Made by a program: the position numbers and the translations under genes. A stretch of 64,000 nucleotides of DNA from an uncultured delta proteobacterium (lineage in GTDB: Bacteria; Myxococcota; Myxococcia; Myxococcales; Myxococcaceae): contig CAVSWU010000003.1 of the NCBI GenBank assembly GCA_963731795.1, forward strand, positions 1,158,216 through 1,222,215, written 5' to 3'. Positions 1 to 64,000 of this stretch are shown here, one piece after another. The notes below the pieces were generated by a model, which was given only the letters and a program-made list of their open reading frames with translations, searched no databases and was not told the DNA's origin. Position 1 is the stretch's first letter. Each line of letters begins with the position of its first letter.

Positions 1-371
1 AGAAGGGCGTGGAGCCGCTGGTACAGGTGCTGCTGCCGAAGCTGGTGGCTGCGGGCCCGGACTCACCGGTGGGCCGTGAGGTGGCGGCGATGATGCGGGC
101 CGCGGCGCCCCAGGCGGTGGCGGCGGCCCAGCGAGGCATGGCCCTGCGGCCGGACAGCAAGGACATCCTCGCGCGCTACGCGGGCCCCGCGCTGGTCGTC
201 GTGGGCGAGCGCGATGTCCTGACCCCGCCGGAGAAGGCAAAGCAGCTCGCGGACCTCATCTCCGGGGCCCGGCTGGAGCTCATCCCCGACGCGGGGCACC
301 TGCCCAACCAGGAGCAGCCCGAGCGCTTCAACGAGGTGCTCGATCGCTTCCTGGCGTCCGTGGGTGGGTGA
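1..371 (+). CDS. alpha/beta-fold hydrolase, C-terminal fragment (5' end outside window)
   Basis: ORF 9..371 translation ends ...DAGHLPNQEQPERFNEVL, typical catalytic-His region of alpha/beta hydrolases; high GC3 codon usage. Confidence 0.5.
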   Translation, partial: KGVEPLVQVLLPKLVAAGPDSPVGREVAAMMRAAAPQAVAAAQRGMALRPDSKDILARYAGPALVVVGERDVLTPPEKAKQLADLISGARLELIPDAGHLPNQEQPERFNEVLDRFLASVGG

Positions 372-423
372 GCGTCCTGCCAACGGCAGCGCTCACGCGA
401 CCACGCGGCTCAGCGGCGCGGAA

Positions 424-791
424 TTACGGCTGGCAGACAATCTGCGAGCCGGACTGGGAGCAGGAGGAGCACGACTGCGTCTCCACGAGCACACCCATCC
501 GGCACTCCAGGATGGCCAGTCCATCCGCGCGGCAGAGGCCCCGGCCCTCGGCGCTGAGCGCACAGTTGTCTCCGGCGACGTTGGCGGAGGTGTCACAGCG
601 GATGGTAGCCGCTCGACTCCTGGCAGCCCAGCCCTCCTCTGCAAGGAAGCGCGCGCCACGTGGCCCTGGCGGCACTCCAGCGCCTCCTTGTCGGACTGCA
701 GACGTAGCCAGCTGCTCTGGCACGAGTCACCCACGGCCGGGCCACCACACCCGGAGAGGAAGAGGACAGCCAACGAGAGGAAGGAGCGCAA
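424..791 (-). CDS. small Cys-rich lipoprotein (hypothetical), apparent frameshift near 650
   Basis: ORF 393..791(-) starts MRSFLSLAVLFLSGCGG (lipobox); C-terminal Cys-rich part continues in ORF 424..723(-) in another frame with good GC3 usage ending ...SQIVCQP. Confidence 0.35.
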
Positions 792-839
792 GGAGACGGT
801 TCATGCAGGCGCCGACTATCCCGGGCCTCACGGGGCCGG

Positions 840-1848
840 TCAACCGCCGAGCGTCTCCCGGAAGAAGCGCCGGAAGTTGCCCCCGAGAATCCGCTCCACG
901 AGCGGCTCCGGGAGACGGCGCAGCAGCACCTCGGTGAGGCGGGGCAGGTCCGTCACATCGCGGAAGCCCTTGGGCAGCGCCACCATCCCGTCATAGTCCG
1001 AGCCAATCCCCACTCCCTCCTCGCCCATGATCTTCAAGGCGTGCTCAATGTGCCGGGCTACATCATCCAGAGTGTCTCCTCCCAGGTAGATGGGAGCCAG
1101 GATGATGCCGACCACGCCTCCCCGGTCAGCAATGCGGCGCAGCGACTCATCCGAGAGGTTGCGCCACCCTCCCCCGGCGCCGCGCACGCCCGTGTGCGAG
1201 CAGAAGAAGCGAACCGAGGGAGCGGCGAAGAGCTCTTCCAGCGTGCGCTCGGAGGCGTGCGCCACATCCACGCTCAGGCCCACGCGAGCCATCTCCTCCA
1301 CCACCGCATGTCCCAGGGGCGTGAGGCCGCAGTTGCCCATCATCGGAAAGGAAGAGCCCCCCAGCTCGTTGTTGGAGAGGTGGGTGAGGCCCATGAAGCG
1401 CACGCCGCGCTGGTGCAGCTCCGCGAGCCGCTCCACTCGCCCTTCGATGGCATGTCCCCCCTCCACGCCGAGAACGGCGGACAGCCGCCCCTGCGCGAGG
1501 TTCTCCTCCAGCATGGCGGCGGTGGTGGTGATGCGCACCTGGTCCTCGGAGCGGCTGCAGAACTCCGAGAGCCTGTCGATCTGCCACAGCGCCCGGCGCC
1601 ACTCGCTCGAACGCGCCTCGCGAGGCCAGCCATGCCAGGCCGCGAACACCGGGAAGCCGCCAATGAAGGGGAAGCCCGCGGGTGACGAGGGTGAAGCACT
1701 GCAGCTTCATCCCCGCCTCACGCAGCCGGGGGAAGTCCACATGCCCTTGGCTGGAGCGGACACAGAGGTCGCGGTTCCACATGAGCGAGTCCGCATGGCC
1801 GTCCGCGATGCACCAGCGCCGGTGGAGTTCGTTCACGTCGCTCATGTC
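840..1848 (-). CDS. membrane dipeptidase (peptidase M19 family); frameshift around 1650-1690
   Basis: N-terminal ...CIADGHADSLMWNRDL...HVDFPRLREAG in ORF 1147..1914(-) frame, remainder (LGVEGGHAIEG...GIGSDYDG...) in ORF 840..1649(-) frame; classic renal-dipeptidase motifs. Confidence 0.7.
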
Positions 1849-2086
1849 CGGCAGTCTCGGATCTCGTGCGGCAGAGGACAAGCCGACTTCGCCGCGCCGG
1901 CCTTCCACCCACACCCGCGCTCAGAGACGCCGAAGGGCGCGCCCCCACCATGAGAGCGCGCCCCACCCGTTGCCTCAGGGCCGAGGCTTGCGCGGGCTCA
2001 TCCCAGGAGGCGCGCTGGGAGGATCCTCTTCCGGAATCTCGGCACCACTGCCGCGCCGGTCGGCCTCGCCGCGAATCAGGGAGATC

Positions 2087-3103
2087 TCATTCTCCGCCTC
2101 CCGAGCGCCGTAGCAGCGCCCGGTGCCGCCCAGGAAGGCCCAGAGCGTCATCCCTCAGCTCCAAGCCGGACTGGTAGCGCTCGGCCGGCTCGCGCTGGAG
2201 CGCGCGTGTCACGATGGCCCGCATGGGAGCGGAGAGCCCCTGCGTGGCCCGCTCCACGTGCTCGATGCGGAAGCGCTCCATGCGCATGGCCATCTCCGGG
2301 GCGGGAACCCAGCTCTGCTCCTCGCTCTCGAGCGAAGCCTGGACGGTGCTGGGAGGCCCCGCCATCCGCATGGCCTCTTCCACCTCCGGAAGATCCAGCA
2401 GATGCCTGCCCGTCACCAACTCCAGGAGGACCACGCCCAGGGAGAAGAGATCGGAGCGTGCATCCAGCGGCTGGAGCAGGAGGTACTCGGGGGAGGAGTA
2501 GGCGATATCCCCCTTGAGCAGGGGACCCACCGTCGCCAGCCGGCCCTCCATCTTCGAGTAGGCGACAGCGAAGTCCGTGAGCTTGACGCGCCCACGCGAG
2601 CCCAGGTGGATGTTCCGCGGGCTGACGTCCCGGTGGATGATGCCGAGCGGCCGGCCCTCGACGTCACTCAGCGTATGCGCATGGAAGAGCGCATCCGCCA
2701 CCTCACCTACGACGTAGGCCGCGAACTCCTCGGACAGGGGCACGCCCCGCATGGCCGAGAAGTTCAGCAAGGACTCCAGGGAGAGGCCGTCCACGTGCTC
2801 CATGACGACGTGGGGGGAGCCCTCGTGCATGCGCACCAGGAACACCTGGGCGATGCACGGGTGGTTGAGCTGGATGATGAGCTTGAACTCCTCCAGGAGC
2901 CGGGCACGCGCGATGGCGTTTGCGGGCTCTTGCAGGCGTTTGATGATCACCGAGCTGCCCACGACGTCCGTGTACCGGCGACGCGCGAGCAGCACCTCTC
3001 CATTGCTGCTGGATCCGAGATACCGGATGAGTTCGTAAGAGGTGGCACCGGAAGAGAAGAGGATGACGGGTTTGGACGTAGGACGCTCAGGGGGTGAGGA
3101 CAT
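2087..3103 (-). CDS. Ser/Thr protein kinase-like protein with degenerate G-loop and DFA (possible pseudokinase)
   Basis: VIIKRL (VAIK-like), HRDVSPRNIHL catalytic loop, DFAVAYS instead of DFG, SPEYL; start MSSPPERP preceded by AAGGAG RBS. Confidence 0.7.
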   Translation of the reverse strand: MSSPPERPTSKPVILFSSGATSYELIRYLGSSSNGEVLLARRRYTDVVGSSVIIKRLQEPANAIARARLLEEFKLIIQLNHPCIAQVFLVRMHEGSPHVVMEHVDGLSLESLLNFSAMRGVPLSEEFAAYVVGEVADALFHAHTLSDVEGRPLGIIHRDVSPRNIHLGSRGRVKLTDFAVAYSKMEGRLATVGPLLKGDIAYSSPEYLLLQPLDARSDLFSLGVVLLELVTGRHLLDLPEVEEAMRMAGPPSTVQASLESEEQSWVPAPEMAMRMERFRIEHVERATQGLSAPMRAIVTRALQREPAERYQSGLELRDDALGLPGRHRALLRRSGGGE

Positions 3104-3346
3104 CTCGTGCACTCCTTGGGGTGGGCACGCGAATGGCCGCGCGTGTGACGGCGGGGAGAGCAATCCAACCTTATAGGTTGGGCGTCCGGCATCCTACCAG
3201 AAAGCGCATATTCCAGCGCATCAGCCGTGTTCCCAGGTAGGAATGACGGGAAGAACCTCATGGGTCGTCACCCTACCAAGGGGGGCAGACATTCCCTGCC
3301 CTACCCCCGCTGTCCAGGGCCGAACTCCGCGCCGTATCAAGAGAAA

Positions 3347-3370
3347 CGGCTCCCGCCGGAGCGGGAGCCG
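3347..3370 (-). terminator. GC-rich hairpin (10-bp stem, 4-nt loop) followed on minus strand by TTTCTCTT
   Basis: cggctcccgc-cgga-gcgggagccg perfect inverted repeat; T-rich tract on minus strand. Confidence 0.35.
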
Positions 3371-3676
3371 TCCCTGTGCGACCCAACCCCTTGGGTCCTA
3401 CTTCTTTACGGGAGTGATGCTGATGACGTCTCGAGCGAGCAGGTCATCCCCATCCGTCACGTGGGAGGCGCGCACCTCGGAGCCCTTGACTGGGAGAGGA
3501 CCACCAGCACGAGCGAATGGCCCGTGGTGGAGCGCATGCGCCCTGGATGGTGTCGCTCGTGGCCACGGTAGTCGCGTTGTCGTGACGCAATTCAGGAGCG
3601 CTGCCCGCCTCAAGGGCGCCAGCCAGGCGGCCGGGCCCTCTCAAGGCTGCTCGCGCTTACCGAACGGGGGGAGCCT

Positions 3677-4241
3677 TCATTTCCCTCCGTCCGTGCCTCC
3701 GTCCAGCCCGCCATCTGCGGTGCCGCCATCCGCGGTACCGCCATCCGTGTTGCAGAAGGGAGCCCCACCCTCTGCCCACTGCCCGATGATCGCTCGCTCC
3801 TCTGCGGTGGGCGCGGGGTTGCCCACGGGGGGCATGTCCTTGAACTTCGCTGCGCGCACATCGATGCGGGGAGCCATCTCCATGGCGCCCTTGATGCCTG
3901 CATCGGACTCGTACATGTCCAGCCGGAACTCGGGATGGCCGCTGCCGGTGTGCACGGCCCCGTGGCAGCTCTGGAGGCAGTAGTTGGCGAGCAGGGGCTG
4001 GACGTCCGCGCACCAGGTGGGCACGGGCCCAGGCGCGGGACCGCCCGCATCCACGACATCCGGCAGCGCCAGCACCTCACAGGTCCGCCCTGCGCCAGGG
4101 CGCGCCGCCACGCACACGTACGGGTCCGGGCAGTCCGCCACGACTCTCGCAGTTCTTCCCGGCGAAGTCGCTCACCGAGACGACGCAGCCCACGACGGTC
4201 ACGACAGCGGCGACGCCCACACTGACGAAAGCTCTTTTCAT
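3677..4241 (-). CDS. PSCyt1-like (planctomycete cytochrome c-like) domain lipoprotein, paralog 1; frameshift near 4145
   Basis: Signal/lipobox MKRAFVSVGVAAVVTVVGC in ORF 4077..4268(-); domain ...WCADVQPLLANYCLQSCHG...GSGHPEFRLD...MPPVGNPAPTAEERAIIGQWAEGGAPF in ORF 3677..4141(-); aligns residue-by-residue with paralog 2. Confidence 0.6.
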
Positions 4242-4264
4242 GGCTGGCTCGGTTGCTCCCCTCA

Positions 4265-4787
4265 TCAAGGAGTGCCCCCATCATCACAGAAAGGTGCCCC
4301 GGCCACCGCCCACCGCCCCAACACCGCACGCTCGGCATCAGTCGGGGCCGGGTTGCCCGTAGGCGGCATGGTCCGCAGATCGAAGGCGCGGACCTTGATG
4401 CGAGGGGCCATGTCCTTGGCGCCCTTGGGCCCCCCTCCGTCAGGCGGCTCGTAGTAGTCCAGCCGGAAATCGGTGTGGCCACTGCCCGTATTCACTTCCC
4501 CATGGCAACTGGAGACGCAGTTGGCGGCGAGGATGGGCTGCACATCCCGACAGTACGTGGGCGCCACGCCCGGCATCCGCGCCCCCATCGGTGCCACCGG
4601 CCGAGGACGGCGGATAGATGATCTCGCAGAAGCGCTGGTACTCTGGCCCACCGCAGACATAGTCCTCGGGGCAGTCCGCGTCAGCCGAGCATGCACGGCC
4701 CGCGACCTGGTCCTGGGAGATGATGCAACCCGCGGCCGTCAGCACGGCCGCAAGCGCAAGAAAACCACCTGTCAGCCTTGCGTCCAC
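4265..4787 (-). CDS. PSCyt1-like domain lipoprotein, paralog 2; frameshift near 4570-4590
   Basis: Lipobox MDARLTGGFLALAAVLTAAGC in ORF 4440..4787(-); domain ...YCRDVQPILAANCVSSCHG...GSGHTDFRLD...MPPTGNPAPTDAERAVLGRWAVAGAPF in ORF 4265..4696(-). Confidence 0.6.
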
Positions 4788-4796
4788 GCGCCCTCT

Positions 4797-5237
4797 TCAG
4801 AAGTGGTAGGTGAGGCTCGCCGCGTCAGCGGCTGGCTCGGGAAGGAATTCCAGCAACAGGCCGTAGGCGACCGTCAAGCCCGCCAGCCCATACATCATGT
4901 TCGAGGTGGCGGCAGCCGTACGCGCCCGGTCCAGCGCGATGCGGGCGTCGCGGGCCGTCTCCAGGCTCTCCGCCCGCTTCGATTCTCCCCGCGCGAAGAA
5001 GCCGAACCCCACGCCTCCGAGCAGCAAGACGCCGCCGGCGACGTAGGCGTAGCGATGCCCGTGAATGAAGGGCTCGGGCTCACGCGTGGGCGCATCCAGC
5101 GCCGCGGCGGGCGCCGAGACCGGCGCGGCCTTCGACTCCTGAACGGGCTTGGAAGCCTTCGGTTCAGCCGCTGCGGCGGGCAGGGCAATCGTCAACGCCA
5201 GAACGGAAGCCGCAAGCTGGCGGGTCGCAGTGTGCAT
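4797..5237 (-). CDS. hypothetical signal-peptide/membrane protein
   Basis: Internal start MHTATRQLAASVLALTIALPAAAA (signal peptide) within ORF 4797..5570(-); hydrophobic segments; good GC3 usage; ends ...SLTYHF. Confidence 0.45.
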   Translation of the reverse strand: MHTATRQLAASVLALTIALPAAAAEPKASKPVQESKAAPVSAPAAALDAPTREPEPFIHGHRYAYVAGGVLLLGGVGFGFFARGESKRAESLETARDARIALDRARTAAATSNMMYGLAGLTVAYGLLLEFLPEPAADAASLTYHF

Positions 5238-5345
5238 GGCAGCCAGTATAGCGGGCCCTTCATTCGCTGCAGCAGGTCTGTGCGCGTTGACAGCAAGGGA
5301 GAGCACTTGTACTGCGTCGGCGTCCAGGCCAAGGAGCGAACAGCG

Positions 5346-5549
5346 GTGGAGGTATGGGTCAACGGAGAAACACGTGAGGTGCCCGAGGGAACGACCCTCG
5401 CGGCCCTGCTCGAGCTGCTGCGCATCGGTGGAGGCCCAGGCGTGGCGGTCGAGGTGAACGCGGAGGTGGTCCGCCGAGCCCGCCACCCCGAGCACCGCCT
5501 CCAGCCTCAAGATCGCGTGGAGATCGTCACCTTCGTCGGTGGCGGGTAG
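5346..5549 (+). CDS. thiS: sulfur carrier protein ThiS
   Basis: C-terminal 67 aa of ORF 4473..5549: VEVWVNGETREV...VAVEVNAEVV...DRVEIVTFVGGG (ThiS fold, GG terminus); putative GTG start; immediately upstream of thiG. Confidence 0.6.
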   Translation: MEVWVNGETREVPEGTTLAALLELLRIGGGPGVAVEVNAEVVRRARHPEHRLQPQDRVEIVTFVGGG

Positions 5550-5558
5550 GAGAACACA

Positions 5559-6341
5559 ATGAGCACTCAAGACACCCCCTTCACCCTCGCGGGGGTCACC
5601 TTCCAGTCACGGCTCATCGTCGGCACGGGCAAGTACCCGAGCCACGAGGTGATGAAGCGCTGCCACGAGGCCTCCGGCGCGGAGATGGTCACCGTGGCGG
5701 TCCGCCGCCTGGACCTGAAGGCGCGCGGCGAGGCGTCGCTGATGCACTGGATCGACACCTCGCGCATGCGTCTGCTGCCCAACACCGCCCTCTGCTACAC
5801 CGCCGAGGACGCCGTGCGCACCTGCCGGCTCGCCGAGGAGCTGGGCATGAGCAAGTGGGTGAAGCTCGAGGTGCTCGGGGATGAGAAGACCCTCTACCCG
5901 GACGTCGAGGAGACGCTGAAGGCCGCGCGCATCCTCGTGAAGGAGGGCTTCACCGTCCTGCCCTACACCACCGACGACCCCATCACCGCTCGCAAGCTGG
6001 AGGACCTGGGCTGCGCCGCCGTGATGCCGCTGGCGGCGCCCATCGGCTCGGGGCTCGGCATCCGCAACCCGCACAACATCCGCCTCATCCGCGAGATCGT
6101 GAAGGTCCCCGTCATCGTCGACGCGGGCGTGGGCACGGCCTCGGACGCGGCCATCGCCATGGAGCTGGGCGTGGACGGTGTGCTGATGAACACCGCCATC
6201 GCTGGCGCCAAGGATCCGGTTCGCATGGCCGTCGCCATGCGCAAGGCCGTCGAGGCCGGCCGCGATGCCTTCCTCGCGGGCCGCATCCCTCGCAAGGCGT
6301 ACGCCACCGCCTCCAGTCCCCTCCAGGGGCTCGTCGAGTAG
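5559..6341 (+). CDS. thiG: thiazole synthase ThiG
   Basis: 260 aa, strong ThiG similarity (…LIVGTGKY…[14 protein letters not shown]…). Confidence 0.9.
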
Positions 6342-6949
6342 TGCCCGCCGCCCCTCGGCTGATCGTCATCACCGACTGGCGGCTTCCTCGGGCTCGGCTG
6401 CTCTCGGCGCTCGAGCGCGCGCTGGAGGCAGGGCCCGAGGTCGCGGTCCAGCACCGCCACCCGGAGGCCTCCGCGCGCACCTTCCTCGAAGAGGCGCGGT
6501 GGCTCGCGGGGTTGTGCCACGCGCGAGGCAATCCGCTCTTCGTCAACGGGCGGCTGGATGTGGCGCTCCTGGTCGGCGCGAACCTGCACCTTCCCGCCCA
6601 AGGTCCCCCGGTCGAAGACGTCCGCCCTCACCTCCCCGCCGGGCGACAGATCAGCGTCGCGGTCCATGACGAGCAGGAGGCCCGAGGCGCCCGAGGCGCC
6701 GACCTGGCGCTGGTGAGCCCCGTGTACTCCCCGGGCTCGAAGCCGGGAGATACCCGTCCCCCGTTGGGCCCCGCGGGCTTCCAGGCGTTGGCGGCAGTCC
6801 TGAGCTGCCCGGCCCTGGCGCTGGGGGGCATGTCCCCGGAGAGAGCCCCCCTGCTTCCGGGCGCATATGGCTTCGCGGTCATCTCCGCTGTCCTGGAGGC
6901 GGAGGATCCAGCCGCCGTGGCCCGCGCCCTGCTGCGCGCGTCCTCCTGA
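6341..6949 (+). CDS. thiE: thiamine-phosphate synthase ThiE
   Basis: 202 aa; TMP-TENI family features; start overlaps thiG stop. Confidence 0.8.
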   Translation: MPAAPRLIVITDWRLPRARLLSALERALEAGPEVAVQHRHPEASARTFLEEARWLAGLCHARGNPLFVNGRLDVALLVGANLHLPAQGPPVEDVRPHLPAGRQISVAVHDEQEARGARGADLALVSPVYSPGSKPGDTRPPLGPAGFQALAAVLSCPALALGGMSPERAPLLPGAYGFAVISAVLEAEDPAAVARALLRASS

Positions 6950-6996
6950 GCGGGCGACCTGGGCCCTGCCCTCTCCTCTCTCCTGCCAGAAGTGAG

Positions 6997-8064
6997 ATGG
7001 AGTCGCGGTATGCTGCCCCTCCTGTGAGCCCCCCCTCTGGTATCAAGGACCTGCGCCCGCTCGCCCTCGGCGAGCTCATCGACCGCTCCGCCATCTTCTG
7101 GCGCGCCCACCTCGTGCCGCTCTTCGCCCTCTGCCTCGGCTTCGAGCTGATCAACTACATCTTCGCCAAGAGCATCACGCTCATCCTCGAGCACAGCAAT
7201 GCCTTCATGCAGGGCAACAAGGTGGTCCAGGCCCGGATCCAGGAGGACCCCACGAGCATGCTCGGCGACGCCGGCATGCTGATGATCTACCTCACCGCGC
7301 TCTGGCTCGTGCTCATCTGGAGCTACTGGCTCGCCACCCTCGTCATGACCCGGTACGTGGTGCCCCTCCAGCTCGGCGAGTCCGCTCGCCCGGCGGACGG
7401 CCTGCGCCGAGGCTTGAACCGGCTGGGCTCCTTCACCGGCGCCTACCTCCTGTCCCTGCTCTGGGGCCTCGGCATCGGCCTGCTGCTGGTGCTCCCTGGA
7501 GGCATCCTGTTCGGGCTGGGGCTCGTCCTGGGAAGGAGCGGCGCTAGCTCGGGGGCCCAGCTCCTGGGCGTCATCCTCGCCGTGGGAGGAGTGCTCGTGA
7601 GCAGCCTCGGCGGACTGGCCGCGTTCCTCTGGTACTTCCTGCGCTTCGCCCTCCTCGCGCCGGTGTTCGCCATGGAGGACCTGTCCGCCATCGCCGCTTT
7701 CCGGCGCTCGGGAGCGCTCATCTCCGGCCGCGTCGCGCCTGGCTTCACGGGCCGCGTGAAGGTCCGAGCGATGATCCTCTTCACCGCCGTCTCCGGCATC
7801 ATGATCGCCGTCACCCTCATCTTCAGCCTCCCTTCCTGGATCGTCCGAGGCGCCTATGGCCATCTGAGCGATCCTTCCGCCGTGACGGCCCACCCGATTC
7901 CTCAGGCCCTCCTCGTCCCCGTGGAGCTGTTCCAGGTGCTGGGACAGTCCATCTTCACCCCCCTGGCCCTGGTCTTCTCCGCGATGTTCTACCTGGACAT
8001 GCGCATGCGCCGGGAAGGGCTGGATCTCGAACGCCGCCTCGACACCCTCCATCCCACTCCTTGA
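6997..8064 (+). CDS. polytopic membrane protein (hypothetical; commonly first gene of DUF4129/DUF4350 modules)
   Basis: 355 aa, multiple hydrophobic helices, intact ORF. Confidence 0.65.
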   Translation: MESRYAAPPVSPPSGIKDLRPLALGELIDRSAIFWRAHLVPLFALCLGFELINYIFAKSITLILEHSNAFMQGNKVVQARIQEDPTSMLGDAGMLMIYLTALWLVLIWSYWLATLVMTRYVVPLQLGESARPADGLRRGLNRLGSFTGAYLLSLLWGLGIGLLLVLPGGILFGLGLVLGRSGASSGAQLLGVILAVGGVLVSSLGGLAAFLWYFLRFALLAPVFAMEDLSAIAAFRRSGALISGRVAPGFTGRVKVRAMILFTAVSGIMIAVTLIFSLPSWIVRGAYGHLSDPSAVTAHPIPQALLVPVELFQVLGQSIFTPLALVFSAMFYLDMRMRREGLDLERRLDTLHPTP

Positions 8065-8091
8065 TGGGAACTCCTCTCTCATGAGCGCCGC

Positions 8092-8973
8092 GTGCTGACC
8101 TTCGTCCTGCCATTGCTCCTCGCCTCGGTGCCGTGCGCAGACCTGGAGGCGAACGCTCGGCTCATCGAGGAGACCTCGAGGAGCCGTCCCGGCGAGCTGA
8201 CTGTCATCATCGAAGGCGTCGAGTCGCGCTCCGGGGGCATCCCACTGCGCCCCGCCGGAGCTGTTCCCCCTGAACAGCTCGCCCGCGACGTGGTGACCCG
8301 ACTGCGTGAGGCCTGTGCGCTCCAGGAAGCGGCGGCGCGCGCTCAGGAGCCCCTGCCCGTGAGCGCTCCAGATCGGCTCCGAGCCATCCTCGATCGGCCC
8401 GAGTTCTCCCAGGCGCGCAAGCGCAACACGGATCTCCTCCAGCGGCTCCTCCGCCAGATCGACGCCTGGCTCAGCGGCTTCTTCCAGTCCCGAGGCGCCC
8501 AGAGCTTCGCCGTCGTCACTCGCGCCGTGATGCTGGGGCTGGCCCTGGCGGTGGTGCTCTGGGGCATCTTGTGGTTCCGACGCTGGCGCCGCCCCTCCGC
8601 ACCCCAGCCCCGCGTCAGCATGGGTGCCGCCGCGCCGCTCGCGCTCGATTCACCGCGCGAGCACCTGCAGCGCGCCCGGGAGTCACTCGCCTCGGACCCG
8701 CGTGAGGCCATCCGCCAGGGATTGCTCGCCCTGCTCTCCACGCTCGAAGAGCGCAAGCTGGCCCGGCCAGACCGTGTGAAGACGAACCGTGAGCTCGCCG
8801 CCGAGCTGCCCGGCCGTGGGGCCCCGGGCCCGCTCGTGCATGAAGTGGAGCGGCTCGTGCGCTGGTACGACCGCACCTTCTATTCGCTGTCCCCTGTGCC
8901 TCCCGAGGAAGCCGCCAGCTTCGTCGCGGACGTGGAGCGCCTGCATGCCTCGCCTCCAGGAGGGGTGGCATGA
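8092..8973 (+). CDS. DUF4129 domain protein
   Basis: N-terminal signal/TM, central TM, C-terminal DUF4129-like region (…RLVRWYDRTFYS…). Confidence 0.65.
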   Translation: MLTFVLPLLLASVPCADLEANARLIEETSRSRPGELTVIIEGVESRSGGIPLRPAGAVPPEQLARDVVTRLREACALQEAAARAQEPLPVSAPDRLRAILDRPEFSQARKRNTDLLQRLLRQIDAWLSGFFQSRGAQSFAVVTRAVMLGLALAVVLWGILWFRRWRRPSAPQPRVSMGAAAPLALDSPREHLQRARESLASDPREAIRQGLLALLSTLEERKLARPDRVKTNRELAAELPGRGAPGPLVHEVERLVRWYDRTFYSLSPVPPEEAASFVADVERLHASPPGGVA

Positions 8974-10154
8974 AGAACCTGCGCACCTTCCTCTTCTTCG
9001 GGCTCCTCATCACCCTCGCGGCGGCGCTGGGGCTTGCGACACGACAGGCACCGCCGGAGTCCACGCTTCCCTCGGTGGACAATCCGGGTCCACTCGGGCT
9101 CCGCGCGCTCTACATGTATCTGCGCGAAGGCGGCGCCACGGTGGAGGCGCACCAGGACTCCCTCGAAGCCTTGCCCCCGGGCACCCGAACCGTCGTCATC
9201 GCGGCGCCTCACGCTCGGGCCGTGTCTTCAGCGGAAGTGGAGGCGCTCAAGCGCTTCGTCCGCGCTGGAGGGACACTCGTGTTCCTCGCTTCGCGGGAGA
9301 AGGAGCCGGACCAGCCGGCGATGGAGCAGTGGCTGGAGCTGGAGCGAGGCCCATGGCTCCCCTCGAATTCGAAGGGACTCCCCCCGGGTGATCAGGATCT
9401 CGGAGGCACCACCGTGGAGTTCTGGCTCCCCGCGGGCGCGGCGCGAGACCTGAGTGCCCTCCGAGTGTCTCGCGACCGGGGAATCACCGTGGGCCTGGCG
9501 GAGGCCGTGCCCCTCGCGGGACTGGAGAACAGCGTGGTGCTCTGGCGGCTCGGGCTGGGCCAGGGCGAGGTGTATGTGGCCGCGGGACCGGACCTCGCGG
9601 AGAACCGGCGGCTCGAGCTACTCGACAACCTGCGCTTCTGGGATGCGTTGGCCGCCCGCGGCCCCATGATCTTCGACGAGTTCCACCACGTGAAGGCGCC
9701 ACCCCCGCCCCTGTCACGGGGCCTCTGGGTGTTCGCGCTCCAGTGCCTGGCAGTGGGAGGGTTCTACGTGTTCGCCCGCGGCACACGCTTCGGAGCGCCC
9801 AGGCCCCAACTGCCCGAGCGCCACCGCTCGTCGCTGGAGTATGTGCAGTCGATGGGCTGGCTCGCGCGCCGGGCCAGGGTGGAGCGTGAGCTCCTGCCGG
9901 AGCTGGCCCAGCACCTGCGCCAGCTCATGCAGGATCGGTTGGGCATCTCCCTCGCGCTCTCCGAGGAGGAAGCCGCTCGGATGCTCGAACAACGCTGCGG
10001 CATCCCCTCCGCTCACTACCTGGAGGCACGCGAGGAGCTGGCTCGAGCGCTCGATGCACGCACCCTCTCCCCCAAGGACTACGCTCGCGTGGCGGCCCGG
10101 TACGCGCGGCTCGAGGCTGTCATCACCGGCCGAGCATCCTCCGGGACCGCTTGA
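8970..10154 (+). CDS. DUF4350 domain protein
   Basis: 394 aa, N-terminal TM, DUF4350-like periplasmic domain; start overlaps upstream stop (ATGA). Confidence 0.65.
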   Translation: MKNLRTFLFFGLLITLAAALGLATRQAPPESTLPSVDNPGPLGLRALYMYLREGGATVEAHQDSLEALPPGTRTVVIAAPHARAVSSAEVEALKRFVRAGGTLVFLASREKEPDQPAMEQWLELERGPWLPSNSKGLPPGDQDLGGTTVEFWLPAGAARDLSALRVSRDRGITVGLAEAVPLAGLENSVVLWRLGLGQGEVYVAAGPDLAENRRLELLDNLRFWDALAARGPMIFDEFHHVKAPPPPLSRGLWVFALQCLAVGGFYVFARGTRFGAPRPQLPERHRSSLEYVQSMGWLARRARVERELLPELAQHLRQLMQDRLGISLALSEEEAARMLEQRCGIPSAHYLEAREELARALDARTLSPKDYARVAARYARLEAVITGRASSGTA

Positions 10155-10161
10155 GCCCTCG

Positions 10162-11364
10162 CTACAGGCTGCGGCCCGCCTTGAGCATGGCCTCGCCCAC
10201 GTGGCCGCGGATCTCCTCGACTCGGGCATCCCAGCTCTCGTGGAAGATGCGCTCGGCTCGCTCGCGGGTCGGACCGCCGCCCTCGGCCAGGCACTCATCC
10301 ACCTTGCGGACGAAGTCCTCCGTGGAAGCGGCCAGCTTGCAGAGCCCCACCTTGCGGACCTCGGGGATGTCCGTGGACACCACCGGGAGCCCCGCGGCCA
10401 GATACTCGCGGACCTTGAGCGGGTTGGCGTTGAGCGTCAGCTCGTTGACCTTGAAGGGCATCAACGCCACGTCGAAGGCCCTGCAGTAGCCGGGCAAGCT
10501 CGTGTACGGCCTGCGCCCGAGCAGGTGGATGTTGGGCACCGCCTTCATCGCCGACACGTCGCAGTCCGGCGCCACCTTGCCGATGATGACCACCGAGCCC
10601 TCCGGGTGTGCCTTGGCCGTGGCGATGATCGCCTCCTGGTCCACCCAGTCGGCCATCAGGCCGAAGAAACCGATGATCGGCCTCGGCAGCTTCGCGATGT
10701 CCTCGGGAATCGGCGTCGCCGGATCACACGCCTTGACGAAGTGCTGGTAGTCCACGCCGTGCCGCACCAGCACCGTGTTCGAGTTCACCTTCGCCTTGTT
10801 CTCGCGCAGGCGCTCGGCGGAGGTGATCACCAGGTTCGCCTTGCGCAGCAGCCGCTCCTCCAGCTCCGCGATGTGGCGCCCATTGGTGTCGCTGAACGCC
10901 GAGAACTCGTCCACGCAGTGGTAGACGACGAACTCCTCGCCCAGCGTGCCCGACACCGGCGCCGAGGCCGGCAGGAAGGACCAGGAGATGGGCCGCTTGA
11001 AGTGGAGCTTCGCCATCGCCCGCTTCACCTGGAGCCGCAGCAGCTCCCGGTTCGTGGCTCGCACCGCCTCCGAGCCGTAGAACGGGATGGCCAGCGGCGC
11101 CAGCACGAAGAGGTTGGGCGCTACCTCGCGAATGCCCTCGGCGAACGAGGCCAGCTTCCGCCAGATGCGCTGGAGATCATACGTGTTCGCCTTGGGCGCG
11201 CGGTTGCCGATGCTGTTGACCCACAGCACTCGGTTGTCCCTCGCGAGGATCCGCATGATGTGGACCTTCGACAGCGGATCCCCATCCCAGTCATTGGAGA
11301 ACACCACCAGGTCCCGCCCCCGCAGGGCCCGGCGTGCCACAGCCACATCTTCACCGCGCCGCAT
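10162..11364 (-). CDS. glycosyltransferase family 1 (GT4-type)
   Basis: 400 aa, C-terminal GT1 motif …EYLAAGLPVVSTDIPE…. Confidence 0.85.
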   Translation of the reverse strand: MRRGEDVAVARRALRGRDLVVFSNDWDGDPLSKVHIMRILARDNRVLWVNSIGNRAPKANTYDLQRIWRKLASFAEGIREVAPNLFVLAPLAIPFYGSEAVRATNRELLRLQVKRAMAKLHFKRPISWSFLPASAPVSGTLGEEFVVYHCVDEFSAFSDTNGRHIAELEERLLRKANLVITSAERLRENKAKVNSNTVLVRHGVDYQHFVKACDPATPIPEDIAKLPRPIIGFFGLMADWVDQEAIIATAKAHPEGSVVIIGKVAPDCDVSAMKAVPNIHLLGRRPYTSLPGYCRAFDVALMPFKVNELTLNANPLKVREYLAAGLPVVSTDIPEVRKVGLCKLAASTEDFVRKVDECLAEGGGPTRERAERIFHESWDARVEEIRGHVGEAMLKAGRSL

Positions 11365-11410
11365 GTCTCGTCTCCTGTATGGAAGTCCCGCGAGGTGACG
11401 CGCTCGGGGC

Positions 11411-12469
11411 TCAGGTCGCCATGGCCGGCCGCTGGCGCTCGAGCCGCGGTGCCGACAACTCCGTGTACAGCCCGAGCATCACCGGCCCCGCATCCGGAGA
11501 GGCCGACTCCAAGGGTCCCTCGACGAGAGCCTGCCGCACTCGCAGCGCCAGCGCCGGCGCCTGGCCGGACTGGAACAGGTACGTCCCCTCGGGCCGAGCA
11601 CACACGTCGCTGGCCACGCAGGGCACCCCGAGCGCCAGCGCCTCACGCACGGAGATGGCATCCCCATCGTGCGTCGTCGGGCGGATGAACGCGTCGCACC
11701 TCGACAGGAGGCCGAGCACCTCCTCATGTTCCAGCTCGCCCAGATCCTCCAGGTACGGCGCCACGTGCGTCTCGCGAGCGTCGCGCGCGAACTCCGGAGT
11801 CCTCATCCCAGGCCCGAAGACCGCGAGCCCCACTCCCGGCAGCTCCCTCGCGAGCATCCGCAGCGCGCGGAACATCACCCTCCGCCCATAGACCGGCGAT
11901 GGGTGGTGCGCCATGGCCAGCAGCGGCGCGCGCCGGGCCCTCGCCTGCTCCACCGCGGCAGTCACCGGGCCCGGCTTCACCTGCGAGGCGCAGAACGCCG
12001 GCTGGACGAGGAGCTTCTCCTCGGGCACGCCACACCCGACGAGCGCCGCCTTCACCGCTGGCGACACCGCCACCACGCGCGAGTACCCAGCGAGCGCGGC
12101 CCGGGCCAAGGCCCTGCGAGCCGAGGAGCCCGCCAGGAAGTCCGGCAGCAGCCCCGAGTGCAGGGTGATGATCCGAGGCGATCGAGGCGCCGGAACCCCC
12201 GCCGCCGCGGCCAGCATCCAGGACTTCGGGTTGTTGCCGCTGGTGTGGACGTGCACCGTCCACCCAGCGTTCAAGAATCCCGCGAGCCGCAGGCCGAACT
12301 TCGCGAGGGATGGGACCGGGATGACGTCCGGAGCCGGCCGGCCGCCCTTGCCGATATCCAACACCTTCGCCTCGACACCACGCCCGCGAAGAAACCGGTG
12401 CAGTTGTTGAACATGGATCGCCACCCCACCATGCGGCGGTGGATAGTCGCCAATCAGAAGCACGCGCAT
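11411..12469 (-). CDS. glycosyltransferase family 1 (GT4-type)
   Basis: 352 aa, MRVLLIGDYPPPHGGVAIHV N-terminus typical GT4. Confidence 0.8.
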   Translation of the reverse strand: MRVLLIGDYPPPHGGVAIHVQQLHRFLRGRGVEAKVLDIGKGGRPAPDVIPVPSLAKFGLRLAGFLNAGWTVHVHTSGNNPKSWMLAAAAGVPAPRSPRIITLHSGLLPDFLAGSSARRALARAALAGYSRVVAVSPAVKAALVGCGVPEEKLLVQPAFCASQVKPGPVTAAVEQARARRAPLLAMAHHPSPVYGRRVMFRALRMLARELPGVGLAVFGPGMRTPEFARDARETHVAPYLEDLGELEHEEVLGLLSRCDAFIRPTTHDGDAISVREALALGVPCVASDVCARPEGTYLFQSGQAPALALRVRQALVEGPLESASPDAGPVMLGLYTELSAPRLERQRPAMAT

Positions 12470-12487
12470 GAGGCTCGAACCTCCGAG

Positions 12488-13000
12488 TTACTGGAGCGGG
12501 AGCCCCGTGGAAGCCGCAGGCACCTGTCGCCGAGGCAGCAGCCCCATCTCACGCTGGTACGTGGTGAGGGGATCCGGATCCTTGCGGAGCACCTTGGCGG
12601 GCACTCCCGCGACGATCGTGGCCGTCGGCACATCCTTGAGCACCACCGCGTTCGCGCCGATCACCGCGAAGTCGCCAATGTGGATGTTGCCGAGGATCTT
12701 CGCGCCCGCGCCGATACGGACGTAGTCGCCGATCACTGGCGCACCCTCGAGGCCCGAACGTCCGCCAATGGTCACCTGCTGGGAGACGAGGCAGTGGCGG
12801 CCCATCCGGGTCGCCTTGTGGATCACGACTCCGATGCCGCCGTACCCGAGCTGCGTGCCCTCGCCAATCTCCGCCTCGAAGGGGATGTACGAGTTGTGCA
12901 GATAGTAGATGGCCTTGCGCAGCACCGTCGGTAGCAATGGGACTCCGCGCAGGTACAGCCTGTGCGCGAGCCGATACAGCATCATCGCATCCACACCCAT
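12488..13000 (-). CDS. hexapeptide-repeat acetyltransferase (serine O-acetyltransferase/WcaB-like)
   Basis: Left-handed beta-helix repeats …IGDYVRIGAGAKILGNIHIGDFAVIGANAVV…; internal start MGVDAMMLYRL. Confidence 0.75.
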   Translation of the reverse strand: MGVDAMMLYRLAHRLYLRGVPLLPTVLRKAIYYLHNSYIPFEAEIGEGTQLGYGGIGVVIHKATRMGRHCLVSQQVTIGGRSGLEGAPVIGDYVRIGAGAKILGNIHIGDFAVIGANAVVLKDVPTATIVAGVPAKVLRKDPDPLTTYQREMGLLPRRQVPAASTGLPLQ

Positions 13001-13096
13001 CGCCGCCCTCCTCCCAACCCAGCTTGTGGACCACAAGCAAGCTAGGTACCCACCCCTGAGGAGGGAAGTCCTCCCCAAGTGTCCGATTCAGCGCGA

Positions 13097-14640
13097 TCAC
13101 CCCGTCCCGCGGGACCGCATTCCCGCCAACACTCGCAGCGGCCGGATGCCCGTGGCGTACAGCACCGCGACGTATCCGATGATGAACAGCAACCCCGCGA
13201 CCGCCAGCGGCAGCACCCGCCAGAAGAAGCCCTCGGGCAGCCTCACCCATGCGCTCTCCGTGCCTGCTCGCAGCGCGAAGATGCCAACCGCCGCCGCGAC
13301 CGCCGCCAGGGCCGCCTTGCCCAGCTCCACCCACGGGATGACATCCCGGACTCGCAGCGGCCGCTCCGGCGTGGACAGCGCGGCGGGCACTCGCACCAGC
13401 AGCGTCGCCTTGCCCACCATCTCCGCGATCCCCCACGAGGCGATGCCGCCCTTCATCCCGAACCGGTGCACGCCCCACCACACGAGCGGCACCGTCACCA
13501 CCGCCTTGATGAGGTACGAGATGAAGATGGAGCGGGTGTGCCCTCGGGCGCGCAGCACGCCATCCATCGGCAGAATGGACAGCACCACGCCCAGCACGCT
13601 CACCCGGAAGATGGGCACCGCGGGCAGGAACTTCGCGCCGAAGAGCGCGGCGATGAACTCGGGCGCCGCGGCGAAGAGGAACGCCGCGAAGGGCAGGAAC
13701 ACGAAGGCGAGCTTCCCCGCCGCCTCGCGGAAGGCCACCACCCCCTCCTCGAGCCGGCCCGCCTTCTCCAGCTCGCCCAGGCGCACCATCAGCACCTCGC
13801 TGGTGGGCGTGTAGAGGAGATCCACCACCGGGAGCTGGAAGCAGCCCACCCGATAGAGCGCGTACAGCGCCGGAGCCACCGCGCTGCGCCACCACGATAG
13901 AGGTGCGCGTTCTGCTGCGGAATCGAGAGCGCCATGGCCGCGCCGAACGGAGCCGCGTACACGAGCTGCTCGCGCAGCAGCGGCCCATTCACCAGCGGCC
14001 CGGTCGAGCCCCGCGCAGCGCGATCACCCAGGCCGCCAGGTAGCGCAGGCCGCGCGAAGCCGGCCACCGCCACCATCATCCCGTGCAGCGAGGCGCCCAG
14101 CAGGCACGGCACCACCATGACCAGCCGCGCGCACGGCGTCCGACACCAGGTACACCACGGCCGACTGCCGCGTGCGCCCCTGGCTGGTGAGGGACATCTC
14201 CAGCGGGAACGCAGCCGATCAGCAGCGCCGGTGTAGACCGCCAGCGGCAGCCGGTAGTGCAGCAGCGCGGGGTTGGAGAACCAGCCCGGCCACCGGCCCC
14301 AGCAGCACGGCACACCAGCGCCGCGGCCACCACGCCCGCCGCCGGTCATGAAGAGCAGCGCCTGGCCCAGGTAGGGCCGCTTCTGCTCCGCGCGCGGCAG
14401 GAAGTAGTAGAGGCTCTGCACCACGCCGAACGGCAGGACGTAGTAGAGCGTCGTGGCGATGAGGAAGAGCTGGTAGTACGTCCCGTACTCCTCGAGGCGC
14501 GAGCACCCGCGCGAGCACGAGCGGGATGGACAGCGTCAGCCCGGCGGTGAAGAGCCGGGCCAGCACCAGGGGGCCGGCCTTGCCCAGGAAGCTCCCGGAC
14601 GCGGCCGGCGCCGGGGATGCGCTCACGTGGCTTCTCCTCT
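13097..14640 (-). pseudogene. Wzx-like polysaccharide flippase (MOP superfamily), at least 3 frame disruptions
   Basis: C-terminal half intact in ORF 13097..13879(-); N-terminal pieces (…GKAGPLVLARLFTAGLTLSIPLVLARVL…, …VQSLYYFLPRAEQKRPYLGQALLFM…) lie in ORFs 14219..14683(-) and 13789..14424(-) in different frames. Confidence 0.6.
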
Positions 14641-15863
14641 CCGACGAGGCTCGCCTCCGATGCGCAGACCGCTGGGCGGCCACCGGCGCGCGACACGTGC
14701 GGGCGCTTGCCCAGCACCGGGTGGCTCACGCCCAGCACGCCGAAGCAGTCGTCGAGCTGGCACGCCGGTGAGCGTCGTCGAGTAGTCCCCCAGCATGCCG
14801 ATGCTGAAGTTCTCCCACAGCACCTTGCGCTTGAGGGTGAACGGATCCCCGCCGATCCGGTTGGGCAGGTCCTCCGTGGTCACCGCCGAGCGGAACCCGT
14901 GGGCCGCCAGCACGCGGATGACCTCGTCCGAGTACCAGCCGTTGCAGTAGGCGAAGTCCACGCACCGGGCTTGCTCCAGCTCGCGCTCGATGGCGCGCTT
15001 GGACTCGACGGATCTCGCGCTCCACCACCTCGGGCGGCTCCAGCGTCAGCACGGTGTGGCCCAGCGTGTGCGCGCCGAACTCGAAGCCGTCCCGAGCCAT
15101 GCGGCGCACCTCGTCCCAGTCCATGATGTCGCCCTGCTCGGGCATGAGGTCCGCGGCCGCCGCCCAGCTGCTGCTCCAGCGCGTCGATGACCTCCGCGAG
15201 CGACGCGGCCGGGTGCTCGCCGATGAAGTCGTCCAGCGCGCGCCGAGGCCGTCTTCTGCCCGGAGAGGATGGGCTCGAGCAGCTCAGTCGCCGGCGCCGG
15301 CAGCGCGCGCGAAGTAGGGCCGGAACCGCCGCTCCTTCGCATGCCGCACCAGGTGGAAGAGCCGATCGTGGTTGAAGCGCCGGTCCGTGCCGATGAAGGC
15401 CGTGGGCAGGTAGATGATGGCGGGCACGCCCATCCGCTTCAGGACGGGGTAGGCGTACCGGTACACGTCCCGGTAGCCGTCATCGAAGGTGACGACGCAC
15501 AGATCCTGCTTCGCCGCCCTGCGCGCCCGCCATCACGTCCACCGCGTCGCCGATGGAGGCGAACTCGTAGCCCGCCGCGGCGGCCTCCTCCAGGTGCCGC
15601 CGGAACGTCTCCTGGGAGATGAGCAGCCCGGGAATGGAGCGCTGCAGCTCGCCTGTGAAGTCCTCCACCACGCGGTGGTAGCTGACGATGAGGATCCGCC
15701 GCCCACCGGACTGGCCTCGGCGGTACGCCGCCAGCGCCTTGCGCAGCCCGCTGTAGTGCAGCAGTCCCGCCGCCGCCACCTTCACCGCCCGTCCGCACCA
15801 ACCGACCCGCCCCCATGACCTTCCCCATGCGCAGAGAAACTCTCGCCGGGTCGATAAATGCAC
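14623..15863 (-). pseudogene. polysaccharide deacetylase (NodB-homology, CE4), at least 3 frame disruptions
   Basis: Fragments LIVSYHRV… (15480..15863), YRYAYPVLKRMGVPAIIYLPT (15284..15466), …FEFGAHTLGHTVL… (14726..15145), C-term MDFAYCNGWYSDEV… (14623..14961) each in a different frame. Confidence 0.6.
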
Positions 15864-16121
15864 GGGCGGTGCCAGCCCGGGCCAGCGACTACCGCACAGT
15901 GGGGACGTTCCCGAGGCAGAGCCTGTGCCACCCCTGAAACAAACGGGCCCCTCCGTAGAAAAACTTTCCCGATCCGGGTCCCGTCATGCAGGAAACGCCG
16001 CAGCGTGCCTGGGAAGGCGTGTCGCCCTGCTGCCCAGACCGCCGCCAGGCAGGGGAGCGTCCCTGTCAAGCCCGCTTTCACTGGAGAAAGGCGCGATTTC
16101 CAGTTACGAACGCACCCCTCG

Positions 16122-16784
16122 ATGGAAGCCCCCGCCACCGCGCCTCCCGCGATCGCCCTGCACGACGTGAGCAAGCGCTACGGGCGTCACTGGGCCCTGG
16201 CGCGCCTCACCTACTCGCTGCCTCCAGGGCGCTCGCTGCTCCTCACGGGCCACAACGGCTCCGGGAAGACGACGCTGCTGCGGCTGGTGGCCACCGCGCT
16301 GTCCCCCACCGCCGGCCGAGTGGAAGTCCTCGGGCGCAACACCGTCACCGACCGTGACGCCGTGCGTCAGGACGTGGCCCTCCTGTCCCACGCCAGCTTC
16401 CTCTATGAGGATCTCACGGCCCACCAGAACCTCACGGTGCTGGCGCGGCTGCTGGGCCTGCCCTCTGCGGCGGAGACCGCCAGCGAGCTGCTGACCCGGG
16501 TGGGCCTCACGCGGCGCACCGACAGCCCCGTGCGCCAGTTCAGCGCCGGCATGCGCAAGCGCCTGGCCATCGCGCGGCTGCTGATGAAGAAGCCCGCCCT
16601 GGCGCTGCTCGACGAGCCCTTCGGCGAGCTGGATCCGGCCGGCATCGAGGCCATGGAGATCATCATCCGCGAGCTGAAGACCCGGGGCGTCACGGTGGTC
16701 CTCGCCACCCACCTCGTCGAGCAGGGTCTGTCTCTGTGCGAGGAGCGCCTTCACCTCCAGGAAGGCCGAGCGGTGCCCGCATGA
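16122..16784 (+). CDS. ccmA: heme exporter ATP-binding protein CcmA
   Basis: MEAPATAPPAIALHDVSKRYGRHWAL…GHNGSGKTTLLR; ATG at 16122 inside longer ORF; stop overlaps ccmB start (ATGA). Confidence 0.8.
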   Translation: MEAPATAPPAIALHDVSKRYGRHWALARLTYSLPPGRSLLLTGHNGSGKTTLLRLVATALSPTAGRVEVLGRNTVTDRDAVRQDVALLSHASFLYEDLTAHQNLTVLARLLGLPSAAETASELLTRVGLTRRTDSPVRQFSAGMRKRLAIARLLMKKPALALLDEPFGELDPAGIEAMEIIIRELKTRGVTVVLATHLVEQGLSLCEERLHLQEGRAVPA

Positions 16785-17477
16785 CTCGCCCCCGTCCCAT
16801 TGGCCTGTTGCGCTCTACGCTCGTCCTGCTGGGCAAGGATCTGCTCATCGAGTGGCGCACGCGCGCCCGCCTCAACGCGCTGATCTTCTTCGCGCTCTCC
16901 ACGCTGCTGCTGTTCTCGTTCGCGCTGGGGCCGGACACCAAGCTGCTCGAGCGCAACGCGGGCGGCTACCTGTGGCTGGCCATCCTCTTCGCCAGCACCC
17001 TGTCCCTGGGCGAGTCCTTCCGCGTGGAGCACGAGAACGCCTGCCTGGACGGCCTGCGGCTGGCCCCGGCGGACGCGCGCGCCATCTTCCTGTCCAAGGC
17101 GGTGGGCAACACGCTGCTGCTGGTGGTGCTCGGCGGCCTGCTCATCCCGGTCATGGTGGCGCTCTACGGGGTGAAGGTGATGCTCGGGCGTGGGAGAGCT
17201 GGCGACCACGCTGGTGCTCGGGTGCATGGCGCTTGCCGCCCCAGGGACCGTGTATGCGGCCATCGCCAGCAACGCCCGCGCGCGGGACGTGCTGCTGCCT
17301 CTGCTATTGTTCCCGCTGATCGTTCCCGCCCTGCTGGCCGCGGCCAAGGCGATGATGCTCGTGCTTCAGGGTGACCCGATGAATCAGCTCGGCTCATGGT
17401 TCGGTCTGCTTGGCGGATTCAACCTGATCTATTGGGGCCTGGGGTTCGTGCTGTTCCCGCGGGTGATCGAGGACTAA
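16781..17477 (+). CDS. ccmB: heme exporter permease CcmB; frameshift near 17195
   Basis: N-part in ORF 16736..17374, C-part ([24 protein letters not shown]…[12 protein letters not shown]) in ORF 17190..17477. Confidence 0.7.
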
Positions 17478-17478
17478 C

Positions 17479-18254
17479 ATGAGCGCGCTGTCTCTGTTCA
17501 CCATCTGGCTGCCCCTCATCGTCCTGGTGCTACTGCCCACCGTGGGCCGTAAGTATGCGCACGTGACGCTGCCGGTGTACGCGCTGCTCCTGGTGGGCAT
17601 CGGCCACTACTGGGGCCTGGCCGTGGCGCCTCCGGATCGCGAGATGGGCGACGTGCAGCGCATCATGTACGTGCACGTGCCCGGCGGTGTGGATCGCGCT
17701 GATCGCGCTCACGCTCAACTTCGCGCTGCTCGGTGACATACCTCTTCAAGCCGAGCTGGAAGACGGACTCGCTGGCGGAGGCCTCCGCCGAGGTGGGGCT
17801 GCTGTTCGGCACCGTGGGCGTGATGCTGGGCTCCATCTGGGGCCGGCCCACCTGGGGCGTGTACTGGACGTGGGATCCGCGGCTCACCACGGCGGCCATC
17901 ATGCTGGTGGCCTACACGGGCTACATGGCGCTGCGCCGCTTCGTGGAGGATCCCGAGAAGCGCGCGGTGTGGAGCTCCGTGGTGGGCATCATCGCCGCGG
18001 TGGATCTGCCCATCATCTGGTTCTCGGTGAAGTGGTGGCGCAGCCTGCACCAGGAGCAGTCCTCGCCCAGCACCATGGACCCGGCCTTCTATCTGCCGCT
18101 GCGCCTGAGCGCCTACGGCCTGCTGGCCTTCGTGATCTACTTCCTCATGCGGCGCTACCGGATCGCCCTGGCCGAGCGCAACGCCGAGGTGGCCCTGCCC
18201 GAGGCGCTGCCCACCGACAGCGCTCCGGCCAACCGGTCCGCGGGGGTGGCGTGA
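17479..18254 (+). CDS. ccmC: heme exporter protein CcmC; two frame disruptions (~17690, ~17745)
   Basis: …[10 protein letters not shown] / [17 protein letters not shown] / …[28 protein letters not shown]… spread over three frames. Confidence 0.7.
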
Positions 18255-18442
18255 TGAGCTCGATGATGAGTCTGATGGTGCTGGCCCAGGCGGCCGCGGA
18301 CCCGGGTGTCCGCCGGGGGATCCAAGGCGGCTGGGGCTATGTGTGGACCAGCTACGGAATTACCTGGGGCGCGCTCGCGCTCTACTCGCTGTCGCTGTGG
18401 TTGCGGCGGCCCAAGAACTCGCCTGTTGGCCCGAAGGAGTGA
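18254..18442 (+). CDS. ccmD: heme exporter protein CcmD
   Basis: 62 aa [12 protein letters not shown]…WGYVWTSYGITWGALALY… single TM; TGATG overlap with ccmC. Confidence 0.6.
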   Translation: MSSMMSLMVLAQAAADPGVRRGIQGGWGYVWTSYGITWGALALYSLSLWLRRPKNSPVGPKE

Positions 18443-18445
18443 TCC

Positions 18446-18933
18446 ATGACGCCTGTCGTACGTAACCGCCTCATCGCCGTGGCAGCCCTCCTGGTGGCCG
18501 GTGCGGGCCTGGCCTTCGTGGCCTTCGGCAACATCGGCAACAACCTGGTCTACTACTGGAGCCCGGCGGAGATGATCAGCCAGGGCGAGAAGGCCTATGG
18601 CCCCACCATCCGCCTGGGCGGCGTGGTGAAGCCCGGCTCCATCCAGTGGAACGCCGAGCACACCAGCCTGAACTTCCAGGTCGCCACCGATCACAAGCCG
18701 GACGCGGTGGCCGTGACGGTGCACTCCACCGAGGTGCCGCCGGCCGATGTTCCGTGAGGGCATCGGCGTGGTGGTGGAGGGCACCTTCGACAAGTCCCAG
18801 GTGTTCAGCTCCAACCGGCTGATGGTGAACCACTCCAACGAGTACCGCGCGCCCAAGCCGGGCGAGAAGCCGCGCGAGTGGAAGGAGAGCCTCACCGACA
18901 GCTCCGCCACGCGCGACGACGAGGCCTCAGTGA
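18446..18933 (+). CDS. ccmE: heme chaperone CcmE; frameshift ~18750 and a second near the 3' end
   Basis: N-term TM + …VTVHSTEVP then MFREGIGVVVEGTF…LMVNHSNEYRAPKP (heme-binding His/Tyr region); no in-frame stop before ccmF, but GTGA overlap motif at 18930-18933. Confidence 0.65.
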
Positions 18934-20956
18934 ACGCGACGATTGGATATGGGCTCGTGCTCGGCGGGCTGGTGTGCGCCGCGTTCGGGGCCGTGATTGG
19001 CTTGACGAGCGGCCTGCGCCAGAGCGAGGCGGGCTCTCAGTGGGTGCGGCGCGCGGTGTGGGGCTTCTTCCTCTGCATGGCGGGCTCCAACCTGACCATG
19101 GTGTACGCGCTGGTCACCCACGACTTCAGCCTCGCGTACGTGGCCCAGGTGGGCAGCCGCGCCACGCCGCTGCTCTTCACAGATCGTGTCCCTGTGGAGC
19201 GCGCTGGAGGGGTCCATCCTCTTCTGGGGCCTCATCATGGGCACCTACCTGCTGGCCTTCTCGCTGGTGCACCGCAACGAGCACCGGCGCTACATGTCGC
19301 TGGCGCTGGGCACCATGCTGGGCGTGGGCGTCTTCTTCGCCTTCCTGATCGCCGGCCCGGCCAACCCCTGGCACGTGCTGGCGCAGGTGCCGCCGGACGG
19401 CCCGGGGCCCAACCCGCTGCTGCAGAACCACATCCTCATGGTCATCCACCCGCCCATGCTCTACCTGGGCTACGTGGGCATGACGGTGCCCTTCGGCATC
19501 GCGGTGGCGGGCCTGCTGCGCGGGGAGCTTGGCGACGCGTGGATGGCGCCGCTGCGGCGCTGGATCGCTCATCCCGTGGACGTTCCTCTCGGTGGGCATC
19601 ATCCTCGGCGCGTGGTGGGCGTACGCGGTGCTGGGCTGGGGCGGCTACTGGGCGTGGGATCCGGTGGAGAACGCCTCGTTCCTGCCGTGGCTGACGGCCA
19701 CCGCCTTCATGCACTCCACCCTGGTGCAGGAGCGCAAGCAGATGCTCAGGCTGTGGACCATGAGCCTGGCGCTGGCCAGCTTCGTGCTGACGATCCTCGG
19801 CACGTTCATGACGCGCTCGGGCATCTTCAACTCGGTGCACTCCTTCACCCAGTCGGACATCGGGCCCACGTTCCTGGTGTTCATCGCCTTCCTGCTGGTG
19901 TTCTCCATCGTGCTGCTGGCCACGCGCGGGCACCTGCTGGTGGCCAAGGGCCAGATCAACTCGTTCATCTCGCGTGAGACGAGCATCCTGGTGAACAACC
20001 TGGTGTTCGTGGCCATCACCTTCACGGTGCTGCTGGGCACGGTGTACCCGCTCGTCTCCGAGGCGGTGCGCGACGTGCGCGTCAGCGTGGGCGAGCCGTA
20101 CTTCAACAAGATGGCCGTGCCGGGCGGCATCGCCGTGCTCTTCCTCATGGGCGTGGGGCCGATGCTGCCGTGGGGCACGCCGAACAAGGACGCGCTGCGG
20201 CGGCAGTTCCTCTTCCCCGCCGCCGTGGGCCTGGTGGTGGCGGCGATCTGCTACGCGGTGGGGCTGCGCGGCTTCTACCCGCTGCTCACCTTCGGGATCG
20301 CCGGCTTCGTCACCATCGTCACCCTGCGCGAGCTGGCGGCGCCGATCCGCGTGCGCATGAGCGAGCGCAAGGAGAGCCTCGGCACGGCGCTCGTCCAGAG
20401 CGTGTCCAAGGCCCGCCGGCGCTTCGGCGGCTACGTGGTGCACCTGGGCATCATCTTCATCATCGTGGCGGTGGCGGCCTCGCACGCGTACGTGAAGCAC
20501 ACCTCCGGCACGATGAAGGTTGGCGAGGCGATCAAGCTGGACGGCTACACGCTCAAGTACCTGGGCCCGGCCGAGGGCAAGGAGCCCCACCGCACCTACG
20601 TGGCGGCGCGCATGGAGGTGACGACGCCTGGCGGCAAGGTGCAGGAGTTCCAGCCGCGGCTGAACTACTACGAGCGCAGCACGGACCCCGTCGGCACGCC
20701 CGCGGTGCGCGAGTCGCCGCAGGAAGATCTCTACATGTCGCTGATGGCCTTCTCCGAGCGGGGGACCACGGCGAGCCTCAACGTGTGGGTTTTCCCGCTG
20801 GTGGGGTGGATCTGGTACAGCATCCCCATCCTGGTGCTGGGCGCGCTGATCTCGCTGTGGCCGACGCGGCGGCGCGTGGCGGTGGGCGCGAGCGCTCCGG
20901 CCACGAGCGGTGCCCCGCCGGTGGCGGACAGTGACATGAACCGGGGTGCGGCATGA
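18930..20956 (+). CDS. ccmF: cytochrome c-type biogenesis protein CcmF; frame disruptions ~19190 and ~19565
   Basis: Three frame segments with CcmF signatures (…SLWSALEGSILFWGLIMG…, …GGYWAWDPVENASFLPWL…), ~670 aa total. Confidence 0.75.
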
Positions 20957-21609
20957 CGGGGGAAAACCTGGGCGCGCTCGCCTTCGTTGCAGTGCTGCTC
21001 CTCTCCCTGCTGACGGGCTTCTGGCGGAATCCGCGCGTGAAGCGGTGGAGAACCATTCTGAGAGTCCCACTGCTCGCGGTTGCCGTCTCCGCGGCGCTGC
21101 TCATCGTGATGCTGAAGGGCTTCGGGCGGGATCCGCACGAGGTGCCCTTCATGTTGGCCGGCAAGCCAGCCCCGCCCTTCACCTTGCGCGCGCTGAACAG
21201 CGGCAAGCCGGTGAGCCTGGAGCAGTTCAAGGGCCGCCCGGTGGTCATCAACTTCTGGGCTTCATGGTGCGGCCCCTGCCGGCAGGAGCACCCGGTGCTC
21301 GACTGGGGCGCGCGGGAGCTCGGCAATCAGGCGGTGTTCCTGGGCATCATCTTCGAGGACACCGAGGACAACGCGCGGGAGGTCCTCCAGGAGGAGGGCG
21401 CCAGCTTCCCGCAGCTGGTGGATCCGCGCTCGCGCATCTCGGTGGACTACGGCGTGTCGGGCGTGCCGGAGACGTACTTCATCGACGCCAACGGCATCAT
21501 CATGGGCAAGCACGTGGGCCCCATCGATCCGCAGACGCTGTCCACCCGCATCAAGGAGCTGAATGCCCGGACGGCCTCCACCGCGACAGGCTCGGCCCAG
21601 AACCCTTGA
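20953..21609 (+). CDS. ccmG: thiol:disulfide interchange protein CcmG/DsbE
   Basis: TM anchor, thioredoxin fold with WASWCGPCRQE active site; ATGA overlap with ccmF. Confidence 0.85.
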   Translation: MTGENLGALAFVAVLLLSLLTGFWRNPRVKRWRTILRVPLLAVAVSAALLIVMLKGFGRDPHEVPFMLAGKPAPPFTLRALNSGKPVSLEQFKGRPVVINFWASWCGPCRQEHPVLDWGARELGNQAVFLGIIFEDTEDNAREVLQEEGASFPQLVDPRSRISVDYGVSGVPETYFIDANGIIMGKHVGPIDPQTLSTRIKELNARTASTATGSAQNP

Positions 21610-21660
21610 GCCGTCAGGATCGCGCTCCCGGAGCTCGCACTGAGCGGAGGTAAGTGAGTC

Positions 21661-22831
21661 ATGCACCAGTGCACTGAGTGTGGCACGGTCGCCGCGGAGC
21701 CCCGCCTGAAGTACTGCGAGGAGTGCGGGGCGCGGATGCCCGAGTACAAGCCGCCTCCCCTGCCCCCCGAGGGCGGCCCGGGTGGAGCGGCGCTCGCGGA
21801 CTCCCGCCGCGCCACGCCCGCCTATACCGGCCCGAAGTGGCTGGCGCATGTCCCCGCGCACTCGCCCACCTCGCTGGGCGTCATCCTGCACGTGCTGGCC
21901 CTGTGGCTCTCCATCCTCCCCTTCCTCGCGGGCGTGGGGCCGTTCTGGTCCTTCGTGATGACGGTGGGCGGGGTGCTCATGATCGCCCGGGAGTACCGCA
22001 CCTCGAACCTGCCGAACCCGCTGGTGGACTGGATCCCCGAGTCGCTCCTGCCGAGCTTCCTGCCCGTCGTGTACTCGGCGCTGGCCGTGGCGATCGTGCT
22101 GCCGATGGTGGAGTTCAGCATCCAGCCGCTGCTGTGGGCGGGCGGCACGGTGCTGGTGGTGCGCGACCAGTGGGGCAAGGCCTTCACGGGCCCGGGTGGC
22201 TACGCGGAGATCTTCGATCCTCGCGCGGTGGTGCGCGGCCAGCGGCTGCTGGCGTTCGCGGGCATCGTCGTGTGCGTGCTGGCGCTCTTCTTCACGTGGA
22301 CGCTCGAGGGTGAGGTCACCGCCAGCGGGTACGCCTCGGCTGCCTCGGGGCAGCTGCGCTCCATCAACGTGCCGCAGCCGGGCGGCGACTCGATCTACGG
22401 CGGCGCGGGGGGGCTCCGGGTGTCAGGGTTCGAGCTGCCCGTGGGCTCCACCGTGGAGATCGGGCTGCTGGCGATCCTGATGCTGCTGATGCTGAAGCCC
22501 GAGGTGGAGCGCCCCGTGTGGCTGCGCTTCGTGCCCGCCGGGATCACGGTGATCTCCCTGGCCTGGGTGCTGGTGAACATGCGCATGAAGGTGGGGCCGA
22601 TCCTGTTCCTGGCGGGGCTCATCCCCGTGGGGCTCGTCTCGGTCCTCCAGGCGCTCGGCCGCGATGAGCATGCCCCCGGAGGACTACGCCCACGAGCCGC
22701 CTCCCGACGAGTCCTTCGCCCAGGACGCCGACCTGCCTCCGGAGGAGGACTTCCCGACCGAGAACGACCCGTTGCCGCCCGACGAGGCAGAGCATCCGCC
22801 TTCCGAGGATGATGAGGACATGCGCGGCTGA
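21661..22831 (+). CDS. zinc-ribbon polytopic membrane protein with acidic C-terminal tail (hypothetical); frameshift ~22665
   Basis: N-term CTECG…CEECG zinc ribbon, 6+ hydrophobic helices; last ~50 aa read in +1 frame give DYAHEPPPDESFAQDADLPPEEDFPTENDPLPPDEAEHPPSEDDEDMRG with much better GC3 than the annotated frame. Confidence 0.6.
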
Positions 22832-22957
22832 GGGCTTCCCCCGCTCCTGGCCCGCCACCCTGGCCAGGCAGGCAGGGGCTGGCTGGGAAGATGGCCCCTC
22901 CCGTAAAGGTTTCGCTGTGCAACACTGCGCCTTGGCGCTAGGTAGGCCTCGCCCGGG

Positions 22958-23479
22958 GTGCCCCGAATGACTTCTGCCCTCCTCTCTCTTGCTCTCGCCG
23001 CCGGTCTCGTGACCGGCCAGTTCGCTCCTCAGCAGGCCGGGAGCGATCCCCTCACCGATCCGGCCCTCGAGGCCCGCGTGCAGAAGCTCGGCAAGGAGCT
23101 GCGCTGCGCCGTGTGCCAGGGCGTCTCCATCGCCGACAGCCCGGCCTCCATGGCCCGTGCCCAGCTCGACAAGGTGCGCGAGCTCGTCGCCGCGGGGAAG
23201 TCCGATGAGGAGATCACCGACTACTTCGTGGCTCGCTACGGCGAGTGGGTGCTGCTGGAGCCCCCGAAGCATGACTGGAACCTGCTCGTGTGGCTGGGGC
23301 CTGTCGCCCTGATCGTGGGCGGAGCCTTCGTCATCTCGCGGCAGATCAAGCGGGGACCTGAGAGCGCCAACACGACTCCGGCCGCCAGCGCCACCCCGGC
23401 GGCCGCCGCACCCTCGGCGCCCGCGACCGAGGCCGAGGATCCCTACCTGAAGGCCGTTCGCCAGGAGCTGGAGCGATGA
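22958..23479 (+). CDS. ccmH: cytochrome c-type biogenesis protein CcmH/CycL
   Basis: Signal peptide, LRCAVCQG (LRCxxC) motif, C-terminal TM. Confidence 0.85.
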   Translation: MPRMTSALLSLALAAGLVTGQFAPQQAGSDPLTDPALEARVQKLGKELRCAVCQGVSIADSPASMARAQLDKVRELVAAGKSDEEITDYFVARYGEWVLLEPPKHDWNLLVWLGPVALIVGGAFVISRQIKRGPESANTTPAASATPAAAAPSAPATEAEDPYLKAVRQELER

Positions 23480-24468
23480 CGCAGCAGACCAACTGGTTGC
23501 CGGGGATCATTGCCCTCGCGATCGCCCTCGTCTGCGGGATCGGCTACCTGCTGCTCCAGCGGCGCACGGGCGCGGCGCCCTCCACCCCCGAGCCCCAGCG
23601 CGATGGCGTCCTGGACGATCTCGATCGGCGCGCGCAGTCACTCATCGAGCAGCTCAAGGAGCTGGTGGCGGACAAGCACAGCCTCTCCCCCGAGCAGTTC
23701 GAGGCGGAGAAGTCCCGGCTGGAGCGCGAGGCCGCGGCGGCGCTGCGGGCCAAGGACGAGTACCTGCAGCAGCGCAAGCCAGGGACGGCCAGCGCGCCGG
23801 GCTCGGCGGCCGCTCCCGTGGGACAGACGGCTCCCGCTCCGACGGGCTTCGCGGCTCGCAACCCGCAGCTGGTGGGCGCGATGTGGGGCGCGGGCGTGAT
23901 GCTGTTCTTCGGCGTCCTCGGCTACCTGCTCATGTCGTCGCTGCAGCCGCGCACCGAGGGCATGGAGGCCTCGGGCAAGGTTCCCCCGAACTCGTCTCCC
24001 ATGGGCCAGCAGCAGATGGGCCAGCAGCAGGAGGCTGTCCAGGAGGACGCGGAGTTCGCCCAGGCCAAGGAGCGGCTGCAAGCCAACCCGAATGATCTCG
24101 AGGCCGCCAGCTTCGTGGCGCATGAGATGATCCGGAACCGGGATCTCGAGGACGCGGAGAAGATCACGAACAAGGCGCTCGCGGTCGACCCGTTCCACAT
24201 CGAGTCTCGCGTGCACCTCGGAGTGCTGCACGCCCTCCGGGGAGATGTGCCGAGCGCCGAGCACGAGCTGCTGGAGCTGGCGGACACCTACCCGGGCGCG
24301 CAGGAGGCGCTGCTCTTCCTGGGCTTCATCAACCTGCAGTCCGGCCGGCGTGACAAGGCGCTGAACCTGTTCGAGCGCTTCACCGTGGAGGTGCCGCGCG
24401 ACCAGTACCCTCCCGGGATCGAAGCCGCCATTGCCCAGCTCCGCCAGGAGATGGGCCGGAAGCCCTGA
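23476..24468 (+). CDS. ccmI: cytochrome c biogenesis factor CcmI/CycH (TPR)
   Basis: N-terminal TM, second TM, C-terminal TPR repeats; ATGA overlap with ccmH. Confidence 0.75.
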   Translation: MTQQTNWLPGIIALAIALVCGIGYLLLQRRTGAAPSTPEPQRDGVLDDLDRRAQSLIEQLKELVADKHSLSPEQFEAEKSRLEREAAAALRAKDEYLQQRKPGTASAPGSAAAPVGQTAPAPTGFAARNPQLVGAMWGAGVMLFFGVLGYLLMSSLQPRTEGMEASGKVPPNSSPMGQQQMGQQQEAVQEDAEFAQAKERLQANPNDLEAASFVAHEMIRNRDLEDAEKITNKALAVDPFHIESRVHLGVLHALRGDVPSAEHELLELADTYPGAQEALLFLGFINLQSGRRDKALNLFERFTVEVPRDQYPPGIEAAIAQLRQEMGRKP

Positions 24469-24483
24469 GCCTCGGCCTCAGCC

Positions 24484-25683
24484 TCACACGGAGGCCCGGC
24501 GCCTCCGTAACCGACGGATGAGCTCGACCGTGGTGTCAGGCAGGACGCGCTTGAGCACCTCGCGTGCGCCGCGCGCCAGCTCTTCGTGGCGAGTGAACCA
24601 GTGTCCCGCCCCCTGGGTGGAGTGGACGCGCACCGCCACCGTGCGCCGCTGCTTCGTCGTCCAGTCGGACTTGTAGGTCTCGGTGCCTCGGAGGAAGTCG
24701 TACTCAGTGAGGCCGGACTCGATGGCGTCCTTGAAGGTCTCGCCCACGAGCACCAGGCCCACGCTCCGGCTGCGCCACTGCGGATCGTAGCCGGACTGGA
24801 AGTAGATGAACGTGTCCCGGTGGAGAATCCCGTACACCGAGGCGACGGCCTGGCCTCCCACCTTCATCGTGTAGAGCCGCAGTCGGCCGCGCTCGGCCAG
24901 GAACTGCGTGGCATCGCGGTGGAAGGCCTCCACGCCCTTGCCCTTGATGCCCTGAGAGCCACCGTCCTCGGCCCAGCGGGCCGCGTGCAGCCGGAAGAAG
25001 TCCGTCATGGGCCCGGCGAGCGCCCCGGGGGCCTCCGTGCGCTCGATCCGATAGCCCTCCTGCTTCTCCAGCCACTTGCGGCGGCGCAGGTAGTTGTCCC
25101 GCCGGCCCGTGCGCTTGAGAAAGGCGTCGAAGGACTCTCCGGGCGAGAAGGTCTCGTACGGGCACACGCAGCGCTCCGTCACGCGGAACTCCATGTCCGG
25201 GAACATCTCGCGCAGCACCTCCACGGTGAGCGAGTCCTCGCGCAGATCCGTGAGCTCCAGCACGTCCCAGCCGCCGTGCATCTCGCGGAGCCCGTTCGCG
25301 AAGGCGCGCGTCACCGCCTCCTCCGAGCCCCGCCGCGCCACCACGTCCAGGTAGTCGCTGCCGACGTGCGTCTCTCCCAGGAAGGAGAGCCGTCCCACCT
25401 GGCAGCCCAAAACGTTGCGCAGCTCGAAGCCGAGCGGCATCAGGCCCACCAGGGTGCCGCTCCTATCTCTCGCCGTGAGGACCAGCGGCCGCCGGTCCGG
25501 AGCGATGCGGCGGCACCAAGGGTAGAGCCACTCCCAGGCGTTGAAGGGGCCGGCGTTGCTCGCGTCGAGCAGCGCGTCCCACTCGGAGCGCATGCGCGCC
25601 AGCGCGGAGAGCTCGTGGACGATCTCTACCTGGAGCCACTGCGAAGGCAGCGGCTCGGGCGTCACATCGGATTCACGGATCAT
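24484..25683 (-). CDS. GNAT-fold acyltransferase, CelD/BioF2/FemAB-like (ExoI-like)
   Basis: 399 aa; Acetyltransf_6-type C-terminal region; paralogous to 26877..27997. Confidence 0.7.
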   Translation of the reverse strand: MIRESDVTPEPLPSQWLQVEIVHELSALARMRSEWDALLDASNAGPFNAWEWLYPWCRRIAPDRRPLVLTARDRSGTLVGLMPLGFELRNVLGCQVGRLSFLGETHVGSDYLDVVARRGSEEAVTRAFANGLREMHGGWDVLELTDLREDSLTVEVLREMFPDMEFRVTERCVCPYETFSPGESFDAFLKRTGRRDNYLRRRKWLEKQEGYRIERTEAPGALAGPMTDFFRLHAARWAEDGGSQGIKGKGVEAFHRDATQFLAERGRLRLYTMKVGGQAVASVYGILHRDTFIYFQSGYDPQWRSRSVGLVLVGETFKDAIESGLTEYDFLRGTETYKSDWTTKQRRTVAVRVHSTQGAGHWFTRHEELARGAREVLKRVLPDTTVELIRRLRRRRASV

Positions 25684-25710
25684 GATCTACCGACTTTCAG
25701 AGAGAAGGAA

Positions 25711-26889
25711 TCAGCTCGCGCGCTTGCGTGAGCGGCGATCCATCTTCACGGCCTCGCGGACCGCGGCGGCCACCTTCGCCATCACCTCGGGGCTGAGATC
25801 CTGGTGGCAGGGGATCTCCACGATGGAGCGCCGCAGCTCCGCCACCTCGGGGAACTCCGCCGGATCGCATGCCGGGTGGAAGCGCCTCCAGAAGTCGATG
25901 GCGTCGATGCCGTGCTCGTGCAGCTTCGCCATCACCTCCGCCTTGTCCTGCACCACCAGCGGATAGAAGAGCGGGCACACGCCCGGCGGGAGCTGGTTGA
26001 ACAGCGGCGTTGACACATCGCGCAGCCGCCCAAGCAGGAAGAAGTAGTTCCGCCGCCGCTTCTCGACGATGCCCTCCAGATCCTGCGCCAGGGCGATGCG
26101 CTTCGTCAGCGGGCTCATGCCCAGGTCCACGTGCTCCCGGTTGAAGTGCTGCGTGCCGGTGGCCACGCGCTCGATGTTGGCGGCCTTCACCGTGCCATGG
26201 CCCAGCTCGCGGATGAGGCGGCGCAGCCCTCGGCCCATGACTCCGCCTCGGAGCTCCAGGTTCTGCAGCAGCGCGGAGATCGTGTGGCTGATCGTGGAGG
26301 CCTTCGGCGGCGCGGGCGGCTCCGGCAGGCTGTACTGCCGGGGGCCGTTGATGGCCAGCGCGCCCCCGTTGGGCACCGGCAGCGTCTTGTAGAGACAGAA
26401 GATGCCCACGTCACCCGTGGTCCCCAGCGGCACCGTACCGTCCGCGGACAGCAGCGACAGCGCGCAGTCCTCGATGAGCGGCAGCCCGTGGCGGTCCGCG
26501 ATCTGGCGCATCTCCGCCGCCGGGCCCGGGAAGCCCGCGTAGTGGATGAGGTAGAGGGCCTTGGTCTTCGGGCCGATCTTCTTCTCGACGTCCTCCAGGT
26601 CGACGTCCCAGCGCGAGCCCACCCGGTAGAAGCGCGGCGTGGCGCCCGCATCCACCACGGCCTCCACCTCCACGCCGTGGTGATAGGCCGGCATGAGCAC
26701 CTCGCCCTTGTCCAGCCCCAGCATCTTCACCGTGAGCCAGACGGCATTCCGAGCGAAGTAGAAGTAGCGCACGTTCGGCGCGCAGAACGGCGGGAAGGCG
26801 GCCGGCTGGGGCCGACGCCACAGCATGCTCGGCCAGAGCGTGGGCAGGGAGGGAACGAACAGCTTCTGGGTCGGGCTCACTTCTTCCAT
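25711..26889 (-). CDS. DegT/DnrJ/EryC1/StrS-family PLP-dependent sugar aminotransferase (ExoH-like)
   Basis: 392 aa from MEEVSPTQ…; …ALYLIHYAGFPGPAAEMRQIADRHGLPLIEDCA…IFCLYKTLP…; start overlaps upstream stop by 13 nt. Confidence 0.75.
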   Translation of the reverse strand: MEEVSPTQKLFVPSLPTLWPSMLWRRPQPAAFPPFCAPNVRYFYFARNAVWLTVKMLGLDKGEVLMPAYHHGVEVEAVVDAGATPRFYRVGSRWDVDLEDVEKKIGPKTKALYLIHYAGFPGPAAEMRQIADRHGLPLIEDCALSLLSADGTVPLGTTGDVGIFCLYKTLPVPNGGALAINGPRQYSLPEPPAPPKASTISHTISALLQNLELRGGVMGRGLRRLIRELGHGTVKAANIERVATGTQHFNREHVDLGMSPLTKRIALAQDLEGIVEKRRRNYFFLLGRLRDVSTPLFNQLPPGVCPLFYPLVVQDKAEVMAKLHEHGIDAIDFWRRFHPACDPAEFPEVAELRRSIVEIPCHQDLSPEVMAKVAAAVREAVKMDRRSRKRAS

Positions 26890-27997
26890 CGCGCCACCAC
26901 CTGTCTTGCCGTGGGGACCCACCGGAACTTCGCCGCGCCCAGCGCGCGCGCGAAGGCGGAGTCGTTGAAGAGGAAGAGCCAGTGGTGGCGCCGGACCTTG
27001 TCCGTCCAGTCGCGCTTCCACACCATGTCCGGCCCCAGGAAGTCGAACTCGCGCAGGCCGCGCGAGATGCAGTCCCCCAGCACCTCTTCCATCAGGAGCT
27101 GGCCCGGGCTGCACTCCTTGAGGCTCTCGTCGTAGCCGGGCTTGAGCAGGAAGTAGCGCTCGCCGTAGGTGAGGCCGTACTGGAAGGCCACCGGCGCGCC
27201 CATCCAGGCGCAGGTAGTAGAGCGACAGCCGCCCCGAGTACGCCGCCTCCCGCGCCAGCTCCGTGTAGAAGCCGCGCGTGCTCGCGTCCTGCGCCATCGC
27301 CGTGCCGCGCTCGCCCTTCCAGCCGCTCTGCTCGAGCGCGAAGCCCTCCTCCAGCTTGCCCTCCAGGTCCAGGCCGCCGTCCACCCGCTCGAACTCGACC
27401 TTGCCCTTCTCTTCCAGCTTCTTGCGCCGCCGCCGGCAGTTGGCCTTGAACTTGGACTGCAGCGTGGCCTGGTAGGCCTCGAGCGTGGCGGGCAGCGGCA
27501 CGTAGGGCGACTGGAGCGAGTCCCAGACTCCCGTGGACAGCCCCGCGCTCCTGGCCTCCTCGAGCAGGCTCCAGCCCGCGCCGCCCTCCGGCACGTCCGT
27601 CAGCCGCAGCACATCCCAGTCCCGGCTCATGCGCAGCCAGGCGAGGAACATCGCCGCGGCCGCCTCCGGCTCGCGGGCGATCAGATCGAACCGGCACGAG
27701 TGCGGATTGGCCGTGGCCGAGAGCTGCCGCACGGGGAGGCCGTACATCGTCGTGCGATCGGCCATCAGCGGCAGCGCCGCCGCCAAGCCGCCCCTCGGCG
27801 TCCCGCAGGGTGAGCACCCGCAGCCGCGCCGAGGGCGCGAAGTTGTCGATCCAGATGCGCAGGAACTCGTGGCGATAGAAGAGCTCGTTGGAGGTGGCCT
27901 CCACGAGCGCATTCCACTCGGGCTCGAGCGCCATGAACGCGGCCCGGTCCGTGACCTCCTGGACACTCGGCGCGGGCGTGATCTTTCTGGCTTCCAT
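26877..27997 (-). CDS. GNAT-fold CelD/FemAB-like acyltransferase (ExoG-like); two frame disruptions (~27760, ~27200)
   Basis: N-term MEARKITPAPSVQEVTDRAAFMALEPEWNALV… (ORF 27092..28048), middle in ORF 25711..28026 frame, C-term …FDFLGPDMVWKRDWTDK… in ORF 26877..27203. Confidence 0.65.
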
Positions 27998-28001
27998 GTG
28001 T

Positions 28002-29147
28002 TCAGGACTCCCGAAGGCGCGGACACCTCGGGTGCCGCGCGCGTGCAAGGTGGGAACGGCCGGGGCTGGCTACAAGCCAGCTGCGAGCCATCTTCAGCAG
28101 GCAGCGAGCAACCTTCCGGCTGTCGTGTCGGATCTTGGACCCCTCCCTGAGGAGATCCGCCTCCACGGGGACGACGCCAGCGGCGATCAGCTCGCGGCGG
28201 TTCACCGGGATGACAGAGGCGCCCTTGTGCGAATAACGCTGGATGGCCTCCGGCGGAGGAGGCTTTCCGTTGATGAGCACCGCATCCAGCACCGGGCCCG
28301 CGTGCTCGATGACTGCTCGGACGTGGTCCAGGCAGTCCATGCCGTCCGTCTCCCCAGGCTGGGTCATGAGGTTGGACACCATCACCTTGAGCACCCGCGT
28401 CTCGTTCAGCGCCTGGGCCACGCCATCCACCAGCAGGTTGGGGATGACGCTCGAGTACAGCGAGCCCGGCCCGATGACGATGAGGTCCGCGGTGTGGATG
28501 GCCTCCAGCACCCCCTCGGAGGGCGGCGGAGAGCGCGGGCTCAGCGACACCCGGCGCACGTGGCCCTGGGCGCGGACGATGTTGCGCTCGCCCACCACCT
28601 CGGTGGCGTCATCCATCTTCGCCACGAGCTGCACCGGGGCCAGCGTGCACGGCAGCACCCGCCCCCGCGCCCCCAGCATCTCCTCGGAGACGCGCACCGC
28701 CTCCAGGAAGTCCCCCTTGAGCTCCGCCAGCGCGGCGATCAGCAGGTTGCCCACCGCATGCCCGGCCAGCCCCTTGGCACCGCCGAAGCGGTACTGGAAC
28801 ACCTGCGCGAGCGTGCTGTGGCCGCCCGCGAGCGCCACCAGGCAGTTGCGGATGTCCCCCGGTGGCAGCACCCCGTGCGAGCGGCGCAGCCGGCCCGAGC
28901 TGCCTCCGTCATCGCTCATGGTGACAACGGCGGTGATGTCCACGCCGGGATCCCCCGCCTTGGGTTCAGCCCGCCGAGCCAGTCCTCGGAGCACCACCGG
29001 CAGCCCTGTGCCACCGCCCATCGCGACGATGCGAGTAGGGCGATCCACGTGCGGCTTCAGCAGCTCGTTCCGCCCCTGCTGCCGGGCGGTCTTCGCATCC
29101 TTGCCCCGCGTCTCCTGGAGAGACGAATCCAGATCCACGACCGACAT
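28002..29147 (-). CDS. YvcK/CofD-family gluconeogenesis-factor-like protein (ExoF-like)
   Basis: …RIVAMGGGTGLPVVLRGL…ITAVVTMSDDGGSSGRLRR…DIRNCLVALAG… UPF0052 signature. Confidence 0.8.
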   Translation of the reverse strand: MSVVDLDSSLQETRGKDAKTARQQGRNELLKPHVDRPTRIVAMGGGTGLPVVLRGLARRAEPKAGDPGVDITAVVTMSDDGGSSGRLRRSHGVLPPGDIRNCLVALAGGHSTLAQVFQYRFGGAKGLAGHAVGNLLIAALAELKGDFLEAVRVSEEMLGARGRVLPCTLAPVQLVAKMDDATEVVGERNIVRAQGHVRRVSLSPRSPPPSEGVLEAIHTADLIVIGPGSLYSSVIPNLLVDGVAQALNETRVLKVMVSNLMTQPGETDGMDCLDHVRAVIEHAGPVLDAVLINGKPPPPEAIQRYSHKGASVIPVNRRELIAAGVVPVEADLLREGSKIRHDSRKVARCLLKMARSWLVASPGRSHLARARHPRCPRLRES

Positions 29148-29181
29148 TGCCCAACCCCTTCCCGCCCACTCGCTGTGCCCG

Positions 29182-30585
29182 CTACCGCGCGCCACGCCCG
29201 AGCAGCACGTGCCGCACGGTGTGGAAGATGATCCCGATGTCCAGGAACAGCGACCCGTTCTTCACGTAGTACAGATCGAACTCCAGCTTGTTGCGCGCAT
29301 CCTCCACCGAGGCCCCGTAGGGGTAGCGGATCTGCGCCCACCCGGTGATGCCCGGCTTGACCGCCTCGCGCAGCCCGTAGAAGGGGATCTGCTGCTTGAG
29401 CTGCTCGACGAACACGGGGCGCTCCGGCCGAGGCCCCACGAAGCTCATGTCTCCCACCAGCACGTTGAACACCTGGGGGATCTCATCCATGCGCGTCTTG
29501 CGGATGAAGCGGCCCACACGGGTGATGCGGTCGTCATTGGCCCGGGCCCATACCGCGCCGTTCTTCTCCGCGTCCGTGCGCATGCTCCGGAACTTCCACA
29601 GCCAGTAGGGCTTGCCGCCCAGCCCCACGCGCTCCTGCCGGTAGAAGACAGGGCCCTTCGAGTCGAGCTTGATGACCAGCGCCACCACGACCAGGAGCGG
29701 CGCCGCCAACACCAGCAGCAGCGACGCGATGAGGATGTCGAATATCCGCTTGCAGGTCCGCCGCAGCCGCGACTGGGTCAGCTCGTCCGCGAAGGCGAAG
29801 TCGCTGGCGTGCAGGAACTGCACGGGGAGGCGGCGCAGCACGCGCTCGCAGAAGCCGGAGGCCTCATACACGAACCGCCCTTCGAGCCGGCAGCGCAGCA
29901 GCGCATCCACCCAGTTGGCGCCGCGCATGTCGTCCGCGGCCTGCACCACGTACTCGGCCTTCAGCTGCCGGGCCAGCTCGTCCAGCGGCCCCATCCCCTC
30001 GCGGCGAGGGTCCACCATGGCGACGACCTTGAAGCTGCCCTCGCCGCCCTCCTCGATGGCCTTCATCACGGCGCGCGCATTGACGCCATCTCCGACGAGG
30101 AGCACAGGCGAGGGCTGGCCGACCAGGGCATGAATGGCCACGCGCACCGCCAGTGTGCCGGCCAGGGCGCCCGTTGCGCCTCCCAGCAGCGCCCCGGGCG
30201 GCAGTCGCACCGGGAACACCAGCGCCACCGCGAGCATGCCCATGCCCACCAGCCCCGCGGTGACACCCGCCGCCTTGAGGAAACGGTAGCCGCGCTGGCG
30301 ATCATCGGCGGCCACGCGCAAATCGTAGAGATCCAGCAGATACAGGGTGAACTGAAAGGTGAAGACGAACGCCGCGCTCAGCGCCAGCAGCGTCGGCAGC
30401 AGCGTCATCAGCGGTGGGCGTGTCCCCGCGGGGGCGAACATCCACGCGCAGCCCGCGGCGCCCAGGACACATGCCAGCGCGATGGCCGTGCTCTCCGCGA
30501 GAAAGAACGTGAGCTTCCTGGCAGAAAAGTAGTGATGAAAAACCCGAAGCACGTGCACCCTCCAACCCACCCGCCACACGGACAT
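29182..30585 (-). CDS. polyprenyl-phosphate hexose-1-phosphate transferase (WbaP-like priming enzyme; ExoE-like)
   Basis: N-terminal TM helices, C-terminal bacterial sugar transferase domain …KRIFDILIASLLL…MSFVGPRPERPVF…. Confidence 0.85.
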   Translation of the reverse strand: MSVWRVGWRVHVLRVFHHYFSARKLTFFLAESTAIALACVLGAAGCAWMFAPAGTRPPLMTLLPTLLALSAAFVFTFQFTLYLLDLYDLRVAADDRQRGYRFLKAAGVTAGLVGMGMLAVALVFPVRLPPGALLGGATGALAGTLAVRVAIHALVGQPSPVLLVGDGVNARAVMKAIEEGGEGSFKVVAMVDPRREGMGPLDELARQLKAEYVVQAADDMRGANWVDALLRCRLEGRFVYEASGFCERVLRRLPVQFLHASDFAFADELTQSRLRRTCKRIFDILIASLLLVLAAPLLVVVALVIKLDSKGPVFYRQERVGLGGKPYWLWKFRSMRTDAEKNGAVWARANDDRITRVGRFIRKTRMDEIPQVFNVLVGDMSFVGPRPERPVFVEQLKQQIPFYGLREAVKPGITGWAQIRYPYGASVEDARNKLEFDLYYVKNGSLFLDIGIIFHTVRHVLLGRGAR

Positions 30586-30649
30586 CAGGCATCTCCCACC
30601 GCTCCCCCCGGGCAGCCAGGGAGCGGTGGGCGCCACCGGCCCTGCTCCC

Positions 30650-31393
30650 TCACCTCTTCACGTAGTTCTTCAGATACGGAGCGGTGTTCACCTCCGCTCC
30701 GTTCAGCACGCAGCCCAGGATGAGTGCGCCGCCGAGCTGCTCCACCGCCTGGTTGACCGCCCGGGTCGGCGTGACGTTCGCCCGGACCACCATGAGCACC
30801 CCGTCCGTCAAGTGGCTCAGGATGGTGGTATCCGCGAACGGCAGCGTGGGCGGCAGATCGATGTAGACCTCGTCGAAGTTGTCGCGTACCGCCTTGAGGA
30901 ACTGCTTCATCCGGCTGCTGGCCAGCACCTGCGTGGGCTCCTCCGGCGTGGCGCCGGCCGGGATGACGGCCAGGCGCGTCGCGTTGAAGCGGCGCACCAC
31001 GTCCCGGACATCGCACTCACCGGCCAGCAGCTCCGCCAGGCCCGTCTTGCCGCGGATGCCCAGCACCGAGCCCACCTGGCTGCGACGCAGGTCCGCGTCG
31101 ATCAGCAGGATGCGCCGCTCACTGTTGGCCCTGGCCGCGGCCAGCGCCAGGTTCACGGCCGTCACCGTCTTGCCCTCGCCCGGCAGGGCCGAGGTGAAGG
31201 CGATCACCTTCATCGGCTTCACCTCGCGCATCCGCTCCAGCCGGTAGTACAGCGTGCGGTACTGCTCCGCGGCGGCCGAGGCCGGGGCTGTCAGCGTCAC
31301 CACCCGGCGATCCACCGCGTTCGGGTTTCCCGCCGACTCGTCCACTCGAGGAAGGAAGTTGCCCGCCCGCTCCATCGTCCTATCCATTTCCAT
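30650..31393 (-). CDS. bacterial tyrosine (BY) kinase, cytoplasmic ATPase domain (ExoD/BtkA-like)
   Basis: Walker A ALPGEGKT, ILLIDADLRR, Walker B/DxD, ~247 aa, no TM. Confidence 0.8.
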   Translation of the reverse strand: MEMDRTMERAGNFLPRVDESAGNPNAVDRRVVTLTAPASAAAEQYRTLYYRLERMREVKPMKVIAFTSALPGEGKTVTAVNLALAAARANSERRILLIDADLRRSQVGSVLGIRGKTGLAELLAGECDVRDVVRRFNATRLAVIPAGATPEEPTQVLASSRMKQFLKAVRDNFDEVYIDLPPTLPFADTTILSHLTDGVLMVVRANVTPTRAVNQAVEQLGGALILGCVLNGAEVNTAPYLKNYVKR

Positions 31394-31417
31394 CTCCTCA
31401 GCTTCCTTTTCTCAGCC

Positions 31418-32827
31418 TCAGTTCAACGGGCCCGGGGAAGAAATCCCGTTCCGCGCCGACGAGGTGGGCATCAACACCCGCTTCTCCGTCTTCCCCTGCA
31501 TGTTCGGGACCACCGCCAGCACCGGCAGGGTGAGCCGTTGGCGCAGCTCGTGGCTGTCACGGATGCTGTCGTCCCGCATCTCGAGCATCACGCCGGTGAG
31601 CACGCCAGCGCCCAGGGCGATGAGGAACGAGATGAGCAGGCCCCCCAGGCGATCGGGCCGGGCTGGGATGGCGGGCACGCCCGCGGGAGAGATGACGTTG
31701 AAGAGGCTCTTGGAGCTCTTGGCCTCCAGCTCCTCGGCGATCTCGGCCTCCACCTTGCGAGACACCACGCTCTGGTACTTGGTCCGGGCGATCTCATAGT
31801 CCCGGTTCATCACGGACAGCTCCTGGGCCCAGCGCGGGGTGGTGTCCAGGCGCTTCTGGTACATCTCCGCCTTCTGCTGCAGCTGCTTGATGTCATTCTG
31901 GATGCCGGTGATCAGGTCAGCGACGCGGGCGCGCTCCTGGCGCTCGACCACCATGCGGCCCTCGGCGTCCTTGCGCTTGGCGGTCATGCCCTCCAGCTCG
32001 TTCTGCAGGCGCTTCACCTCGGGGTGATCCTCCGTCCAGGTGGTGCGCGCGGCGACGAGCTCACGGGTGAGCCCGTTCTCCGCGGCCTCCATACGGCCAG
32101 CCTCGGTGTCCGCGGCGTTGCGGGACCGGGCCAGCTCCGAGCGCCGAGCCTCGGCCGCGCGCAGCTCCTCGGACTTGGTCTGCATCTCATGGCCCACCAG
32201 CTCCAGCCCGCGCATGTTCATCTCGAGCTGCTCGGGTAGCTCGCCCATGTGGTCCACCTTGAACTGGGCAATGCGCTTCTCCCAGGCGGACACACTCTTG
32301 GACAGCGCGTCCATCTCCTCGGAGAAGAGCGAGGTGGCGCGCGCGGCCTGGGCCTGGCGCAGCTTGAGCGTCTCTTCCGCGAAGATGGCTGGCAGGCGGT
32401 TGGCCACCTTCGACGCCACCTCCGGATCGCGGTTCGCGTACGTCAGCTCGAAGGCGTTGTCCCCCTCCACCTTCACCGTGAGATCCTTGCGCATCTGATC
32501 GACCGCGGCCTCCATGCCCTGATCCGAGACGACGTCCGGATAGAGGTTCATCTCCTGGATGGCCTTCTCCAGCACCGGCCGCGCCATCAGCTCCTGACGC
32601 ACGGTGAGCAGGCGCTGCTCGATCAGCTCGCTCACGGTGTGCTGCACCATCTCCTCGTTGGGCCGCTGAGGCTCCACGCGGACCACCGAAGAGGCCTCGT
32701 ACATGCTCGGCCGGGTCATCACGACGGCCGCCCCCACCGCGAACACCGCTGCTGCGATGGCCCCTACCAGGGCCTTGCGGCGCCACAGGGCTACGAGCAC
32801 CTGGTCCGCCGTCATCCCACGCTCCAT
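31418..32827 (-). CDS. polysaccharide co-polymerase (PCP-2, Wzc N-terminal/GumC-like; ExoC-like)
   Basis: Two TM segments flanking long coiled-coil periplasmic domain; start MERGMTADQ. Confidence 0.8.
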   Translation of the reverse strand: MERGMTADQVLVALWRRKALVGAIAAAVFAVGAAVVMTRPSMYEASSVVRVEPQRPNEEMVQHTVSELIEQRLLTVRQELMARPVLEKAIQEMNLYPDVVSDQGMEAAVDQMRKDLTVKVEGDNAFELTYANRDPEVASKVANRLPAIFAEETLKLRQAQAARATSLFSEEMDALSKSVSAWEKRIAQFKVDHMGELPEQLEMNMRGLELVGHEMQTKSEELRAAEARRSELARSRNAADTEAGRMEAAENGLTRELVAARTTWTEDHPEVKRLQNELEGMTAKRKDAEGRMVVERQERARVADLITGIQNDIKQLQQKAEMYQKRLDTTPRWAQELSVMNRDYEIARTKYQSVVSRKVEAEIAEELEAKSSKSLFNVISPAGVPAIPARPDRLGGLLISFLIALGAGVLTGVMLEMRDDSIRDSHELRQRLTLPVLAVVPNMQGKTEKRVLMPTSSARNGISSPGPLN

Positions 32828-32853
32828 GTTCCGCTCCTCCTCCCTCAGGTGCA

Positions 32854-33996
32854 CTACCAAGCCGAGACCACCAACCGAACCGCAAGCACGTTGCGAGCCA
32901 GGTTCACCCCAGTCGCCACGTCCCCCGCGCCCACCTGGGCAATCCGATCCACGGCCCCCTGCAGCGACAGGTACCGGGTCAGCCGGTAATCCACGCTGCC
33001 TCCCACTGCATAGCCCTGCGACACATATGGCGACTCGTACAGCCGGAAGGCGCCCTCGTCCGGGGCGCGCCCGTTACGGAAGTAGCTGGCCGCCGCGTTC
33101 GCTGACAGCCGGTCATTGAAGCGCCGGGCCACCATCACCGAGGCGTAGTCCGCCCACAGCGCGTTGGTGAAGCCGCTGGCGCCCACCAGGTCATGCCCCG
33201 CGGCCACGGCCAGATCGAAGAGCGCCCCTTCCCGCTCCAGCCCCACCGCCACGCGCGGCAGCCACCCGGCCTGCCCCTCGGGCGAGGTGTAGAGGATGGG
33301 CCCGCCGCGCACGGTCAGCGTGGTGGGCCGGGACAGCCGGTAGCGCAGGCCCGCGAAGGCGCCCTGCGCGTGGGAGAACTCGTGCTCGAAGAGAAATCCC
33401 TGATAGCGGTATTCGAGCCCCAGGCTCAGCCGCCGAGTCTCCTGGTACCAGGCCTCGACGGAGGGAGTGTGGACGAAGCCGGGCGCACGGCCCTCCTCGT
33501 ACACCTTCGCGCCCTCGAACGCGTAGCTGGCCTTGAGATCGACGCGCTCGGTGGCGCGCCCCGTGACGGAGAGCATCACCAGCCCGTAGAGCGTGGGCGA
33601 AAGCGAGCGCGCCACTCCCTGGCGAGGCAGGGATGTGGGATCCGTCACGCGGAAGAGCTTGCCGGTGAAGTCCAGCTTGAGCCGCCGAGACAGCGCATAG
33701 CCCAGCTCCAGCCCGCTCCGGTGATCCAGCGTCGCGTTGCCCGAGCCATGCCGGACGAGCAGATCCGCCGCGTAGAAGGCCTCGCTCTTGGTGCGCGGGT
33801 CCTTCATCACCAGGCCCAACCGGGGCGACAGCTTGGTCATGAGCTGACCGCCCGCCCCCTCGGCGAGCCGGAAGTCGTCGTCATAGCGCTCCTCCGCGGT
33901 GATCCGCAGCGAAGAGTCCAGGACATGCCCCGCCAGCGCGGCCGGCCCGGCGAGCAGTACACACGCCACCAGGAGCTTCCTCACGCCACCCATCAT
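32854..33996 (-). CDS. outer-membrane beta-barrel protein (ExoB-like)
   Basis: Signal peptide MMGGVRKLLVACVLLAGPAALA, alternating amphipathic beta-strands, C-terminal …RLVVSAW. Confidence 0.65.
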   Translation of the reverse strand: MMGGVRKLLVACVLLAGPAALAGHVLDSSLRITAEERYDDDFRLAEGAGGQLMTKLSPRLGLVMKDPRTKSEAFYAADLLVRHGSGNATLDHRSGLELGYALSRRLKLDFTGKLFRVTDPTSLPRQGVARSLSPTLYGLVMLSVTGRATERVDLKASYAFEGAKVYEEGRAPGFVHTPSVEAWYQETRRLSLGLEYRYQGFLFEHEFSHAQGAFAGLRYRLSRPTTLTVRGGPILYTSPEGQAGWLPRVAVGLEREGALFDLAVAAGHDLVGASGFTNALWADYASVMVARRFNDRLSANAAASYFRNGRAPDEGAFRLYESPYVSQGYAVGGSVDYRLTRYLSLQGAVDRIAQVGAGDVATGVNLARNVLAVRLVVSAW

Positions 33997-34053
33997 CGCC
34001 GCCCTCCTCTCCCGCTTCCCTCACCCCTCCGCCCTCGGTCCCTCTCCCCCGCC

Positions 34054-34626
34054 TCACGGCACGACGATGGTGTCCCCCGGACGCAGCATGACGTCCTGAG
34101 TCCCATCCGGAGAGATCAGCTCCGTGTAGCGCACGGGGATCTTCCCGCCCTGGCCATCACTGCGGATGACGGTGATGCCGTCCGAGTCGGCGAAGTCCGT
34201 GAAGCCGCCCGCCAGCGCGATGGCCTGGACCAGCGAGACGCGCCCGCGCAGCGGATAGGCGCCCGGATGGGTCACCTCTCCGGTGACGAAGATGCGGCTG
34301 CTGTTCACCTCACGGACGATGACCGTGACGCGCGGCTCCTGGACGTACGCCTGCAGCCGCGTCTTGATCTCCTCGGCGAGCTCGGTGGGCGTCTTGCCCG
34401 ACGCCAGCACGTCGCCCGTCATTGGCATGGAGATGTAGCCATCCGGACGCACCGGCAAGGTCCTGGACAGATCCGGATCCCTCCACACCGCCACGTCCAG
34501 CACATCCTCGCGCCCGATGCGGTACGGCTGCTCCGAGTTATCCACCTTCATCGTCGGCGTGTGGGCACACCCCGCCAGGAGCAGCACGCCCACCACCCCC
34601 CAGAAACTCGCCCGCGTCTTGCCCAT
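34054..34626 (-). CDS. polysaccharide export protein, short Wza/OPX family lipoprotein (ExoA-like)
   Basis: Lipobox MGKTRASFWGVVGVLLLAGC; Poly_export + SLBB regions; only ~190 aa (no OM helix domain). Confidence 0.8.
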   Translation of the reverse strand: MGKTRASFWGVVGVLLLAGCAHTPTMKVDNSEQPYRIGREDVLDVAVWRDPDLSRTLPVRPDGYISMPMTGDVLASGKTPTELAEEIKTRLQAYVQEPRVTVIVREVNSSRIFVTGEVTHPGAYPLRGRVSLVQAIALAGGFTDFADSDGITVIRSDGQGGKIPVRYTELISPDGTQDVMLRPGDTIVVP

Positions 34627-34828
34627 TGTTCGCCTCTCCTCCATCCGTGTGTCCGCGGCCTGCTCCCCCGCACGACGAGCGGCTCGGAGCGAATGCCCCC
34701 GGCGGGCTTGCCGTAGCACCGGCCGTGCCACGCTTTCTCGGAGAGGAAACCCCATGGATCGCGGAGGCTTGCACGTTGCGCTGCGCGACGCTGCCTCCCA
34801 TCACTTTCCAAGGATCAGCACCCTGGGT

Positions 34829-34844
34829 GGGCAAAGATTTGCCC
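34829..34844. promoter_or_regulatory. 16-bp perfect palindrome GGGCAAAGATTTGCCC in divergent promoter region
   Basis: Read directly from sequence; lies between Wza-like start (34626, -) and small ORF/GDE (+). Confidence 0.3.
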
Positions 34845-34954
34845 TCTCGTACCTCCGGGCATTCCCATCTCCAGCGCGCGATCCCGGCACGTGGATTGAA
34901 AGGAGTGAAGGCAGGTTCAACGGGTGATCGGCCCGAAGCTGGAGAGGGTGTTCG

Positions 34955-35149
34955 ATGAGGAAGGCGGCGGCGGCGATGGTGGCGGCGTTCCTGACGGGTG
35001 GTACGGCGATGGCGGTGCTGAGCACGGTGCTCGGCCCTCTCTCGGAGGCCGCGGTGCTGGGGCTGGTGGGCGTGAGCCTCTACGCGGGCAGCGCGATGTT
35101 GCAGGGCAAGCTGGCGGCGCCGACGGACGGACTGGCCAAGCACGCCTGA
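34955..35149 (+). CDS. small hydrophobic protein (64 aa, hypothetical)
   Basis: ATG preceded by GAGAGGG; high GC3; two hydrophobic stretches. Confidence 0.3.
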   Translation: MRKAAAAMVAAFLTGGTAMAVLSTVLGPLSEAAVLGLVGVSLYAGSAMLQGKLAAPTDGLAKHA

Positions 35150-35190
35150 TCCACACCGTTCCCACTCACTCTGACCGAGGAGAAGAAAGC

Positions 35191-37230
35191 GTGCCCCCCG
35201 TTGAGCATCCCGCCCCTCCCCTGCCCCGCCTGGGGTTTGATTGGACAAACGGACCGGACTTCTCGGATGTCATCACCCGGGAGTGGCTCGTGACCAACGG
35301 GCGCGGAGGCTACGCCTCCGGCACCGTGCCGGGCTGCAATACCCGCCGCTACCACGGCCTGTTCATCCCCAGCCTGCCCAAGCGCGGCCGCATCGTGCTG
35401 CTCGCCCGCCTGGTGGAGCAGGCCCACGTGAGCGGTCGGGTGTTCCAGCTCGGCAGCGAGGAGCACTTGGATGGCCACACCCTCCAGGACGGAGTGGCCC
35501 TGTTGCGGAGCTTCCACCTGGACGGGCTGATCCCTGTCTGGGAGTACGAGCTCGGCCCCTCACGGCTGCGGCGCAAGCTGATGCTGGTGCACGGGGAGAA
35601 CACCCTCTTCGTGGCGTGGGAGCATGTGTCCGGGCCGGAGATCCACCTGAGGCTGCGCCCCTTCCCCGTGGCGCGGCCGCATGATCGGCCGCTCTCGGGC
35701 GACTCGTACGAGCCCATTGTCCGCATCCAGGGACAGCGAGTGGAGATGCAGGCCACGCCGGACGCGCCGCCCATGCGAATGCGCCTCCACGCAAGCTGCG
35801 CCATGCCGTTCGTGGCCCTGCCCCAGAGCTCACAGCCCCTGCTCTACCGGCACGAGCGGGCGCGCGGCTACGATCACACGGAGGTCCAGCACAGCCCGGG
35901 CTACTTCGAGTGCAGCGTGGGGCCCGGAGAGTTCCTGGCGCTCGGCGCCACGACGGAGGACGGGTGGGTGCTGGACCGGGCTCCCCGGCACGCGTTCGAG
36001 CTGGAGCAGGAGCGCGAGCGGAAGCTGCTGGCCCGGGCTCCGGCGGAGGCCCGCGGTGGAGTGCCGGCGCGGCTGGTGCTCGCGGCGGACCAGTTCATCA
36101 TCGATCCAATGCGCCCCGCGGATGACGCCTGGGCGCGCTCGATCGGCCAGGACGCGCGCAGCGTGATCGCCGGCTACCACTGGTTCACGGACTGGGGCCG
36201 GGACACGATGATCTCGCTCGATGGGCTCACCCTGTGCACGGGACGGAACCAGGAGGCGGCGGCCATCCTGCGAACCTTCCAGCACTACGTGAGGGACGGG
36301 CTCATCCCCAACTACTTCCCGGATGGCGAGAACGAGGGCGTGTACCACACGGCGGACGCGACGCTGTGGTTCTTCCACGCGGTGGACCGCTACATGGAGG
36401 CCACGCAGGATGAGGAGCTGCTGAAGGACATGTTCCCCACGCTGGCCAACATCATGGAGCACCACATGCGGGGCACGCGCTTCCACATCGGCGTGGATCC
36501 AGCGGACGGGCTGCTGCGGCAGGGCGAGGAGGGCTACCAGCTCACCTGGATGGACGCCAAGGTGGACGGCTGGGTGGTGACGCCCCGGCGTGGCAAGGCG
36601 GTGGAGATCAACGCGCTCTGGTTCAACGCGCTGCGGCTGATGGCCACCTGGGCCGAGCGGCTGGGCAAGGCTCCGACTCCCTATATGGGCGCGGCCGAGC
36701 GGGCATACGGCAGCTTCAACAAGCGCTTCTGGAACCCGGCCGCCAACTGCCTGCTCGACGTGGTGGACGGAGAGAACGGGAAGGACGATCCGTCCATCCG
36801 GCCCAACCAGATCTTCGCCATCTCGCTGCGCCACCCGGTGCTGCGGCGCGAGCGGTGGGAGGCGGTGCTGGAGGTGGTGCACAGGGATCTGCTGACGCCG
36901 ATCGGGCTGCGGAGCCTGGCGCCGGGGCACGCGGACTACAAGGCCAACTATGACGGAGACCTGCGGGCGCGGGACACGGCGTACCACCAGGGAACGGTGT
37001 GGGGCTGGCTGATTGGGCACTACATCGACGCGACGTTGAAGGTGAACCCGGACATCCAGGCGGCGCGCTCGCTGCTCACGGGCCTGGAGCACCACCTGGA
37101 GCACGCATGCGTGGGGCAGCTCAGCGAGATCTTCGACGCGACGGAGCCCTACCAGCCGCGCGGGTGCATCGCGCAGGCCTGGAGCGTGGCGGAGGCGCTG
37201 CGCGTCTTCCTGAAGACCCACGTCACCTGA
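35191..37230 (+). CDS. glycogen debranching enzyme (amylo-alpha-1,6-glucosidase, GDE_C/GH133-like)
   Basis: GTG start after GAGGAGAAG RBS; …[19 protein letters not shown]…[12 protein letters not shown]… signature. Confidence 0.8.
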
Positions 37231-37290
37231 GCCACGTGAAGGGACACACAAGGCTCGCGTCTCCCTACCGTATGGGTAGAGTGCGCCGCC

Positions 37291-37719
37291 ATGGCGAAGA
37301 CCCAGTACTGGCTGATCAAGAGTGAGCCCTCCGTCTACGCGTACGCCCAGCTCGAGAAGGATCGGAAGACCGACTGGACGGGCGTGCGCAACTTCGAGGC
37401 GCGCAACAACCTCCGGGCCATGAAGCCCGAAGACCTCTGCCTCTACTACCACTCGAACGAGGGAAAGGCCGTGGTGGGCGTGGCCAAGGTCCTCACGGCG
37501 GCGGGACCCGACCCCACCGCCCCCGGTGAGGACTGGGCCTCGGTCGAGGTCGCACCCGTGGTGGCCTTCCAGGAGCCCGTGGAGCTGGCCACCCTCAAGA
37601 AGACCGCCGCACTGAAGGATATGCAACTCATCACCCGCAGCCGGATCAGCGTGGTGCCCGTCCGTGCCGGACACTTCAAGCTCATTCTCAAGCTCGGGAA
37701 GACGACTCTCCCCAGGTGA
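37291..37719 (+). CDS. EVE (PUA-like) domain protein
   Basis: 142 aa, [16 protein letters not shown]…[24 protein letters not shown]… canonical EVE signature. Confidence 0.8.
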
Positions 37720-37808
37720 GCTATAAAGGCCCACGCCTGAACGGGTAGCGGCTCCGCCCCGCGCGAGCCTGTCACGCACGCGGCATTCCGCCAGCGAGGA
37801 GGGGTCCT

Positions 37809-39401
37809 ATGGCCGACGTCAACAACACTCCGCTCAACGAAGATGAAAGAAGGCTCGCCGAGCTCGGCTACAAGCAGGAGCTCAAGCGGAGCTGGTCCGG
37901 GTTCTCGAACTTCGCCATCTCCTTCTCGATCATCTCGATCCTGGCCGGCTGCTTCACCACGTTCGCCCAGGCGTGGAACAACGGCGGCCCCATCGCGATC
38001 TCCTGGGGCTGGCCGCTCATCTCCGTGTTCATCCTGATCATCGGATTCTGCATGTCCGAGCTGCTCTCGGCGTTCCCCACCGCTGGCGGGATCTACTGGT
38101 GGGCAGCCAAGCTGGGCGGCCCGCGCGCTGGCTTCTACACCGGCTGGCTCAACCTGATCGGGCTCATCGCGGTCACCGCCTCGGTGGTCTACGCCTGCGC
38201 CACCTTCATGAACGTCACCCTCGGCCTGTTCTCCACCTCGTGGACCACCACGCTCGGCGGTGACCCGCTGCTCCAGGCGTTCGTGCTGTTCCTGGGGCTG
38301 ATGATTGTGACGGCGCTGCTCAACATCTTCAGCTCGCACCTGCTGGCGGTGCTCAACAACATCTCCGCCTACTGGCACGTGTTCGGCTCGGCGGCGGTCG
38401 TGCTGATCCTCCTGCTGACCGCGAAGGGGTATCAGTCCGCCTCGTTCGTCTTCACCGAGCGGATCAACAACTCTGGCTTCTCCGACAGCATGTACTGGTG
38501 GTACGTGCTGCCGCTGGGCTTCCTGCTCACCCAGTACACGATCACCGGCTTCGACGCCTCGGCGCACCTCTCCGAGGAGACCCAGGGCGCGGCGACCACG
38601 GCGGCGCGCGGCCTCTGGCAGTCGATCTTCTACTCGGCGATCGGTGGCTGGATCCTGCTCCTAGCATTTCTGTTCGTCGCGAAGGACACGAAGTTCATCA
38701 ATGACCCGAACAACGGGTACGGGGCCGGGCAGGTCACCGCGATCTTCGCCTCCGCGCTTCCGGCCTCGATGTTCAAGGTCGTCATGCTGATCTCCACGGT
38801 CGGCCAGATCTTCTGCGCGATCGCCTGCATGACGAGCACCTCCCGGATGATGTTCGCCTTCAGCCGCGACGGCGCCGTGCCCGGCAGCGCGCTGTGGAGC
38901 AAGGTCCACCCCAAGACCCAGGTGCCGGTGAACGCGGTGATTGCCTCCTCGATCGTCGCGGTGCTGATCACGCTGCCGGCGCTGTACAAGAGCCCCGCGG
39001 GGGTCCCCGTTGCGTTCTACGCGGTGGTGTCGATTGCGGTGATCGGACTGTTCCTGGCCTTCCTCATCCCCATCTACCTGCGGCTGAAGGCCGGCGAGAA
39101 TTTCCGGCCCGGCCCATGGACGCTCGGCCGGCACTACAAGTGGATGTGCACGGTCGCGGTGGTGGAGATCGCCCTCGTCTCGGTCTACTTCTGCATGCCG
39201 TTCCTGCCCTCGGCGGTGCCGGGCAACCCCACCTTCACCTGGTACGACGTGAACTACGCGCCGATCCTCGCTGGCGGGGTGCTGCTCGCGATCACGATCT
39301 GGTGGTACGCCTCGGCCCGGCACTGGTTCAAGGGCCCGATCCGCACCATCGAGGAAGCCCCTCCTGCGGAGGTCATCTCAGAAGTCAAGCGCAGCGCCTG
39401 A
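37809..39401 (+). CDS. amino acid permease (APC superfamily)
   Basis: 530 aa, 12 TM, …GGIYWWAAKLGGP… typical APC. Confidence 0.85.
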   Translation: MADVNNTPLNEDERRLAELGYKQELKRSWSGFSNFAISFSIISILAGCFTTFAQAWNNGGPIAISWGWPLISVFILIIGFCMSELLSAFPTAGGIYWWAAKLGGPRAGFYTGWLNLIGLIAVTASVVYACATFMNVTLGLFSTSWTTTLGGDPLLQAFVLFLGLMIVTALLNIFSSHLLAVLNNISAYWHVFGSAAVVLILLLTAKGYQSASFVFTERINNSGFSDSMYWWYVLPLGFLLTQYTITGFDASAHLSEETQGAATTAARGLWQSIFYSAIGGWILLLAFLFVAKDTKFINDPNNGYGAGQVTAIFASALPASMFKVVMLISTVGQIFCAIACMTSTSRMMFAFSRDGAVPGSALWSKVHPKTQVPVNAVIASSIVAVLITLPALYKSPAGVPVAFYAVVSIAVIGLFLAFLIPIYLRLKAGENFRPGPWTLGRHYKWMCTVAVVEIALVSVYFCMPFLPSAVPGNPTFTWYDVNYAPILAGGVLLAITIWWYASARHWFKGPIRTIEEAPPAEVISEVKRSA

Positions 39402-39408
39402 GCGGCGG

Positions 39409-39978
39409 CTACCTGCGCGGCTCGGGAGGACGAGCGCCGTCCTCCTGCGGAGCGGGACGGCGCGGCCTGTGGAACTCGCGCCGCATCTCCCCCATCTCGG
39501 CCTGGAACTTCTGCCAGGTGTCCGGTCCCAGCATCCGCTGGATCTGGAGCATCAGCCCGATGCGGTTCTTGCGTACCGCCGTCTCCGCGCGTCCCACTGC
39601 CTCCACCTGCTGCATCACGGCGCTGTCGCTCGGGTTGGGCGAGTGCAGCAGCTTGTCCAGCTCCAGCTGGGCGCGCTCGAAGTCGGCCTGCAGGCTGATG
39701 AGCTGCCCGTCCGCCTCGAAGGTGAGGTCCTGGATCCGCTGGACGAACTCCTTCGACAGTCCGAGCTTCTCGACAACTCGCGGCGGGAGGCCATGAGCGA
39801 GCGGGGGCAGCCCCATCATCATGGGCGGTCCGGGAGGGGGCGGGGGCATGGGAGGCGGCGGGGGCATGGCCGGCTCTCCGCTCTGCTCGATGGCGCCGTC
39901 CTGCTGCTGGGCCACGGCGGGAATGGCGAACAAGACCACTGCGAGAGCGAGGGGCGGCAAGGTTCTGAGGATCATCAT
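39409..39978 (-). CDS. periplasmic Spy/CpxP-like (LTxxQ-type) protein with Pro/Met-rich segment
   Basis: Signal peptide MMILRTLPPLALAVVLFAIPAVA; AGGAG RBS; C-terminal helical LSKEFVQRIQDL…QADFERAQLELDKLL; long antisense ORF extension rejected. Confidence 0.6.
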   Translation of the reverse strand: MMILRTLPPLALAVVLFAIPAVAQQQDGAIEQSGEPAMPPPPPMPPPPPGPPMMMGLPPLAHGLPPRVVEKLGLSKEFVQRIQDLTFEADGQLISLQADFERAQLELDKLLHSPNPSDSAVMQQVEAVGRAETAVRKNRIGLMLQIQRMLGPDTWQKFQAEMGEMRREFHRPRRPAPQEDGARPPEPRR

Positions 39979-40056
39979 GAAGACTCCTGTCGGTGTACCC
40001 GACCATTTGAAGCCTCTGGAGCTGAAGAAATCCTTACGTGCGTATATTACCCCTCC

Positions 40057-41196
40057 ATGGCGGACCTTCCGGACCTCGAGACCCTTCGAATCGGCATCGA
40101 GCGCATCGACGCGGAGATCCTGGATGCCCTCCGGCGGCGGATGGATCTCGCGGACGACATCGCCCGCACCAAGCTGGCTGCCGCCTCTCCCCTGCGGGAT
40201 CCGAAGCGGGAGGACCTCGTGCTCCGAAAGGTCCGCGAGGTGGCAACCTCCAACGGCCTGGATCCCCACGAGATCGAGCGCATCTACCGGCTCATCATGG
40301 ACATGTCCGTCGCGCGGCAGCAGTCGCTCATCCAGCGGCTGGACACCACGCCGCTGCGCGTGGGCTATGCGGGCATCGAGGGCTCCTACAGCCACCTCGC
40401 CGCTCGCCAGCGCTACGCGGGCCGTCCCGGCGGCGTCCTGCTCACCGGCTTCGAGACCGGTCGCGAGGTGCTGGACGCCCTGCGCCGGGGCGAGCTGGAT
40501 CTCGCGCTGCTGCCCATCGAGAACACCTCGGCGGGGAGCGTGAGCGAGACGTACGATCTGCTCGCCGAGGGTGGGGTCGCCATCATCGGGGAGCTGCTCA
40601 GCGAGGTGGATCACCGGCTGCTGGGCCTGCCCGGCGCGCGGCTGGAGGACATCCGCACGGTGCTGTCCCATCCGCAAGCGCTCGCGCAGTGCGAGGCCTT
40701 CCTGCGCAAGGTGCCGTGGATCCGCCCCCAACCCGAGTTCGACACCAGCGGCGCGGCCCTCAAGGTGCGCGAGCGCAACGATCCCACGGTGGCGGCCATC
40801 GCCAGCGAGTCCGCGGCCCAGCGCTTCGGGCTGCAGGTGCTGGTGCGCGACATCCAGCCGGCCTCCGGGGACTACACGCGCTTCGTGGAGCTGGCCCGCG
40901 AGGCCACGCCTGTTCCCCCGGATGTGCCGTGCAAGACGACGATCACGGTCGTGCTGGAGTATCGGCCCGGGACGCTCGGGCAGGTGCTCACGGCGCTGGC
41001 GCAGCGGGGGGTGAACCTGGCCAAGCTGGAGTCCCGCCCCATCCCCGGCCAGCCGTGGCGGTACCGCTTCTACCTGGACCTGGAGGGACACGCGGCCTCG
41101 GCATCGCTGGTCGCGGCGCTCGAGGATCTCCAACCGCTCACTTCATCGATGCGGGTGCTCGGGACCTACCCGCGAGCGGAGAACGAGCATGGGTAG
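40057..41196 (+). CDS. pheA: bifunctional chorismate mutase / prephenate dehydratase (P-protein)
   Basis: N-terminal CM_2 domain, PDT domain (…LLPIENTSAGSV…), C-terminal ACT. Confidence 0.85.
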   Translation: MADLPDLETLRIGIERIDAEILDALRRRMDLADDIARTKLAAASPLRDPKREDLVLRKVREVATSNGLDPHEIERIYRLIMDMSVARQQSLIQRLDTTPLRVGYAGIEGSYSHLAARQRYAGRPGGVLLTGFETGREVLDALRRGELDLALLPIENTSAGSVSETYDLLAEGGVAIIGELLSEVDHRLLGLPGARLEDIRTVLSHPQALAQCEAFLRKVPWIRPQPEFDTSGAALKVRERNDPTVAAIASESAAQRFGLQVLVRDIQPASGDYTRFVELAREATPVPPDVPCKTTITVVLEYRPGTLGQVLTALAQRGVNLAKLESRPIPGQPWRYRFYLDLEGHAASASLVAALEDLQPLTSSMRVLGTYPRAENEHG

Positions 41197-42007
41197 TCCG
41201 CGCATTGCCTTCCAGGGCGAGCGTGGCGCCTACAGCGAGGAGGCCACGCGAGCTTTCTTCGGCCCGGCGGTGGAGGCCGTGCCCTGCCCCAACTTCCGTG
41301 CCGTCTTCGAGGCGGTGGCCGCGGGCAGGGTGGACGGGGGCGCGGTGCCAGTGGAGAACTCGCTGGCCGGGTCGGTCCTGGACAACGTGGATCTGCTGCT
41401 GGAGTTCTCCGTGCCGGTGACGGGCGAACTGTCGCTGCGCATCCGGCACTGTCTGCTGGCTCCGGCTGGAGTCGCGCTGGCCGACATCCACCGCGTCCTC
41501 TCCCACCCTCAAGCCCTGGCTCAGTGCGCGGGCTTCCTGCGCCAGCACGGCATCACTCCCGTGGCAGACGCGGACACCGCAGGCAGCGCCAAGAAAGTCT
41601 CGGAGCAGAGGCCGCCGAACACCGGCGCCATCGCGAGCCGGACCGCAGCGGAGCTCTATGGCCTGACGGTGGTGCTGGAAGGCATCCAGGATGGCCTGAA
41701 CAACTACACCCGGTTCCTCTCGCTGGGCACGGTGCCGAAGCTGCCGGGCTCCCGGAGCAAGACGTCGGTGAGCTTCACCCTGGAGAACACGCCGGGGGCG
41801 CTCCACGCGCTGCTGGGCGTGTTCGCCACGCGGGGCCTGAACGTGCTCCGCCTGGAGCCGCGTCCGCTGCGGCGTCCCTGGGATTACATCTTCTGCCTGG
41901 ATCTCGAAGGCTCGCGCGAGGATCCCCGAGTCAGCGAGGCGCTCGATGCGGCCTCGCTCCTGTGCGGCTCGTTCCGGGTGCTGGGCAGCTACCGCGTCGC
42001 CGACTGA
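41189..42007 (+). CDS. prephenate dehydratase (monofunctional paralog) with ACT domain
   Basis: 272 aa, …AVPVENSLAGSV… PDT motif; overlaps pheA stop. Confidence 0.8.
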   Translation: MGSPRIAFQGERGAYSEEATRAFFGPAVEAVPCPNFRAVFEAVAAGRVDGGAVPVENSLAGSVLDNVDLLLEFSVPVTGELSLRIRHCLLAPAGVALADIHRVLSHPQALAQCAGFLRQHGITPVADADTAGSAKKVSEQRPPNTGAIASRTAAELYGLTVVLEGIQDGLNNYTRFLSLGTVPKLPGSRSKTSVSFTLENTPGALHALLGVFATRGLNVLRLEPRPLRRPWDYIFCLDLEGSREDPRVSEALDAASLLCGSFRVLGSYRVAD

Positions 42008-42217
42008 GTTCGATCACCTCATCGATATCTGGCAGGACAAAGCCCGTTGGGCGGAAGAGTTGTTGAGCACTGAAGCGGGAATACCAGACATGCCGGGAAC
42101 AGCCGATCACGGGCCGTAAGATTGCGGTGTCGCCCACAGATTTGTTACGAATCGCTTCTCTATTCCCCGGGGGAAGTGCAACCTGCTGGGCCGGCAGGAG
42201 GACACCATTTGGAGCAG

Positions 42218-44173
42218 ATGGGCAAGTACCAGCTCGTCCGCAGACTCGCGACCGGCGGCATGGCGGAGGTGTTCCTGGCCAAGGCTGCCGGCCCGATGGG
42301 GTTCGAAAAGGAACTGGTCGTCAAACGGATCCTCCCCCATCTGGCGGAGGATCCTCGCTTCGTCGAGATGTTCCTCTCCGAAGCGAAGCTGGCAGCGCGC
42401 CTCAACCACGGCAACGTCGTCCAGATCTTCGACTTCGGCGAGCAGGACAACTCGTACTTCATTGCCATGGAGTACCTGGAAGGCCTCAACCTCAAGGCCC
42501 TGTCTCAGCGGGCCTTTCAGCGAGGCGCTCCCATCTCCTTCCCGCTCGTGGCCCGGATCGTCTCCCTGACCTGCGAGGGGCTCGCCTATGCCCACGAGTT
42601 GCTGGACCCCGAGAGCGGACAGCCGCTGGGGTTCATTCACCGGGACATCAGCACCGACAACATCCTCGTGTCGCTGACAGGCGGAGTGAAAGTGGTCGAC
42701 TTTGGCATCGCCAAGGCCGCCAACATAGGGCAGCAGACCCAGGGCGGCGTGCTCAAGGGGAAGCTGTCCTATATGCCCCCGGAGTACCTGATGGGACTCC
42801 CCATCGACTCACGGGCGGACATCTACGCTCTCGGGGTGGTGCTCTACGAGCTGGTCACCGGCCGCAAGCCCTTCGTGGCCGAGACAGAGGTCTTGCTCGC
42901 GCAGCTCATCGTCCACTCATCTCCGCCCGAGGTGCGGACCCTGCGCCCGGACGCGCCCGCGACGCTGGCCCAGATCATCGAGCGGGCTCTGCACAAGCAG
43001 CGAGAGGCTCGCTACGAGAGCTGCCGGCAGATGCAAGCGGACCTGGAGCGCTTCCTCTTCCAGTGTGGCGAGCCCGTCGGAGCGCTCCAGATCGCCGAGC
43101 TGGTCAAGACGCTGTCCGCGACGAATGGCGCCCCAGGGCGCCGTCTCTCGCGGGAAGTCCCCTTGGTGCCTCCGAGTGCCGCGCCCGCTACCTCCAAGGA
43201 AGTCACCAGGCCCCTGAGGGCGCCGAATCCAGCCGTGCCCCCCCTCCCCCCTCCGGAGGATCCGGCTGAGCCGACCGTTCCCGCTCTTCCTCCAATCGCT
43301 CCTGATGACGCGACAGAGAAGCCCACGGCTCCCCTGAAACGCTCTCGGCTCATGTCCCCATCCGAGACGGAGGCCGAGGACGAGGAGCTTCGGCGGCTCG
43401 TCGCACGTCCACGCTGGCGCTGGCCTGTGATCCTCGCCGTGGGCGCGCTCGCAGCGCTGGGCCTGGTCGTGTTCAGCTTCTCGGACAAGGGCGCGGGTTC
43501 CGCGGAGGTCGCTGCCCCCTCATCGCACGTGCAGGACTCCCCCCCAGCTTCAGCCCCTCCCTCGACGAGACCAGCGCCTCCGGCCGATGCTCCGCCCCAG
43601 GCAGCTCCGCAAGCTGCGGTGACTCCGCAGGCCAACACTCCTGCCCGTTCCCCGCAGGACGCCCCGAGCCAGCCAGCCCCCCAAGGAGTACCGGAAAAAG
43701 CTGAGGCGGTGGCGCCAACCCCTTCCCACGCGCCTACTGCCACGCCCCCAGGCTCCGCGACGCTCACAGTCACTAGCAATCGGAGAGCTGAGGTTTGGAT
43801 CAAAGACAAGCGCGTTGGAACGACGCCCTGCGAAGTGCCCGTCGATCCTGGCCAACTGACGGTCATGGTCACCGAAGTGGGACACAACGACCGCTTCAAC
43901 ATGGTGAAGTCGGTCAAGATCTCGGCGGGGGAGCATCAAGAGGTCTCTTTCAACATCCGTCGCGTCACTGTTCAGATACGCGGCAAACCAGACGACATGA
44001 AAGTCCTATCCGTGGATGGCCACACGATTCCCAGCGACGCACAGGTGCCACTCTACGAGGGAGAGCACATTGTCGAACTCGTGCACCCCCTCACTGGGAA
44101 GCACTACGTCTCGTCATGCGTGGCCAAGTTTGGGGAAAGGCTGTGCAAATTTTTTGTTATGAAGCTTCAGTAG
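42218..44173 (+). CDS. Ser/Thr protein kinase with TM segment and C-terminal PEGA domain
   Basis: [21 protein letters not shown]…[11 protein letters not shown]…DFGIAKA…; Pro-rich linker, TM ([18 protein letters not shown]), PEGA-like C-terminus; GGAG RBS. Confidence 0.85.
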
Positions 44174-44187
44174 TGAAGAACCGCCCA

Positions 44188-45285
44188 ATGCTGCGCATCC
44201 ACTCCAGTCCAGCGCGCAACCGCACCATGCCAGCGGAGCACTGGGCCAGAGTGGGGTTCTCCGCTCTTCTGGCAGCCTTGGTGATCTTTCTGCTTCCGAG
44301 CCAGGCCTCCGCGCAGGAGCTCAATGTGCCCCAGAGTCGCAATCCCTACCTTCGCAAGATCGCGCATCTCTACGAGGCGCTCGAATATGAATCAGCGCTT
44401 CAGCTGATCCCGAAGGCGGAAAAGCACCCGAGCAACAAGGACCAGGAAGCGCTCTGGCTCGAGCTCATGCAAGGCATCTTGTATTACAGCCTTCATGACA
44501 GCCAGCAATCAGACGCGGCCTTCCTGCTCGCTCTCAAGAAGGCTCCCTTCACCTCCCTGCCTCTCCTCAATCCTTCCCAGACACTGTACGAACACTTCAA
44601 CGCCTTGAGGCAGGAAGTCACTCCGACAGGAAGGACCAAGTCCGAGACGAGTAAACTACATCCCGCGAGCACTGCCGCGCCCCCCAGTTCTTCCCCCAAC
44701 ACCGCCAGCGGCATCTCGGAGACAGCCCTGCAGGAGAAGTTGAATGCGCTGGAGCAGCGCGGGCGAGAGATGGCAGGTGGATCGATACCACCGACGATCG
44801 CCTCATCTCTCAAGACCTTGCGCCAACAGGCGCGTCAGGCGCAAACAGCCCATGAGCGGATGATCGTGGCCACGACGGTCGATCTCTGGATGAACCTGCT
44901 CAACGAGCAGCAGGCAGTAGCCCCCTCTGTCCCCGCCTCAGCGAGCGCCCCAGCCCCAGGCATGGGGCCGGTGCCTTCTCCAGAAGAGGACCCGCTTGAG
45001 CCGGAGAGCGAGCGCCTGTTGCACCCCATCTCTCGCGAGTTCCTCGGGCAGAGGATGGCTGAGATGAAGACATGGTTGAACAAGAACGTCCAAAACCCCA
45101 GGGGCCGCCTGGAAGTGCTTGAGCTGCTTGACCATGCTCGAGATCAGCTCGAAGCCTCCCAGAACGCCCACGAGCGCATGTCGGTCGCCATCAAGCTGGA
45201 CAATGTCGAAGAGCAGATGGCGCGGCGATTTGGCTGGAAGATAAAGAACCCGCGTCCGGAGGTTGCTGCTCCTTCGGACCAGTAG
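44188..45285 (+). CDS. secreted hypothetical protein (signal peptide, helical/coiled-coil); atypically low GC
   Basis: Signal peptide …ALLAALVIFLLPSQASAQE; start 44188 or 44227; codon usage markedly less GC3-biased than neighbours. Confidence 0.5.
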   Translation: MLRIHSSPARNRTMPAEHWARVGFSALLAALVIFLLPSQASAQELNVPQSRNPYLRKIAHLYEALEYESALQLIPKAEKHPSNKDQEALWLELMQGILYYSLHDSQQSDAAFLLALKKAPFTSLPLLNPSQTLYEHFNALRQEVTPTGRTKSETSKLHPASTAAPPSSSPNTASGISETALQEKLNALEQRGREMAGGSIPPTIASSLKTLRQQARQAQTAHERMIVATTVDLWMNLLNEQQAVAPSVPASASAPAPGMGPVPSPEEDPLEPESERLLHPISREFLGQRMAEMKTWLNKNVQNPRGRLEVLELLDHARDQLEASQNAHERMSVAIKLDNVEEQMARRFGWKIKNPRPEVAAPSDQ

Positions 45286-45296
45286 CCCTCTGACGG

Positions 45297-46421
45297 CTAC
45301 CGCGTCGCCGACTGAGCTCGCAGCCCGTCCCCATTGCGCACGGCCTCTTCGTACGCGCCGCGGACGATGCGCGTGTAGCGCTGGAGCGCCGGGAGCTGCT
45401 CCAGCCGCAGCGCCTGGGGCCCATCGCACAGCGCCTGCTCGGGGTGCGGGTGGAAGTCCACCAGCACCATGGACGCGCCGGCGATCAGCCCCTGCCCGAT
45501 CGCGTGGAAGATGTCCGGCAGCCCGTCCGGCCCCAGCTCCGAGCGGCCCACCGCGTGAGACGGATCCACGCACACCGGCAGCCGCGTGAGCCTCCGCACC
45601 ACGGACACGTGCGCGAAGTCCACCATGTTCCGGTGCGGCTCCCCCAGGTGCGTCTTCACCCCGCGCAGGCAGAAGATGATCTTCGGGTTGCCCTCGCTCG
45701 CCACGTACTCGCAGGCGTTGAGCGACTCCTCCAGGGTGATGCCCATGCCGCGCTTGAAGAGCACCGGGAACTCCCGCTGCTGGCCGATCTGCTTGAGCAG
45801 CTCGAAGTTCTGCGCGTTGCGCGTGCCCACCTGCAGCATGACCCCGGTGGCCTTGCCCGAGGCCTCCAGCGCCGCCCGGATCTCGTCGATGTGGCGCGGG
45901 TTGGTCACCTCCATCGCCACCACCTTGACGCCGTGCTTGCCCGCGAGCTCGAACACCCACGGCAGGCACGCCGCGCCGAGCCCCTGGAACTCGTACGGGC
46001 TGGTGCGCGGCTTATACGCGCCCATGCGCGTGGTGCGGATGCCGCACTGGGCCAGCGCTCCCATCATGGCATCCACGCTCTCGCGCGTGTCCACCGCGCA
46101 CAGGCCCGCGAAGAGGTTCACGCTCTTCTCGTCGAAGGTCACCCCGTTGTACTCGAAGCCCGCCGTCTCCCGCTTCCCACCGTGACGGCCGATCACCCGG
46201 TACTTCTCGGACACGCGCACCACCTGCCGCACGCCGGGGATCTGCTGGAAGGGCTCCAGCGGCACCTGAGCGGTGGCGCCTAGCAGGTAGATCTCGGTGA
46301 CCGCGTACTCGGCCCCCTCGATGACATGCCTCCGGGGAGTGAGCCCCTTGTACTGGGAGGCGACATTCAGGACCGCATCCACGGTGGAAGCAGGCGAGTC
46401 CGGCTCGAGCATCACGATCAT
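45297..46421 (-). CDS. 3-deoxy-7-phosphoheptulonate (DAHP) synthase, type I-beta with N-terminal regulatory domain
   Basis: 374 aa; KDO8P/DAHP synthase barrel (…KVVAMEVTNPRHIDE…VCVDPSHA…) preceded by ~90-aa FL/ACT-like domain. Confidence 0.8.
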   Translation of the reverse strand: MIVMLEPDSPASTVDAVLNVASQYKGLTPRRHVIEGAEYAVTEIYLLGATAQVPLEPFQQIPGVRQVVRVSEKYRVIGRHGGKRETAGFEYNGVTFDEKSVNLFAGLCAVDTRESVDAMMGALAQCGIRTTRMGAYKPRTSPYEFQGLGAACLPWVFELAGKHGVKVVAMEVTNPRHIDEIRAALEASGKATGVMLQVGTRNAQNFELLKQIGQQREFPVLFKRGMGITLEESLNACEYVASEGNPKIIFCLRGVKTHLGEPHRNMVDFAHVSVVRRLTRLPVCVDPSHAVGRSELGPDGLPDIFHAIGQGLIAGASMVLVDFHPHPEQALCDGPQALRLEQLPALQRYTRIVRGAYEEAVRNGDGLRAQSATR

Positions 46422-46485
46422 TCACAGGCTCCGAAACGAGAGAGGTGGGCCACACCTCTGAGGTAACAACCTTGGGTCGGGCTGC

Positions 46486-47049
46486 TCAGCCTGCGGGCCG
46501 CAGGCGTGCCGCGAGGTGCGCGTAGTGGCTGCTTCGCTCGGCATCCCCCAGGTGCGACCAGATGTCCGCCAGGGCCCTCGCCGCCTCAACGTAGGCCGGG
46601 TGGTACTCGAGCGCCAGTTCGAACGCGTGGCGGGCATGCCGGTAGCGCGCCTTGTCCACCCGCCGCGAACCTCGGGATAGCAGCGACTCGCCCAGGTTGA
46701 AGATCTCGGTGGCGGCGGCCTCCCGGTACGGCGGCTCGGGGTTGAGCTGGAAGGCGCGCTCCAGCAGGGTGGCGGCCTCCTCGGGCTCGTCCAGCTCGAG
46801 CTGGCACAGCGCGGCGTGGCGGTAGTTGTCCGCGACGGCTGGGTCCAGCTCGATGGCGCGCTCGAAGCAGCGCAGCGCCTCCGCCGGCCGGCCCAGCCTC
46901 GCGAGCGAGAAGCCCTTGGCACTCAGCGCCGGGCTGTGCCGCGGGTCCTCGTGGAGCACCTTGTCGAAGGCTTGGATCGCAGCCTGGTGATCCCCGGCCA
47001 TCGAGCGGTTCACCCCCTCGTTGAAAGCGGCGAGCAGCTTGTGTGACAT
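46486..47049 (-). CDS. TPR repeat protein
   Basis: 187 aa, 4-5 TPR-like repeats. Confidence 0.7.
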   Translation of the reverse strand: MSHKLLAAFNEGVNRSMAGDHQAAIQAFDKVLHEDPRHSPALSAKGFSLARLGRPAEALRCFERAIELDPAVADNYRHAALCQLELDEPEEAATLLERAFQLNPEPPYREAAATEIFNLGESLLSRGSRRVDKARYRHARHAFELALEYHPAYVEAARALADIWSHLGDAERSSHYAHLAARLRPAG

Positions 47050-47234
47050 CGCTTTCCTCTCGAAGCTCTGGCCGCGCGCATCACGGCCATCGAGCTAGCC
47101 TGACAGGCAGGAAGCGGGCTGAAAAGCCGCCCCTCCTCGGCGGCCGCCCCGAGCAGGAAGCCCCGCTAATAACTCGTCGCATCATCGCGTGGAGAAAGTC
47201 CGGATCTCAGGGAACCCAGCTCGGGCCTCTCCGC

Positions 47235-48870
<1,636 letters not shown>

Positions 48871-48886
48871 CCCCGTCTCCCTCGCC

Positions 48887-49883
48887 CTACGAAGAAAGTG
48901 TCACCGAGATCTGCTCCGGGCCACTCCCTTCATCTCTCACCCCGACAGCCGGCCCCTGCCGGCCGCTCACGGATGCACCTCGCGCCCGGCGCATCTGTTG
49001 AATCGCCCCGCTCAGCAGCTGCGTGGGTGCCCCCACCATGTCCGGGAAGCTCACCGCCCCCAGGCTCAGCGACGCTCGCAACTCCTTGCCCTCCACCTGT
49101 AAGCGCGCCAGCTCGACGCGCGCGGCGATCCGCGCCAGCACCCCTGGCAGCGCCTCCGCCGTCGTGCCTGGCAGCAGCAGCGCGAACTCATCCTCGGACA
49201 CCCGCGCCACCACGTCCGACTCGCGCACCGTCTGCCCCAGCACCACCGCTGTGTAGACGAGCAGCCGCTCCGCCAGCGCCATCCCGTACCGTTTGCGGAA
49301 CGCCCTCAGGTTCTGAGGCGAGCAGGCCGCCACGGAGAAGCCGCCGCCGTAGCGCTCCGCGCGCCGCGCCTCCAGGCCGATCTGCACCAGCAAGAACGCG
49401 CGGTTGTAGAGGCCGGTGAGCGGATCATTCAGCACCAGCCCCGTGCCCGCTTCCTCGGCGGCGCGCAGCACCGCGTCCCTCAGCCGGAGCTGCGCGTGCA
49501 GCTTGAGCGCCAGCACCGCCCCCATCCCCGAGCGCGGGACAATGTCCACGCCCTGCCCCTTCTCCACGCAGTAGCGCCAGGCCTCCGGATCATTCGGATC
49601 CACCAGGTAGAACAGCGGGACGGTGCCGCCGCCGAGCTGCCGCAGCCGGCGCACCGTCGCCACCGCCGTGAAGTCCGGCGCCTGCGCGGCCAGCACCACG
49701 GCATCCGGCCGGATCACCTCGAACAAGGGCGCCGCCGCATCGAACCGTGTGAGGGGCACCACCCGGAACCCCGCCTCCATCAGCAAGGCCCGTGTCGGAC
49801 TCCAGGTCCTCCGCCCGCGGCTCCACGAGGAGCACGGTCGGCTGTCCCCCAGCCTTACCGCCGTGCTTGCGCTTCAGCGCCAC
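48887..49883 (-). CDS. response regulator with GGDEF (diguanylate cyclase-like) output domain; frameshift ~49790
   Basis: GGDEF domain …RYGGGFSV… (GGGF variant) in ORF 48887..49786; receiver start [22 protein letters not shown] in ORF 49590..49883. Confidence 0.65.
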
Positions 49884-50014
49884 CGCTCCAACCTCCTACC
49901 CCCACCCAGAACTTTCTTACCCACCACGCCCCTCGCCATCGCACCCAGAATTACAGCCCTGCTCGCCGAGCGGCCCTATCCATCCCCTTGAACTTCCAGG
50001 GGAAGGACACCGCG

Positions 50015-50293
50015 TTACTCATCTCGGGCGCGGATCTGAGCAACCGCTGTGCCACTTTGGGCCTCGAGCAGCTTCGCCTCGAAGGCCGCCTCGTCCACCC
50101 GGTGCTTGAACGCCACCTCGCCATCAATGAGAACGACGGGGATGTCGTAGCGCCACGCCATCATGCCCGCTGGGTCCTCCAGGATGCTGATGATCCTTAG
50201 CTCGAAGGGGATGCGAGCACGGACTCGCTCCACGACGGTGATCGCCTCGTCACACAGCGAGCAGGAGGGTTTCGAGTAGATATCCACCTTCAT
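50015..50293 (-). CDS. glutaredoxin-like protein (thioredoxin fold, CSLC)
   Basis: 92 aa, MKVDIYSKPSCSLCDEA…. Confidence 0.7.
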   Translation of the reverse strand: MKVDIYSKPSCSLCDEAITVVERVRARIPFELRIISILEDPAGMMAWRYDIPVVLIDGEVAFKHRVDEAAFEAKLLEAQSGTAVAQIRARDE

Positions 50294-50314
50294 GGCGATG
50301 CAGGATGCTCAACG

Positions 50315-51469
50315 ATGCACGGCCTGTCAGGAGACTTCGCGACGATGCCCCTCCGGGACGTCGTCAACTACCTGGGGAACCGTCGGGTTTCCGGCAAGCT
50401 GCGGGTGCAGCGTGGAGGCGTGTTTAAAGAATTGACACTGAGCGAGGGCTCGGTGATCAGCGCCAGCTCCAACCAGCCGCGAGAGTACCTGGGCCAGTTC
50501 CTCATCAACATGGGGCACCTGACCGAGGATCAGCTCGGCCGGGCGTTCGAGGCCCAGCGGGAGACGGACATCCTGCTGGGGAAGATCCTGGTGATGAAGG
50601 GGATGGTGCCGGAGGGGACGGTCCAGAACACGCTGAGCCTGAAGTTCCGGGAGATGTTGCTGGACGCCTTCGAGTGGCCCGAGGGGGAGTTCGAGTTCGA
50701 GCCGATGGAGGTGTCCCACCCCAGCGAGGGCCTGGACGTCCGGATCGATCTGCAGGACATCTACCGCGAGGGCGAGTTCCGGGAGACGGCGTGGCAGGCC
50801 ATCCGGGCGGCGTTCCCCTCGGGGAAGGCGCGGCTGACGGTGGATGAGCGGAAGCTGGCCGAGCCGCGTCAGCCCGGCGGCATCGACGAGCGCCTGGTGC
50901 AGCTGATCAAGGACGGGCTGACGATCGACGAGATGGCGCTGGCGCTGCACGCATCGGACTTCTACCTGTACCAGCGGCTCTACGCGCTGTACCGGCGGGA
51001 TGCGGTGGCGATGCGCAAGGAGGCCACGCCTCCGCCCATTCCGGCCCCGGAGCCGCAGGCGCAGCCGCAGATCATCGGCTCCGAGTCTTCGGCGGACGAG
51101 GTGCTCCAGGCGGTGCGCATGTTCCTGGAGGCGCAGAACTTCCGGGACGCCGAGGTGCTGGCGCGCCGGGCACATGAGATGGCGCCCTCCGCGGACACGG
51201 CGGATCTGCTCAGGCAGGCAGAGGCAGGGCTGCTGGAGGCGCTGCGGCAGGTGCTGATGGATCCATCGAAGGTGCCCGCGCTGCAGGTGCCGCAGGCGAA
51301 GCTCAAGACGATGCAGCTCAGCGCGCCGGAGCGCTACCTGCTGTCGCGCATCGACGGGAAGCGGGACGTGGCCGCGATCGTCCGCGTCTCGCCGCTGCAC
51401 GAACTGGACGCGCTGAAGTACTTCCAGGGCTTCCTGGACAGCGGCTTCGTGAAGCTCAACCCGAGCTGA
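50315..51469 (+). CDS. DUF4388 domain protein
   Basis: N-terminal …DFATMPLRDVVNYLGNRRVSGKLRV… and C-terminal …LSAPERYLLSRIDGKRDVAAIV… DUF4388-like regions. Confidence 0.6.
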   Translation: MHGLSGDFATMPLRDVVNYLGNRRVSGKLRVQRGGVFKELTLSEGSVISASSNQPREYLGQFLINMGHLTEDQLGRAFEAQRETDILLGKILVMKGMVPEGTVQNTLSLKFREMLLDAFEWPEGEFEFEPMEVSHPSEGLDVRIDLQDIYREGEFRETAWQAIRAAFPSGKARLTVDERKLAEPRQPGGIDERLVQLIKDGLTIDEMALALHASDFYLYQRLYALYRRDAVAMRKEATPPPIPAPEPQAQPQIIGSESSADEVLQAVRMFLEAQNFRDAEVLARRAHEMAPSADTADLLRQAEAGLLEALRQVLMDPSKVPALQVPQAKLKTMQLSAPERYLLSRIDGKRDVAAIVRVSPLHELDALKYFQGFLDSGFVKLNPS

Positions 51470-51484
51470 GCGTGGTGCCGAGAC

Positions 51485-53186
51485 TCACGGCGGCGCGGCC
51501 TGCCCGGCGGGCGCCGTCATCTCCACCGTGCCCTCCTCCGACTCGTCCTCCTCCTGGCCCTCGGGCTTCGCGAGGGCTGGCGGGGTGACTGCGGGCTGAG
51601 CGGAGGGGGTGGTCGCCTTCCCCGCAACGGCCGGCTCGACGATGGACGGAGTCGACTTCCCTGCCACGGCAGGCTCAGCCACCACTGGAGTCGCCTTGCC
51701 CGCCGCGGGTTGGACAGACATCGTGGCTGCCTTCTCGGCAACGGCCGATTCGGCGGAAGTCGGGACCGACTTGCCCGCCACGACTGCCTCGGAAGAGACC
51801 GGTGCGGCCTTCTCCGCCACGGCAGGCTCCGCAGAAACCGGGGCCGCCTTCTCCGCCACGGCGGGCTCGGCGGCAGCCGGAGCTGACTTCGCGGCCACGG
51901 CCTGCGGCGGCGGCGCCGGGAGCCGCTCCAGCGCCAGACGCATCGCCTCGCGCCCGAGCCAGGTGCCGCGAATGCGCCACAGCGGATCATTCACGACGAT
52001 CGGCCGCCACGGCCACGCGCGGGTGATCCTTGGGCGCGAAGCCCACGAACCACGAGTAGTCGTGGAACGGGCTCTTGTCCGCCAGCGTGCCCGTCTTTCC
52101 CACCGCGCCCGGAACCCGGAAGGCTCGCTCGCGGAAGATGCGCCGCGCGGTGCCGTTCTTCACCGTCTGCTCCATCATGTCCGCGAGCGCACGCTGCACC
52201 TCGGGAGGCAGCACCTGCTCGCCTTCAGGAGGAGGCGCACCAGACGCGGGCTCGAAGAGGACAGGATCGCGCCACACGCCCGTGGCCGAGGCCGCCGCCA
52301 GCGCCGCGCCGTGCAGCGGAGACAGGTACACGTCCCCGAAGCCCGCCCCGGCCTCGGCCAGCCCGAACTCATCGTCCGGAATCGAGGCGAGCGACACATC
52401 CGTGGGGATGGGGAACGAGATGGGCCGGTTGAAGCGCAGCCGCGCCGCCATGCGCCGCAGCGCGTCCGCGGCGAGGTACTTCTTGGTCATCTTCGCGAAG
52501 ATGACGTTGGCGCTCTTGCCCAGCGCGGCGGCCAGCGAGTAGCACGCCCCGTCGCGCTCACTGTCCTCCAGGAGCCGCTCGTCGATCCGCCGCTTGCCGC
52601 CGTGGAAACAGGCCTCCTCGTCCGGGGACACACCGGCCTCCAGCAGCGCGCTGCCGGTGACGATCTTGAAGATGCTGGCCGCGGGGAACACCGCGCGTGT
52701 CGTGAGCCCACGCAGATCCGGCTGGGCCTGCGAGTGCTCCGCCAGCGCCAGCACCCGGCCCGTGGAGGGCTCGATCACCACCGCCGCGCCATAGGGGACC
52801 TGGTAGTCCTGCATGATGCGGGTGAGCTCCTCCTGCAGCGTCGGATCAATCGTGAGCGTCGCCTCGCCCTCGGGGCCCGGCACCACGAGCCGCCCATCCC
52901 GGCGGAGCTTCGCGTGGGAGAGCAGATCCTCCTTGCGAGTCAACGTGCGCACGCGCGTGAGCGGAGGCGCGTCCTTGCGCGAGGGCACCGGCATGGGCGG
53001 CACCAACCCCACCTCCGCCACGCCCGCATCGGGCACCTCCACTCCGGCGTCCGAAGTACCGGCATCCGGCACGACAGCCTCGGAGGCGGCAGAGGCCTCG
53101 GGAGCACCCGTAGCAGTCCCCATCGCCCCGAGCACCAGGGCGAGAGGTAGAATCAGCGCGGCGAGAAGGTGGCGAGAGTCCAGCAT
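51485..53186 (-). CDS. penicillin-binding protein transpeptidase with C-terminal Ala/Pro/Lys-rich tandem-repeat tail; frameshift ~51990
   Basis: Signal peptide, SIFK (SxxK), SAN, KTGT motifs in ORF 51987..53186; …FVGFAPKDHPRVAVA then NDPLWRIRGTWLGREAM… continues in ORF 51485..51994. Confidence 0.7.
51575..51910. repeat. ~10 tandem copies of a 33-nt repeat encoding AEPAVA(E/G)K(A/S)xPV
   Basis: Direct reading: gccttctccgccacggc(a/g)ggctc(c/g)gc…ccgg units repeated head-to-tail. Confidence 0.7.
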
Positions 53187-53302
53187 GCAGAGAGCGCGAT
53201 CCTAGATCGCTGGAGGAACCTGTCTACGTCCGCCTCCTCGGCTGCTCTTGGAGCAGTGGAAGCTGGCCGGAGCACTGAAGATCTGACTAGGGTGCCGCCA
53301 CC

Positions 53303-54088
53303 TTGGACGGACTCAAAGAAATCGCGGTAGTCTGGAGCGCCGAGACCCTTCGGGCCGTGCGCAGCGCCCGCACGCTGGTGTTGCTCGGGCTCTACAGCAT
53401 GTTCTCCCTGGTGGTCCTGCTGGTCGCCAGCCTGGTGGCCCGCAACGCCCGCCTGGACATGGAGGGGATGGCGGCGCTGGAGCAGCTGCCCCCGGACGTG
53501 GCGTGGATCTTCAAGATCACCCTCTGGTTCCTGCCCGTGTACGTGGCCCTGATGGGCTTCGATCAGATCAGCGGCGAGGTGGGCCCGCGCTCCATCCGCT
53601 ACCTCACCGTGCGCGCGCGCGTGTCGTCCGTGCTGCTGGGCAAGTTCCTCGTGCAGTCCTCGCTGCTGGTGGGCCTGGTGTTCGTCATCGACGTGGGCCT
53701 CTTCATCTACGCGCGCTTTGCCCACCCGAACTTCGTCTTCTCCGCCATGGTGCTGAACCTGCTGAAGGTGTGGCTGGCGACGCTCGTGTTCTCGCTGGCC
53801 TACGTGGCGCTCACCTCGCTCTGCTCGAGCCTGTTCCGCACCTCGGGGCTGAGCCTGGTCTTCAACTTCGTCATGGTCCTCACCTTCCTGGTGATGGAGC
53901 TGGCCGGCTGGTACTTCGAGGGCAAGTCGTTCCTCACCTACATCCGCTACCTGGCCCCCTCGTACTACTCGGCGAACCTGCTGAGCACGGTGCCCAGCGA
54001 GTTTGGCCTCAGCGCCCTGGCCTACGCCTGCTTCACCGTGATCTTCCTCGGCGGCTCCTATGCCGTCCTGCGCGCGAGGGACCTGTGA
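53303..54088 (+). CDS. ABC-2 type transporter permease
   Basis: 261 aa, 6 TM. Confidence 0.7.
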   Translation: MDGLKEIAVVWSAETLRAVRSARTLVLLGLYSMFSLVVLLVASLVARNARLDMEGMAALEQLPPDVAWIFKITLWFLPVYVALMGFDQISGEVGPRSIRYLTVRARVSSVLLGKFLVQSSLLVGLVFVIDVGLFIYARFAHPNFVFSAMVLNLLKVWLATLVFSLAYVALTSLCSSLFRTSGLSLVFNFVMVLTFLVMELAGWYFEGKSFLTYIRYLAPSYYSANLLSTVPSEFGLSALAYACFTVIFLGGSYAVLRARDL

Positions 54089-54996
54089 GCGAGCCCGCCG
54101 TCGAACTGTTCCAGCTCACCAAGCGCTTCGGCCCCAAGGTGGCCGTCAACGCCGTCACCCTCTCCATCCCCCAGGGGCAGGTGTACGGCCTCATCGGCCC
54201 CAACGGCGCCGGCAAGACGACCGCCTTCTCGATGATGTGCGGCTTCCTCCACCCCTCCGAAGGCGCGCTCAAGGTCCTGGGCGTGACGCCGACGACGCCA
54301 GGAGCCCTCAAGGGCAAGCTGGGCGCGCTGCCCCAGGATGCCCTCCTGCCTCCGGGCTGGGAGGTGGGTGAGCTGCTGACGTACTGGGCACGGCTCTCGG
54401 TGCTCGCCCAGCCCGAGCGCGAGGCCCGCGAGGCGCTCGAGAAGGTGGGACTGGCGGACGCCTGGGGCACGCGCACGGAGGCCCTGTCTCACGGCATGGC
54501 CAAGCGCACGGCCATGGCCCAGGCGATGATGGGGCAACCGCCGCTGGTGCTCCTGGACGAGCCCACCGCCGGCCTGGATCCGCGCGTCGCCGCCCAGGTG
54601 CGCCAGCTCATCCGAGACATGAGGGGCCGGCAGACCGTGGTGGTCTCCAGCCACAACCTCCAGGAGCTGGAGGAGCTGTGCGACGCGGCGGCCATCCTCG
54701 ACCGAGGCATGGTGGCGAAGGCCGGCGCCATGTCCGAGCTGACCGGCCAGGGCGCGGAGTTCCGGGTGCAGATCGCCAGCGGCGAGATCCTCCCCCCGGA
54801 GCTCACCCAGCTGCCCGGCGTCACCTCCGCGAAGATGGAGTCTCCCGGCGTGCTCCTGGTGCGCTTCGACGGCCAGGCCCACAAGCCCGAGGAGGTCATC
54901 AGCCGCACCGTGGGCCACCTCCTCCAGACGGGGGTGCTGATCCTCGGCGTCCACCGGGGCCAGCGGCTGGAAGAGCGCGTCCTGCAGATTCTTTGA
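54085..54996 (+). CDS. ABC transporter ATP-binding protein
   Basis: GTG start overlapping permease stop (GTGA); Walker A GPNGAGKTT, signature LSHGMAKR, Walker B LLDEP. Confidence 0.8.
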   Translation: MSEPAVELFQLTKRFGPKVAVNAVTLSIPQGQVYGLIGPNGAGKTTAFSMMCGFLHPSEGALKVLGVTPTTPGALKGKLGALPQDALLPPGWEVGELLTYWARLSVLAQPEREAREALEKVGLADAWGTRTEALSHGMAKRTAMAQAMMGQPPLVLLDEPTAGLDPRVAAQVRQLIRDMRGRQTVVVSSHNLQELEELCDAAAILDRGMVAKAGAMSELTGQGAEFRVQIASGEILPPELTQLPGVTSAKMESPGVLLVRFDGQAHKPEEVISRTVGHLLQTGVLILGVHRGQRLEERVLQIL

Positions 54997-55018
54997 AACT
55001 CCCGAGCCGCTCGTGTCA

Positions 55019-55273
55019 CTACGGCCCGTGAACTCCCGGCTCCCCTCCCGCCTTGCGCACCCATCCGACGTAGCTCGCCCCCCGGCGCTCCATGCGGATG
55101 AGGGTGTGCCCGGTGGCCTCGCACCAGGCGGGCAGATCGGCCTCCAGGCCTCGATCCGTGGAGATCAGCTCCACCAGCGCGCCCCCGGGCAGGCGCCGGA
55201 TGGCCTTGGCGATCTCCAGAATGGGCACGGGGCAGGCGGTCCCCGAGGTGTCCACGCGAACGGCCGCTTCCAT
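55019..55273 (-). CDS. TusA-like sulfurtransferase (SirA/YedF/YeeD family)
   Basis: MEAAVRVDTSGTACPVPILEIAKA… CPxP motif. Confidence 0.7.
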   Translation of the reverse strand: MEAAVRVDTSGTACPVPILEIAKAIRRLPGGALVELISTDRGLEADLPAWCEATGHTLIRMERRGASYVGWVRKAGGEPGVHGP

Positions 55274-55503
55274 GGATGTGAGTCTGACACGCGCCAAGGT
55301 TGGCGCGTGAGAGGGGAATTTCCCGGAAAAACTTACTGTTTCCGGGCCTCTATGAAATGTGGGGAGGCCGTCGGCAGCATGGCGGCTCGGCTTGCATGGC
55401 CGGATTTTCCTCTGTTATCTAGCCCCGCCTTCCTTACCCGGTCTGGGGTCGCCACGCGCGGGATGGACCTGAGACGCTGAGACGCAAGGAGCAGAACGGA
55501 CAT

Positions 55504-57481
55504 ATGAAAGCCAACGTAATCGTGGCCCTGGTAGTGGGCCTGGTGCTCGGGTTCTTTGGTGGCAAAGCCGCCACCGGCACTGGTAAGAGCAGTGACAGTG
55601 GCACCGCACAGGTCGCCGCGAACGCGCCCTCGGCGCCCAGCCAGGCCGCGAAGCCCACGCGCCAAGCAGACCCCACCGTGTTCAAGGTTCCCCTCGAGGA
55701 CTCGCCCCGCCGGGGCAGCGATGACGCCCTCATCACCGTCGTCGAGTTCTCCGACTTCCAGTGCCCGTTCTGCGCCCGCGCCTACACCACCGTGGAGAAG
55801 CTGCGCGAGCAGTACGGCGAGAAGCTCCGCGTGGTGTTCAAGCAGAACCCGCTGCCGTTCCACCCCCGCGCCAAGCCCGCGGCCATGGCGGCGATGGCCG
55901 CCGGTGAGCAGGGCAAGTTCTGGGAGATGTACGACAAGCTCTTCGGCGCCCGCGCTCTTGAGGACGCGGACTTCGAGAAGTACGCCCAGGAGCTCGAACC
56001 TCGACGTGGCCCGCTGGAAGAAGGATCTGACCAACCCGAAGTTCCAGCAGATCGTCGACCGCGATCAGGCGCTGGCCAGCCAGCTCGGCGCCAACGGCAC
56101 CCCGGCCTTCTTCATCAATGGCCGCCTGCTCTCCGGTGCGCAGCCCATCGAGAACTTCAAGGCCATCATCGACGAGGAGGTCACCAAGGCCGAGGCGATG
56201 GTGAAGAACGGCACCAAGCCGAGCCAGGTCTACGCCGCCGTCATCGAGAAGGGCCAGACGCGCGCCGCCCCCCCGCCGTCCGCTCCGCAGCAGCCCGCGG
56301 GCCCGCGCAAGGTGGAGGTCCCCGTGGACGCCCCCGTCCAGGGTGAGAAGACCGCCAAGGTCACCATCGTCGAGTGGTCCGACTTCGAGTGCCCCTTCTG
56401 CAGCCGCGTGGAGCCCACGCTGGCCAAGGTCAAGGAGACGTACGGCAAGAACGTGCGCCTGGTGTGGCGCAACCAGCCCCTGCCCTTCCACCCGCACGCG
56501 AAGCTGGCCGCCACCGCCGCCATGGCCGCGCACGAGCAGGGCAAGTTCTGGGAGATGCACGACAAGATGTTCGCCAACCAGAAGGCCCTGGAGCGCGCCG
56601 ACCTGGAGAAGTACGCCCAGGAGCTCAAGCTGGACATGAACCGCTTCAAGCAGGCCCTGGACAGCGACAAGTTCAAGGCGAAGATCGACGCGGACTCCGC
56701 GGCCGGTAGCGCGGCGGGCGCCAACGGCACGCCGACCTTCTTCATCAACGGCCGCCAGGTCGTGGGCGCGCAGCCCTTCGAGAACTTCAAGCAGACCATC
56801 GACGAGGAGCTGGCCAAGGCGGACAAGCTGCTGGCCAGCGGCGTGAAGCCCGAGGATCTCTACGCGAAGATCATGGAGTCGGCGGGCAATGCTCCGGCTC
56901 CCTCCGAGGCCGCGGCCCCGGCCGAGCCGCCCGTGCAGAAGATCGAGGTTGGCAAGGCGCCGGTGAAGGGCCCCGCCAACGCCCCGATCACCATCGTCGA
57001 GTGGTCCGACTTCGAGTGCCCCTTCTGCGGCCGCGTCACGCCGACCGTGAAGCAGCTCGAGGAGGAGTACAAGGGCAAGATCAAGATCGCCTTCAAGCAC
57101 CAGCCGCTGCCCTTCCACGCGCACGCGCACCTGGCCGCCACCGCCGCCATGGCCGCGCAGGAGCAGGGCAAGTTCTGGGAGATGCACGACAAGCTCTTCG
57201 CCAACCAGCGCGCCCTGGAGCGCGCGGACCTGGAGAAGTACGCCCAGGAGCTCAAGCTGGACATGAACAAGTTCAAGCAGGCCCTGGACACCGACAAGTT
57301 CAAGGCGGCGCTGGACGCGGACTCCGCCGAGGGCATGCGCGTGGGCGCCAACGGCACGCCGACCTTCTTCATCAACGGCCGCACGGTGGTCGGTGCGCAG
57401 CCCGTCGAGAACTTCAAGAAGGTGATCGATGAGGAGCTGAAGAAGGCGCAGGGCGGCGCGGTGGCCAAGGACACGAAGTAG
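55504..57481 (+). CDS. three-domain DsbA-family thiol:disulfide oxidoreductase (3 tandem thioredoxin/DsbA repeats); frameshift ~55980
   Basis: TM anchor; CPFCARA, CPFCSRV, CPFCGRV active sites each followed by …NPLPFHP…AAMAA.EQGKFWEMHDK…GANGTPTFFINGR…; first repeat's tail read in ORF 55556..57481 frame. Confidence 0.75.
56340..57470. repeat. two ~630-nt near-identical direct repeats (DsbA domains 2 and 3)
   Basis: gtcgagtggtccgacttcgagtgccccttctgc, cagggcaagttctgggagatgcacgacaag, gccaacggcacgccgaccttcttcatcaacggccgc each occur twice ~630 nt apart. Confidence 0.7.
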
Positions 57482-57570
57482 TCCTCACCGCTCCCCTGAA
57501 GTCTCCGAGGCCGTCGGACCCACGAGGTCCGGCGGCCTCCGTGTTTTTCAGCGTCTTTTCAGCGTCCGGT

Positions 57571-57957
57571 TCAGGAGACGGCGATGGCGTCGATCTCCAC
57601 CTTGGCGCCCCGGGGCAGCGCGGCCACCTGCACGGTGGCGCGGGCCGGCGGGGCGGCGGTGAAGGAGCGGCCATAGACTTCGTTCACCTTGGCGAAGTCG
57701 GCCAGGTCGGTGAGGAAGATGGTGCAGCGCACCACGTGGGAGAAGTCGAGCCCGCCGGCGGCGAGCACGGCCTTCAGGTTCTGCATCACCTGCTCGGCCT
57801 GCGCGGCCGCGTCACCCTGGACCATCTCCATCGTCTTGGGGTTGAGGGGGATCTGCCCGGAGAGGAACGTCATCTTCCCGGACTCCACCTGAATGGCCTG
57901 CGAGTAGGGGCCAATGGCCTGGGGGGCGCTGTCGGAGTGGAGGGCTTTGCGTGCCAT
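57571..57957 (-). CDS. ridA: RidA/YjgF family reactive-intermediate deaminase
   Basis: 128 aa canonical RidA. Confidence 0.85.
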   Translation of the reverse strand: MARKALHSDSAPQAIGPYSQAIQVESGKMTFLSGQIPLNPKTMEMVQGDAAAQAEQVMQNLKAVLAAGGLDFSHVVRCTIFLTDLADFAKVNEVYGRSFTAAPPARATVQVAALPRGAKVEIDAIAVS

Positions 57958-57977
57958 GAGGACACCTCGGGTTGAAG

Positions 57978-57998
57978 CGGCCGTCCGCCGGCCGCGGT
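57978..57998 (-). terminator. GC hairpin gcggccg-N5-cggccgc between rel and ridA
   Basis: 7-bp inverted repeat read from sequence; weak (no clear U-tract). Confidence 0.2.
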
Positions 57999-58037
57999 CC
58001 GAGGGGGCTCTAACACGAATCCCCGCGCGCGCGGCGC

Positions 58038-60249
58038 TCAGATGCGCTCGACGGAGTGCACGCCGCTGAGCCGTTCAATGGCGCGCATCAAGTCGGTGAG
58101 CTGCTTGAGATCGGAGATCGTCACTTCGAAGGTGTTCACCGCGCGATCATCCCCGGTGGCCCGGCAGTTGGCCTGGGAGATGTTGACGCCCTTCTTGGAG
58201 AAGGTGTTGGAGATGTCGGCCAGCAGGCCGGGCCGGTCCGCGGTGAGCACGCGCAGGGTGACGGGCCGCTTGAAGTCGCCCCGCACGTCCCAGGACACGT
58301 CGACGCGCCGCTCGGGATCCGTGGCCAGGGACTTCTCGCACTTGTCCGTGTGCACGGTGACGCCGCGCCCGCGGGTGATGAAGCCGACGATGGGATCTCC
58401 CGGGACGGGGTTGCAGCAGCGCCCGAAGCGCACGAGCACGTCGTCCACGCCGCCAATCTGCACGCCGCTGCGGCTGGTGCGCCCCACGAGCCGCTTGGCC
58501 AGATCCGTCACCTTGGACAGGCCCGGCAGCATGGAGGAGCCGCCGCCGTCCCCACTGGAGGGGGCGGTGCTGGGCGCGGGGCGCTCCTCTGAAGCCAGCT
58601 TCTCCTGGGGCACGAGGCGCTGGGCCAGCTGCTGCGGCGTCACCTTCCCGTAGCCGATGGCCACCAGCAGATCGTCTTCGATCCGGTAGCCCAGCTCCTC
58701 GGCGGCCTTCTTCAGCTCGCCGTTCTTCGTCAGCTTGTTGAGGTTGCACTGGTAGCGCTTGAGCTCGCGCTCGGCCAGCTCGCGCCCCAGCTGCAGGCTC
58801 TTGTCGCGCTGCTGCTGCTTGATGAAGTTGCGGATGCGCTGCTGGGCGCGGCTCGTCTTGACGAAGGTGAGCCAGTCCTTGGACGGGTGCGCCTGCGGGC
58901 TGGTGAGCACCTCCACCATGTCCCCGTTCTTCAGCTTGTAGCGCAGCGGGACGATCTTCCCGTTCACCTTGGCGCCCACGCACCGCCCGCCCACGTCCGA
59001 GTGGACGGCAGTAGGCGAAGTCCACCGGGGTGGCCCCGCGCGGCAGGCTCTTCACGTCCCCCTTGGGGGTGAAGACGAAGACTTCATCGGTGAAGAGGTC
59101 CACCTTCACCGTCTCGAGGAACTCCTTGGGATCCTTCAGGTCCTGCTGCCACTCCATGAGCTGGCGCAGCCAGGCGAACTTCTCGTCGTCCTTGGAGATG
59201 AGGACCTTGCCCTCCTTGTACTTCCAGTGCGCCGCGATGCCCTCCTCGGCGATCTTGTGCATCTCCGGGGTGCGGATCTGCACCTCCACGCGCTCGCTCA
59301 GCGGGCCGATCACCGTGGTGTGCAGCGACTGGTACATGTTGGGCTTGGGGATCGCGATGAAGTCCTTGAAGCGCCCCGGCACCGGCTTCCACAGCTGGTG
59401 CACCAGGCCCAGCGCCTCGTAGCACGAGGGCACCGTGGGCATGAGGATCCGGAACGCGATGATGTCGTGGATCTGATCGAACTCGATGCCCTGCTGCTTG
59501 ATCTTCTTGTAGATGCTGTAGACGTGCTTGAAGCGGCCGCTGACGTCCCCCTTCAGCCCGCGCTCCTCCAGCTTGGAGCGGATGAGGGCGCTGGTGTCGT
59601 CGATGTACTTCTCGCGCTCCTTCTTGCGCTTGTTCAGCTTCTCCTGGAGGTTGAGGAACTCCTGGGGCTTGACGTAGCGGAAGGACAGATCCTCCAGCTC
59701 GATCTTGATCCAGCTGATGCCCAGGCGGTTGGCCAGCGGGGCGTAGATGTCCAGCGTCTCCTGGGCGATGCGGGCCTGCTTCTCCTCGGACATGTGGTCG
59801 AGCGTCCGCATGTTGTGCGTGCGGTCGGCCAGCTTCACCAGGATGACGCGGATGTCCTGCGCCATCGCGATGATCATCTTCCGGAAGTTCTCCGCCTGCT
59901 TCTCCTCCTGGGAGAGGGTGGCGGAGGCCGAGAACTTGGAGAGCTTGGTGACTCCATCGACGAGCTGGGCCACCTCGGGGCCGAAGAGCTCGGTGAGCTC
60001 CTCGGCGGTGGCCAAGGTGTCCTCGATGGTGTCATGGAGGAGACCCGTGACGATGGAGGCCTCGTCGAGCTTGAGCTCGGCCAGGATGCCGGCGACCTCG
60101 AGCGGGTGGACCAGGTAGGGCTCCCCGGACTTGCGGAGCTGGCCCTGGTGCACCTTGGCCGAGTAGACGTACGCCTTCTTGATGATGTCCAGATCGGGGT
60201 CCGGGTGATAGGAGGCAACCCGCTGGAGGATGTCGTTCAGGCGAATCAT
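58038..60249 (-). CDS. rel: bifunctional (p)ppGpp synthetase/hydrolase RelA/SpoT; frameshift ~59000
   Basis: HD domain (…HPLEVAGILAEL…HDTIEDT…), synthetase domain, then TGS/ACT C-terminal part in ORF 58038..58994 frame. Confidence 0.85.
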
Positions 60250-60401
60250 GGAGAAACAGAGGCAATCGTAACTTTCGTACTCAGAGGGGGCAACGTCGCA
60301 GGTTCTCTCTTGTTGAACTTGCACCCCTTGCCAGCCCCCTGCCGGAACCTGTCGCATTCGTTGACCCGACGTTTTACGCACCCCTAAAGTCGCTTTCGCC
60401 C

Positions 60402-61697
60402 ATGTCACAGCTCCTGCTGTCCGCTCTCGCCGTGGTCTGCCCGAACTGTGACGGCCACAATCCGCCTCGTACGGCGGTGTGCGCGCAGTGCGGTGCCTCC
60501 GTGGCCGAGGCACCGAGCCCTCGGGCAGCCCCTGCTCGCCCAGCGGCCGGGCAGCGGCCCCCTGTCCCTCCGGGTACCTCCGCTCGTGCAGCGCCGGCCG
60601 CCAGCGCGCCCAGGGGTGCCGAGAGTGGCCCGCCCGTTCCGCGCGCCGGAGAGGCCATCCCGCCAGGGCTGAGGCCGTCCGCCCGGGCGCCTACCCCCGA
60701 GGCCGGTGCCCATCCCGCCGAGCCTACGCCCTCCGCACGGCCCGGCCCTCCTGTGCCCACGGTGGCATCCGCCGCTGTGCCTCGTCCTGGCGTTGCCGCC
60801 CCCCACCCGCCTTCGGGCGCCCGTCCAAAGCCCGCGGATGCGCCCCCTCCCCGGCCTGGCCCTGGGGCGCGCGCGGCCCCTCCGGTTCCCGCCGAGCGTC
60901 CGGCACCTCCCATCCCCGACGCTGCCATGCCCAGAGCGGCGCCCGCCATGCCCGTGGCCGCGCCGGCGGCCCCTCCGGTGGCTGCGCCGGCGGCCCCTCC
61001 CATGGCTGCGTCGGCGGCCGCTCCCGCCGCCGCGCGACAGGCTCCCGCTGCCTCACGGTTCGGGCTCACGGTCGTCGCGGGGACGACCCGGGGACAGCGC
61101 TACAAGCTCCCGGTCACTGGCTGCGTGGTGGGCCGCAGCCGCGGGGCCATCCTCCTGCAGGAGGATGTGTTCGTCTCCGCCCTCCACGCGACGTTCCTCG
61201 TGAAGGATGGTGCGCTCTTCGTCCGTGACGAGAACAGCGCCTCGGGGGTCTACGTCACCGTCCCTGGCACCGAGGCCATCGCGCCCCGGGCCCTCTTCAG
61301 CGCGGGCTCGCGGCTGTTCCGCTTCAGCGGCCGCATCGAGATCCCCATCGCCCAGCAGGGGCAGCCGGTCATCTACGGCGCTCCCGTGCCGCTCGGGCAG
61401 GCCATCTACGCCGTGGAGGAGATCCTCGTGGGAGGGCGCGCGGGCCGCACCGTGGTGGCGGCCACCGCGCTGCTCACCATCGGCCAGGCGCACTGCGACT
61501 TCAGCTTCCCGCAGGACGAGGGCCTCGCCGGCCGGCACTGCGAGCTCAGCCCGACCGCCACCGGAGCCATGCTGAGGGATCTGTCCGGAGGCCTCGGCAC
61601 GTATGTCCGGATCGCCCCGGGCACCGAGCGCCAGCTGCGCCCCGGAGACCGCATCCGCATCGGCCAGCACGTGTTCCAGGTGGAGATGCTGGGCTGA
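60402..61697 (+). CDS. zinc-ribbon / Pro-rich linker / tandem FHA-domain protein
   Basis: CPNCDGHN…CAQCG N-terminus, ~200-aa Pro/Ala-rich region, two FHA-like modules (…GRSRGAILL…SALHATF… and …TIGQAHCDFSF…LAGRHCEL…). Confidence 0.7.
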   Translation: MSQLLLSALAVVCPNCDGHNPPRTAVCAQCGASVAEAPSPRAAPARPAAGQRPPVPPGTSARAAPAASAPRGAESGPPVPRAGEAIPPGLRPSARAPTPEAGAHPAEPTPSARPGPPVPTVASAAVPRPGVAAPHPPSGARPKPADAPPPRPGPGARAAPPVPAERPAPPIPDAAMPRAAPAMPVAAPAAPPVAAPAAPPMAASAAAPAAARQAPAASRFGLTVVAGTTRGQRYKLPVTGCVVGRSRGAILLQEDVFVSALHATFLVKDGALFVRDENSASGVYVTVPGTEAIAPRALFSAGSRLFRFSGRIEIPIAQQGQPVIYGAPVPLGQAIYAVEEILVGGRAGRTVVAATALLTIGQAHCDFSFPQDEGLAGRHCELSPTATGAMLRDLSGGLGTYVRIAPGTERQLRPGDRIRIGQHVFQVEMLG

Positions 61698-61712
61698 AGC
61701 GCGGCCCGCGCC

Positions 61713-63434
<1,722 letters not shown>

Positions 63435-63564
63435 GGCGGGTTCCGTCTCAGGGGTCGTGCGGTGTGGAAGCGGGAGTTCAGCACGTTGCTCGGGTCTGCA
63501 TCAAGCCATGTGCGCGGAGCGAGCAACATCGCCCGGGCCTTGATATGAGAGAGGGGGCCTTGCC

Positions 63565-64000
63565 ATGACCTTCTGCCCCCACTGCGACGCCGAGAACCCC
63601 GACAACGCCACCCTCTGCCAGGCCTGCGGCGCCCCCATGCGCTCGGGCACGCTGGTGATGGCGGTGTCCCAGATCGCTCCGCGCCCCCAGGTGTCCCTCC
63701 GGGTAGTCCGCGCGGATGGCGGCCCGGAGTCCGTGGTCCGGATGAACCGGGACACCCTCACCTGTGGCCAGCAGGGAGACCTGAAGCTGCCAGACGATCC
63801 CTTCGTCATGCCCGAACAGGCCCGCTTCTTCTTCTCGGGCATCCGGCTGGCGGTGGAGGACGTGGGCGGAGCCAACGGCGTCTTCGTCCGCCTGCGCCAG
63901 GAGCGGGAGCTGACCACCGGCGGCGAGCTGCGGCTGGGCCGGCAGCGGCTGGTGCTCGAGCCCATCCCCGCGGCGTCCGCGGGGCCCGGAGGCGCCCAGA
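63565..64000 (+). CDS. zinc-ribbon + FHA-domain protein (3' end outside window)
   Basis: ATG at 63565 after GAGAGGGGGC RBS, not in ORF track because incomplete; MTFCPHCDAENPDNATLCQACG… then FHA-like …MNRDTLTCGQQGDLKLPDDPFVMPEQARFF…. Confidence 0.6.
   Translation, partial: MTFCPHCDAENPDNATLCQACGAPMRSGTLVMAVSQIAPRPQVSLRVVRADGGPESVVRMNRDTLTCGQQGDLKLPDDPFVMPEQARFFFSGIRLAVEDVGGANGVFVRLRQERELTTGGELRLGRQRLVLEPIPAASAGPGGAQ

Follow-up and report, generated by a model that had tools for sequence, protein, structure and literature searches.

Sequence analysis of a tethered triple-DsbA gene in a myxobacterial contig points to an ancient triplication with later gene conversion between two of its domains

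On its plus strand, the window (the whole 64,000-nucleotide stretch of myxobacterial DNA analysed here) contains two overlapping ORFs, one in frame 1 (55504..56346) and one in frame 2 (55556..57481). Do these frames belong to a single gene, and if so, how old are the repeated domains that it encodes? A preliminary description had joined the frames by correcting a slip, and read from them one membrane-anchored protein containing three complete domains of the DsbA type. The reading as a single gene, with the anchor at the N terminus, was supported. In tblastn, residues 1–164 of the Hyalangium ortholog were matched in frame 1 with 93% identity (codons 1–164, 55504..55995, covering the anchor, the linker and the first 106 residues of domain 1), and ortholog residues 165–659 were matched in frame 2 with 92% identity (codons 165–658 plus stop, 55997..57481, covering the remainder of domain 1 and domains 2 and 3). 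After removal of one extra base, the product has 658 amino acids. The gene has its own ribosome-binding site, a Shine–Dalgarno-like AAGGAG read from the sequence at 55487..55492 (plus strand), 11 nt 5′ of the ATG at 55504. It also has its own terminator, an intrinsic-terminator-like hairpin followed by a T tract at 57507..57549 (plus strand; 14-bp stem with 11 G-C pairs), which begins 26 nt past the stop codon. A megablast search of the locus against plasmids gave no match.

The corrected product contained three PF13462/PF01323 domains in Pfam searches (E = 6.1e-94 and 1.3e-73). PF13462 (Thioredoxin_4) scored 313 bits (cutoff 23.2) and PF01323 (DSBA) 247 bits (cutoff 25.6), both in three stretches. 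Located by hmmsearch and Pfam on the plus strand, domain 1 (aa 59–238) lies at 55678..56218 and holds the frame slip, domain 2 (aa 267–447) at 56303..56845 and domain 3 (aa 477–656) at 56933..57472. Each carries the CPFC motif that had been described for it (aa 87, 296 and 505; 55762-55773, 56390-56401 and 57017-57028), and in each this motif is a CxxC active site that starts helix 1, as is typical of the family. CPFC was invariant across 40 orthologs, and it recurred in each domain of the relatives sampled with three, four or five domains. A Gly-Thr-Pro loop is likewise invariant in all three domains (T199-P200, T409-P410 and T618-P619; 56096-56104, 56726-56734 and 57353-57361), its proline being a candidate for the cis-Pro typical of such loops.

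The N-terminal hydrophobic segment MKANVIVALVVGLVLGFFGG (55504..55563, plus strand) is a putative signal anchor or signal peptide. Across 40 orthologs, conservation reached at least 90% at 12 of the 20 positions of this segment. Signal-peptidase cleavage may occur after GGKA, and some four-domain relatives have lipoboxes in place of the transmembrane segment. The tether that follows the anchor is rich in Ala, Pro and Ser, and the inter-domain linkers are Pro/Ala-rich and roughly 30 residues long. We ran AlphaFold2 on P0005, an ortholog with 93% identity, using a 40-sequence alignment. The model had three well-folded domains (pLDDT 85–97), each a thioredoxin fold with an inserted helical domain and with a Foldseek rmsd of 1.5–1.7 Å to 4pwo, 7unn and 3gyk. 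Residues 1–56 were of low confidence, the N-terminal segment having a pLDDT of about 30 and no modelled helix, and residues 21–58 formed a low-complexity linker with pLDDT <50. Because the inter-domain linkers were also of low confidence and pTM was 0.39, the arrangement of the domains resembles beads on a string.

Homology changes frame directly 3′ of GAGCTC at 55995, and the repeat spacing, 631 nt before the slip point, is 630 nt after it. The ten orthologous genes that were compared (the nine orthologs of the L001–L013 DNA alignment, and P0005) all read CTCG-GCCTGGAC (L/I-G-L-D/N) where the window has CTCGAACCTCGAC. The spacing shift, the nine-ortholog alignment and a blastn gap at ~55995 place the extra base at 55996 (plus strand), although its position within GAAC (55996–55999) is arbitrary; without it, 55990–56005 would read CTCGGCCTCGAC. 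The slip reported previously is thus real and consists of one extra base, but it lies at about 55996 and not at 55980.

This base was absent from all ten orthologous genes and was seen in the window alone. At least seven further uncompensated 1-nt indels were found in conserved coding sequences of the window within about 17 kb (three in an NtrC-like gene, one in a GGDEF gene, two in a penicillin-binding protein (PBP) gene and one in RelA), as called against a Hyalangium sp. MAG relative with 92–94% DNA identity, an identity that suggests a Hyalangium-like source organism. Since these other indels sit in neighbouring conserved genes, the likeliest origin of the extra base is an error of sequencing or assembly, the long contig being prone to indels, and the earlier decision to correct it fits this evidence. 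If the frameshift were real, the gene would be a pseudogene or split in this strain and the triple-DsbA function lost: the first ORF would encode the anchor and a domain 1 that is cut short and ends in 116 out-of-frame residues, and the second (the 491-aa call P0046) a product without an export signal. The extra base is indeed present in the sequence as given, and the public gene call for the contig is the truncated 491-aa product. We nevertheless regard a true lesion as improbable, as the corrected frame runs without interruption through 494 codons up to the conserved stop, at 92% identity to the ortholog, dN/dS downstream of the slip is 0.29, and all other genomes examined carry an intact copy. 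Isolated 1-nt indels likewise affect the nearby RelA, PBP, GGDEF protein and NtrC-type regulator, and so many true lesions in such genes are implausible. The joint encoding of one conserved protein by two overlapping frames is the sole support for a programmed +1 ribosomal frameshift that would regulate output of the full-length protein. We give this reading almost no credence, since CTC GAA CCT CGA offers no slippery or stop-codon context, no ortholog requires a frameshift and similar indels occur in unrelated neighbouring genes.

Sequence comparison identifies the window gene as orthologous to a 'DsbA family protein' that occurs across Myxococcaceae/Archangiaceae and is present in M. xanthus. 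Intact three-domain orthologs of 653–682 aa were found in Hyalangium, Stigmatella, Myxococcus, Corallococcus, Archangium and Vitiosangium, sharing 68–93% identity. The close Hyalangium relatives that were checked had three domains, not two. Orthologs already bear the name 'DsbA family protein' or 'protein-disulfide isomerase' in many myxobacterial genomes. Triplicated periplasmic oxidoreductases had been called rare, which did not hold in this family. Among the top 120 homologs, three domains were counted in 44, four in 75 and five in 2. Among the best 150 clusters of a library whose representatives were chosen at 50% identity, 143 had at least three domains and one had six; relatives with two to six domains accounted for at least 143 of these clusters.

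The nearest relative of every domain was the same-position domain from another genus. For instance, domain 2 of the window was 73–94% identical to orthologous domains 2 and 70% identical to its own domain 3. Midpoint-rooted NJ trees of all domains, which included the divergent P0044 and P0079, were uninformative on monophyly, and nearest-neighbour, site-pattern and bootstrapped segment-tree tests were used instead. In trees of the segments flanking the centre of the domains, domains 2 and 3 were split with 100% bootstrap. Because the domains are positionally orthologous and the flank trees separate domain 2 from domain 3, we conclude from these comparisons that the triplication predates the radiation of Myxococcus, Stigmatella, Hyalangium and Archangium. 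dN/dS was 0.07–0.48 in all domains, including 3′ of the slip, indicating that all three domain positions are under purifying selection.

Domains 2 and 3 share 70% protein and 77% DNA identity over 179 codons, and domain 1 is 55–56% (protein) and 68–69% (DNA) identical to the other two. The likeness of domains 2 and 3 is concentrated in a central segment, with 89% DNA identity over 300 nt and 91.4% over 210 nt, compared with 72.6% in the flanks. The statement that these domains are nearly identical at the DNA level therefore applies to the central 210 nt and not to the whole, where the longest exact runs are 40–42 nt. Site patterns, Fisher tests and segment trees delimit a putative gene-conversion tract at 56480..56689 in domain 2, where a portion of the helical insert is encoded (AMAAHEQGKFWEMHDK...ELKLDMNRFKQALD), and at 57107..57316 in domain 3 (both plus strand). 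Sites of the orthology type (O) were generally confined to the flanks and sites of the concerted type (C) to the centre. In the comparison with Archangium minus, the centre had O=1 and C=22 and the flanks O=28 and C=3 (Fisher, p = 6e-11), and for most genus pairs p was 1e-5 to 6e-11. The split between domains 2 and 3 fell from 100% bootstrap in the flank tree to 0% in the centre tree, where domains 2 and 3 of Corallococcus were sisters with 100% bootstrap. These patterns indicate that the identical stretches are due to episodic intragenic gene conversion (concerted evolution), which is restricted to about 210 nt in the part encoding the helical insert.

Two other explanations of this likeness were weighed against conversion. 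The duplication had been described as recent, and direct repeats spaced by 627 nt, with perfect matches of 40–42 nt and 89% identity over 300 nt, would be expected if domains 2 and 3 had arisen by a recent tandem duplication in this lineage, or if an assembler had expanded or collapsed a repeat. This is very improbable: identity between the two domains is 77% overall and 72.6% outside the central tract, both have positional orthologs at 73–95% identity in at least six genera, and the flank trees separate them with full bootstrap. Moreover, more than 40 independently assembled orthologs share the three-domain layout and length, which speaks against an assembly artefact. Parallel, co-evolutionary selection without DNA exchange, for example with both helical inserts tracking the same changing partner, is also unlikely, though less so. 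In its favour, 15–20 concerted-type sites per comparison are shared replacements and only 2–6 are synonymous. However, the shared replacements use identical codons, including multi-nucleotide changes (CCC/CCC vs TCG/TCG; GAC/GAC vs TCC/TCC), some concerted sites are synonymous, and the tract boundaries are sharp. Ancient fixed differences between domains 2 and 3 are nearly missing from the centre (0–4 O sites) and abundant in both flanks, whereas selection alone would leave old synonymous differences in place. As most concerted-type sites are amino-acid changes, parallel selection on both domains could still contribute to the pattern alongside gene conversion. The bounded tract is a clean, small case of concerted evolution within an enzyme-coding gene, and it cautions that identical DNA shared by repeats does not date a duplication. 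Taken together, we hold with good confidence that the locus is a conserved, tethered triple-DsbA gene of ancient triplication, with gene conversion between domains 2 and 3 and a slip that is most likely an error.

The neighbours named in the preliminary description, a TusA-like carrier and an ABC-2 exporter, were both found upstream. A divergent TusA-family gene on the minus strand (55019-55297; PF01206, E = 1.2e-17; CPxP motif ACPVP) probably starts nearer 55273, as its orthologs match 55022–55273. It is preceded by an ABC-2-type permease (53303-54088) and an ABC ATPase (54085-54996), both on the plus strand; downstream, a convergent RidA (Ribonuc_L-PSP) gene occupies 57571..57957 on the minus strand. 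The gene order PBP, ABC2, ABC ATPase, TusA, triple DsbA, RidA, RelA is identical in M. xanthus and Hyalangium. The TusA/ABC-2 adjacency was seen in Myxococcaceae/Archangiaceae and at two other loci, and was absent from all remaining related loci fetched, which are mostly of the four-domain type. TusA-family proteins are cytoplasmic. Any functional tie of the triple-DsbA gene to TusA or the ABC-2 exporter is conjectural, and both are treated here as genomic context. In the five annotated loci inspected (those of the window, M. xanthus and Hyalangium, and two of the four-domain type), no DsbB, VKOR or DsbD gene lay beside the DsbA array gene, nor was one found among selected multi-TM ORFs elsewhere in the window. 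The window also carries cytochrome-c maturation genes, including one for a CcmG-like redoxin about 34 kb away.

The likely function suggested by these sequence features is that of a tethered, multi-headed thiol-disulfide oxidoreductase. The protein is predicted to be exported and to stay tethered on the outer face of the inner membrane, where its three flexibly linked catalytic heads would swap disulfides with secreted cysteine-containing proteins and a membrane partner would recycle the heads. This partner would be VKOR or DsbB should the protein work as an oxidase, in the manner of MdbA or BdbD; should the covalent 'trimer' work as an isomerase, in the manner of trimeric ScsC, the partner would be a DsbD- or ScsB-type reductase. 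VKOR is used by delta-proteobacteria (PMC11208910). Our literature search gave no experimental study of a multi-DsbA protein in myxobacteria. Within the window the gene is conserved and unremarkable, with a slip best handled as an assembly error to polish; the family as a whole is large and made up of uncharacterised proteins in which DsbA domains are joined covalently in arrays.

We compared the protein with known thioredoxin-fold systems. The top sequence and structure matches to single domains were MdbA/DsbA of Corynebacterium diphtheriae (4PWO/4PWP) and TsdA (7UNN). A phmmer search against PDB sequences gave 4pwo at E = 1.7e-19, with the SDFECPFC motif in common, and Foldseek matched each domain to 4pwo/4pwp and 7unn (36% identity, rmsd 1.7 Å, 171 columns), with BdbD, ScsC and Wolbachia DsbAs as further matches. 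The likeness to MdbA and TsdA extends to the G-T-P loop and, on the predicted topology, to the N-terminal membrane anchor. However, MdbA has one catalytic domain in a Gram-positive envelope, whereas the window protein has three domains in tandem and is at most a candidate for an oxidase role and a VKOR partnership. BdbD of Bacillus subtilis (3EU3) shares the PF13462 family, the fold with a helical insert and, on the predicted topology, the membrane tether, but it is a single domain without a tandem array. The active-site motif of BdbD is CPSC. E. coli DsbA (PF01323) also has a thioredoxin fold with a helical insert, a CPxC motif and a cis-Pro loop like the putative one here, but it is soluble and single-domain, has CPHC and Val-cisPro, and is only distantly similar in sequence; for the E. 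coli-type NCBIfam DsbA model (cutoff 279) the score was about 25 bits. The score for NF041057 (Rcas_1661 thioredoxin-like (seleno)lipoprotein), an NCBIfam model for a single-domain lipoprotein, was 305.5 bits (equivalog cutoff 190), summed over three stretches. Membership was rejected, as each domain alone was estimated to fall below the cutoff and there is neither a lipobox nor a Sec/Cys-for-selenocysteine context. In eukaryotes, UGGT and the PDI family also have several thioredoxin-fold domains per chain, UGGT having four tandem DsbA-like TRXL domains. These UGGT domains are not redox-active. Foldseek aligned about 546 columns of UGGT at an rmsd of 17–18 Å, so that only the serial domain order agrees, and the comparison gave no evidence of common descent between the window array and the UGGT/PDI arrays.

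The trimeric ScsC proteins of Proteus mirabilis and Caulobacter and Wolbachia alpha-DsbA2 also present three DsbA-like catalytic domains per assembly, and these are detectable homologs of the window domains (4xvw, 7rgv, 6eez). They are homotrimers formed through an N-terminal trimerisation stalk, whereas the heads of the window protein are covalently linked by flexible Pro/Ala linkers and non-identical (55–70%). No stalk helix was predicted before the domains in the AlphaFold2 model of P0005 (pTM 0.39). As the heads are covalently joined and no trimerisation stalk is seen, the protein does not belong to the trimeric ScsC/alpha-DsbA2 class; it is a possible functional analogue. Published work (PMC5524982, PMC8900818, PMC6450060 and PMC11634996) connects trimerisation with isomerase/reductase behaviour and with protection from DsbB. 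By analogy, and as a rather doubtful conjecture, the myxobacterial arrays of two to six heads might be a covalent counterpart of trimeric ScsC-type isomerases. Linking heads would then turn an oxidase into an isomerase/reductase, or give graded periplasmic reach; the heads would be specialised by position, and conversion would keep the insert surface of domains 2 and 3 identical because both dock to the same partner. Whether oligomerisation decides between oxidase and isomerase behaviour is currently debated (PMC11634996). Natural DsbA fusions would be a ready test case for this debate, and the M. xanthus ortholog is genetically tractable.

The triple-DsbA gene (55504-57481, + strand) is read in two overlapping ORFs, one of 280 aa in frame 1 starting at ATG 55504 and a longer one in frame 2 ending at 57481. 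By inspection of the sequence, AAGGAG lies on the same strand 11 nt 5' of this ATG; 3' of the stop is a G+C-rich hairpin of 14 bp, followed by a T tract (57507-57549). Direct-repeat analysis revealed a ~627-630-nt unit in three copies. The start-to-start spacing of copies 1 and 2 drops from 631 nt just before 55995 to 630 nt beyond it, which means that copy 1 has one extra base. In the DNA alignment, nine of nine orthologous genes read CTCG-GCCTGGAC (Leu/Ile-Gly-Leu-Asp/Asn) at this site and the window reads CTCGAACCTCGAC. Removal of one base yields a 658-aa protein, in agreement with the frame slip and ~658-aa product proposed in the preliminary description. In Pfam, three stretches of the corrected protein matched Thioredoxin_4 (E = 6.1e-94) and three matched DSBA (E = 1.3e-73). 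Each stretch has a CPFC motif (residues 87, 296 and 505) and a Gly-Thr-Pro loop, which confirms three DsbA-type domains (d1-d3).

The orthologous genes examined were single intact ORFs in all cases (10/10). We compared the window with the locus of its closest relative, a Hyalangium sp. MAG (L082; 92-94% DNA identity). Frame switches were detected by tblastn in the genes for an NtrC-like regulator (two), a GGDEF protein, a penicillin-binding protein (PBP), the DsbA protein and RelA, and the last four recurred against M. xanthus. With blastn, isolated uncompensated 1-nt indels were located at about 47616, 47792 and 47806 (NtrC-like), 49796 (GGDEF), 51506 and 52002 (PBP), 55995 (d1) and 59009 (RelA/SpoT). 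Insertion of a C or G, creating TCGG or GCAG contexts, accounts for most of them, a pattern that looks like systematic base-calling or polishing error. Within about 17 kb, 5 of 16 conserved genes are hit, RelA and PBP included. So many lesions are not biologically credible, and they fit an indel-prone long-read assembly. We consider a real, recent pseudogene unlikely and programmed frameshifting very improbable. 3' of the slip the corrected frame runs uninterrupted to the conserved stop, matches the ortholog at 92% identity and has a dN/dS of 0.29. Because of this intact frame and the indels in 5 of 16 genes, the extra base in d1 is most likely a sequencing or assembly error. A frameshift check is advisable for any gene call in the window.

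The duplication had been described as recent and triplicated oxidoreductases as rare; neither view held. Intact orthologs with three domains, 653-682 aa long, were recovered in a search covering about 5.8 billion proteins; identity was 93, 85 and 84% for those of Hyalangium, 76% for Stigmatella and 71% for Myxococcus xanthus, and Pyxidicoccus and numerous metagenome assemblies were also represented. Among the best 120 matches, three domains were present in 44, four in 75 and five in 2, and sampled relatives from this set had CPFC in every domain. With a single domain as query against 50%-identity representatives, at least three matched stretches were present in 143 clusters among the best 150 (three in 113, four in 25, five in 4, six in 1). 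Related stretches in a genome scan numbered at least 599, and the 80 best loci, with matches of 1.2-2.7 kb, belong to Myxococcota or unclassified MAGs. Every window domain is nearest to the same-position domain of other genera; window d2, for instance, shares 73-94% identity with orthologous d2 but 70% with d3 of the same protein. The triple-DsbA architecture is thus old and common. An assembly artefact was ruled out as the source of the triplication, since more than 40 independent assemblies have the identical layout.

Across multi-DsbA relatives the copy number is 2 to 6 (P0146: six domains, 1196 aa). The 4-domain proteins P0040 and P0049 resemble the three-domain form with an additional second-domain copy (internal d2-d3 identity 0.70-0.79; 79% for the P0049 copy). 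Domain number therefore does vary, although not in the window's lineage, and tandem domain gain is ongoing in others.

Over 179 codons, d2 and d3 share 70% protein and 77% DNA identity, and d1 shares 55-56% and 68-69% with either. Exact d2/d3 matches extend to 40-42 nt at most, and only the centre is highly similar (89% over 300 nt; 91.4% over the central 210 nt vs 72.6% in the flanks), so that 'nearly identical at DNA level' is overstated. We codon-aligned d2 and d3 of the window and up to nine relatives and classed informative sites as orthology (O; window d2 equals other d2, unlike window d3, which equals other d3) or concerted (C; window d2 equals d3, unlike the other species' d2, which equals its d3). 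O sites fill the flanks and C sites alignment positions of about 150-360 (56480-56689 and 57107-57316). Against Archangium minus, O/C counts were 1/22 in the centre and 28/3 in the flanks (Fisher p = 6e-11), and against Vitiosangium 0/18 and 26/5 (p = 3e-9). In neighbour-joining trees (200 bootstraps), the d2|d3 split had 100% support when built on the flanks and 0% when built on the centre. The centre tree makes Corallococcus d2 sister to Corallococcus d3 (100%) and unites the d2s and d3s of the window and its closest relative in a single clade, inside which the d2s pair and the d3s pair. These site patterns and trees bear the hallmark of episodic gene conversion within the gene; the clade pattern places the event in the window's lineage after the H. 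versicolor split and before that of the JBJMQP Hyalangium MAG. Parallel selection on d2 and d3 may contribute, as the concerted sites are mostly shared amino-acid replacements with identical codons and only 2-6 per comparison are synonymous, but it cannot account for how few old d2/d3 differences remain inside the tract.

A tandem repeat with a 27-nt unit (2.2 copies, 81% matches; 57257-57316), coding for KFKQALDTDKFKAALD, falls within the d3 helical insert and the conversion tract. In d1 (55930-55995), the window and its closest relative have KFWEM, like d2 and d3 (other genera: KYWE), and the window alone has EKYAQEL, again like d2 and d3 (other genera: EKxAxEI). The d1 runs of 23-24 nt identical to d2/d3 stop exactly at the frame-slip site; they could be micro-conversions into d1 or polishing cross-talk between repeats.

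The TusA-like carrier and ABC-2 exporter noted beforehand are indeed neighbours. M. xanthus and Hyalangium share the order PBP, ABC-2 permease, ABC ATPase, TusA (divergent), triple DsbA, RidA, RelA, FHA, kinase. TusA is the divergent neighbour in loci L001-L014 and two other loci, and was absent next to the multi-DsbA gene in the remaining related loci fetched, mostly 4-domain; both annotated 4-domain loci have unrelated neighbours. No DsbB, VKOR or DsbD gene adjoined the multi-DsbA gene in any locus examined, and the loci compared gave no sign of a functional link to TusA or the exporter. The FHA-domain gene aligns well with L082 only in its C-terminal 213 residues; its upstream region (60515-61040) is Pro/Ala/Gly-rich low-complexity coding sequence with many indels of 1 to 34 nt.

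Elsewhere in the window, ~4.4 kb (42008-46476) separates prephenate dehydratase (41189-42004) from a TPR gene (46489-47052). Because this gap is 26 nt in L082 and part of the additional sequence resembles a Ser/Thr kinase (tblastn match 42224-43048), it is, as read from this comparison, an insertion or deletion specific to one lineage. Genes for cytochrome-c maturation (System I) cluster at 18443-22812 and comprise CcmE (18443-18757), CcmF (19484-20956) and a CcmG/TlpA-like redoxin (20935-21609). CcmF may be 5'-truncated or frameshifted, since its Pfam match begins only at profile position 127.

Overall, the domain architecture of the preliminary description stands, its recency and rarity do not, and an artefact is the most likely source of the frame slip. 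Triple-DsbA proteins are known, widely annotated and experimentally unstudied, and the window gene adds one member. Worth keeping are the bounded gene-conversion tract and the large Myxococcota family of 2-6-headed DsbA arrays.

All three domains look catalytic and are under purifying selection (dN/dS 0.07-0.48), and the N-terminal hydrophobic segment ahead of them is highly conserved. Some relatives have a lipoprotein signal (e.g. LVAGC) in its place, which suggests that tethering to the membrane is shared across the family. Lipoprotein signal peptides were noted among 4-domain P0037, P0040, P0049 and P0092 and 6-domain P0146, in place of the putative TM anchor of the window protein. We modelled the intact 93%-identical ortholog P0005 with AlphaFold2 (40 sequences in the alignment). 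All three domains were confidently folded (pLDDT 85-97), linkers 256-266 and 464-476 and the N-terminus 1-56 had pLDDT <50, and pTM was only 0.39; the predicted shape is three beads along a flexible string. The predicted function is that of a thiol-disulfide oxidoreductase tethered in the periplasm and carrying three catalytic heads.

In sequence comparison, the best match of a single domain was Corynebacterium diphtheriae DsbA/MdbA (4pwo; E = 1.7e-19), with which it shares the SDFECPFC motif, followed by 3gyk, BdbD and ScsC proteins; Foldseek superposed a domain on 4pwo/4pwp/7unn with an rmsd of 1.7 A (171 columns, 36% identity). The nearest characterised relatives, MdbA and BdbD, are oxidases. 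Delta-proteobacteria are stated in published work to use VKOR (PMC11208910). Together these points would favour an oxidase recycled by VKOR. A covalent 'trimer' acting as isomerase or reductase is a live alternative, since the trimeric DsbA-like proteins PmScsC, CcScsC and Wolbachia alpha-DsbA2 are isomerases whose oligomerisation is proposed to block DsbB access (PMC5524982, PMC8900818, PMC6450060, PMC11634996).
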